Made by a program: the position numbers and the translations under genes
Shown: piece after piece, positions 1 to 64,000 of the stretch
How positions within the stretch are numbered: position 1 is the first letter of the stretch
Layout of the letters: the number at the start of each line of letters is the position of its first letter
Notes under the pieces: generated by a model
Seen by the model: the letters and a program-made list of their open reading frames with translations, nothing else
Told to the model about the DNA's origin: nothing
Databases searched by the model: none
Source of the DNA: Trichoplax sp. H2
Lineage: Eukaryota
Length of the DNA: 64,000 bases
Assembly (NCBI GenBank): GCA_003344405.1
Contig: NOWV01000014.1
Location: 558,001 to 622,000 of the forward strand
Direction of reading: 5' to 3'

Positions 1-85
1 CGTTCTACGTTATGCGTTAACACATTTGATTTACGAGATGGAGGAGTTTTTTTTCTTGTTTTATTGGTGTGTGTTTGCATGAGCG

Positions 86-113
86 TATACATATATATAT
101 ATATATATATATA
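86..113. repeat. (TA)n microsatellite
   Basis: Visible run of TA dinucleotides. Confidence 0.9.
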
Positions 114-1253
114 TGACAGGGTATCAATAGATTAGAGTAGAAAGATATTGCAATTATGTAGTCTATCATACAAATGAGAAAAATAGTCTAAATTGTTAAA
201 TCAATTTATAGGCATAGATATGTATCCTAATTTTTTGTCAAGTTGTGCTGTAAACTTCATCGTATAATAGAGTAAAATAATTTTTTATCCTCATTGGGAA
301 AGAATCTAATTTGACGCTTTCCAATAAATGAACCACGTGTTATGCAGCTATTGATTGAAGTATTCAACTCGATCATCAGATAGGAAGAGAGTCCAGTCAG
401 GAAGTATAATTCCTATAGGATTTATAATCAACCATAAATTAGCAATCCAGGAGTGGTGGTAACCACTGCTACCTTGGACGTCATGATTTTCATTTTTTGT
501 CTTGTCAATGATAACAATAAAAATGGACAAGCATGATGAAGATTGTTTGATAGACTCGATCTTGAATAGTTTTCATCGTATTGACTGGGATAAAATCAAT
601 TATTTCCTATCTTTTATTTTATGAATTTTTCACTTTTCTTTCAATGTGATCGATTGGATGATTTATTTTTTCTTTATCTTGATATTGTTCTCCAACTTAT
701 TCAATTTTACAATTATCTTCCCCACTTTCATCCTGTTGTATATATATGGATATACTTATGTGCCTATATATGTATGCAAGTGCATGTTTGTGTATGTGTG
801 GCATCTCTTCTTTCTCTCCACCCCCATTTTTCCTCGTCTTTCTTTTTCGTTCTCTTCAATCTTTTCTTCTTTAGTGGATTTTTGTATTTTTAATTGTCAG
901 TTGTAATCATTGGAAGGAGGGAGGAGCAGGTAATGATGAATGAACTTTGGTCGTGATGACTTTTATTATCAATCTGCACATTATTATCCACAGTTACTTG
1001 CAATTAGGCTATGAACAACGCGTGGGTGTATATTATTGTCTTATTAAATTAATAAGTCCACCTTCAAAATTGATAGTATGATAAATTGTGATATTTTAAG
1101 ACTACCCTGGGAGTTAGTCAATGATTCGTAGACTCGAAGTGTGATACGGTAGCAAAGAAGGAGAGAGAAAGAGAAAAAAAAATTCTTTTTAAAAAATTGA
1201 TTATCATTTAAACTCAATGGATGAAATTCAGTTATTACCTTGTCCTTATTTAG

Positions 1254-4200
1254 ATACACAAGTCAGTAATTTCCCAATCGTCACCGTCAAGACTGATGGC
1301 GAAGCAGACAATGTTCATAATTGTACCACCAATGTCAGTTTTGATGCAAGTAATCAACGCTACGTGAATGAACAACATTCTCCACCAATTCATCATACGC
1401 CGCCATCACCATCCAATCAACATCCTCATCATCATCATTCACTTCATCATCACCATCCTTCTCTTCCACATCATCAACAGCAACATCCACAACAACAGCA
1501 ACAACAATCTCAACAACATCAAACTTTATTCAGAAGGTTATCCGATAGTAGCGCTTATATATCAACTTTAGCCAGTCAGGAGAAACAACAACTAATGCGT
1601 CGATCGTCAGACAGTACTTCACTGATGGCCACAACTAATGTTGATCGATTGAATGTGAGAAGATTATCCGATGGGATCGCTTTAAATAATGGCCATTTCC
1701 ATCCACCCATGTTTAATAATCAATGCCAGCAGCAACCAACTCAACAACAGCAACAACAAGCACCACCACCGCCACAACAGCAACATCAACGTTTATCACC
1801 AGCCAATAGCTTAAGTGGTACTGTCTTTTCAGGCAATCCTAATCCATTTCAGCAAGGATTTCCTAACGTTAAGCAAGAGTGTCAAGATAATTGTTATGAT
1901 GTCGGTATGTAAGCCAAATGTTAAAAATGTGGGCGAAATCAGTTTTTATATTAATCCACTGCGTTGATGTAAAGTAGTGGGCGATTGATTTCCATCGATT
2001 TGTCCATGTTATACAATATCCTATTCGCCATTTCATTTTTATACTTTTCCATTTTTTCTCTCCCTCCCCAATAATAATTAATTATCCTTCTTTTAATTTA
2101 ATTTAATTTTACTGTACACTAGATAATTACTGACTAGTTCATATAATTTTAGACTTGTTGACATCGGCTAATAAGTAAAAAAAAAATGGTTGAAGATAAA
2201 ATGGTTATGCTACTGTACTATTAAATTGGGTAGTAGTTAGTAAAAATGTTAACTTCTCTACATAGCCAGTCATACGCAGTTTACGATCATATAGGATAGT
2301 ATTATTTCATCTATTATAAAATAGCCTTTCTAGTGGTGTAGTATTGGCTATGGAGTAACCATTATGAAATTATCAGGGGACGTTGACTGCAATATTCATT
2401 TTCTTTGTAATATACTTTGTATTTGGCAGAGAATATACTTAATTAAACAACTCAAAGGGTTATGATAAAGTAGACAGTCTTTAGGAGACTAGAAATAGAT
2501 TAATCGAGTTACAGTTTGATATCCTTTCATCAAACAGAACGGTCTCTCTTTAGTATTTTCTCGTTATTATTGAATATTTTTAGTTTTGATCTTATTATTG
2601 ATCCATTTCGATTTTTTTTTCCCCTTATACCTTTCTGTTCGGGGTTGTACGTATGACTGTAATGATTTATAATATAAACATCAGTTGTTAAAAACTTTAG
2701 GAATTAATATTAGTAAAATTATCGTAAGTTAGTAAGTTATTGATATTAATTTTACCGTTAAATCAGCAAAAAAGGATAAAAATGAAACTAAACAAGTTAA
2801 TATAACTCAAAATCGATCTTCATAGAACTATTTTAATATTAGATCGTAAAGTTATAAGGATATTGTTGAGTAAAATTGAAGCTAGGATGGGAGCTATGAA
2901 AATGATGATTCCCATAGTGAAGGATATGGACTTTGCTGTTGTCTTGAAGCTGTTCTGCTATATATATGTTAACAACGATCGTAGTTAATTTTTAGAACAT
3001 GCAATGAAATAGACAACGAAAATAATTAAAACGATAGAGTTGATAGACGTATAGTTAGTATAGCAGTTGATGTATTTAATATCTACAAGTAATTCAGTTA
3101 AATAAGTTATAGACTGCAGTATAGATATTATTTCCTATGACTCTACGATAGTTCCAATATGTTATCCTGAACGGTTGGAATTGATCTGCCAAACACTAAC
3201 GTGATCGACTGTACTACTATCTATTAATGTCATGTTGAATAAACTTTAACGCTATAGATGAAGAAAGATTGATCCTGATGTTAAAGCCATCAAATATATT
3301 GAATAGCGAATTTGCTTTCAGTTTAAACAATAAACTATTGATAATCGAAATAAAACAAAGTAAAATTAATTTGAAAATCCCTAATGTTCAAAGAATATCT
3401 ATTATTATTCAAATCTAACTACCGATGTTTATTAACGTTATAAACTGTAGAAATGGCATCACCATCTTCAGCTATGAGCGATAGTCGAAGTCCATATACT
3501 CCAATGGTTAATACACCAGAAGTTCGATCTCCTTATGATGTCAATTCTATGTATGATGATCATAGTGAACATTTATACAATGATGGTGTCGGTAAGATGC
3601 AATCATTAAATTCGTCCTAGCTATTTTATAAGTATTCGTATAATTATGCAATAAAATTTCGAATTTTTTTCCATTATAAATGACCATCATAAATAACTTA
3701 TTTAATCATCGCATTAATCAGATTACAAAAAAATAAAAATTGTCTTACCGTAAAATGAAGTATTATACAGAAAATCGATCCTTTCAGTGATGCCAACTCC
3801 CTTCATGATCAACATAGCTTAAATAGATTTTATGCCTATCGAATTAGTAACTGATATCAATTACTTAATCATTAATTAGCTATTATTGTAGAAAGCACAC
3901 GGTAGTCTATATTTTACATGTATAACGTTTCGTCAGGGAAGAATAAAGGTTTTTCAAAGTGATCTTGATAACTTACTTTATCTCTTCTATTAATCATCAA
4001 CAATGTAAAAGTTAGTAGTATACAAGGTAATTCCAGATTAATATTTTCTGAATACACATATATAAGACCTAAAAATAATATTATCGTATATGATCTAAAA
4101 GTGCGGTCCTTTTTTATTATTTAGATAAAGCTGTAGACGAATCATAAATCAGTATAGAACTACAGCCAATATAAAGATCATTCCAAGTTTTTAACATATT

Positions 4201-5309
4201 GCGTGATTTAAATATAGGGAAATTAAGTAAATGATTTACTCGTCGCAAAGTTTTCAATCCTTTTATTGTTATAGTAATACAAATTAGCTAAAGTCATGAA
4301 AAATATTCTCGTTATATAGTGTTATGTAGTTAAGGTTCTCTATTCAACTATGACTTTTTAATAATTATGTACATAGTCGTCAAATCTAACCTCTTCACTC
4401 CTGTATTAGAAATGGATGTGGGAGTATATTTCGACTGTTAAATATCAAACATTTCCTTTACATCGTTAGCGTAAAAATTTATAAAATCACACAAGAACTA
4501 GTAACTCAGTGCCTTTACTTGACTAATTTATTGCCATTTATTAAAATATGTTTATATCATCACCTGATTATTACTTCAATCGCAAAACGTGTTATCACAA
4601 ATCTTCCTTTTGCTGAGCGTATATTGACTGCTAATGCAAAATTAATGGCCGTTCAATATGCCCTCTTTCTACTCTAGTACTGTATATTAAATGTAACTCA
4701 GGGTATGATCGATAGGAATTATCATTGTCAATATTTTAGAAACAAATTATCTTTATTTGTTTTTTTGTAGCAGTTGCTGAAAGCAAAGGTAGATCTGAAG
4801 GTTATGATCTACCTACCTTTCAACGCCGTGGCTCATTACAGCTGTGGCAATTTTTAATAACTTTGCTAGACGATGCTGAATGTAGTGGCATTATCTCATG
4901 GACAGGGCGTGGAATGGAATTTAAATTAAATGATCCAGAAGAAGTTGCACGTCGATGGGGACAACAAAAGAATCGTCCAGCCATGAATTACGATAAATTA
5001 AGTCGATCGCTACGCTACTACTATGAGAAAGGTATTATGCAAAAGGTAGCTGGAGAACGTTATGTCTACAAATTTGTTTGTAGCCCAGACGCATTATATA
5101 AAATGGCTTATCCTGATGCTAACAAATCAGTTCCAAGGCAAGAATATCGGTCACCTTTAATTCAACAGGAACATCCTATTATAAACATCTCGAGTGTACG
5201 CCATCAACCGCCTTTTCAACGTTATCTTGATCAAACACACTATCCTGAACCCGGTCGTTATATTGAAAACTGTAATAGCAACACGGAATGGCAAAGCAAC
5301 ATTATGTAG
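1254..5309 (+). CDS. Pea3: PEA3-subfamily ETS transcription factor (ETV1/ETV4/ETV5 co-ortholog); exons 1254-1904, 3451-3591, 4771-5309; 5' end uncertain (in-frame ATG at 1217, or upstream exons such as a possible 901-929 micro-exon)
   Basis: The last exon translates to [21 protein letters not shown]...[63 protein letters not shown], the PEA3-type ETS domain. The GT-AG introns are phase 1 and keep one frame. The His/Gln-rich N-terminal region carries a VKQE SUMO-type motif and SP/TP sites. Confidence 0.93.
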
Positions 5310-5517
5310 GCCATCTATTTGTAGAGACTTTTTAATGTAAACCTCCCTAATCAGAGTCAATGATAATGATTTAATTGTGATTAAAAATTTAAAAAAATTG
5401 ACACATTGTTACCTGCCTAAAATGTTGCACACACTGTTATGATCAACTCGGTACTGTAAACTTTTTATTTGTAAGGCTTCATCACCAATGTAAGCATGTG
5501 ATATGTACATATACGCG

Positions 5518-5561
5518 TATATATATATATTGATAATATATATATATATATATATATATAT
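5518..5561. repeat. interrupted (TA)n microsatellite, probably in the ETS 3' UTR
   Basis: Visible TA runs about 200 nt after the ETS stop codon. Confidence 0.85.
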
Positions 5562-6795
5562 TGATGCTGTACTGCATTTGTGTGTTTCTGTTTGCTTATA
5601 TATGTGTACCTGTATATATGTACTGGATGCGCTATATATATTTACAAGTGTGATTATGTTTATAATTATGGAAATGTTTCTCAATCCTCTCGTAAACGCA
5701 ATTTTTTCTTGGCCTCATTTTATGATGACTAGCAGCTGACGTTTTCAACCTTAACCAGGCTGACCAATCAACTTGAGATATGTTTAAGCTTAATTCGTTC
5801 CATTTCTATTTATCGAATGCTGTTTATATTGTTTAACGTATATTAAGTATCTGCATTGTAAAAGTAATCTATAGCCATATTTTATGTCGTTGCCATGTAA
5901 CTTTTTCGCTACGTGGAAAAGTGAAATTAGTTTATATATTGAGGTAATAGCTATAGAAACATTATTGTTAATTAATTAAGGAATATTGTGATGATGATAA
6001 TATCCGCCACAATAGCATAATTATGAATTCTTGTCAAATATGCTATTCGCTGAGTAGTATTCACAAAGCAGTCTAGTCTAGTAATGACAAGTCATTAACA
6101 GCTGGTAGTGATAGACTAGATAATTTCACGCTAAGCAGATTACTTTTTGTGTCTATTGAGGCAGTAATACCACTATAGTAGACTAATGTAGGTATTGTTA
6201 TGTAACCATTTTATTAGCTCGCCTTATTTCCTCTGCTACTAGTATTATCGCGATCTATTCACTTTTCTGTATAATAGAATTACTACACATATAAATCGCT
6301 TGTAGGTGTATGTATGTATGTATGTGTGTGTATGTATACATGTGCGATATGCGATAGCTATTTGCACGATAGATGTTTATGTTTAAAGTGTATATGAATA
6401 CCTTTATGTAGCGGCTATGTGCATGGCCGGCCACATGTAAATATTTATTGTGATTCTAAGCCTAACTATGTTAAAATAGCATATTATGTCTATTACTTAT
6501 TTATATACGTATACTTGTAGATATATATCCTTAAACATGCAATTGGACATGCCTACCAGTTAATATATACAGCTGTAACCAAGTAATAACATTTATGCTA
6601 GTATAAGCAATATGGACAGCGTGGTTCAAGAAAAGAATAAGGTCAAATGAAGACGCAAAGACAGGAATATTGCGCATGAAATTCAACACTTTAAGAATGT
6701 TGCTATATGATGAATTGAGGATTAATAACATGGGTTTTTATTTCTTGGCCTCGGACTAGGTTCCAACGCTAATTTAAAGAGACAACAAAAATTTC

Positions 6796-7008
6796 GCCTC
6801 TTGCTGCTATTAACAAGATAACTAATAGTTTCATCGCTGCTACTCTACGTTGTCTTTAAAAGTGAATCCACTTTAATACAATGAAAGCCTGCAGTACTAT
6901 TCTGCCTCTTACCGCTATTAAGAAGATAACTAATAGTTGCATCGCTGCTACTCTACGTCGTCTTTAAAAATGAATCAACGTTAATACAATGAAAAGCCTA
7001 CAGTACTC
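6796..7008. repeat. tandem duplication of a ~108 bp unit (2 copies)
   Basis: gcctctt..ctattaa.aagataactaatagtt.catcgctgctactctacgt.gtctttaaaa.tgaatc.ac.ttaatacaatgaaa..cct.cagtact starts at both 6796 and 6904. Confidence 0.9.
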
Positions 7009-10000
7009 AAGTTAAAACTAAGATGGTAACATAGTTTTGCCTTCGTACTATCGATATCATCCAATGCTATTGCAAATAAATACCACTATGCCTTAAACCA
7101 TAATGGAAGGTTTAATAAGGTCTGACGATATAGAATGTTCTCGATAAAACGTACGATTGCTATCTAGGCCATTACGTTGCTACCCGAACTTGGCCATTTA
7201 TAACGGTACCGGTAACCATACTATGTTAGTCCGTTGGCAAGTAATGATTGACTTCTTACAAGCTTTCTATTAGTCCATGGCCACGTTGAAGTCTAGTAGA
7301 AGTAGTCAGTGTACCTCATTTGCCTTGGATGATTAATACGATACCGTGATGGCTTTTACATCTGAGAAGTAAGATAGGATTCATCGCAGAGCAAAAGAAT
7401 CATAAATGCCAAGCTAGAAAAGATGGTCCCACAACTTTTTTTTCGTGATAAGAATGGTAACCGTTAAAGGACAAGCTACAATAACTAGTAATTGCTAAAA
7501 GTGTTATATCAGTCATCGCCTTGTACAAAATTACAAATGAAATACGAATTGGCATGATGGAATAGCAAGAACTTCAACGACAGCAATAACATTAGCAAAA
7601 TTTAAAACATTGTCGGTATGGTATTCGAATGTATAGGTGTATGCATACCTTGAGTTGTAAAAAGAAGAAATTTCAAGTCATATAGCTGAGACAATAATAA
7701 AATAATTTGTTATTTGTTAGCCTCGCTATTTAAAAGAAAGAACGAAAAAATTTTGAAATGATCTATAATGGTTTAGATCTCTTTCTAAGGCAGGAAAATA
7801 ACCCAAGAAGTGAAGTATAAGCATAGCAACATCTAATTAAATTTACTTATAAATTAGCCATAGAGTCTCTACCTTGGTTAGATAAATCTTTAACTGGTAA
7901 ATATCTAATGTTATCAAAAACATTTGCCATGTATCTATGTATATTTGGGCTAATATCAAATCTTGAAAAGGGTTTTAATTACAGTACATCATCAAATTAG
8001 GTTAATAGATTTGGAATGATTTTTAAGCGTTTCAAGCTACGTATATCTTTATTAGTGATAGCGATAAAATGATTCTCTTGCTAGATAAGATTGCTGCTTG
8101 ATTCAAATTTTTCGTTCAGATTTTCGTGATAATAATTGCGTTTTTAATTTTAGGTAATAATTTAAGGAACGGTCGGCTATAGTAAAGTATAGCACGATCT
8201 TATGTGAAGCAATAACTTTAAATGTGTTTAAATTTAATTAGATATTATATAGGGCTTGTGCGAATGTTACTTATAAACTTTCGTCTAAAAATATTCATAG
8301 TAATGCTGTAATGTAGCTAGATTAATACTAGTTACGATGATATCTTTGTTTTGAAGCTGGATATACTCGTACATATCTACCACATTAAAGTTGGTTTCTA
8401 CGCTTTCTACTATTTTAACCCTTGTTTTCTTCACGGTTAATTCGGATTGTATTATCTAGCTGTTCTACGTACTGTTGATTTACACTACTTACATCATGCA
8501 AAATAAATAATACTACTAATAATTGCCACTTGCAGATGATATCAAGTTACAATCCAAATTTAACAGTTGTTTTTAAGAAATACCTGTATCAGCTCTATTT
8601 CTACGTCCTAGATACTCTTGCAATATTATTAATAATTTATTGACAAATAATTTTCTCAATTTGTGAATTGATAACTTTAATTGTGATTACGATACTTAAT
8701 TTGACTTCAGAAGTACAGTAATTTGTCCAATTGGATTGTGTAAAAAAGAAATTCCATTTTTACATAACGTCTTTTTTTGGGTCAATCTGCTATTACATTG
8801 ATGAATAATTCAATTCTAAAGTAGTGACTTAAAATAACAACTGCTGTAATTTTAAATTTCCGTAATAGGATTAAATTTAGACAGACAATAAAATCATGAA
8901 AATATAAAGACACTCACAACTAACTTATTGCTAGACAAGCCAGTTTCAATGCATTCTTTGAAGACAAATAATTAAATGATCAATTCCTATAGTTTAAAAC
9001 ATCATTGTTAGTAGAACTACATCATTTTGTTACCTAATAAATGAAAATGGCTCAGCGGGGATGTGTATAGAAGAATCTAGTTGCATCGTTATTACATCAG
9101 TCATTATTTGATTTTGACATAACGCTAGAATAAGCGACTTGGTGCTACTTAGGTATTACGTCATTCCATTAATTATTGTGGCGTTTGCCAAGGCTACCAT
9201 TAGTTAATATAGCGTCAATGATGATTTAATGTCAGTTAGTCCTTTTATTTTCTTTATTGTTAGTAATATAATTCACGCAATGACGCGTGAATTATATTCT
9301 AGATCAACGCTATCAATTTCCTGTACAGCCGCTGTTATTTAGAATGACATTAGTATCGAATTACAAAGTTAAAATATTATCTGTTGGGTTTGTATTTAAA
9401 ATTATAAGAAAATAAATATATCAGTCCAACTGACCTGTGTATATGTGTTCCGGGGCAAACTAAGCAATATTGTACAAACGATTTATTTAAAAGCAGATAA
9501 ATTTATTAGTTATGCGTAGAATGCTTTGTTATTGAACGAAGAACAACATTTACTGTCGTCATTAACTTAAAATATGTGATCTATTATAGTCACTATTTTA
9601 GTTATGATTGCAGCATATCTATTCCTTTTTACTTTGATTTTTCTTTCGAAATCCTCGAGATATTTCCTGCTACTCAACGTCATTAACTGATATAAAAATA
9701 GCTAATGCCAAGGATTTGTAACAATTAATAATGCGTACAATAAGTATGATGTCTATGATAATTAATTGCTCGGAAAGTAAACCCAATAACGTTTATCAAT
9801 TACCTTCGATCGTAAGTTGTGTTGAATTATACAGTAGTTCTAGCTATAGGAAGCACCTTATTATTTTTCTTTAAAATACATTGATGATTCACAAGAACGA
9901 TTTATACGTTATTTATTCCATTTTATCCCATGCGTAATAGCTTATTAGGTATGGCATGTCTTTTCCCCTCCATATGCTTAAGAGAAATTGGAAAAATAAT

Positions 10001-13000
10001 ATTTATGTAAAATTTAATTACTTTCAATTTGTCTGCATAAATGATCAAAATTATGGACAACAGTAATTTGGAACTATTTCATATATTCGTGTAGCATATT
10101 AGAGAATTACATAATTTTGTTAACTTAAAATTAGGGTTATGTGAGCAAAACCGCAGTAATAGTAGTAGACTATTACACGGTCATTACAAAACCTTATACA
10201 CATAAGAATATCATAAAACTAGCCGAAATATTATCACTTTAACACTTGGTTGATTAGAAAGATTTAAAGATTTATCAATGGTCGTTTGCTCCATCAAGGC
10301 CATACTATTAATTAGCCAGACCACTTATTATTATTCTGTTTTCAGGGTAAATATGCTATATTCATCTTACACTAATTTAAATGGCTTATAATAGGGTACG
10401 GTACGGTATACAGTAGCCACAATTTGTTTAATTTCGTAGCTTGTGTACGCTTTTGTCAGACCTAGCATTGGAATATAGAATGGGTAACATATGCAGTATG
10501 CAGTATTCATGTTGCTCATACAGCATAAGTATAGGTGCATGTGTTCCAGCCGTAAGGCTGCGTCCATTCTCAGAAATAGCTAAAACATTTGCTTACTTAA
10601 AAACTGAAATAGACAAACCAGTTGTTATACGCACGTGGCATATCCTTTGCTAATTGTTGTAAATTAAAGTTTATTTATGAATGAAATTGTTAAACAATCG
10701 CTACAAGCAATTAAATCATATACCGCATATAAGAGCATATCAAGATAGCTAATTTCAGCAGTATCAGAGAATATGGAGAGATACTGCTAAAGCCGGGTAT
10801 TCTCCAGTTTATGATAACATAGACTAGCATAACCTACTATTTAAGGACAATTGATGATAATATTTATAAGGGGATGTTATTAATTGGTGTTGAAATCTAC
10901 AATTAGGGTATTTTTAAGCCATATTAGATATGAGTGACAATATAGTGTACAATCAGGTTTGGGATATTATACGCTTATTACCTTGATATATTTATAGTCT
11001 TGTAAGTTATTTTGAGCTCGTTTAACATGCAATAGAGTAAATTTAATAGACTTTTACTACGCGTTTTTTACTTATTAACAAAATTATAGTTTAAATATGG
11101 ATTTACAGTCTTCGGTTTCATGAAGCACCTATTGTTTGATTCTCATCATTTTCTGAAGCAAGTAAAAATATGCGCTGTAACACGCTATATGATTTGCCTC
11201 TCAATATTTAACCACAATGCAGTAGATCAAACGGCTGCCAAAACGTATTCATAGTCGTTGGCATCCTAAGATGCTTTGCGAATTGCTAGAGAATGTTTAT
11301 GTTTAAAGCATTCCTGCTGTTATGGCATCAAATAATACTCTTTCACGAAATTTATCAATTTAACATTTTCAAATTTAATTATGAAGCCAGAAATATTCCT
11401 AATTTCACCATGATTATTTTATGTTAAGAGCTTGAATATCAGAACAGAATTTTAGCATTATTCTTTTCGGATCAAGATCCTTCATTTTTGCAGAGTTGTA
11501 CTTAAGACTGTATAATAATCCAGTTATTATTTCTTAATTGCTTTATGATTGGGACACTTTAAAACAAGGTGGAGATTAGGGGATAATACCGACTTATTAT
11601 ATTTTATCTATCAAGCCACTTACAGTAATCTGGGAATTTTGCAAATAAGTATAACTATGTGGCTGAATTCTAAATATATTTTAAAGCTTACAACCGATAA
11701 TATCTATAACGCTTACAGAGAAACTTACGACTTCTGGTTCAATGATTACTTTAGCTAAACAATTAACTTCTAACGATTTCAATACAACCAGGAACTGCAG
11801 CAAAACAAGACTAAAGTAATTTGGAGTACTCCACCATTTTATATGCTTCACAGAGCAGTTGGTGGCCTCTCTACTATGAATCATAAATTCTAAAATAAGC
11901 TAAAAGTTATTACCAACTAGGATACTAGCGATCAATCTATATGTCTTAGGACAGATTATACTCTACGATTCCCTTCTACATGGTACATACATATATATTG
12001 TTAAACTTACAATCCTACGGTAAACGAATATTATCAATTAACAATCATTACCAGCCATCCTCAATATTAAGTAGTCAGCTACAATCATAATCATACAATG
12101 CAATATTCAACATTCCTTAGTCGGGAGTCAGTTACGACTTAAAAGGACACAGTTCATATAAATATTACATGATATCTGTTGACTGGTCATCAATATATAA
12201 TCAACGATGACTAATCAAGAACTTAAACAGTATTAACTATATTAGCATCTTATATCTTAGTAACGTTAACTATAGTGGAGGGTTCACGTTATACTGGTTG
12301 ACACAATCCATCCACTACCATCTAAACTAATTTAGATATTATTTACGAGCTATTACATTAAATCTGAAATTACGCTACGGTTCATCATTAAGTCTACCAA
12401 ATAAAAAAAATACTCTATAAAGGAGACAACTAAATATTAACCTTCATTACAAATGAGTCTATATGATGTAAGACTAGCAAGATCACTAGTTTGTAAATTT
12501 AAACGCGATCCATACTCCTAGATGTTTTGCTAATTTTGCTTCTTTCTTGCAAAATTTTTACGCTGTTACTAACTTAACCTTACCCTAACAACGTTCGAAA
12601 ATACGCTACGGTGGCTCATTGGATCATGAGTAACAAAGAAACTATTTAGTATTAATAATGCCGCAATGATCTTCTACGTCTCTGATTTTAGTTGTAGCAA
12701 CGATAAAGCAAGATGTACAGAATATACCTGTCGTATAAAAAGCTAACGAGCTAAAGAATTTAATATATTAGCTGTAATTTTACTCCCTTATAACGAGCAA
12801 CTAGTAAAAATGGAGTAAAAAGTTTGACCATGATTTAAACCGCCAGCTTATAAAGAGAAATAATTAAGTTAATTCATACTGCATTCTACGAGTAACTAGC
12901 AACAATGTTTCAGCTAATTAATTGTCGGTTACTATAACTAACAATCGAAATTTCAAGCACGGTTGTTGTTAAGTAAACGTTCATGATGCCAAATACGAGC

Positions 13001-13535
13001 TGTATTTACACAATTTACATTATGAAGGCATAAATAAAAGACTTCTTTCAAGCAATTATAATGATTTATTTCGCATTCGTTTCCTATATCTCTATAAAAT
13101 CAGCATGATTTTGATGTTTGTCGTAGGTGTTAACTTTGTTACAAGATGATGCAACCTTATGGATTGCTAAAGCCGTCATTTGATAAAAACTTCGCACTCG
13201 AACCATAGAAATGGTTAAGGATATATTTTAAACGATAAGTAGGCTTATTGTACAATTCAAAATTATTTGTTGTTATCATATCTGACTAAACATTATTAGT
13301 GTAATCATAACATAAATTTAAAGTTTATCTATTGGGAATAATTTTTTTACATTCATAGCATGTAATGATCAATAAGTATGCGAAGTCGAACTACTGAGCA
13401 CAGTTGCTAATGGTATTATTGCTCATCTGACACTCCAAAACGATAATAAAGTATGGTATCGCACTCGATAGCGATAATTCTAGTTATTATACAGGTTTGT
13501 TGAGATATTTTATTAGCAATTATACATAAATAGAA

Positions 13536-19698
<6,163 letters not shown>

Positions 19699-20069
19699 TG
19701 GCCCAATGTAATTTCAATTTCCTTTGCTAAGCAATCAATCCGCGAAGACGATAACTGTACTTCGACTGTCTATGACGATATAGAATCCAATCCCTACTGG
19801 CAGAGTTGACGAACTGAGAGTCAACGACGTCTCGACATAGACCACAACACGGACCACTTGACACCACAGATTCAGAGAATGTTACTAACTGCTAGCAATC
19901 AATAAACCACTTTGAAAAATCATAATATGATAGCAGACTGAATGAAATTGTTGCGCATTCTTCATTCACAGAAAACAAATATGGCGTCCAAGCGATTGCT
20001 CAGCCATCAACATGTGAACACTGCTAGCGCTCCACTTCCCCTCCGACCCTATACAAACACAAGTGGATT

Positions 20070-20355
20070 CCTGTACAGTATGCGACATGCATAAGCTGGT
20101 CAAAGAAGAAAAAGTCGTCAGTGGCGATTGCATTGTCCTCACAATGGACTACAGTACTTTCCACTGGCTTACACCTCTTGCCCAATTCCAGATCATAATA
20201 GATAGGCTTTGTAACGGGCAGTATGACATGCTCTGTACAGTACCCTGTCAATAGTCCAGTTGGCTACAGTACAATATACTGCTGCTGCAGTTGTACTGTA
20301 CACTACTGCACTGTAGACTGTACAGTGTACAGTACTGTACTCCGGACGGTACTCT
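20070..20355. repeat. CAGTAC/ACTGTAC-rich low-complexity tract upstream of CUL1
   Basis: Dense recurrence of cagtac, ctgtac and tacagt words (e.g. gactgtacagtgtacagtactgtac). Confidence 0.55.
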
Positions 20356-20389
20356 GGACCATGGCCGTGTGAACACACACCCTGCTATG

Positions 20390-21111
20390 GACTACTGGAA
20401 AGAAGGATTCAAAATGGAAGATTGAAAGTTCGAATAATGTAGTGTAAATATCCAATCCTGTGATCAACAATGATAGCGGAAAATGACAATTTCGTCACAA
20501 TTTTGAATGAATAAAAAGTTTCCTCGTCGAATACACACTGATACTTGATACTGAGTGCAGAAATCGGTCATGAGATGAAGGTGGTCAAACACTTTTGCTC
20601 ACGTACACCACTGGATGGTGTATGGGTTGAAAAGCCGTTAATGAAATGGAGTAAAAACGCCACCCAAACCCGATCCAATGGTTGATTTTAGAACCCTAAA
20701 TGAGTACAATCGCTATGCAAACACTGAATCAGTGCGGAATGACTTAAGATTACTAGAAAGAACGATTCAAAATAGTAGATTGAAAGATAGAATAATGTAC
20801 TATAAATATCCACTCCTGTGATCAACAATGATAGCAGAGAATGACAATTTCATCACAGTTTTGAATGGGTAAAAGCTTTTCTCGTCGAATACACACTGAT
20901 ACTTAATACTGGAGTACAGAAATCGGTCATGAGATGAAGGTGGTCAAACATTTCTGCTCATGTACACCACTGGATGATGGATGGGTTGAAGAGCCCTTAA
21001 TGAACTTAAATGGAGTAAAAACGCCACCCAAACCCGATCCAATGGTTGATTTTCGATTCCTAAATGAATGCAATCGCTATGCAAACACTGTCTCAGCGCG
21101 GAATTACTTAA
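20390..21111. repeat. tandem duplication of a ~358 bp unit (2 copies)
   Basis: Copy 1 starts at 20390 and copy 2 at 20748. They share long identical blocks such as ctcgtcgaatacacactgatactt, agaaatcggtcatgagatgaaggtggtcaaaca and aaatggagtaaaaacgccacccaaacccgatccaatggttgatttt. Confidence 0.93.
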
Positions 21112-21173
21112 CCCGAATTCCTTCCCTTGAGTCGCGCTTTGCGTTGACATTGAAGGACGCTGGTGTGTTGGTA

Positions 21174-21566
21174 TCACGTTAGTGTTGAAATGGCGGACGA
21201 TTTGCTCTCGTCGTCTATTATGATTACGAGTTCACTACAACTTCTCACTTTCAGTATTCTATTTTTGACTATAGTAGCACAGCCACTTTTAGACATACAA
21301 TTTGCAGTATTGTAAGTCCATACAATTGATCGGCTCTCGCCGCCACTCGCACAAGTCCTGCTGTCGTACTCAGCCTTCGGGTACAATATTTGGCCAGCGA
21401 GACTCGATGACATTTGATCAACTACAAAACAATATTGATCCACGCAAGAGTTGAAATTTCTACCGTGGAAAACGCTCATTGTCATCTGTGCAATATTATT
21501 ACTACACAGCATCAAGATTACAGTTATGATATACAGTACTGCCTCATCACAATATGTCGGCCACAT
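21174..21566 (-). CDS. possible small secreted Cys-rich protein or pseudogene (weak C-type-lectin-like Cys pattern)
   Basis: A 130-aa ORF in locally GC-richer DNA, with a hydrophobic N-terminus (VLYIITVILMLC) and several Cys. No firm family match was recognised. Confidence 0.2.
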   Translation of the reverse strand: MWPTYCDEAVLYIITVILMLCSNNIAQMTMSVFHGRNFNSCVDQYCFVVDQMSSSLAGQILYPKAEYDSRTCASGGESRSIVWTYNTANCMSKSGCATIVKNRILKVRSCSELVIIIDDESKSSAISTLT

Positions 21567-22129
21567 CAGCCACTATAGCATGACTATTTAGAAAAACCTC
21601 ATAGTTTCTGATATACGATTCTGAAAATTTCGTCTTGGCTTGACTTTTTAATTAACTAATGGGAATGAAACCCTACTACTTTATTTTGAAGCGAAACTTC
21701 ATCCATTCATGATACAGGAAGTCAATTATTTTACAAAATGTAAACAAGTTACAATCCTTAAGTACACTGTTGTGCGCCGATACCCTATCATAAGTTGGCT
21801 TGGCAGTAGGATTATACGGTAATTAATTTATAACCAGTATTTCAATGATGAGGAAGTACTATAGTGGACGCTATTGAAAGGCCTACGCAATCAAAATGGG
21901 ACAAATTAAATATGGATTGAATCAAAATTCCCCTTAAGAAAATTCCATCCAGTACTACTATGCAAAACTAAGACTTCATGATAACAACATCACCATCAAA
22001 GCCAAAGAGCTACTCTATCATGATGCATTTATTATTCCTTATGAAAATGGATCCAAAGTAGAGATATACGCTTACACAGTATAGTTAGACATGCTTTTGT
22101 ACAGTCTCTAGTCTCTCTTCTCGTTCATG

Positions 22130-23070
22130 TCGAAGAAGAGGCCGGCAGTCAAACCTAGTACAATCTATAAATTACCAGAATAGAATCAATCCTGCCAGCG
22201 AAGTGAGGAGTATTGCGTTAATCAACTACTGTATTATCAGAATGAAGTACTGTATGCCAAAAGTCTAAGATGAGGCTTGAATCTAGTAGCAATCCGAGAC
22301 ATGGACTTTTACAGTAGATCGCACAAGTTTCCGTGACCAAGATATACAGCAGTGTAAACCAGTGACGTACACGAACTAGTTTGACGTAAGCTAGAATCAG
22401 CAATTACGAGCCTACACGCAACACAAAATGGTGAAAGAGAACAGCACCTTCGACATATCAATTCGCAAACTCTTCTAGCATAGAGAAAACGGCCGACAGT
22501 CAAACTTAGCACAATCCAAAATCGATTCTACCGGTAAAGCGGGAAGGATTACGTTAATTAACCATCATCAGGATAAGATAGGAGAAAGAGTCTAAAACAT
22601 GGTTTAAATTGAGTAATAATAGACATAACTGTAGCATAAAATAGAAGCACTCTCGGCAACTATAGAATACTAATGGAATATAAACAGAATCAGCAAGTTG
22701 GCTACGCGGAACACAAAATGGAGAACCAGAGCCATACGTTCGACACCTTGATTTGTCCATTCTTCTATTCATCTACTGTACTCGTAGGTGCAGTACTGTA
22801 TATGACTATGTTTAATTGAATAAATCATAAGCTAGACTGTATATAAACGGGAGCATCGAGTCCGTAGAGAGTTCTTCTCGTCGATTCTTTGTTATAGTAC
22901 CGTTCCAGTTAAAATTATGTTGTAATAAAGCTTAAAAGAATAGATCTTGCACTAGACTAAATACAGTAAATGGTGGTGGGGGGGGGGCATCCAGTCAATG
23001 GAGAATTCTTCTTGCCGATAGCGTACTGTAGATATCATTCCGGTTTAAATTTATTGTAATAAAGCTTAAT
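22130..23070. repeat. degenerate local direct repeats
   Basis: ggccg.cagtcaaac.tag.acaatc occurs at ~22140 and ~22490. agaatcagcaa..ctac.cg.aacacaaaatgg.gaa occurs at ~22393 and ~22686. ttgtaataaagcttaa with a similar upstream flank occurs at ~22920 and ~23054. Confidence 0.65.
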
Positions 23071-25429
23071 TCGGCTTTAACAACCCAGCTAGTCATACAG
23101 ACTGTCAACTCTGAAAATGGCCTTTTCTACAGCCCCACATACGTAAAGCGCTAGAGTACGGGTTTTCGATTGATCCATATCACTCAGTATTTAATAGCTA
23201 GTAGCTAAAATTACATAATCAGCATGAATCAGCCAAACATGATAGAGATGCTAACAAGCCAGATTAACTTGGTAACAAACGCTTAGATTGGCAAGTGTGA
23301 AATTTTTAACGCAGTTTTACTTCATTTTAATTGTTGAAAATGCTCTAGGAATAATTAATTGAATCAAAATTAGATGATGGACTGAAAGTGATTACGGTTA
23401 TTAATACTAATTTATCATATCAACGCCTATGTTTATGATATCAGTGCGATACAAAATACAACACTTGCCATCTTGATATATCATAAGCGGTTACTGTACA
23501 TGATAAAGTAACCACAAGTTGTAAAGAGTTACGATATTCCTATCCGGGACTTCTACGTAAGCAGGGGGAGGGACAAATAAGAGACCGAGTTAATATTATA
23601 TCTATTCATCGCTAAAAAGGTGGTCAGATAATTGCAACCTTGATAGGATGCAGCTGTCGGAGATGGATTTCAATACAATCAAAACTAAATTTACTACCTT
23701 TGTATATTCATTAAAGAGTATTTATTTATTTGACATTATCCAACAATCAAATTAATCACAGTAGAATTTGAATAGAAATCAATATCATTTAAGATATAGC
23801 TACATCGATATTAATACTTGTATAATCGCTATTCAATCCAAGATTGTATTATCTTTAGGCTGGACTAGGTGTCGTTGTTGCGAAATAATACAATCTTTCC
23901 AAGTTATACGAGAAGTTGTAATGCAGTAGGATTACTTTTAGCTAGATATTCCTTGTTGTCGTCCGCCTATTCGATCAATATTAGCGTCAAACTAACTAGA
24001 TGCCAAACGTACTTATATTTTACCAATATAAATACGAAATCAACCGCACGTGTCTCTGTAGTGATATCGATTTTTATAGCCCAGTAATAAAACATGCAAT
24101 GATATATCAGAAATTGTAGGTTAATTCCTAGCTATAATATGCTCAATTTATCCCATTGTAATTGTAATTAATCCGATAGAATTAAAGCTAATATTTGAAA
24201 TAGATGACTGGCTTGGTAAATAAATTAGACGTGAATATACTGTTTTAATTTATCATTATAGATAAGTTTACCAATACAGCAATATCGGATCTGATGAAAT
24301 AAATGATATCATACAAGCGACTTAGATGCTACAATGGAGTGCATCCTATGATTTTCATACATGTGTCGTAGTGTAGCCGCAATTTGAATTAAAAATTTTG
24401 CATTTTTACATATGCATATGTAATTTATGTGATTTTTGAGCCTACAATCATCGTCAATTACTTCTACTGGATGTTACTGTACTGATTCCGAAAGTAAAAT
24501 GGAACAACTACAAAATAAGAAATAAATCGATAACATAATTGATGGAAATTAAATCACCGTAACATCAAAACAGTAACCTAAGCCAGCACGATGGTGATCT
24601 TAGCAATAATTTTAAGCACAATCATCTTTAAGCCCAGCTATTGAGTAATTGTCTGCTTTAAAAAAATGAATTACTACAATAAGTATACAGTAGGTATCAT
24701 GGTAAAACGATAGTTACAGAAATCAGCTGATACCTATATCAATTGTGATGTAACGAAGCACACCTATATCTTTCAACAAGGAATATCTATTTATATAAGA
24801 CGTTTATAATTGCAATGTTAACGGTAATGGTGATCGATCAAGGCTGACGATTGTTCTTAAAAATAGTAGACATAGTTATTGCTAAAAAGAATGATGAAAA
24901 TCTTTGGAAATACTGATTAATATTGCATTGTTCGTTTAATTTTCGCCATTGTATTCTTGATCGATATCATGATATACATATACTCATATACGTCGCATAT
25001 ATATATTATATACGGCAAATGTCTAGATATATAGAGAGGTGCGGTATATTCTTGGATGTAATCTATAATTGCTATTGATAACAGCTGAATTGATTAGACA
25101 ACAGCAAGCAAAATGATTATTGAAGGACTAACATCACTACCATCTAAATAACAGCACCTGTACATTGTTTAACAATTAAATTCTAGTTAATTCTAGTCCT
25201 AACCTTAGGAATGATGGCCTATAGTTAATTCTAACAGATATAAGATCCAGCATCAACTATAGAATAAGCCTTACAATGTATTACTTCTTTATATGTCAAA
25301 TTATGTAAAATTTTTTTGTTTTATACAATTTTCTTTCGTTTTCTTCAAAACTTGTTCGTGTCTTCATCGATACAGATTGTTGTAGCCAATTTATGAGCTC
25401 GTATTCATATCACGCCACTGTTTACTTTT

Positions 25430-27039
25430 TTACGCAACGACAAAATAACTTTCAAGGCTGCGCTTGAGAATTTTTTGCTTTGTTTCATTTTGCCTTCTCC
25501 GATAGCGCTTACATACGCATTTACGAACAACTGACGGGAAAGCATATTTCGTAGTACCATCAAAACAATTCATTTTAACGCGTATAGTTTTACGAAAATG
25601 GGCCACACAACGCCAAATATAGCGCTTGCTAGCGCTAACATCTTGTGGGATATTATTCGGTCTACAAGCGCCTTCGCATAGTAAATCTTTAATAGATCGC
25701 TTACTAATGCATAAGCCCTTCATAACATAGCGATGAATCTTCTTTCCATCGCAACAACTTGATGTATTTGCTAAACGATTGAGGAAAAAAATGAAAATAA
25801 TTTAAAATGTGTCAAAAAAAATCCGACAAAATAAGAAAAATTCAAATCAGATGCATATCCTGCCAGCATAAGCCATAAACTAGTTACTCTCCCTCTTATC
25901 TATAAACGCATAGGCACTGGGAAGCAAAAATGTTTTTATAATATAAGGTAATAAAATGAAGCCCTTTAAAATAAACTTTTAAATATTAAATTCTTATTTA
26001 AAGTAACAAAAATTTGATAATCAAATTGACAGGTACTCTAGTTGGTTACAATTAAAATAAATTGGCCGTGTCATAAAAGTAAAAAAGTGATAATATACTA
26101 CAGGTATTAAATCTTGCTAGAAATCTAATATTGATTTATCAAAATAGTTATTTAAGACTATTTACAATTCCAATCCTAAAATTCATCTAATATTTGACCT
26201 GGTTGAATGTCGGTGAACGACATGAATTGCGACGTTTGATGAATCTTAATTCTTAGATAGTAAAAATTATATGATAATTCTTACTTGGAGCACAATTTAC
26301 TATCTTATGTTCACAATATGAAAAATGCATTGCAATTTCTGGTAAACTTCTTACGTGTAATCGTCAATCAACAATCTAAATAATTTTTTTCGACATCTTT
26401 ATCGCTTTAAGAATTAAAACCTAGCAACACATTCTCAAAATGAAACTAATACGTGCAAATAGTTCATGCAAAGTGGCGATTTGATTAATAAGTATTATCC
26501 TTTCAAATAATATCTAAATTAATTAGCTATCATGTAATAGGAGATAATTTAATACACAGATTACAAAGCCCTTAAAATTAGTAAATTGTCAAAAAAAAAT
26601 AAAAATCCGATCGTCAACACTTTCCAAACGTTTATGTTACAAATGGCAAAAATCTTCAATATGTCATGATTATCTAAGGCTATTACATCAGCCGCATTCA
26701 AGTCAACAAATGATAGACCTAAGTTGGCATATTAATTACAAGATAAAATAAAAGTTTATTATCAACGTTGGTATAGAACAGAAAAATTGCGAAAAATTGT
26801 AGAACAAATTCAAGAGAGCAATGAAAAAAATACGGCATTTTTATGTACAGAAAATTTAGATCAGTTCACTTACCAATACTAGTGCATTTCTTTGTGAAAA
26901 CTTGCTGTTCCTTTTTAGGTTTAACTTGATCCGGTGACTGAGTTGGTGGTGATAATTTAGACAAATCAATTTGGCCATCCACTGCTACAATCAATATAGC
27001 GAAGAAAAGACACAAGCTAACTAGCATCAATTTGATCAT
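25430..27039 (-). CDS. SOSTDC1: Sclerostin/SOSTDC1 (Wise)-family secreted cystine-knot Wnt/BMP antagonist, 168 aa; exons 26874-27039 and 25430-25770
   Basis: Exon 1 encodes a signal peptide (MIKLMLVSLCLFFAILIVAVDG) and ends G|GTAAGT. Exon 2 follows TTTAG in phase 1 and reads CDGKKIHRYVMKGLCISKRSIKDLLCEGACRPNNIP...WRCVAHFRKTIRVKMNCFDGTTKYAFPSVVRKCVCKRYRRRQNET. The Cys spacing (C-x13-C-x10-C-x3-C...C-x13-C-x15-CxC) and the WRCV and CxCKRY..xNE motifs match SOSTDC1/sclerostin as I recall them. Confidence 0.88.
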
Positions 27040-30000
27040 GGTCGGCCTGCTGTATCACTTTTCGTATATAGAGGTGGAAATCGCTAGATGATAGCTATAC
27101 TTTAATTTTCGAGATGGTTGGATAATTGGCTTTCTACCAAGTAACAGCTATAGTAGTCCAACTGTCTTTTCTTCTATGTTAAAAGATGATCCTGTAAGTC
27201 AACTAGGGATCGAATAACAAATAGAGTATTGATCTGACTGATATGCCTAAATAACGATATAATATCAAGGAATGGTCTAAATTGAAGTGGCAGAGTTGAG
27301 GAGATCAAAGTGTGATCCGATGATGGCGTTGTCTGGTTAATATAAATTGATGGTAAGACAATAAAGTTAAAGTAGTCTGAGAAAATTTGAACTACGATAA
27401 CAATAGCATTGATAAGGTAAGATCAAGATAACAAAATATCAGTAAGAAAAGTAATGTTGTCAATGATTATTGTGATATATAGATAAAATGATAGGTTAGG
27501 TTTTGATACAATTATCACACCAATCTTTCTGAACTAGTCATAATCATACTTGTTGCCAATACAATGAGTTACCTAGCCAAGACTAAAGGAAAACAATTAT
27601 ACAATATTGTCTTATTCAAAATCAACACCAGGTGAAAATTTAATGCGTCCTTATCTACGTTATTTACTTTTCTGGACATCAATGTTATCCATTCAATTAC
27701 TGAAATAATTTCCAAGATGAATAAGGAGCCTTAACTAGTAACTGGAAGAGAAAACTATTATCATTATCGTCGTCGTTATTATTCCGCTGCTTGACTGTAT
27801 TGTAAATAGCTAGGAATGCGGTAGACCAATTGATTTTCCCTTATTTTGATTTCCCAATTAAATACCCAAGCATTAACAGAGATAACTAGTGACTTATAAT
27901 AGTAATTGTTTAATTACAATTTAATTAACGATAAATTAGTAGGGGGTAGGCAAAGAGTTGTTTTTCTCTTTGATTCTACACCTACAAGCAAAAGGATATA
28001 TTAGCAACTTACATTTGGTATCGCTATAGATATTTACTAATTCAAAAAGAGTGCCATAATGTCTTCTATTTATATTTTACGGTAAACTTTCTTCATAAAT
28101 AAATGCGATTTTAGAGCTAAAAATGGCAATATAGACTAGCAGTGGAACGATAAGCTAATCAATCAAATTTTATCATGACAGATTGACAATTTTTTTGACA
28201 ACTTGTTAGTACAACTTTTGCATATGAGATTAACTACAGATCACGCCAAAAAATAAGTTATTTACTAAACCTGATCTTATACGATAGGGTAACAACATGA
28301 TTACATAGTAAATTGTATACTCAAACTACAAAATATTAAAAAAATATGATTTCATTTTCAGTAGCACAATTTACTTTTATTGTCGACTCAGTCATAAATG
28401 ATAGTAGATTACAATTTTGTACATAGTATAAAGCGTCTAAGCTATGATGGATTATAGCGAGCAGATGGATGAAGTAAGAGAGCAGGTGGCGGATGGGCAA
28501 AGGCCATGAGAACGAGTATTAACTGTTGTAATAGTATAGAGAAGATAAGAGAAAAAGGTAAAAAATATGGAGTAATGTCATTCACATTAGGTATGTCTAT
28601 CAGCAAAAATAGATTTCCACTCAAGTGTAGCGTTATCAAATTTAATTTATAAAATTTCGATCTTAATTATTGAGAATTAAATAAGAGTATTAGATTATCT
28701 ACGTTTCAATAGATTGGATAGTTAATATCGATGATTAATTTAATTCATCGCTGAGGCTAGATAAGTTCCGCTTAATCAGGCTGGATATGTAGCCCTATGG
28801 GCTGCTTTATGGCTATTTAATCAGTGATTATAAAATTCTATTATATCTCTATCTTATACTATTCATGTCTAGAAAATTTTCTCACACAATCTATAGTCAT
28901 TTCTGACTTATTGATGCTATTCTAGACGTCGATAGGGCATTTATCTCTTCAACCATTATCAAATACAATAAAATTATAATTGTACTTATAAAGAATTAAT
29001 CAGAACCATATTATTTTTATCGGTTCTAAATTAAATACAGAATGACTTTGATCAGTGATTGAATTCAATATTATCTTCCATGCAACAATTTTTCACGATT
29101 ATCTTGTAACCTTTAAGGAATTATCTTACTCAAAATTATGATACCTCGCAATCTTAATTAAAAACTAATGAGATTACAACCCTTATCGTTGCATTAGCTT
29201 GTTCAATCCAATATCACCAATTCGTTTTGATGTAAACCCACCTAGTGTAAACCACTATTATCGATAATATCTAAAATTTGGATATGGTTGGCTATGTTCA
29301 GTTTTGATGCCATTTAATCGCCTATCTAAAAGGTAGATTATATTATAATTTCAAAAAGTTTCAATTTTATCGTCCAATCAATAAGCAAGTAAACAACTTT
29401 ATTCCAAATTTTCAACGACATAATCAAAATGTACTTCTTTCTTACTTGATGGCTAAGTAATGAATATTTTGATCAATTTCGTTATTTATTTGTTATCTCT
29501 ACATCTAACCTAAGTTAAAGTAATATTATCATCGATCTTTTACTTTCTTTGTTTCTTCTTGATCGTCATAAAGTGGCAAAATAATAAGTCAAAAACATTA
29601 GACTTAATTAGCCGTGACATTAAGATATTATTTGCAACAATAACTGTAAATGAATAACGAATTGTATCGCTTTTATTCCTACCGAAATCAGGTGAAGGAA
29701 ACTAGAGTAATCTATTCTTAAATTGGCCAATCTTAAGAATTTAATAGCTTTAAAAATGATTCATACGGTATAAATTAAAATGAATTCAATAATAATACAA
29801 TTACTATGTCAACTGCCTTTATTGGCTTACTATGTGACGGCTTCTGAATTACCTTTGCCTAATAAGAATAAGATTCTTATTGCCTGAATTGAAAGCATTC
29901 AAAGCTCTTGAAAGTTATTCAACGAACCAAGCGGTTAGTAAGTGTTGTTAACCACTTTTAAACCGGATATAATAAAATTGCTATTGCGAAGGAATCACGA

Positions 30001-33000
30001 ATCATCTGCTCTAGTCTTATTGTCCATAAATGATTGCAATTTTAATTAATCTAATTTATCAGACAGAATTCATGATTTGGATGCCAAGAAAATATGGATA
30101 TGGAATGAATTAGCATATTTTTTGCATTCGTTTAATTACAGCCAAGCATGTATTACTAAGTAGTTAATATTTGCACGCATTTTCAAAAATAATTTTTATT
30201 GAAAACAAGGCTATTTGGTCAACATAGTACTATGTAACTATCTGCTATTCAATTCAATTCCATACATTTTATAATTACTGGCCAAACTTAAATTTATGGG
30301 TATAGTCCCACAGACGCTATTAATTTTGGATTGAACCATACTAAACTATTGATATATTCAGGTATAAATTTGTCTTGATTAGATTTATGATGCTTGGGAT
30401 GTTAATTGCTTATATTAGATTCTTAACATAACTTACTATCAAGAACATGGAGATCTTATAAAGTATTACACTGCTTCTTTATTGAGCATTTAAAAGATCT
30501 GTAAAGACACCTATTATATTGCTATAGTACAGGTGCTGCCGATTTCTATAGAAGAAAATAATATGAAAGATACTTTCGGTCTGTCTTAAGAATAAATTAT
30601 TTCTTGGAATGAAAAAGACGGAGTTAAAGGCAAATAACTTACCATTGTTAGCAAGAACTTATGTTTCAGTGATATAGCTCAGGTAATTACAAGATAATGA
30701 ATAACGAGTGTAGTCAATTATCTAGAGTATACTTGTAAAATTCTTATAGAGATATTAATAACACAAACATTATGTAATTATTGATGAGAAGATGGGAAAG
30801 TATAAGGCAAGAGCTTGATACCTTTAATATATAGCAAGTATTCCTTATTATTATATAGTCATTTTATTCCTACTCTCTCGATCATGCCACTAATACTGTA
30901 TTACAGATAAGTGATTTTAGTGAAGAAATTTTATAATCTACTTATATGCTAGGAATACTAAAAATCTATGATATCATGAAGGCAAGGCTAAAATATGTAG
31001 GATATGATATAAATACGGTGAATTCTTTATGTAAAATCGGCATTTTTAAAGAAAACTCTGAATTCATAGAGGGAGGCTATCGGAAATTTTGAAACGTACG
31101 ATTAGGATTAATGCGACCTGGCATGAAACCGGTAGCGTATTAAAAGCTTCCGTGATGGGAAATAAAAGCTGAGAATTTTAATAACAAATAATTTCTGTCT
31201 AAATCGAATTCTATGAGGAAGGCGAACCTTCATAAAATTGCAAAAGTCTTGTATACAATCACTTGTTGTTAATTTGATCTTGGAACATTTAACTATAGTA
31301 TTCGTAATGATCATCTATTCTAGCTTGCCCTTTAAATTATAACATCGAACCCACTAATGCTATTGTAGAAAATTTGCTGATCTATGTTCAGTGTTAAAAT
31401 TTATACCATCAAGAAATTCCAGCTACGTATAATCGTGGCTTTGCATTTGTAATTTTTATTAAGTTCCATGTTTACCTATCCTATAGGGCCTTATAAAAGC
31501 GTTATTGAAGGTATATTAATATCGATCATTTATTAAAGTTTCTATATCTCGATCTATCATAACAAAGGTCGACTAGAATGTCAGCTAAATTCAAGTCTAA
31601 ATAAAATTGCATCAAGATAATTTATTTGCAAACATGCAACAGATATTGTCATAGCTAAAGATTAACCGTTAGCTCAAAAATATAAGAGACTCTTTTAGAG
31701 CCATTATATTGATAATCAAGAGCTTGAAACTGTACTACTCGCTTTGAGTAAAAACAAGCTACAATTTGTAAATAAACATCCCCATACTCTACATTGAATC
31801 GCTCATTTTTGTCTCGACGCTATATCAAGTTACAAAGATTAAAAGAGAAATTTGATTTTTTTAGCATTATTATAAATTCGATGTTAACATGTTTGTATTC
31901 TTTATAATGGAGTTGAAAAAAACTTTAGAAAATATTGAATATTATTCTGATTATGTTTCCAAATATAATGTCATATTTGCTACCAATTGTGCCATAGACG
32001 GGTGAAGAGTATTTATAAAATACGGATGTCATGGCTAAAATATGTCGAAATAATGTTAACGTTATTGACTTCCGAAGTATATTGAAATAGCCTATCTTAA
32101 AATATTGAATATTGATATAACTGTTATATTTGAGATCGATTGTATCAGAACCAGGTGAAAAATTGTTCTAAAGCTGGGAAGTTATTGCTACGATCTATCA
32201 AAGTATTGTTGATGTTATCATCTTTCGAAGTATATCAACAAACAAATGATAAAAAAATCTATCTAGTAATATAGTTAGCTCATTTTCATTTGATAATTTC
32301 ATACCGGTATTGATATATGATCAGTTACACTTTAAGAAAGAATTTAATGATATCGTGAAGATATCAAAACCAAATTAATATTATTACTTTAAAGCAAGCG
32401 ATAATTAGTATTTTGGATTATGATTTAACACTAGCTCTTCCCTCTTCCTTCCTACGCACAAAAACCCAAAAATAGTATTGATAATACCGTTCAATAAGGA
32501 TTTATTTTACAAAAATGATCATTTTAGAACTATTCATTTAAATCCATTTCTGATAAGTTTGACAGGTGGATCGCGACCTTTTTAGCACGAATAGCTGCAT
32601 TATTTATCGTTGCACTACGTTTGATTGAACTAAAAGTGAATTACTGCCATATTTCTACTGTACAAGTTGACATTATACGATTGTGGGATGGCATTTTTGT
32701 TATAATACTGGTAGGAGTCTGTATTCTATTGAACAATGCGATATAGAAATTAGCGTCATATTATAGTTCCATTTTCTATGATATTGTTTAGCCTTGCATT
32801 CTAATTTTTCACCTGCTTCCCATTTTTATATTCAATCATTTGACGTTAGAATAACTTGCTATGCTATTGTGATAGCTTGTTATCATTCTTCACTTCAAAT
32901 ACTTATTATTATCATAATAAATTAATTCAAAGCAGAAATAATGGAGTTGACTAGTTAAGTTTAAATAAACACTAATGCTAGCTTAATCATATTGATGATA

Positions 33001-35440
33001 TTACCTGCAACAATGTAAACTTATCTTTCAGCAAAGTCATAAAAATAAATCTTGCGATGCCTGATGGTAGTACGTTTGATTTAAATTAATAGAAGTAGAC
33101 TAACAATTTGAGAATGCCATCGCATTGAATGGAGTATTGATATCAATGGAGTATCTTGAACTGTCAGTACCATATTATCGAGTCAATAGAGGGTATTTCA
33201 GTAGCTTAAAAAATGATCGTGATTATAATTTTTGGCGAATGGATGCTTTTAACAAATCATAATCGTTAATAGAATCGACCAATTCGAACTATTGCGGAAT
33301 GGCATAGGTGAGATTGATCTAATAGTCATTTTTGCACAGCATCGCTGCAATAAGAACAACCAGGAATGATCTAGCTGCCTTCTTTAGATTTCGAAAAAGA
33401 TTAGAAATGATTTTTTTTACTTATACTCATATGGCATGGTGAATAAGTAGACGACGAAAACAAAGGTAAAATTATATTTCAAATCGACAAATTACATCTA
33501 CAATAATCTGATATGACTTAAAAATAACATGATAAGAACTTTAATATATTATTAGAATTACTTTTTTACAAGAATTAGTTCTTCTACCTAGGACTATTTA
33601 CATTCATATCTAACCTAAAAAATGATATATTTAGAAGTTACAATACAAGTAATCTGGCGTTCATATAGAAAAAGAGATGGTGCTAATGCATATAATCTTC
33701 GTGCCAAAAATAAGATGAGAAATAACGCATTTGATTCGACAAATTGGCCATATATTTGGTAACTTGATATCTCTTACTATGCTAAATAGATTTTATAATT
33801 ATCTTGACTATTACATATTACTTGTATATTTAATATCTACAGGATACTATCAATAAATCATTTGGTAGATTTCGACTGAGCTTCTGAAGAAGCGGCAGCT
33901 ATGATGAGACTCTATCATAACTGCCAGCATTCTGACTAATTATCAGTATTCTGACTTTTAGATGTGGGTCACCTATCCGGCAAATATCTATAGGGTATTA
34001 AGAATAAATGGAGAAGTAATTGTATAGTGTAGAAATGAAAGCTAAACGCGTTAACTAATATGACTTTGAACTAGTTGATTTAAGGATAAAAATCTATCTC
34101 CAGCTATGATAAAATAGACAAACTTATAATTAAATTCATCACGGTAGCGGCTGAAATCCGAAATGTAACATCATGCGGATAAATCTTATTCTTCTGCTAA
34201 TGTTGTATTACGAGTTCGTATTAACGACGATAGAGATTTTCTACGCCATAGCAATTTTACGGCATTGTGTATTGAAGTCTTAGTAATTTATTAGAATGCC
34301 CATACAAAGTATCAATAATGCTGAAATTTACAAAGAGTAGTAATTTCAAGTAAAAGGAGTCTAGGTAACGAGCAAGAAAATTATGAACTGAAAGTCAAAT
34401 TGCTAATGTTGTAAAATTAATGACAGTAGAAGTTTTCTAAGCGATGGCATTTTTAAGACATTGTGATATTGAAAATAAATGAATTCTAAGCTGAATTCTT
34501 GTGGTCGAAATACAAATTGATAGTATACAGACATCTATTCTAATATAAAGGGTGATGAAATTGACTATGAGCAGTAATTTTAAGTGAATTCAGTACTAGA
34601 TAGCATGCCAGCAAATTATGATCTGAACCTCAAATATATTATAATAGTGCATAACAATTTGTGTTAATGCTTACGTAAAAAATATTAGCAAAGAAGTAAG
34701 TTCACTTTGAGGTAACAAGTTCAAGCTGGTATGTACTAATATATAATATGCGTGAATTACAAACGGAAACCTGATTTATTTAATAAGAATAATGATAATA
34801 TGAGTAATCACAATTGTGGCAATAAATGAATTATGTTGCAAGGCGAAGTAATATTCTAAAATGTAGAATATCAATAATAATATCGGCCTCGAGTAAATTT
34901 AGTTCATATTTCTTCTAATTACCGACAATCTTATATTATTATATGCATTAATTAGCATCAATGAGAAAATAAAATCCACACAACCGTGATCAGAGAATGT
35001 TGAAAAATCATCAATTCTAGCTTACTATAACTTAAATTACAATCATGATTTGCCATAAAGTTGGTGACTACCTGGCAAGTTCGCAATCGAATTTATAATT
35101 TGTTTAAATTGAAATGATATTAAGCACAGAGCAAAATAGTTATTAAAACGATTTCGATATACAGTATTCAGAAGTGATATCGAGTTAAAGTAGAAGAATA
35201 TAAATTAAGAGAAATCATTAACCAAATCATATCCAAATCTATAAAACAAAATTCGTATTAATCATCTAGTCAAGTTTATTACTGTACAAAGCAATAAAAT
35301 TTGGTAATTAAACCAAAGCATCAGATATAATTTTCCTTCTAAATATATACTATATATATACACGCCTATATCGATGAATATATAAATATAAATAAGAATA
35401 GAAATATAATTATCATGCCTAAAAGAACTTTTGTTTTATG

Positions 35441-38400
35441 TTAATCATCCTCTGTCGAGCTATTATTATCAAAACCGCTACTGCTACTGCTACTGCTATT
35501 ACTCAATCTCCTATCTAATGCTATGGCTGTCATAGCTGTATATTTAGGATTTTGGTTGATTGAAAATGTTCCATTTTCTTCGTCTTCTACGGTTACAACA
35601 TGATTTTTAGTTGCCACTGGAGCAACTTTCTTATCATCTTGTGAATCATCTGATTGCGCTAGACCTACTGGTAATTTTGACGGATATCTCTCGACATAGA
35701 CTGTATTCGCTTGATCCTTGTCTTTCTTTCGCCGACTACGGATGATGTGATTGATTTGGATATAAATCAAAACTGACAGTACAGAGCATAAGACGCTACT
35801 AACGCTGCTGACTACTACTAATGTAATGATATTTAGTTTAGAATTATCGTCGTTCCTAGTAGAAACAGTTGAATCTGTTGTACCAGATTGAATTTGTTGT
35901 TGCTGGCCATCTAATGGAAAACATAGATTAAATAAAAGATCTTAATTAACCTTACATATATATATATCAGACAGATAGACAAGATTTTAAAACTACAGCC
36001 AATTATTCTACTTTTTATTGGTCAATAAATGCAAGATTGCATTAACGATGCGGGCCGAAAATAAATCCTTTATACTATCTGCAAAATTATTGATCAACTA
36101 AACTGAAATTTATTGGCATTTGATGATTCCATGCAGTATCTGAAATTTTAGATTGCAGAATCGCGTTTTAAACTAGTTTATTAAGTTTACCTGTATTACT
36201 ACACTGAGCCATAGTCGGATAAACTTCACCACAAGTTTGAATCTCCGTTTGGATCACATCGCAGCTTGTACTGTTATGACAATTACAATTTCGCGATCGA
36301 ACTTGGCGATTATTAATGCAAGCTGACCAAATTGTCCAATCATCGCAAACTTTATCGCTATCAGAATAGCAATCAAATCGATTACAACTCTTGGATTCTC
36401 GCATATCATATCCACCACATTGATCAGCATCTAAAACTTGATTGGATACTCCATCACGGCATGTTCTAGTTCGAATTTGATTGCCACCACCACATGTTCG
36501 ACTACATGGCGACCATTCCGTCCAACAACTCCAAATTGGAATGACAGCAGCATTCACCACTAATCATTTATTAGTAGTAAACAAATTAGTATCCACATTC
36601 ATACGTGTATTCAAATACTCGTCTATTAATCAATTTGGTCGCTATTTGCGGCAGATTATTTTAATGGTTCGTTATTAAATTAAATTGAAGGCTTTAATTC
36701 TCAATCTTTAAAATTTTAGTTATATTCATCGGAATGAGTAATTAGGACATATTTATATGACGTTTTTAAGCTTGATGATCAAATCCAATTACGAATAGCT
36801 CGATTATTGATATTCGAGGTATCCGTCATGGGTATGACTCATTTTTATACAACTATCAACACCTGAATAATTTTCTCTCCTATATTACAATTATAAGAAA
36901 ATTTTTACCTTCAGTTGTGCATGGATTCAAGGTGCAGACGACGGTTTCAATCGAATTACCATGGCATGGTTGACCACCGTCGGTGGGAACTGGATTATCG
37001 CAGGTTCTATTTCGAGTGCGGATACCAGTTCCGCATGTACTACTGCATGGTGTCCATGGCTGCCATGATGACCACTGACCATCATTACTTTGAAATTTTT
37101 GGCATTGGCCATTAGCATCGCAATTACGAGATTCTGTTTCCATTTCATTAATTCGCATATCCTTCTCTTTACGTTCTGCTGGTAATCGAGCAAAACAAGT
37201 AAATCGGAATCGTCGTTGCGTAGTGGAATGATTTACGGCTAGCCATGGTGTCCAAACACTCGTTAGCGTTTGCTCTTGGCAATATTGACTCGCAAGGCAG
37301 GATTTCTGCTCGAGATAGTCACCAGAGCAATCGCGACCACCATATTGTGGCGTTGGATTATTACATTCTCTTTTTCTGGTTGTTACCATGTCATTATCAC
37401 ATTTCTTATTGCAAGATGCCCAACTAGACCATTCTGACCAAGCTCCGTCGATTGCTAAATGACAGATATGGAAAGAAATTAAGTAAGCCTCTCTACCGTA
37501 TATCATGCTTTCAACACATAATATCAATATCCATGTTAGAAATGGAGATCGGAGATGAATTGGAAATGATAGATTGTAGATAGATGCATACCTGGGCAAA
37601 TAATTTGCTGATTACAGGAACGAGTTTCTTCTGTTGTTTTGTCGCAAGGTGGACGACCACAGCTTCTTGTACGTCTCTGAACACCATCAAATCCGCATGA
37701 TTTTGAGCATGGAGACCATTCCGACCATGGTGAATAATTTTGTACACCTTTATAGAATTATTCATCATTAGCAACAACTTTCCACTACTATGGCAGTATT
37801 ATAGGCTAGCATGACATTGTCTGGCTAAAGAAGATGCTATTTTAATGCTATTTTAATGCTAATTTACCTGTGCAATTAACTGCATCGATTTTAACTATTT
37901 GCGTTGTACGACAACCTAAGCAATATTGCTTTCTACACTGACATTTGCCAAGATCACTCTGATGGCAACTATACCAATTTGTCCAACCCTCTATAAGATA
38001 GATGCAACAGCAATGGAAATTTTGTGTTAGAATCGATTCATTTTAATATGATTAAAACAAAACCTTCAATTCATACCTGAGTCGATCTTGGATGTAGGAC
38101 ACTTGCTTAAATCTTGTATCCAATTAGAACTAAATTTTGACAGTTATCATTCAGTCCAAAATGGTGATTATTATATATTATGATAATTATAAGTAATTGA
38201 TTGCTTACAGTGGCGTATATTCGGTACATTTGTTGTCCTTAACAGACCACCCGCAGTATGGATCATGAGCTAGAAGGCACTGGCTATTGGACAACCATCG
38301 AAAGCATACAAATATTTTGTTAGAGGTATTTCCTTAATTGCATTCTTCCAATACCAGTCTACTTACCTTTGAGTGGCATACCGACCGCATCGATTGATGC

Positions 38401-41400
38401 CAATTCTTAAAACTTTCGTTTCAGTAGTTATGAAGAGATATTTCTAGATTATGAAATGATGTAAGATCAGTATAATCTCTTCAACCTCTATCGTAGCTTT
38501 ATATATATATATATATAATAAATCGATAACTGATTTAGGAAATTCATTTAAAGTTAAGTTATTTATCTTCTTAGCTAAGTCATTCGATTTACCTCTTTCT
38601 TAATAAAGAGCATATTAGTAATTTTCTCTCCTTTCATAGCCTATTATGATGTGATTATACTTATTTAATCAATCCATGCATCAAAGGGATTCTAATGTGG
38701 AGAATAACTATGGAAAATTAATGAGCTAATTTTACTTACGGATGAAATTTTAATTTCCTCAATGGTACACAATTTTTGTCGACCGTGTGGTTGATACATT
38801 TTAAGTACGGTCCCATGATCTGGTTGATAATCATATCATTTAATTTGGTTAGATAATTGCGTCTTTTATAAGTAGAATAGAGACGTTAGTTGGAATTTAA
38901 TTGCATAATTATGCATCCTCTGATACCTGTAGCTACAAAAAAAATTTGAACATGTTGTCCACCACGGATTTGAACTTTATCAATCATTAATTTGGAAAAT
39001 CGAACATCATTCATGACAACCAAAGGTATTTTTTGTCTTGGTTGAACAACTTTTGCCATCGATTGATATTTCATAGCCTGGAAAAGATCACGTTTGGTAG
39101 TTCCAGCTGGTTGCCCTCTTGAAATACTGGTTTCGTATGTTTCACACTAAAGAGAAGAAAGGCAAAGTGAGCAATAGGTGAGAATCAATTTTGTCCAAAT
39201 TTACACGTTCTGTGCTATCTAAATCTTGATGATAGCTTGCATCTTAATTTACTATTTTATATGCTAGATTTAATTGATGTATGATCTATTTTAAGGCTAA
39301 ATAATTAACTACAGCAGTCCTTTAACCGCTGCTAACCTTTTCTATATGTCCTGGATTAGTCGCTTTTTGCCATTTGCCATTTTCATCCCGACGAATATAG
39401 TCACTGGCGAAGACAGCATTAATAGCTTCATCTTTAAATGCGCAAATAGCAGAGCCTGGTAATCCATTACTATATAGCGGTAAGGTTAAAAAATATGAAA
39501 ATGAATGAATTTTTGTAATTCATTTCTTTATGTCGTATTCGATTTAGACTACTTGATTAATGTAACTTGTTCGTAGAATTATAGCACCTACCTTAATGTT
39601 GTAAAGACTGCATAAGTGGTTTTAGTATCTTCCATTCTAAATATGTCTTCTACAATGTGCAAATACAAAGTGATAATATTTTTATTTTTAACAGGAATAA
39701 CTTGAAGAATACGAACAGTTTACGATACATTTGTACATATTGAATTATTTAGGAGTGAATATTTTAGATCTTATTAATCAGTTCATTTAGATAATAACAC
39801 TAATTATTACTTGCGACGAGACTTACTGATATTGCGGAAGTAGAAGGGAAATTTACCAGGAAGAGAACAGTTAAGTCTGGCTTTGGCGAAAGTTGTCCAT
39901 TGGTTACGAAGGATGTATACCCCACCAATATCATTCTGTGCATAATTATGATTTAGATTAATAGTTGCTTTTGTAGCTTAATTGATTAAAATTAAGTTAC
40001 GATATTGATTCAATACTACATGAAGCCGTAGAAATAGACAAGTACCCTACTTGATGGTTAAAATTTTTATAACTTAGGTAATTGTACCATACTATTCATC
40101 GCATTTCGTCTAATTTACCTTGCAAATACGAGCAATACGTGGGTAAACAGCCTAATTATGTAAATCAAGATAGATCGAGGTAGAATTCATATTATTAATG
40201 ACGCAAAATAAAAAATTTAAGAGCAAGAATTACAAGAATAGATTCTTAAGACTAATAATAACTACAGTAATCTGCTTTCCAATAGTATTCAAATTTATAA
40301 AACTCTACAAGATTCTCCTCTACTTAGAATTATAGCGCAATGATAGACATTTAATTACATTATCTGCTTCTTGAAACTCTTGAATTGTTTCAGAAAACCA
40401 AACAAACATGTGATTTAAACTTTCATGAAAGCCGGCAAATCGTGGGGCTGCAAATTTTAAAATAAGATTGATTAGATCGAGAGATTTGCACAAATTCAAA
40501 TATTAAGATATTATATTTACAGAAGTAGATGGGTTGATATTATGGATAAGGGTTTGCATTTGCTTATGTCCCAAAATATACCGCAGTAGCACGACACTTA
40601 TCATTATAATTTAGTATACTAAAGTGACCGATTTTAGGCCAAATTATTACCATTAAATATGCATTACACTTGTGTTTAAGTTACTAAAATTCATATTTTG
40701 ATTGCGTTTACGCTATTCTGTATCTTCATTCAATCTGAGGGTATAATCTCTAATTACACTTCATGCCAAATCATGATCATTCTATTCTTACCATTTAACC
40801 AAGTCGGACTACTACCGTCCGTATTCAAGGATACTTTTCCACCAAAGCGGCGCTGAATGGTGTAACTTTTCCTATCGATATCATAGACTGTTCCACCATA
40901 AAGGCTTCCATCCGCTATTTTTGTAAAATTAAAAAATATCGATAATTAAAATTAAAGTATATTTTTCTAGAATTCTTTGTCATATATTAAAGGAACAAGA
41001 ATCATTCAGTATTTTTTTTTAAATTGCCAAGCAACCGAACTGCTTTTCTCTTAAATTAATGATAGTTAGATGTGCTTTTACATTTATACCTCATGGTAAT
41101 GCTATTTTTAATGACAAGCCTACTTCTGAAATTTTGATATTCTATATACTAGATATCAGTAAACCTATTTCATTAAATTTACGCTTCCAAGTGCTACATA
41201 AGTAAGCATTACATAATGGAAATGATTTATGACTAATAAGTCTACTGATCCGGTTAATATAGCCACATAAACCAATTTATTAACCAATTTTGTGCTAATA
41301 TTTCATATTAGCATTGGAGACTTTATAATTATCCTGCACTATTCATAAATCAATTTCTACAATGTTATTCTACTATTAATTACCGTATGTAATTGAAAGA

Positions 41401-44400
41401 TTTACGCTTACTCTCTAGTGTTGCCAATAAATTTACGTGCTCATTCTAGAAGTAGGATGTAGCTGCTACTATCTTAAAGCTACTTTCTAACCGTAGTAAC
41501 CCATAATATGTAACAGTGAAATCTTGCTTAAGGCAAACTGATCAAATTATTCTTATTACCGTAATGCAATCATCAAATCTGGTTTTATATAGTTGCTAAT
41601 TATAATTATAACAGCTAGTGCTAGTCGGATGGATGGACAGAGCCAGTCGCTAATTAAGCGCGAAAATAGTTAATTAAGTATTTATAAATTCATCAGTATT
41701 AGAATATAGGAAGAGGTAGTCAACCCTTAGCCCTAGTTATGGGTAATTATGATCGAAGTTTGCTTTTTACATCAGTTTGGTATGTTCGTTTTGTAAGAAG
41801 TATAAACTAACTGTCCATGTTTGCCCGATTAAAAATATAAAATATCGAAAAATTCTGACAGTTAGGTACTATACGCATATGATCGTCATTGTTAATAAGA
41901 ACCCCTACTGTATTAATTATCCTATTAAACCAGATTAACGGATTTTCTTCAGATTAAATTATTACTATTGATGTGGATATGACCATTATCTTATTTAAAA
42001 TTAGCGATTGCTCTGGTTGATAAATATTTTGAACAGTTAGAGGGCGCGTAAATGCTAAATTTACATTTTAATTGTGATTTTAATAGACTAGAAATAGAAT
42101 GAAACTGTTTCTTTTACTAGACTAATCCTTCTGATAGATCTACTAATTTAGCTGATTCATATGAAAATCATGTGATTAAATCGAATTAATAAACGTTTTC
42201 GATATTAGAGTTTGAAAATAGTTTGTATTGCTTAATTTAATTATATTGAGCTGTTTAAATATTCGTAGCGTCGTATCTTCATACCTGAGATGGCATTGAT
42301 ACTTGGTAATGCTGGATTAAAGGAGACTAGACCATGTCCATCGTGTGTATGTAATATTTGATGTAAATTGGAGAGCTAAAAAATAATCGGCCAATTAAGA
42401 AAACAATTCTATTCAAGATCAAGCAATGCAACGATTGACAGCAAGTTGTTAGTTTAATCTGTTAGGGTCGCTAACTATCATTACATTATCATGAAAATAA
42501 ATTCATTTTGTTGATAGAATACTAGCTAGAACGTTATTTGCATTAATCGTGTTGATTTAGCATATAGATCATGGTTACGGTCAGGCTTATTATTTACCTT
42601 TCGGATGGTACAATTAGGAGCCAGCGAATAACTGCCACAGGAATATAGGTTGCGCCCAACGATAGCCAAAAAAGTCACATAATTATTGCATAAATTCTAT
42701 TAATGGTAATTTGAAAAAATTAAATGAAATCCCTTACAAGTGGTTGATAGTGATGTTAAAGATATCTATGCTAGATGAACCTAATCATTTTTAAGCTAAT
42801 CAAGCTTAAAATAATGACGACAGCTTAAGCTTTTCAACGGAAAAGATATAATCGAATTATGATGGTCCATTTGACAAATGCAGTGATTATAAATGAAGGG
42901 CTTATTTATCGCTCGTTATGGAATGTTCGTAGGAATGATATCATATGCCAATTATGATCATGTATCGAATTTAATTAAAAATAGATTACAAAGGAGAAAG
43001 CTACAATGTAAAATATTGGTCAAATTTCATTATGCGATCACTTTAATATATGATAGGAGATTGTAGTATGCCGCTGTTGAATCTCAAAATGCTGCCTTTA
43101 GAATGTCGAAATTAGTGTGTTTAAGCGTATTTTAGTAATTGGTAGTTAATAGTTGGACTATAATGATGACCAAAACGGTATAACGGTGCTAAGTAAACAA
43201 ATGAATTCTATGCCTATCTATCAATAACTTGATTATGTATATTATGGCGGGGTCAGCAATGATTTAATTGGATCGAGAGCAGTTGTTACCACGTAAGAAA
43301 GTAAACAGCGATGACCTAACGAGGGTAAATATCAATCTGCCAATGAATTTGATTCTTTTAGATCATTTTTTGACCGATAAAGTCATAGTTTGATCAGAAA
43401 AGTAATCATGCTAGTAGGGTACGTCCATTTCATCCTTTAAATTCAAATTTATCACGAAAGCGAATGTACTAACTCAACTATCTCTTTATATTTGATTAAA
43501 AGTAGGAAAAAGTTACTGATTCAGTTAATTTGCCAGGAAATCTTTCTTATAGTTATTATGATAGACTATAGAAAGAATAAGAGAAGTTTTTAAGATAGAA
43601 ATGATACACCAGATTATCATATTAAATAGATCTTATTGTTCATCTTCAAGCATCAATACTGAGCTACGGGTTCAATAACAAAAAACAACCACTTGATGAA
43701 TAAAGCCAAGATAGAATATCTATGCTCTTCATAAATCTGGCATTGAGATTAAAAATAAAAACTACAGAAATTGCTTATTTGCACTTTTCTAAAATACCGG
43801 ACTAGATGTTGGTTGTAATATGATGGTGTCAACAACATCTGGTCCATAGTTTAAGAGAAGTATCAAAAACGATCAAAGCCAAGATTAAGATTGTCATTGT
43901 CTGTAGTAGATAGAATGAAGCTAAATTACTCGGCAATAGATCAAACGGGCGTTGGTTGATGAATAGTTATTGGTCGAATGTATTATTTGTCTTGTCACGC
44001 CTTACAGTTTCTCTGCCTTTCTTTTTCATCAATCCAATCAAACAAATAGTGCACAGTTGGATAACTTACCACATTAGGTGATGATGATGGTCGGAATTGA
44101 CATTGGCGCTTTTGCTGTAGCGATGAATTATAAGGAACAATCTATAGTTCCAGATATGAATTATCAACTATTAGACACACGACCATAACAATAGAATCAT
44201 CAAGATAAGATGATTGGATTAAACTAGGCAACAATACATTGGAATGATGTTGATTGTCGAAAAAGCGTGTATGGAATCTAATCTTAGTTATTCTATCATG
44301 CGATTTGAATATTCAAATCATGGGTTCCAACATTTAAATATATACACATATCTATAAATTTAAATACAACACGCTAAAACTTTATTGACTTTAAGACTAC

Positions 44401-47400
44401 AATAGCCAAACTAAAGTAAGTTATTCATTAGAAAGTAATTTTCAAATAGTCTACCTAGAAGATGATTCTTATTCAATTGATTCAGAACTCTTAATAACTT
44501 ACTTGCAATAAATCTAAGGATTGTTTTCGTAAGGCAATAATATAATTCCTAAATTATATTGTAAGATAAAAATAAGAATTATCTAAAAGATGTGTTATCA
44601 GTCATTAGAAAAGGTACTAGATACAAATAGATAGATTCGATTGTCGGATCAAATGATCAAAATAGGAAATATCACTTAATTAGTACGTAGAAAAAATTAT
44701 TTCCAGTGGAACGTACTTTGCGCCCAGAATAATTTGATCATGTGTTGGATCTTCGACGATAGAATAATAACTTGAGACGTAACTTATTTCAAAGCTACTC
44801 TTGATGGAATCTATTCATAACATATTCAAAAAACAATATGTCATAGTTAGCTGACGATAATTACATATGCATGATAATCGACAACGTCATTGAGTTGATG
44901 ACATCTAATATACTGCTTAATACAGCCATTGATAGACAAGGAGAGTCAATACCAATATAAAAACAACTAATTATGTTGATCATGAAAAAATAGTATATAC
45001 TCCGTTAAGTAAATAAAGTCCTAAACGGCCGGGAAACCAATTTCTAATTAATTAACCATAGAGTTATGTAATAGTCTAACACCGATGATAAAGATAATAA
45101 CATAATATCCTAATTAATTAATAGACTTAATTGGATTGAGCTTACAATTTGAAAAAAATTTGTGAAAGGAAAGGAAAGAAAGTCAATATTCAGTTCATAT
45201 GTCGTCACCGTTTTCATTTTACTTTACTAAATTTTATAGAATATCACCATGATGACAAGGGCTAAATGAGATTGGATTAATTGATATTTTTTCGGAGCAA
45301 GCTCGTTTATTGGTTTCTAACTCAATTCAGTTTCTGTACATTGCCCTACTTTTCATCTTTTTTTATTTAGTTTGATATAGTTAAAATGATTTTAAAGACT
45401 TTCTATTCCTTAGTATGTACTACCGAGAATATTAATGCAAAGAATAACCCCAACACTCATTTATTTATAGCCAATTTAGATTATACAGTGCAAAAGTAAA
45501 GCATACCTTTAGGATACTTTAAAATTATAAATCGTCGATAAATTAATACTAATATCTTACTTTATCCCTTATAGCGATTTATATTAGATAGTAAGCTAGA
45601 AAGTTTTGTGATAACGAAAAGAATACTTGTACATGTGACATAAACTACTATACCATGTCTGATCGTCACGGTATAGGTGTAAAATAACGACTAATGATTG
45701 GGGTCATTGACGATAAAGTAGATACAATTAATGCTTTATTCACAATTCTAAACATGGGTACGGAATGCGGTAGCTATGATCGCCCTTAGTCTTTTCCCAC
45801 TTATAACTTAATAATAATAATAGACAAATGCCTTAGATTGTTACTTATGTCTTCATGTCGACAAATGAAGCGTAACTATAATTATCGCTTTGCTTCTATT
45901 GCAAACGAATTAATGACACAAAGAATTGAATTGGAGTACAATTGTGACCTCATTCTGATTTGCTATTTGTAAAATAGTTAAAATTTTAATCTATGATCGT
46001 CATGAACAATATCAAATAAATAAGTTAAGATCGTCTTGAGGATCTCATACGAAGTTTACAAGAAGAGCGTTGAAATAGTTACAACAATTATCAACAATCT
46101 TGACTCATCTTTATCTATAACAAATCAATTAAATCTGGATTGTACTGTATCAGTAGGAATCCAGTCAGCGGGTGATCAACAGGTGGGATAATCAAATTTA
46201 GAATGCAACTTGCTCTCATGGCATCCCACTGTTCAATTGATTTGCTAACGTGCCGTTGATTAATCAATCTAACGTAGAACGGCTCCTATCAATCAATAAT
46301 ATAAAGTCTGCCGTACACCAGGCACGAGTATACTTTTAAAAGTAGTAAATAATATCAGACAATTATAAATAAATCCTATTGATATTTTATGCGGTGTTTG
46401 TATTCAATAAACTATTAGGAATGAGATTGCACCATCACTCCATTTATTTTCCTTAAAATATTCTAACACTATGGCCGTTACTATTCATCAATGGTACGAT
46501 GCTGTTTACCATTCATACTAGCTAGTTATTGTTACTAACTGGTGTAATTAGAAAAAAAAAAAATTGATTAGGTATAGTGCTGTAAATGTAGATTTATAGA
46601 AAGCATAAAACAGAGATGAATTTAGGAAACGATATATTGCAATTTCAGATATAATTCGTGTGTAACTAGATACAAATAAGATTGAATGGACGTCGTAAAG
46701 CTTAATGAATGATTGTGACATCGCTGACTTGCTTTTGATGGATTAAAATATCTTCACTTGTTATTGTTAAAGTCTGTTATTTAAAAGTATAAAGTTTTGC
46801 TTATCTAATCCATGAATTATTATCTTAAATACACTAACTTTGTATAGGCTCCTTTTTATTACGATCAACTAACAGTAAAAAAATAAGCGACATCAATTTC
46901 AAGAAAGATATACGTAACAAGAGATGTAACCTATATGACCTATTACTGATTTCTATCCCCATAACATCATAAAGTATCACAACTATTGATTTTATAATTA
47001 AGTTATCGTTGCATGATCTTCCCGATTTAGATTACAATCTTTCGCGCATTCGTAGAAAACATATTGAATTATAGTGCTGTGGGATGGTTGAAAAAAATAT
47101 GAAAGGTCTCATTATTAATTATACGATGGCAGAAATGAAGTAAAGATCACGCGATATAAATTTTAATCTAATTGATATAAGCATGAGAAAGTTGTAGAAT
47201 AAAAGAATAATTTTTATTGCGTAAAAAAAGAAAACTAATAAAATCTATCGATCGGAACAGAACAATACAAAACAATTACTAAAACAATAGCAACGACTTG
47301 ATGAGATAGATAACAATAAAGTCATTCATCTTTATCACCGAAGTCTTTTGTTTGCGTTCTAATCTTTTTAGATAATACATACAAGAGAAGAGTTATACAA

Positions 47401-50400
47401 TTGGGATAGTTATCTTGGCTCAATTCGTTACCAATACATTATATGATTTGATGATTGCTATGATTATAATAATAAGTCTTATCAATTGAATAGCTCGTTA
47501 TCTTAATATGAGTAATTAAGATACAGCTTTAAATAAAGTTTCGATCTAATTAATGATTTACTGATAGTCAATGATTTGAGCCAGGATGAAATCATAACTA
47601 AATAGTTGATGAAAATAATCTAATGTAGCTTAAGTTAGGAGAAGAGATTGATGGTTAATTTGGTGGCAGTTTGTAGGATGAAGGAAATTATTCAGTAAGC
47701 TGAAGGGGTGGGGAAAATTAGCCAATAGACTGTAGTTTCCCCTTTTATGACAGGTGATCAACGCTATTGAAGACATCGGCAACAACACAGACGTCAAGAC
47801 ACAAAAAGATGGCAAAAATTAAAATATAAATTCAAACTGTCAATGTATTGAACGATTATTGGGATTTACTTGTCAAAACAAATCCTATCTAATACGGGAA
47901 TTATCCGATTTTAGCATTACTACAAATAACAACAACACTTTCTTCCTGTCATCATGGTGTTAGAATTGAAGAAAAACTAGCTTAATTCAAAATGGAATGA
48001 TCAGCTTAGTTTTATTGCGTTTATTCTTTAAAACTCAATTTAAAATTGATATCCAACTTATTTCTATAAACGACTACCATGATCCTTATTAGCGTCCTAT
48101 CCAATACGAAAAGAGATAACAATAACAGTACTGACAACGTCAGTAAAAGTTATTCTGTTCCATCTCTTTTCCCTGCTATAAATAACATAGCCATTCTACT
48201 TATTACTCGATATCAGTATTTAAATACATTAAGTATCTTCAACAGATCAGCCAATAAAGTCAAACGCGAAAGTTAAAATTACTTTTATGTAGATCAGAAG
48301 TAATTTACTCTGTCATCGCGTTACATCATCGATCATCATACAATGCAACGAGTTGATTATTCTAGTTTAACTAATTATGTTTTCTATTCATAGCTTTTAA
48401 TTTCTTTTGTAACAGTCTTCTAATATTGTAGCACGATAATTTTTAGCGCCATTGAAATTTGTGGATCATTTTTTAACGATCATAGAAAAATGGAGAAAAA
48501 ATGGTTTCGTTTTATGCATAGTTGTTCGTATCTGTACAGTTATTAAATAGGATATTTTATGGTAAATATAAATGATATGAAATGATTTGAAATTGAATAG
48601 CTTAAGCCAATAACTCGTTGCTTTTTTACGGCAAAGATAAGGTTGAAAACAATCATTTTTCATCTAACAAACAACAGCTTGCATCTCTATCCTAGATTTA
48701 TTTTAATATGAAGGAGATATAATCCTATGTGCATATAATTTATGTTTAAGAAATAGAAGACCCTTGCTATATGAAATTTTACTTGAAATCTAAGCCTAAT
48801 TTGGATTTTCGGCGTCACTATCGGTTGTTTATCGCTTTTTAACTATTTCTACTGGCTAAGCAAATAACAAAGATCAAATAGTTAAGAGCAGGTCTTTCTT
48901 TAATTTATTTTAATATAGATGGAGAGTACAAAGTTACGCCCTTATATTTAACATCATGTTAATCTTCCCTCTAATAACCTACTGAAAGCTATTATTCCTT
49001 CAAAAAAAGGATTGCTCATTAATAACGTAATTGGTCGTTATTAAAGTGAGAAATACTTGATGTCGCGTCATGTATGCTTATCTTTAGTTCGTTAATGACA
49101 TTAAAATAATGGATGGTCAATTTTTCTTGACTGGGTAAAGTTAATCAATACATTTTATGTCCAGAAGTAAAAGCAACACCTGGATAGACCCGATCCCAAA
49201 ATATGAGCTCGATAACGATGTTCATGCAAAGGATACATTGTTCAAAATAAATCTATGCACCCTTAATCAGATTAACACCGCAACTGTATACATTTCTACC
49301 TTCGTCATCATTTTACTTATTATCTATCGTAGAATTGTTTTGCATTTTACGAATGGGCTGAAATTAAATCAAACTTAACGGTATACAAATAATGATTAAA
49401 AATAGGTTCAAAGTCAATAAAACGGCAATAGCTATTAACGGAGGAGAGCAAACATTCCTCAGCTTAATTAGCAATAAAATTTAAACTGAATAAAATCGAG
49501 TAGTAACACTGTAGTCTGTAAGACAATAAATTCTCTGTAACGGAATTAAAGCAAGCTTAAAATTACTGCTACTAGACTATTTTTAATTGCTGAGAACTAG
49601 TCAAATTCTAACTGTATATCAACAAAAGTACACAATGAAGACCTAACGATGTACTAGCTATATACGGGTAATTGTGAAGCATACTAGAAGGATAAATCTT
49701 TAAATTCAATCTTAAAGTAATTGCTAGGAGTCTAGTACTAGTGATATTCGGAGTAAATAAATTTATATTAATCTAATTTTAATTTATGGGCCCGTATTGA
49801 GATGTACTCATCGGTTTCAGTTAATTAACGTGTCCAAGGCGTTGTATTATACTACATATTGCAATCTTGGGGCTGATAATTACTATATCGTCGCTACTAT
49901 GTTAGAATGATAATTAGGAAGCAAGGTAGAGCTACTAATAATTTCAAAAGTTAATATATAATATCGCTGCCTTGTGATAAATAGGATTTGCAATTAATAT
50001 CTAGATCAATATCGGCCATAGTATTTGATTAGAGAAATGGCCACGTAGGCAAATAATGAATTTATGGCGATTGTTATAAGCGAATTATATAAATGGTCAA
50101 ATCATTTAAAAATATCACTCTGACCATCTTTGTTAGAATAATTTAAGACGTAACTTGGTGCGAAAAACAAGAGTATCGATAACAGATAAATAATCATCGA
50201 TGATTCACGGGTATAAATCACGATTAAGCTAAATCAGGGTAGATTCTGATAATTGATAATCGTATTCTTCCGCATTCAAGTTATATCGATGAAATAGGAT
50301 TTTAAAGGTGTGCTCAATTGAGATTAATTTAATGGACTTAGAAGAATACTGAAAATAGCAATAAACTAACCTGTTGATTGAATGACATTTGGTGTTGGAA

Positions 50401-50473
50401 TTTCCAAACCGTTTTGCAGCTTGGGTGATAGAACCATAAGAATGAAAATAGTTATCCATGATTTGTCAATCAT
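35441..50473 (-). CDS. SEMA5: Semaphorin-5 (signal peptide, Sema, PSI, 7 thrombospondin repeats, TM, short tail), 23 exons, about 1088 aa: 50371-50473, 44717-44810, 44503-44548, 44070-44141, 42598-42696, 42285-42375, 40792-40914, 40359-40447, 40119-40151, 39827-39935, 39592-39649, 39337-39469, 38927-39146, 38740-38819, 38593-38640, 38367-38443, 38209-38283, 38077-38129, 37868-37990, 37592-37747, 36909-37454, 36191-36559, 35441-35910
   Basis: Sema motifs: [33 protein letters not shown] and [21 protein letters not shown]. TSRs carry WSxWSxCS..CG.G...R.R.C, plus the class-5 degenerate [11 protein letters not shown]...[33 protein letters not shown]. All junctions are phase-consistent (3267 nt). 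Exon 1 ([17 protein letters not shown]..., ending G|GTTAGT) is the least certain. Confidence 0.93.
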
Positions 50474-53400
50474 CTTGGCCTTGTTGATCTTCCTTGCTTA
50501 CTTATCACTTTCCGTCACTTTTTACACTCGATGTTGTGACAACTCAGGACAACAACAGGTTTTGTATATGAATAAGGCCGGACAAAACTAGAATGGGCCA
50601 AGTTAATCAATAGAGCAACTGGTTGAGCCAAAAAAATGATGACAGGGGGTAGTGAATAAAAGCCAGTAATAATAGTGATGCTGTCTTTTAAACTGAAGAC
50701 AAAGATATTACAGTGGAGGTTATGGCTGATTAAAAGAATTGGTCCCCAAAAGTCATTGATTCAGAATTGGTAATAGTAAGATGATATATAGCGTAAGGTA
50801 ATCTCGTCGTCGTCGATTGTTAGTCCAAGGAGAAAAGAGAGAGAAAAATTTTTTAGACAATAAATGATACTTTCGATGTAGCCAACGATCGATAATTTTC
50901 CATCCAATAGATCATGGGAATAGAATAAATTTGTACAGTGGTGACGGCTATTCTAGTATAGATTGAATTAATTTATTTAATTCTATCAAGATAATTAAAT
51001 AATTTAAGAAGGCAGTCTAGTAAAGTCCAAGAGGGTAGATGGCGATGTTAATGATGTAATAGAGTGTTGCGCTTGACTAGATCGCTCCTTGCCAATGACT
51101 TGTAATAATGTGAAGGTATGTGCGTGTGTATATGTTTATAAATGTCGGTTCAATGCTTTCTTCCTGTTGACTCTACCTGTATCACATGAATAAGTTGATT
51201 TTTCTAACAACATACTAATCAGTTAACGTAGAGAAACAAGCGATAACCAGTCGTCAATGGGAGGGAGCTCCTATTTGTTGATCTAACCCCACATTCTTTT
51301 AAGGAATCAACGGTAACGACAATAGTTATAAGTCTATTCAATGCAATACAATCAATAATAATGGAAAAGACAATCAATAGATAAGAATATCTTTAAACAA
51401 TAGATAACATTGATTGAATAGTGGCATTGCTATTGGCAAGAGAAAATGACATGCATAGTCTAGACAGGCGTTTCAATGCATCTTAACTTGATGCAACATT
51501 CAAGTAATATACAGTCAAGCCGTGATGACGTCCAATGGACATTTTTTCAATTTCTCGAGCTGATTTAAAAAAAACCACCTGTTGATATATCATAACAATT
51601 CAAATTAGCTCCATAGACGATCATAAATAATCAATATGATTGATTTCTCAAATCAGTATTACTGTTTATCTTCTTCATAAGATGACATTAATGGAATAGA
51701 TACTAAGCCATTAACTAGCTAGTAGTACTCATGATACATGCTATTCCAATCATTGTCTTTGTTTAATTAATTAACGATATAAATCAAGCCAGGAACTAGT
51801 GGGCTTGCTGACTAGTACAGTTGATGAATCTAATCAAAATTAAAACAAGAAATAAAACGCATCTTATTTATCAGTTATTTCATCAAAATAGTACTGTAAT
51901 CTAATTGCATATTATATAATTATCTATTCCTTATGATGCCGTTCATTTATCGTCGTAAAATCGGTCTGATTACAGTTATTGACGTGTAGAATCTTAGTGT
52001 GTAGCAGTTACAGAGTAGATGTAGTAATACGGTACTCTTTATGTTTATTCGAAGTACGCTAGCAATATTAATATAAATATCTTGATTAAAAGGTGAAAAC
52101 GGATATGTGCTATTTATTGGCTTTAATGTTATAGGTTCAACTTGGATAAGTGAAATTGATGTTAAGATAATTATAATTCATTGAGAATAATAAATTAGCG
52201 AAAGTAGAGAATTTCAACGGTTATGTCGCTATTAAAGTTTATGCTTTGTTAAAAATCTTGAGGCGGTTGTGGGAGAGTACACTAAATTAAGGGTTATTTA
52301 TTTAGAAAGGTAAAATTCGCTCGTATTTACTTCCAGGACACAGGAGAAGCTTATTTAAATGCTACCATTGATACTAAATCAAATTAATGTTGCAAGAACT
52401 TTATATCCAAGCAGGATATTATGGAAAGATCATCGATCAGGCGGTATATGACCGAAATACTCTAGTTAATAGTACACTGAGTAAGATTCCGTGAGATGAT
52501 AGATGCTTGCCTTTAATTTCGCTGAAGCTAGATTAAGTATACAGTATGCAATTAGCATATAGTGATTTAGTGATCAATAAAAAAGGTTGATGATCTAATT
52601 ATCTGTAATGCTGTATTGATAGCAATATCATCGTGACGATGAATACGAATTTGCGTCATGAAAGTGGTACTTAAAATGATAATAATACATTACTTCAAGC
52701 TGTATTCAACTAAATGATTAGATCACTATGACTTTTACCATGAGATTGGATAATAAAAAGGTTAAATGATTGAGAGGAAAGAGGGTATAGTATATCATCA
52801 AGTAGATGAGGATAAAAGAAGGCCATATTCAATCATGACTGTCATGAATAATCATTAATATTTTTTTCATTTGTTTTTCTATTGAATCAACTCCGCTATC
52901 AAAATGAAAACATGACTAATCAATGTGATAGACTATGATAAATTATACTCATACTGCTTTTAATCGTTAGTAGGATGTATCTGTCATAATGAGTATAATA
53001 CAATCATTAATAACAGTAGAATACAATGTTGGTAGCATCAAGTTATGATTGAATAACGAGGTGAAAGATAGATGCCTCGATTCATCGAAGAGTTAATGAT
53101 ATAATTACTATATCAATTATATCATTATCGATCGTTATTATGTTATCTGATCGTAATTAAACTAAGTTTTAAACTTTAATTGGGTACTTTTTAAAATAAT
53201 TTAATCGTAAAAAATATAAATTTATTTCTTGTCCCTTAAAAATAACAAGAGGGCATAAGCTATCCGATTATCGATTTAAATTAGTTATTATCGTTGGTTA
53301 GTATTATATGAAGGTTAATAAATTATTCTTTCTTTCTTTTATTCCTTTGATTTTGGTAGATCTGTTTTGTCCCTCTCCTTTTCTCTACTTTTCTATTCTG

Positions 53401-56400
53401 ATGATGCTTATTCGTCAGTTTTATCCATATTCGTCATCTCATTTGAATATAAAGCCAATGATAATAGCTGTGCCGTGACCGATAGAAAAGCAAAAAGTTA
53501 TTGATCTGTCTTCTTAAGTCAATGGTATAGCTATGAATGGAGAAAATAACAGGCATAGGTCGATCGATGTCGATTGTATTAGGTAAATGATTGTTATCTA
53601 TTGAAATCATCTGTTCCTCTATCCCTGACTGATAACTTATGATAAGCTTTTAATCTTGTAGCTTTGTTATCGGCATATCAAAGTACTAACTCAGTTATTG
53701 TTCATATTTTGACAGTTAATTTCAATAGCTGATTGTTTCTTTCTAGCTATTGAAATAGCCATTGATTCCAATATAGGATAGGAAGAAAGAGATTTAAGTC
53801 CAATAGAAAAATGATCATCATTAAATATAACCATAACAATAAATGTTGTATTCATATGACGATTAAATGATGGCATGCCAATCCAACTTGATCGTTATAT
53901 TTTCAACTCATGTTCAATAGCTATCAACAATATCGATCTAATATAATAAAAATGATGTTAAATGCATTGATAATTGCAAAATCCTTTCCATACTTCATCG
54001 TTAAAACAGAAAAAAAGGAATTTGTACTTCATTCTAATTATTGGCTGTTTTTAATTAATGGCAACCATCATAACGCAGCTAGCCTATTGTATTGACGAAA
54101 GAAATTCAAAAGCATACACGTTGACTTCAATTTAAAATTGTAATTACTTCATGTCATGATTGTTTAAGATACTCATAAACGATTAATAAAATGGTAAAAT
54201 ATTTCAAATTTTGTATTTGATAATCGTAATATGCTCTATCAACCTATTACATCTATTTGACTACGTCAATTTTCTATTCTAAACAATGATATTAAATGTT
54301 GCGTAGAAAGAATCAAAAGTAAAAATTAAAAAAATTAGAATAAATTTCTTTTTTCATACAATATAATAGTATTTTCAGTTATGAAGTTCAGACTGAAAAA
54401 ATTGGAGGTTATCTTTACTATTTCTCTATTTCGATTTGTCTATTTTTGGCAATAACCTTAAAATCGCCTGATTTCGATCAGGTTATCAAGTTGTTACATT
54501 AAATATTAGCTACCCTATCTATTTTTATTGTTTCTACTGTTTAGCTTATCAATTTTAGTCTATATATTACATCTAAATAATCAAATATTTTTTTGACCAG
54601 AGCAATAAAATTCTGCTATTTTCTATTGCAAACGTTACCAGTATGATATTATACAATTGAATTTCAAGTTAATTATCTATCATGATTGTTATATCTTCGT
54701 AAGGTAGGACCTAACGAGCCAAGATATTATTTTGTATCATCAATTAATTATCATCGCGTGTTTTCTTGTCCTCATAACAAAGCCTGACCGTCCGTGAGGG
54801 AAGAGGACAAAGACACAAGTCTTTTATGCATCGTGTAGGAACGTCAGTTGTTTCACGCGCACCATCGAATTAGTTATTGCAATCAATGAATCAATCAGTA
54901 GATTCTTTCCATAGTTCTCTATTGATCTATTTGTTAATTTTGATGATTAGCAAGAGAACGATAGCCCCGTTGTTATATTGATAGCGTTTGTCGTTTGAAC
55001 CAACGGTAACAAGTTGGTAAACATAATGACATCTTTAAGTTACTTTAACCATTAACGTTGCCTGTCCTCTGTAACAGTCAGTATATGAGCTCGTACATTC
55101 AGCATAGCAATAGAATGCATTTAAAATGAGACCGTACTGTTCTACATTTATTGATAATTGTAGGATGAAAATTATGTAATTAATCTCTGGGTTAACTATA
55201 CTTTGAAGAGAAAGATATTGCGTTCAAGTGATTTCAATTTATTGAATCTTAATTTTAATGCAGTCTTGATTCCCATTATTTTGATGTAAGTACCAAGCTT
55301 AGCAAGTAATTGAAACTGAATTTTTTACTTTTTCATTTATTGACAATGATGCCCTCTAACGGCCGTTAGAGCCATCACCTATTACACTGTTGACGTAACC
55401 ATAAGCGATATGAGAACAAACATATGCGGCGAGTCAGAAGAACAATACAAATAAATACAATTTTTGACCGTCATGACTAGAATAACTTTCATTAACTGTT
55501 ATATTTATCCGATAAGACAATACAATATTAAGAACAAGCTTTCTGACTATCACTATATTAATAATGACAATGATAATTATCATAACCGCAATTAATTTTC
55601 CGATTAGTTATAGTAACTGTAACAGCGGCTGTAAGAAATGAGCTAACAACTGATTTATTATCTTCTACAGTAAAAGGTCATACATCAATATCGAATGATT
55701 TTATTACCCAAATGAGGATATAACCAACGCGAGGGCAATGACACTTAAAATAGTCTCCACTTTAGCGTTTGTCGTACTTTCGTCTTTGTCCATCATAGCT
55801 AATAAGGATATTTCGAATCAGTACAGTAGCGGTTATTCTTATCAATAATCATTATTGAGATGGTGGAGTGGATTAATTATAATTAATTATTGATGAGATG
55901 TAAACTTGATGATAATAACGAGGTGATTCCTTTACAAAGGTAGTTATCAATTATTGTATCATTTTCATTCCCATAAAAAGATTAGAATGACGGACTTTTT
56001 TCTCCTGTCTATGATGACGGTATTAATCGCCTTATTTTCATATCGTAAACGATGCCCTCAGCCTTTTTTACTTCATATTTCAATCCGTCATATTTTCTCC
56101 TTAATGCATCATTTTTTAGATTTAACATTTTATAAGCAGCATTAAGTTGTGACAAAAAGGAAGCTATTTTAATAGGTCGCTGATAATCTTCGTGGATTAC
56201 ACAGTTGACAGCAATCCTTGTCTAAAGTTTGCAATATACGGAAAAGTAATCATAATTAGAATATGAATGGCGAAGAATAACTTTCAAGCTAGAAATAATA
56301 ATATATCATAATTACTGTCAATCTTACTAATTCCGCGGGCAATAATAATACTCCTTGTAAGTAATCTTCGAGGGTAATATGGAAACCATCAGCTTTGTCC

Positions 56401-59400
56401 GTACTTACTAAAGTTTTATTAATAAAGGCAGGTACGGTAAAAATTAAGCAATAGAATATAAAAGATCTTTATTGACCAGTAATAGTACAACTTGATGTCC
56501 AGTTAGTTTACAGGAGGTACATCACAAGTTTAAAGATGACTAAAAAATTATAACATTGTTTAAGCAATGCCGTCACTAATTAGTACCAGATGTCCGATTA
56601 CAAAAACATTCTACATCGTTCTGTAAACTTACACCTACTTCATAATAGTTAATTAAACTAAGAGTTTTTAACTATTTAATTAGTTTCTAGTCGTAAAATA
56701 TACATAACAGATAATTCAATTCAAAGCGAGCATACCATAAATAACAATATCGTAAATTAGGTTACCTCCCAGTAATTGCGCAACTTGATCCCGCGTTACT
56801 AAAGTATCTTCTTCCATATAGATAATTAAACTACATTGAAATACTAAATTTTGCATGATGTGATGCCAGTGATCGGCATACCTAAGACGAAAGATAATAT
56901 AACCAACTGTAATATCACGTTAATTAAGGCAATTAATGAGATAATATGAATAAGTCTATTGTCAGCGAAAACAATTTATTTTGTCGAACTGAGCCCTTAA
57001 AATAACACCTTTCATTCTACCTGTAATAATCCGATAGAGGAAAAGTTTTTTGCAATCCAGTTATATCTTCTTTGACTTTTGAGAATAATTTTCTGGCATG
57101 ATTACATATCTCTGTCACTAAGAAAGTCCAAGGAAATAGCACCAATTAATATACGACAGACATAAAAATCATATTTATTTGAACATTCCATCATCTATTC
57201 TCCACCCACAACCAATCTAGCCATCGATGATGACAACTCATTAGCAAGATGTTATTATTACAAATTATATTACAGTCGATAAATCAATCATAGGTGAAGG
57301 CTATTTATGAAATGGAGTTCAAGTATAAGCCGCCCAACTACGATATTGTCCTGAGTGTATTATAAACAGTAACGTTATTGATGACGTTGACGTGATATAC
57401 GAATATGAAGGGTAATACTGATTAATTTTATTTAGCTTAGAAGAATTTGGCTGATTTTATATAGGGCGAATGACTAATTATAATGTAACAAAAACTGTAC
57501 ATGTATCTTAATGTCGATGTGGAAATGATTTGTTACAAATGAGTGTTAAAGTAACAAAATTTTCGAAGTTACGGTAGGCCTAACCTTTATTTCCAACCGT
57601 CACATACATGCGAAAAATCGTTGTATTCAATTACCAGACCATTTTAATTACCCAGTAAAACGAACCATCGACTTGTGTATACACAATCATTAAATGACTA
57701 ATTGACCTTGGGTCAATAAAAGCATGACGGAAATAGGCTATTGCCATTGCTATCATCTCTTATAGTTATGATACGATAAACGATTCTAAAATTACTCAAT
57801 TAGGCGAAGTAGAACAACATTACGTTTCCTTACTATCGTAACAAACATGTGGATCGATACTACTTCAAGATTGTCATCCTGACAATCATTTTAGCAATTA
57901 TTTTAATTTTATAGTATTAGCTTCGCAAGAATAAGAACTGCAATTATTACCCGAGTCCAAGTCGTAATTGATTTTCACCTCGGGCAATATTTTCGTCCAT
58001 AACAATAGCTAACAATAACTTCGAGTCCATTGTTGTTCTTGAATAGTGAAAATATTTGTCCAAGTATTACTAGCAACAATAGGTCATGATTTGACTAAAT
58101 TGAGGTTAATCTAACCAACAATATTAAATCTAGATGCCATAGGCATTATACTGTCGTTACTCTACTAACTACTAGTCGATTATAACTCATTGAAATCCTT
58201 GAAATTTTCAAGTACATACGATGGATGAATTATTTATTATACAATTGACACAGTGATCTTTTTATATCTCTTGTGTTAATAATTGTAATCAAACGGAATA
58301 CAATCTTGCGAATAGTGCGATATAAACAGTCGTAAACTATATTTCTTTACATCTACAACCCTCTGGTTTACATTATCGCATTACGGAGGAGGACAATCAA
58401 TTTAAATTTCATGGGGCTACGATAATGTTTAAAACGGTCATGGAAGAAAGTCGTTATCACGGCAATTGTTTTGACAAAGGATCGTTAAAAATTTTTTAAA
58501 TTAGACGCAAACTTTCTCTCTATTAAAACAATAAGAGGATAATAATATCTATTATGCATTTACCTAAGCTTAGGCAATTCGATCAAATTAATTAGAGCGT
58601 TACAGTATACTCTAAAGCGCTTTTTTCTTGTCGATCGTTTAAAATTTACCCTCCTAGAGGAGAATATCCTTACTCCTTACCAAATATAACTATAGATTCG
58701 ATATTAACGCCATAGCATCTTTAACTACCCTTTCATGATCCATTATTACAGGTTATAGTTTTGGATATTCCACTAAGATTAAAATTGGATAGGATAACTG
58801 TCTATAGTATGCGCAGTAACGATGTGACCGTTATGCTATGTACTTACAGTACTACTATATTGTACAGGGTACAGTAGGGTATGGCGTACCCGAATACAAA
58901 ATTCATTCGGTCGCTAGGCAACATATCTGCACATTTTAGTACGACACACCTCGCCAATTAATGCAGTAGTATGATTCGAAGAATTTATTTAATATTGGAA
59001 TTCTCTCCAGTGATTCCAATATTGATATACCCAACCCTGGAAATAACAGAAATACTTAACAGATTTCCTTCTGCAGAAAATCATTTTTCATATACTTACA
59101 AAAGAGAGGCAAAAAACGAGCCGTACAGCTCTTAATCGCACATTATAGTAGTACAGTATAGCACTATACGTGCATATTACATACCCGATATCTAAGTAAC
59201 AAATGCTATCAAAATTTACACTACAAACTTTTACAGATAATGTACCAACGTCCCTGATTTCCGTCAGTGTTAATTAACGCACCACCATTTCTGTTACATT
59301 TATATTTAAATATCTACAAAGTACTTCGATGCAAGCATAGAATCTGCAGATACGTATAAACAATTCTTAACTTTCGGATGCCTATATCATGAAGCCTTTA

Positions 59401-60585
59401 GTCATAGTTAAAATGTTATTGTTATTCAGCTTTATTTTATTTACACTATATGAAAGTAATGAACGCACTAACATATTATAACTTTAGTTGCAGAATAATT
59501 GCCATAGGTAACAATTTTAGTTTAATTAACCCATGCAATTATGAACCCTAGAAGCCGGTGTCCCTGATCGGGCCCCGTTTCAAAAGGTATGAAAAGTTTT
59601 AGGTGACAAACGATATTTCATTAATTTTGGTACTCCTAGAAGCTGTTAATAAGGAATTAACGAAAATTTTATAGTCACTTTATCCGAATCAATATGGTAT
59701 GTACTGTATACGAGTACACTTGTCTGTACTGTAGTAGTATTAAATTCCTGTTGTATTATTAAGGCAAATTTCTAAACGCTTCGTAGAATGTGATAAAACC
59801 TCCATTAACTCAAGATGCCCTACATCTTTTTGTTCACTAGCTAATATAATGATAGAAGATTACCTAAGTTGATTCCTGATCGGATCAGCTCATCTAAATA
59901 TATGCCCAATACTGTACAATCGTATAGAAAAATATTATTGATATGCCACATTTGTTATAAACCCGAAAAACGTCTATTGTCATTGCTAGGGAAATGTCAA
60001 TAAGAATCTTACTCGTTTTATATAGCAGTTTTTGCACAGCTAAAATTAGCGAAGATTAAATTAAGATTTTTAAATGGTTTCATATTACCGGTACAAGCAT
60101 CAGTATGCCAATTTTTGTAATTTAAAGATCTAGATTGCAATATATTAGGTTCAAAGGTGGACAAAATATTTTGGTGGCCGCCGATGTACAAGGATTTTCA
60201 TTCATTCGGTTTTTTATATAACTACTGTAATTGCCTATATATTACCGATAAATTATTGATTCCCTATATGCAAAACCCAGGACTATGTGAGCTACGAAGT
60301 GAATACATAAGGTAGAACAAAGTGATCTAAAGATAGATACGAATTTGGTCATAAAAAATTTAAATTTGACCTCGTTACGGGCGGTAAGCATTATACGGGT
60401 ATACGCGTGCACAAGTATTTCGATCTATTTAGATGAATAGAACACGGTATAACTTCAGATGGTTCAAAGCCGCAGGTACTCGTAGACTGATAGATATTGT
60501 GAAAAAAATAGCGATTTGTTAAATCTGTAACTAGATACACAGCCATGTTCATTACTTTATGGTTTACAGCGTTTGTAATCCTAGT

Positions 60586-62269
60586 TTAAAAGATCGCTAA
60601 TATAGCTGTGATAATACTGAGTAGTATATCGCACCTAGACATGAAATGGTGAATTATAGGAGTAATAGAAGTAACTAAAGAAAAGCACGCAAATTTTTTA
60701 AAGTATGGTATATCAATGTACATAGGTACAGAATATTATCGAGTAATTTAAAGCTTACCGTAATCAGCTGTTGTATTTTGATGAAAGTTTTGCAATTCGT
60801 TAAAGATGGCTTCGGATGTTGCTTCCAGCTTATCGACTGCAGCCTTTACTTGCTATAGGTTGTTAAAGAGGAGGATATCAACTGATTAAGGAGTTGGTCG
60901 TAATTATAATAATATTCATAAACGATTTTATATCTGTACGCAACATAATATAGTACTGATATCAGTCGTCCCTAAATCGATTTATACATAATTATTTTCA
61001 TCATGCCAAATTTATGTACTTCTAGTTTACGATCAATATTTATAAATATACGGGTCCTGTATGTTAATTACTAGGTTTGTTTGAAATTTATGTACAGGAT
61101 GTACAAAATTATGAGCCTACAGCAATTTTGCTTGTACAGTAGCGTCGCTTTCGGTCGTTCATATAAAATCTGAGCACCACACACAGCTAGTCAAGGTCTA
61201 CTTAAACAATGTGATGGGTAATATATCTACATAGCCATCTTTAATTTAGAGTTTGCAACATGCAGGTGTCAGATTACAGTAATGGCTCCTGATATAAGAT
61301 TATACCTTAATTTATCGCATAGCTACGCAAAGTACCACTTCCTAAATTTTTTTTCGTAAAATAGACGACTCTGACAGTACCTTGCATGGATGCATGCAAC
61401 ATAGCTTGATAATGGATGCTCGTAGTATGCATGAAACTAGAACTTTCGGATTAACTTGATCCAAACTTTCTACTGTTATGATAGGCAATACAGCAAGATA
61501 TCGTTCTGACTGTTTCTGGTCTGGAGTTTGCTTGCTATATCGAGCTATCAGATCGTGCATATCAACTCTTCCAGTTTGCATCTACTTTGGCGCGGTGTAG
61601 CAACATTCCTGCAGGCAGAATGCACGTGCACCAATTCCTGTACATTGCATAGAGCTTAGTAAAGTGAGCTCCTTGTTTGTTTGCTTTTACTGCTTGCCAA
61701 TATAGTAATACTCGTATACCGATGTGATTGTTTGAATCTTAATTAAACCCTGGGATTAGACTAGCTAGCTGCTAACATCAATTTTCCAAGATTGCATCCT
61801 ATAGTTGTACTTGTGCAAGAAAATAGTTTTAACTTTATGCGATACGTGCTTGGAAGTGGATAAACCAACAATGTTGCATAATGTATTAAACTGCAGACTG
61901 CAATGCAAGACACCGATATTGGCAAGTCTTGGCAGTAGCGAGTTTACTTCATTATTCTGCTATCAAATGCATGATTCGTTCGGTATGATACAGTAATAGG
62001 GGTAGGATCAGCTACAGAAGGAAATCTTCAAGTAGATCGAGAAGGACAACAAATTTAACGTTGCATATGCGACCGTTATGTACTACCCACTGATGAACAT
62101 TTTAAGCTGAACATTGTGCTGATAGAACCTAGTATAGCAATCAATTTTAACTACTATGACGCTGTCAAGCTATAGTAGCTCCTTTTCTAACCTCCTTAAC
62201 AGAATGCAAGGTATCCAACTCCAGCTTGAGTTCGTTAAATGCAGCTTCCACACTTTCTTTGGAATCCAT
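60586..62269 (-). CDS. TSN: translin-like protein, apparently truncated (or a pseudogene); exons 62192-62269 and 60759-60852, tentative third exon 60586-60674
   Basis: MDSKESVEAAFNELKLELDTLHSVKE|QVKAAVDKLEATSEAIFNELQNFHQNTTADY aligns without gaps to the translin N-terminus as I recall it (SVSEIFVELQGFLAAEQDIRE|EIRKVVQSLEQTAREILTLLQGVHQ). Splice sites are good (GAG|GTTAGA, CTATAG|, G|GTAAGC). Downstream translin motifs were not found. Confidence 0.5.
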
Positions 62270-62494
62270 TTCCTGATTCAAGATTGATATACTGGTGTTC
62301 AAGAAGAATAGAAGAAGGTATTACTTAATACAGGTTCAGCTTTCTTCCTTAGCTATATCAAAAGTTCTAAAGTTTCTATGGGTTGCCAAGCGTAGTTTCT
62401 GTACTCTACCTACTAAAATTCCAGCGGTTTACCACGGTATATTGATGTATCATACAGTACTACCCAGGCTATAGTTACTTCTATTAAAGTAAGG

Positions 62495-62596
62495 CCAATT
62501 ACGGACTGCCGACTGATCTTTTAAGTAGGCCCTAGTAACGCATGCGCATGCGATTGCCATGGCAATATCACTCATCGAATTCATTTCGAGTGATAT
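62495..62596. promoter_or_regulatory. bidirectional promoter core: CCAAT (62495), NRF1-like palindrome (62539-62552), RFX X-box-like palindrome (62553-62566), short inverted repeat (62565-62596)
   Basis: CGCATGCGCATGCG and ATTGCCATGGCAAT are each perfect 14-bp palindromes and abut one another. They lie between divergent ATGs at 62269 (-) and 62645 (+). Confidence 0.7.
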
Positions 62597-62644
62597 ATTT
62601 ATATTCAATATAAACTTTCTGATCATGATTAACTCTAAAATAAG

Positions 62645-63722
62645 ATGAAGTCCAACAAGTCCCCACGTACGTTGCCATCTACAGAGAAGGTAATTTATCT
62701 ATCTTTATTTTAGATTAAGATATTCGACTCCGTACCCATCAGTAGCAGCTGGGAATAGATTAACAAAGGAAAGCATAATTTTAATTTTAATATTTCACTT
62801 CATGAAATGTCGGTCTATGGCATAGCAATCGCTCAGCTATACGTTGTCTACTATTGATTGCTAATACATACGTGTGCCAGAATACGCTGTAATAAGTAGT
62901 CGTTAGAAGATTTTAATAGGATTACATTATTTATTTATTGCAGCTTTAAATTGGACTATATTCATGATCTTCAGATACGCTGTTCAAATCAGTTGTTCCT
63001 ATAATTTCTTACTGCTATATAGCTAAGTACTCGTATGAAAGGATGATTGTAATACCAAAGGGTTGATTAAGCTAAAGACATTAAGATAAGTGCCATAGAG
63101 ATTTAGAATGTGGCAATTTATCAATCGTTTGATAAGTTTACGTTTATTAATTAATAATTATATAACTGATGATCCCTAGTAATCTAAGGGAACAGCTACT
63201 GAACTTGTGATATGCTTTACATCGTACTCAAACTTACTGATCAATATATAGTAGTAGTTCTGATGATAATGATGACAATTATTAATGAGTGGAGCTACAT
63301 CGTAGGTAGTAATAAGACAGTCTATCAATTCCTTTCAATCCAGCTAATGATTCTACCGCTAGGTCGTATGCAGCGTTCGTCTGACCATAGCTAGCATAAG
63401 TAGATATAGTTAATGAATATGCTCGTAATCATTCCTGTTAAAGCTGTAAATTGAACAATAATGTAACTTTATTGTTAATAGAAAGATAACCTTACGTGGA
63501 CTGCTGTTGCTCTACAAGATCACCTTGTTCGATCATTATCATTAAACGATCCCTTGAATAACAGAAAATCTTATGTAAGTCCGAAAAAGTCTACCAGGAA
63601 AACAAAGGCGGTTTCTAAGATTGATACCGGGGTTAAAAAACCGACACCTAAAAAGACACTAAATACGGCAAGCCATGAGAAGGAATATGTAATCGAATCG
63701 AGAAGTAAACCCCTTACTTTAG
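62645..63722 (+). CDS. RNF32: RING finger protein 32, 5' part (exons 62645-62689 and 63482-63722); continues beyond the window
   Basis: MKSNKSPRTLPSTEK|KDNLTWTAVALQDHLVRSL...KIDTGVKK...HEKEYVIESRSKPLTL matches RNF32 N-terminal motifs as I recall them (KKDNLAVNAVALQDH, IDTGLKK, EKEYV...PLTLAQ). Splice sites are AAG|GTAATT, AATAG| and G|GTAAAT with consistent phase. It is absent from the ORF track. Confidence 0.85.
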
Positions 63723-64000
63723 GTAAATGATTTATTTTTAAAACTATTTTTGTACTGTTAGAAATTTAGTATAATTAAACCATACTCTTTATCATATAAT
63801 CTGTGCCATTATTGCATCACTATTACTATTATAACCTACGCTGCATCCTCACAGATGTAGTCATTATTCACGGCTAAATATAGTAAATATGATCTAGACT
63901 TTATCCAAGTAATCTTATCTGTACCTTCACAGCAAGTACGACTATAAATTAAGATTTTATTTCATGAGCTAATATTTATAAGTTAGCCCTTATTTTGGAT

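What the first reader, a model, noticed from the sequence alone, without database searches (positions are those of the whole stretch)
25430..27039. Intact sclerostin/SOSTDC1 (Wise)-type Wnt antagonist in an apparently early-branching animal
Seen: a two-exon gene with a signal peptide, a phase-1 intron just before the knot, eight Cys spaced as in SOSTDC1 and a very basic C-terminus (CVCKRYRRRQNET). Known: vertebrate SOST/SOSTDC1 are two-exon genes that antagonise Wnt via LRP5/6 (SOSTDC1 also binds BMP), and sclerostin uses a basic patch to bind heparin. Inference: if this is a placozoan-grade genome, LRP-directed Wnt inhibition by a Sost/Wise protein long predates bone and nervous systems. The gene is small, split and easily missed or labelled hypothetical.
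Basis: partly seen in the sequence, partly recalled or inferred. Interest (0 to 1): 0.8.

Follow-up and report, generated by a model that had tools for sequence, protein, structure and literature searches.

The report
Trichoplax sclerostin-family (SOSTDC1-like) gene, already annotated
This is a real, expressed two-exon gene for a secreted cystine-knot protein of the sclerostin/SOSTDC1 family in the placozoan Trichoplax, already present in public databases, and it lacks the loop motif that vertebrate members use to block the Wnt co-receptor LRP5/6.

Summary
The minus strand carries a two-exon gene: exon 1 at 27039-26874, a GT..AG phase-1 intron of 1103 nt, and exon 2 at 25770-25430. Its 168-aa product is letter for letter the public protein P0150 (XP_002110162.1, TRIADDRAFT_53874, "hypothetical protein" in T. 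adhaerens; RDD45614.1, "Sclerostin domain-containing protein 1" in Trichoplax sp. H2). RNA contigs from two studies skip exactly 1103 nt.

Family membership is well supported:
- Pfam Sclerostin scores above DAN.
- All 72 significant homologues are sclerostin-type.
- Sclerostin is the nearest solved sequence and fold.
- The knot spacing is the family's 14-11-4-x-14-16-2.
- The family's post-knot motif is present.
- ETV1/4/5-type and Cullin-1 genes sit beside it, the same neighbours published for SOSTDC1 from sea anemone to human.

The functional inference is not supported. The loop-2 NXI motif that binds LRP6 occurs only in the vertebrate clade. It is absent from every cnidarian and invertebrate member examined, and the corresponding loop segment is deleted in Trichoplax. 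The NNI in Trichoplax lies elsewhere in the loop and reads DNI in a second placozoan. The LRP6-E2-contacting tail motif is conserved.

Target (BMP or LRP) is untested. Already annotated; modest interest.

The parts
26874..27039 (-). Exon 1 coding part: Met1 to Ile55 plus the first base of codon 56. It holds the hydrophobic signal-like N-terminus (residues 1-22, about 26974-27039) and one extra Cys (C52).
   Evidence: An RNA contig of X1 covers 26876-27255, so the 5' UTR reaches at least 27255.
25771..26873 (-). Single intron, 1103 nt, GT..AG, phase 1. It splits codon 56 (Ala), six codons before the first knot cysteine.
   Evidence: A skip of exactly 1103 nt is seen in contigs of X1 and X20, with the joint placed 2 nt away.
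25430..25770 (-). Exon 2 coding part, residues 56-168 plus the TAA stop (25430-25432).
   Evidence: Pfam Sclerostin 44.9 bits, DAN 33.7 bits.
25511..25753 (-). Cystine-knot domain, residues 62-142, with eight Cys at spacing 14-11-4-19-14-16-2.
   Evidence: AF2 pLDDT is above 90 over most of it. The best fold matches are sclerostin 2k8p and 6l6r chains C and D.
25610..25663 (-). Loop 2, residues 92-109 (RPNNIPQDVSASKRYIWR), 18 residues against 24-33 in other members. The NNI lies at 25649-25657. The segment homologous to the vertebrate NXI site is missing.
25433..25510 (-). Basic C-terminal tail, residues 143-168 (pI 11.0). It starts with the family motif KRYxRxQNET, whose NET is a glycosylation sequon, followed by K/R residues.
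   Evidence: The HNQ(E)S region and basic cluster of SOST/WISE contact LRP6 E2 (PMC7585440).
1193..5309 (+). Neighbouring ETS transcription-factor gene of the ETV1/4/5 (PEA3) type. The ETS-domain exon is at 4743-5309 and a Gln/His-rich exon at 1193-1909.
   Evidence: Pfam Ets 120 bits. The top 7 PDB hits are ETV1, ETV5 and ETV4 at 170-187 bits, against ETS1 at 137 bits.
14110..19713 (-). Neighbouring Cullin-1 gene, at least nine exon-like reading frames.
   Evidence: For the N-terminal exon, 9 of 9 PDB hits are Cullin-1. For exon 14693-15016, the top 11 hits are Cullin-1 at 61-65 bits against Cullin-2 at 39 bits. Pfam Cullin matches three further exons.

Best explanation
The gene is the placozoan pro-orthologue of vertebrate sclerostin (SOST) and SOSTDC1 (Wise/USAG-1/ectodin), and it is already recorded as TRIADDRAFT_53874.

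Shown:
- It is transcribed and spliced.
- It encodes a 168-aa protein with a signal-like N-terminus, a short linker, an eight-cysteine DAN-type knot and a very basic tail.
- It is conserved with all cysteines in a second placozoan.
- It sits in the ancient ETV1 - CUL1 - SOSD neighbourhood.

Inferred:
- It is secreted and held on heparan sulphate by its basic surface. It acts outside the cell by binding a signalling component and keeping it from its partner.
- Its most likely target is a BMP/TGF-beta-type ligand. That is the general activity of the DAN family, and SOSTDC1 has kept it.
- A blocker of the first LRP5/6 propeller is less likely, because the NXI contact used by vertebrate SOST and SOSTDC1 is absent from all non-vertebrate members sampled and its loop segment is deleted here.
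- A weaker contact with Lrp5/6 through the conserved tail (QNET plus basic residues) remains possible.
For: Identity:
- The spliced product is identical to P0150, which is XP_002110162.1 / EDV28328.1 / RDD45614.1.

Family:
- Pfam Sclerostin scores 44.9 bits on exon 2 and 41.4 bits on the full length (cut-off 27). DAN scores 33.7 and 32.2 bits.
- The only significant PDB sequence hits are sclerostin, best E = 5.9e-6.
- An exhaustive phmmer search of 1.84 billion representatives gave 72 hits at E <= 1e-3. All 72 score Sclerostin above DAN.
- The closest named homologues are anthozoan 'sclerostin domain-containing protein 1'.
- In a careful maximum-likelihood tree, the placozoan pair lies in a 10-row clade with the cnidarian proteins at 100/100 support. 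The vertebrate SOST plus SOSTDC1 clade also has 100/100.
- The top 3 Foldseek PDB matches of the AF2 model are sclerostin (E 1.4e-4 to 3.2e-4). Grem2 ranks 25th and PRDC 36th.
- The motif C-x-C-x7-N-x-[ST] is present in 68 of 73 proteins, including both placozoans.

Synteny:
- An ETV1/4/5-type ETS gene and a Cullin-1 gene lie within 25 kb.
- PMC4079206 (passages read) reports Cul1 and ETV1 flanking SOSD in limpet, near it in amphioxus, on the same Nematostella scaffold and on the same human chromosome.

Expression:
- Spliced contigs are seen in 2 of 4 runs laid.

Selection:
- P0003 is 92% identical with all nine exon-2 Cys kept.

Mechanism:
- SOSTDC1 is a BMP inhibitor and Wnt modulator (PMC12585493, abstract).
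- The NXI distribution is given.
- Trichoplax has BMP ligands (PMC6501881, passages).
Against: - No binding or activity has been measured for any non-vertebrate member that I could find.
- SOST itself does not inhibit BMPs (PMC12585493), so BMP binding is not universal in the family.
- The tail element that contacts LRP6 E2 in SOST/WISE is conserved here, and Trichoplax expresses an Lrp5/6 gene broadly (PMC13128682, passages). An LRP target is therefore not excluded.
- The Pfam margin of Sclerostin over DAN is only about 10 bits for this divergent protein.
- The tree has no outgroup, and the placozoan stem reaches the program's maximum length, so long-branch effects are possible.
- The AF2 model was built from an alignment of sclerostin-family proteins, which biases its nearest fold.
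Confidence: 0.6

Rival explanations
1. This is the first reader's reading: the protein is an LRP5/6-directed Wnt antagonist that works like vertebrate sclerostin or Wise, so this mode of Wnt inhibition predates the Cnidaria-Bilateria split.
For: - It is a member of the family.
- An N-x-I tripeptide (NNI) is present in loop 2.
- The tail motif QNET plus basic residues matches the HNQ(E)S plus basic cluster that binds LRP6 E2 and contributes to Wnt1 inhibition by SOST and WISE (PMC7585440).
- Trichoplax has Lrp5/6, while Dkk, WIF-1 and Cerberus are reported absent (PMC13128682). That leaves room for another antagonist.
Against: - NXI is absent from 0 of 37 plus 0 of 29 non-vertebrate homologues. 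These include named hemichordate, amphioxus, echinoderm, mollusc and anthozoan proteins.
- The Trichoplax NNI is not at the homologous position. It aligns with D-E-L of the cnidarian proteins, and the following six residues are deleted.
- The second placozoan has DNI there.
- A chance N-x-I in an 18-residue loop is expected in roughly 1 in 15-20 loops (my estimate).
- Loop 2, not the tail, is the primary LRP6 site (PMC7585440).
- The conserved N-x-[ST] may be kept simply as a glycosylation site.
Confidence: 0.22
2. The protein is a generic DAN-family member (Gremlin-, NBL1- or Cerberus-like) that merely scores on the Sclerostin model.
For: - Pfam DAN is also above its cut-off, at 33.7 bits.
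- An older survey counts one 'gremlin family' gene in Trichoplax (PMC2657120, Table 1). I could not tell which gene that is.
Against: - None of the 72 significant homologues scores DAN above Sclerostin.
- With sclerostin clusters excluded, Atlas feature hits to Gremlin/DAN clusters stay at or below 0.88, under the 0.9 lead level.
- There is no extra cysteine inside the knot.
- The family-specific post-knot motif and the ETV1/CUL1 synteny are present.
Confidence: 0.06
3. The protein is a bursicon- or glycoprotein-hormone-like cystine-knot ligand that acts on an LGR receptor.
For: PMC4079206 says placozoans have putative peptides of bursicon/GPH primary structure, and LGRs. I could not see which genes are meant, because the supplement was not readable.
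Against: - Pfam Cys_knot scores 20.8 and 18.4 bits, below its cut-off of 24.
- No hormone subunit is among the 72 hits.
- The protein lacks the additional knot cysteines that the same paper uses to define Burs/GPH peptides.
Confidence: 0.04

Closest known systems
Anthozoan 'sclerostin domain-containing protein 1' (SOSD), e.g. Acropora cervicornis XP_074622821.1, Exaiptasia diaphana XP_020917250.1 and the Nematostella SOSD of Roch and Sherwood 2014
   Same: - These are the best sequence hits: E 1.5e-16 to 1e-12 and 39-48% identity over the knot.
- They form a 100/100 clade with the placozoan pair.
- Cys spacing is the same outside loop 2.
- The post-knot motif KRYxxKQNxT has Q before N, as in Trichoplax.
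- There are 30 invariant columns across 9 sequences.
   Different: - Trichoplax loop 2 is six residues shorter and lacks the anthozoan LP[FW]FPxFSKI segment.
- Trichoplax has a CC doublet at the first knot cysteine and an extra Cys in exon 1.
- Its linker between signal peptide and knot is much shorter.
Vertebrate SOSTDC1 (Wise/USAG-1/ectodin)
   Same: - Same Pfam family.
- Same knot spacing apart from loop 2, and the same post-knot CxCKRYxRxxNx[ST] motif with a basic tail.
- Neighbourhood with ETV1 and, more distantly, CUL1 (PMC4079206).
   Different: - Vertebrate SOSTDC1 carries LPNWIGG in a 27-33-residue loop 2. This is the NXI motif exposed for LRP6 binding (PMC12585493). Trichoplax lacks it.
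- BMP binding and dimer formation are shown for SOSTDC1 and untested here.
Vertebrate sclerostin (SOST; PDB 2k8p, 6l6r)
   Same: - It is the nearest solved sequence and the nearest solved fold, with TM 0.71-0.73 on the target length.
- The basic, heparin-binding character is shared; heparin binding of SOST is recalled, not tested here.
   Different: - SOST binds LRP6 E1 through PNAIGR in loop 2 (PMC7585440), which is absent here.
- The Trichoplax tail has Q where SOST has the His of HNQS that the paper found important.

Membership tests
Sclerostin/SOSTDC1 family (Pfam PF05463) | Score above the curated Pfam cut-off and above the sister model DAN | tested here: met
   44.9 bits (exon 2) and 41.4 bits (full length) against a cut-off of 27. 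DAN scores 33.7 and 32.2 bits.
Sclerostin/SOSTDC1 family (Pfam PF05463) | Eight-cysteine knot with the family spacing and no additional cysteine inside the knot domain | tested here: met
   Spacing is 14-11-4-19-14-16-2. Six other members have 14-11-4-(25 to 29)-14-16-2. PMC4079206 defines SOSD as lacking the 6th and 7th conserved Cys.
Sclerostin/SOSTDC1 family (Pfam PF05463) | Post-knot motif C-x-C-K-R-[YL]-x-R-x-x-N-x-[ST] followed by basic residues (the HNQ(E)S region) | tested here: met
   The window has CVCKRYRRRQNET. The motif is present in 68 of 73 family proteins, with Q instead of H in 2 of 2 placozoan and 8 of 8 cnidarian rows.
Sclerostin/SOSTDC1 family (Pfam PF05463) | Homologues are reciprocally sclerostin-type, and the protein is placed with recognised members in a tree | tested here: met
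   72 of 72 hits score Sclerostin above DAN. It forms a 100/100 clade with anthozoan SOSD. There was no outgroup, so monophyly against other DAN proteins was not tested by tree.
Sclerostin/SOSTDC1 family (Pfam PF05463) | Conserved neighbourhood with ETV1-type and CUL1 genes | tested here: met
   An ETV1/4/5-type ETS gene lies at 1.2-5.3 kb and Cullin-1 at 14.1-19.7 kb. The published synteny is in PMC4079206.
Sclerostin/SOSTDC1 family (Pfam PF05463) | Two coding exons with a phase-1 intron a few codons before the first knot cysteine | tested here: inconclusive
   The window meets this. That human SOST has the same phase and position is my recall only. Two literature searches for the splice-variant names I remembered found nothing.
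Vertebrate-type LRP5/6 antagonists (SOST, SOSTDC1, DKK1 N-terminal peptide) | Exposed N-x-I motif that docks into the first LRP5/6 propeller, at the tip region of loop 2 in SOST/SOSTDC1 | tested here: not met
   The NNI present lies at a non-homologous place next to the knot, the homologous segment is deleted, and the second placozoan has DNI. The motif occurs in 30 of 33 vertebrate-clade rows and in 0 of 37 plus 0 of 29 other non-placozoan proteins.
Vertebrate-type LRP5/6 antagonists (SOST, SOSTDC1, DKK1 N-terminal peptide) | Physical binding to LRP5/6 and inhibition of Wnt/beta-catenin signalling | not testable with these tools
   No Trichoplax Lrp5/6 sequence could be obtained, because no genome is held.
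DAN superfamily (Pfam PF03045), BMP antagonists | DAN-domain match above cut-off; BMP ligand binding | tested here: inconclusive
   The domain match is met, at 33.7 bits against a cut-off of 22. BMP binding was not testable.
Glycoprotein hormone / bursicon cystine-knot family (Pfam PF00007) | Match above the curated cut-off | tested here: not met
   20.8 and 18.4 bits against a cut-off of 24.

The most novel reading that the evidence does not exclude
The placozoan protein is nevertheless a working Wnt antagonist. It would hold Trichoplax Lrp5/6 through the family-wide tail element (QNET plus basic cluster, the E2 contact of SOST/WISE), perhaps helped by its own NNI. In that case the tail, not the NXI loop, would be the ancestral LRP contact of the family. 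Trichoplax is reported to lack Dkk, WIF-1 and Cerberus, so it would have a second secreted Wnt inhibitor besides Sfrp.
Probability: 0.15. Interest if true: 0.6.

Novelty: already known. Interest (0 to 1): 0.3.

Why it matters
The gene itself is not new. The exact protein is in GenBank and UniProt, and one record already carries the name SOSTDC1.

What the check adds:
- Orthology evidence that does not depend on the protein sequence itself: the ETV1 - CUL1 - SOSD neighbourhood is kept from placozoan to human.
- A caution for evolutionary reading: the motif that makes vertebrate SOST and SOSTDC1 into LRP5/6 blockers is confined to the vertebrate clade in this sample. The presence of the gene therefore does not show that LRP-directed Wnt inhibition is ancient.

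A 2026 study of Wnt patterning in Trichoplax (PMC13128682) lists the Wnt antagonists that are present and absent. In the passages I read it does not mention this gene, and the paper was not among those returned by my Trichoplax-plus-sclerostin search. The protein is thus a cheap candidate to test in that system against both Wnt and BMP read-outs.

Tried and rejected
- Homodimer prediction (residues 50-168, two copies). The verdict was no answer, with score 0.00 and controls not run. It says nothing for or against dimerisation.
- Whole-genome search. No genome is held for this window, so I could not look for Lrp5/6, BMP ligands or other DAN genes of the same organism.
- Outgroups for a rooted tree. 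No tool gave me Gremlin, NBL1 or Cerberus sequences as stored proteins. The Atlas call names such clusters but returns no sequences.
- Supplements. The file of PMC2657120 held only tree files, and my number search matched branch lengths. The file of PMC4079206 was not readable. I therefore cannot say whether either paper already lists this gene as its placozoan 'gremlin family' or 'Burs/GPH-like' entry.
- Literature searches that found nothing:
  - SOSTDC1 + Nematostella
  - SOSTDC1 + Trichoplax
  - TRIADDRAFT_53874
  - SOST splice-variant names
- Trichoplax + sclerostin gave 3 papers, none describing a Trichoplax sclerostin gene.
- One search term was malformed.
- Earlier findings of this scan held nothing relevant.
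- Intron cover in X17 and the parts without cover in RNA runs are not used as evidence.
Full report
**What is there**

On the minus strand an ATG at 27039 opens a 166-base coding exon. It ends at 26874 in front of GTAAGT. An intron of 1103 nt ends with a pyrimidine tract and TTTAG at 25771. A second exon runs from 25770 to a TAA at 25432-25430.

The intron is phase 1 and splits codon 56, six codons before the first knot cysteine. The spliced frame is 507 nt and gives 168 aa. The protein has these parts:
- a hydrophobic signal-like start, modelled as a helix over residues 2-21
- a 39-residue linker with an NTS sequon
- a knot domain with Cys at 62, 76, 87, 91, 110, 124, 140 and 142
- a 26-residue tail of pI 11.0 that begins KRYRRRQNET

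The mature protein has pI 10.0, with 33 Lys+Arg against 10 Asp+Glu. Two further Cys (52 and 61) lie just before the knot and could pair with each other; this is inference.

**Is it expressed and spliced?**

I searched the run index with exon 2. I then laid four runs on 25200-27300.
- Two of the four, X20 (RNA on record) and X1 (guessed RNA), each hold one contig that covers exon 2, skips exactly 1103 nt and continues in exon 1. They come from different studies. The X1 contig reaches 27255 upstream and runs past 25200 downstream.
- X3 covers the whole stretch including the intron, so it behaves as DNA.
- X17 (RNA on record) has only unspliced fragments at low depth.

The tool puts the joint at 25772|26876, not at the canonical 25770|26874. 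The skipped length is the same. The two placements differ in a single letter of the joined product (Ile codon ATA against ATT) and give the same protein. A one-base strain difference with canonical splicing explains this, since both contigs carry other differences from the window. I could not see the contig letters, so this remains an inference.

**Which organism, and is the gene known?**

No genome is held for the window. A neighbouring exon (36883-37611, minus strand) is 97% identical to TRIADDRAFT_53875 of Trichoplax adhaerens, a Sema/TSP1 protein.

The cluster of the only close hit to exon 2 (P0003, 92% identical, an unspliced reading frame from an unnamed contig) has one other member, P0150, of 168 aa. 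P0150 has these records:
- EDV28328.1 / XP_002110162.1, 'hypothetical protein TRIADDRAFT_53874 [Trichoplax adhaerens]'
- UniProt B3RQE2, 'CTCK domain-containing protein'
- RDD45614.1, 'Sclerostin domain-containing protein 1 [Trichoplax sp. H2]'

P0150 equals the window's spliced product letter for letter. The gene model and even the family name are therefore already public.

**Family**

- Pfam. Exon 2 scores 44.9 bits on Sclerostin (cut-off 27), 33.7 on DAN (cut-off 22) and 20.8 on Cys_knot (below its cut-off of 24). The full length gives 41.4, 32.2 and 18.4.
- Solved sequences. The only hits with E below 0.1 in the PDB are three sclerostin entries, the best at 5.9e-6.
- Exhaustive search. A phmmer search of 1.84 billion cluster representatives found 72 proteins at E <= 1e-3 and 9 at E <= 1e-10. 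I scanned all 72 against Pfam, and every one scores Sclerostin above DAN. No Gremlin-, NBL1- or Cerberus-type protein reached significance.
- Named members of the hit clusters:
  - anthozoans: Acropora, Exaiptasia, Actinia, Desmophyllum, Porites, Nematostella
  - gastropods: Bulinus, Biomphalaria, Lymnaea
  - a thrips
  - echinoderms: Antedon, Apostichopus
  - Saccoglossus and Branchiostoma
  - many vertebrate SOST and SOSTDC1 proteins
  No sponge or ctenophore protein was among the named hits.
- Tree. A careful maximum-likelihood tree of 73 rows, using 151 of 610 alignment columns, puts the two placozoan rows in a 10-row clade with the cnidarian-type rows at 100/100. All rows named as vertebrate SOST or SOSTDC1 fall in one 33-row clade, also at 100/100. 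The placozoan gene is therefore co-orthologous to both vertebrate genes.
- Tree caveats. There is no outgroup, the root is arbitrary, and the placozoan stem is at the program's maximum length. Its position inside rather than beside the cnidarian group is weakly supported (77/83 and lower).
- Fold. An AF2 model from a 52-sequence alignment has mean pLDDT 76, above 90 over most of the knot. Its three best Foldseek matches in the PDB are sclerostin chains, at E 1.4e-4 to 3.2e-4 and TM 0.71-0.73 on the target. Grem2 ranks 25th and PRDC 36th. The ESM Atlas's own model of this protein also has a SOSTDC1-like cluster as its first structural match.
- Cys spacing and tail motif. The intervals 14-11-4-x-14-16-2 are identical in Trichoplax, anthozoan, crinoid, snail, eel sclerostin and bat SOSTDC1 proteins. 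Only the loop-2 interval differs: 19 here against 25-29. The motif C-x-C-x7-N-x-[ST] after the knot is present in 68 of 73 proteins.

**Synteny**

Roch and Sherwood 2014 (PMC4079206; passages read) state the following about the genes for Cul1 and ETV1:
- they flank SOSD in the limpet
- they lie close to it in amphioxus
- they are on the same chromosome in human
- they are on the same scaffold as the Nematostella SOSD orthologue

The window shows the same company.
- An ETS-domain exon at 4743-5309 (plus strand) scores 120 bits on Pfam Ets. Its seven best PDB hits are ETV1, ETV5 and ETV4 at 170-187 bits, against 137 bits for ETS1.
- A multi-exon cullin gene lies at about 14.1-19.7 kb (minus strand). 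For its N-terminal exon, 9 of 9 PDB hits are Cullin-1. A central exon hits Cullin-1 at 61-65 bits against Cullin-2 at 39 bits.

This is independent support for orthology. I did not find it described for placozoans in the papers I could search.

**Function: what can and cannot be inferred**

Kim et al. 2020 (PMC7585440; passages) report two LRP6 contacts of SOST.
- The primary contact is the NXI motif (PNAIGR) in loop 2, which docks on propeller E1. The mutants N117A and I119E lose about ten-fold affinity.
- The secondary contact is the tail, HNQS plus a basic cluster, which binds E2. This element is shared with WISE.

A 2025 meeting abstract (PMC12585493, whole text) describes SOSTDC1 as a non-covalent dimer that inhibits BMPs and exposes two NXI motifs. 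It describes SOST as a monomer that does not inhibit BMPs.

I extracted loop 2 from all 73 proteins.
- NXI is present in 30 of the 33 rows of the vertebrate clade, as LPNWIGG or PN[AST]I.
- It is present in 0 of the 37 evaluable other non-placozoan rows; one row had no recognisable CxGxC.
- It is present in 1 of the 2 placozoan rows.

Among 33 further proteins from the profile search:
- the two with vertebrate SOSTDC1-type loops have NXI
- one pipefish protein has NWL
- one fragment could not be evaluated
- 0 of the 29 cnidarian and invertebrate proteins have NXI

Non-vertebrate bilaterians carry LP[WNDF]Y[AS][ED][FY]xKxW at that place, and anthozoans carry LP[FW]FPxFSKI. In the alignment with cnidarian proteins, the Trichoplax NNI aligns with D-[EQ]-L upstream of that segment, and the next six residues are deleted. 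The second placozoan has DNI.

So the E1 contact looks like a vertebrate acquisition, and the NNI in Trichoplax is most simply a coincidence.

The tail element is conserved family-wide, here as QNET followed by K/R residues. It is also an N-glycosylation sequon, which could be the reason for its conservation.

Trichoplax has a broadly expressed Lrp5/6 and an Sfrp. It is reported to lack Dkk, WIF-1 and Cerberus (PMC13128682, passages). It also has BMP2/4, BMP3, GDF5 and a chordin-like antagonist (PMC6501881, passages). Both kinds of target therefore exist in the animal.

I weight the options as follows:
- BMP-type ligand trapping, the general DAN-family activity kept by SOSTDC1: about 0.4-0.45
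- LRP-directed action: about 0.2-0.25
- another partner: the remainder

All of this is inference; nothing has been measured.

**Novelty and score**

However, the gene is already annotated, with this name in one record. SOSD orthologues in cnidarians were published in 2014. The headline inference of ancient LRP-directed Wnt inhibition is not supported by the motif evidence.

The useful residue is threefold:
- the conserved ETV1 - CUL1 - SOSD neighbourhood in a placozoan
- the vertebrate-restricted distribution of NXI
- a candidate antagonist that recent Trichoplax Wnt work does not mention in the passages I read

Interest 0.3.

Noticed in passing
window 1193-5309 (+): ETV1/4/5 (PEA3)-type ETS transcription-factor gene. 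It has a Gln/His-rich exon at 1193-1909 with no Pfam match, and the ETS-domain exon at 4743-5309.
   Followed up: partly
window about 14110-19713 (-): Multi-exon Cullin-1 orthologue. Its first coding exon (19315-19713) matches only Cullin-1 among solved structures.
   Followed up: partly
window 17872-18314: Tandem repeat of a 200-bp unit, 2.2 copies, 88% matches. It lies inside the cullin gene's intron region. A related third copy seems to follow near 18333-18500, judged from similar reading frames.
   Followed up: no
window 18000-24000: The stretch is richer in G+C (0.36-0.40 against about 0.30 around it). It holds several reading frames of 70-130 aa without Pfam matches, for example 21177-21572 on the minus strand, and internally similar pieces near 20.5-21.2 kb. 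It may be a repeat or mobile-element remnant between the cullin and SOSD genes.
   Followed up: no
window 35444-39146 (-): Semaphorin-5-like gene with Sema, TSP1 repeats and a transmembrane segment. It is 97% identical to TRIADDRAFT_53875 over the exon tested. It is the next gene upstream of the SOSD gene on the same strand.
   Followed up: partly
window 56012-56221 (-): Exon with a strong Translin-family match (76.9 bits).
   Followed up: no
proteins P0012-P0074 and P0170-P0202: Within the sclerostin family, loop 2 falls into three conserved types:
- vertebrate LPN[WAS]I..
- non-vertebrate bilaterian LPWYAEFxKxW
- anthozoan LP[FW]FPxFSKI
The strong conservation of the two non-vertebrate types suggests that they bind a partner of their own, which is not yet identified.
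   Followed up: partly
protein P0063: One sclerostin-type representative (275 aa) also carries a partial dual-specificity phosphatase domain. This looks like a gene-model fusion with a neighbouring phosphatase gene. From recall, DUSP3 lies next to SOST in human.
   Followed up: no
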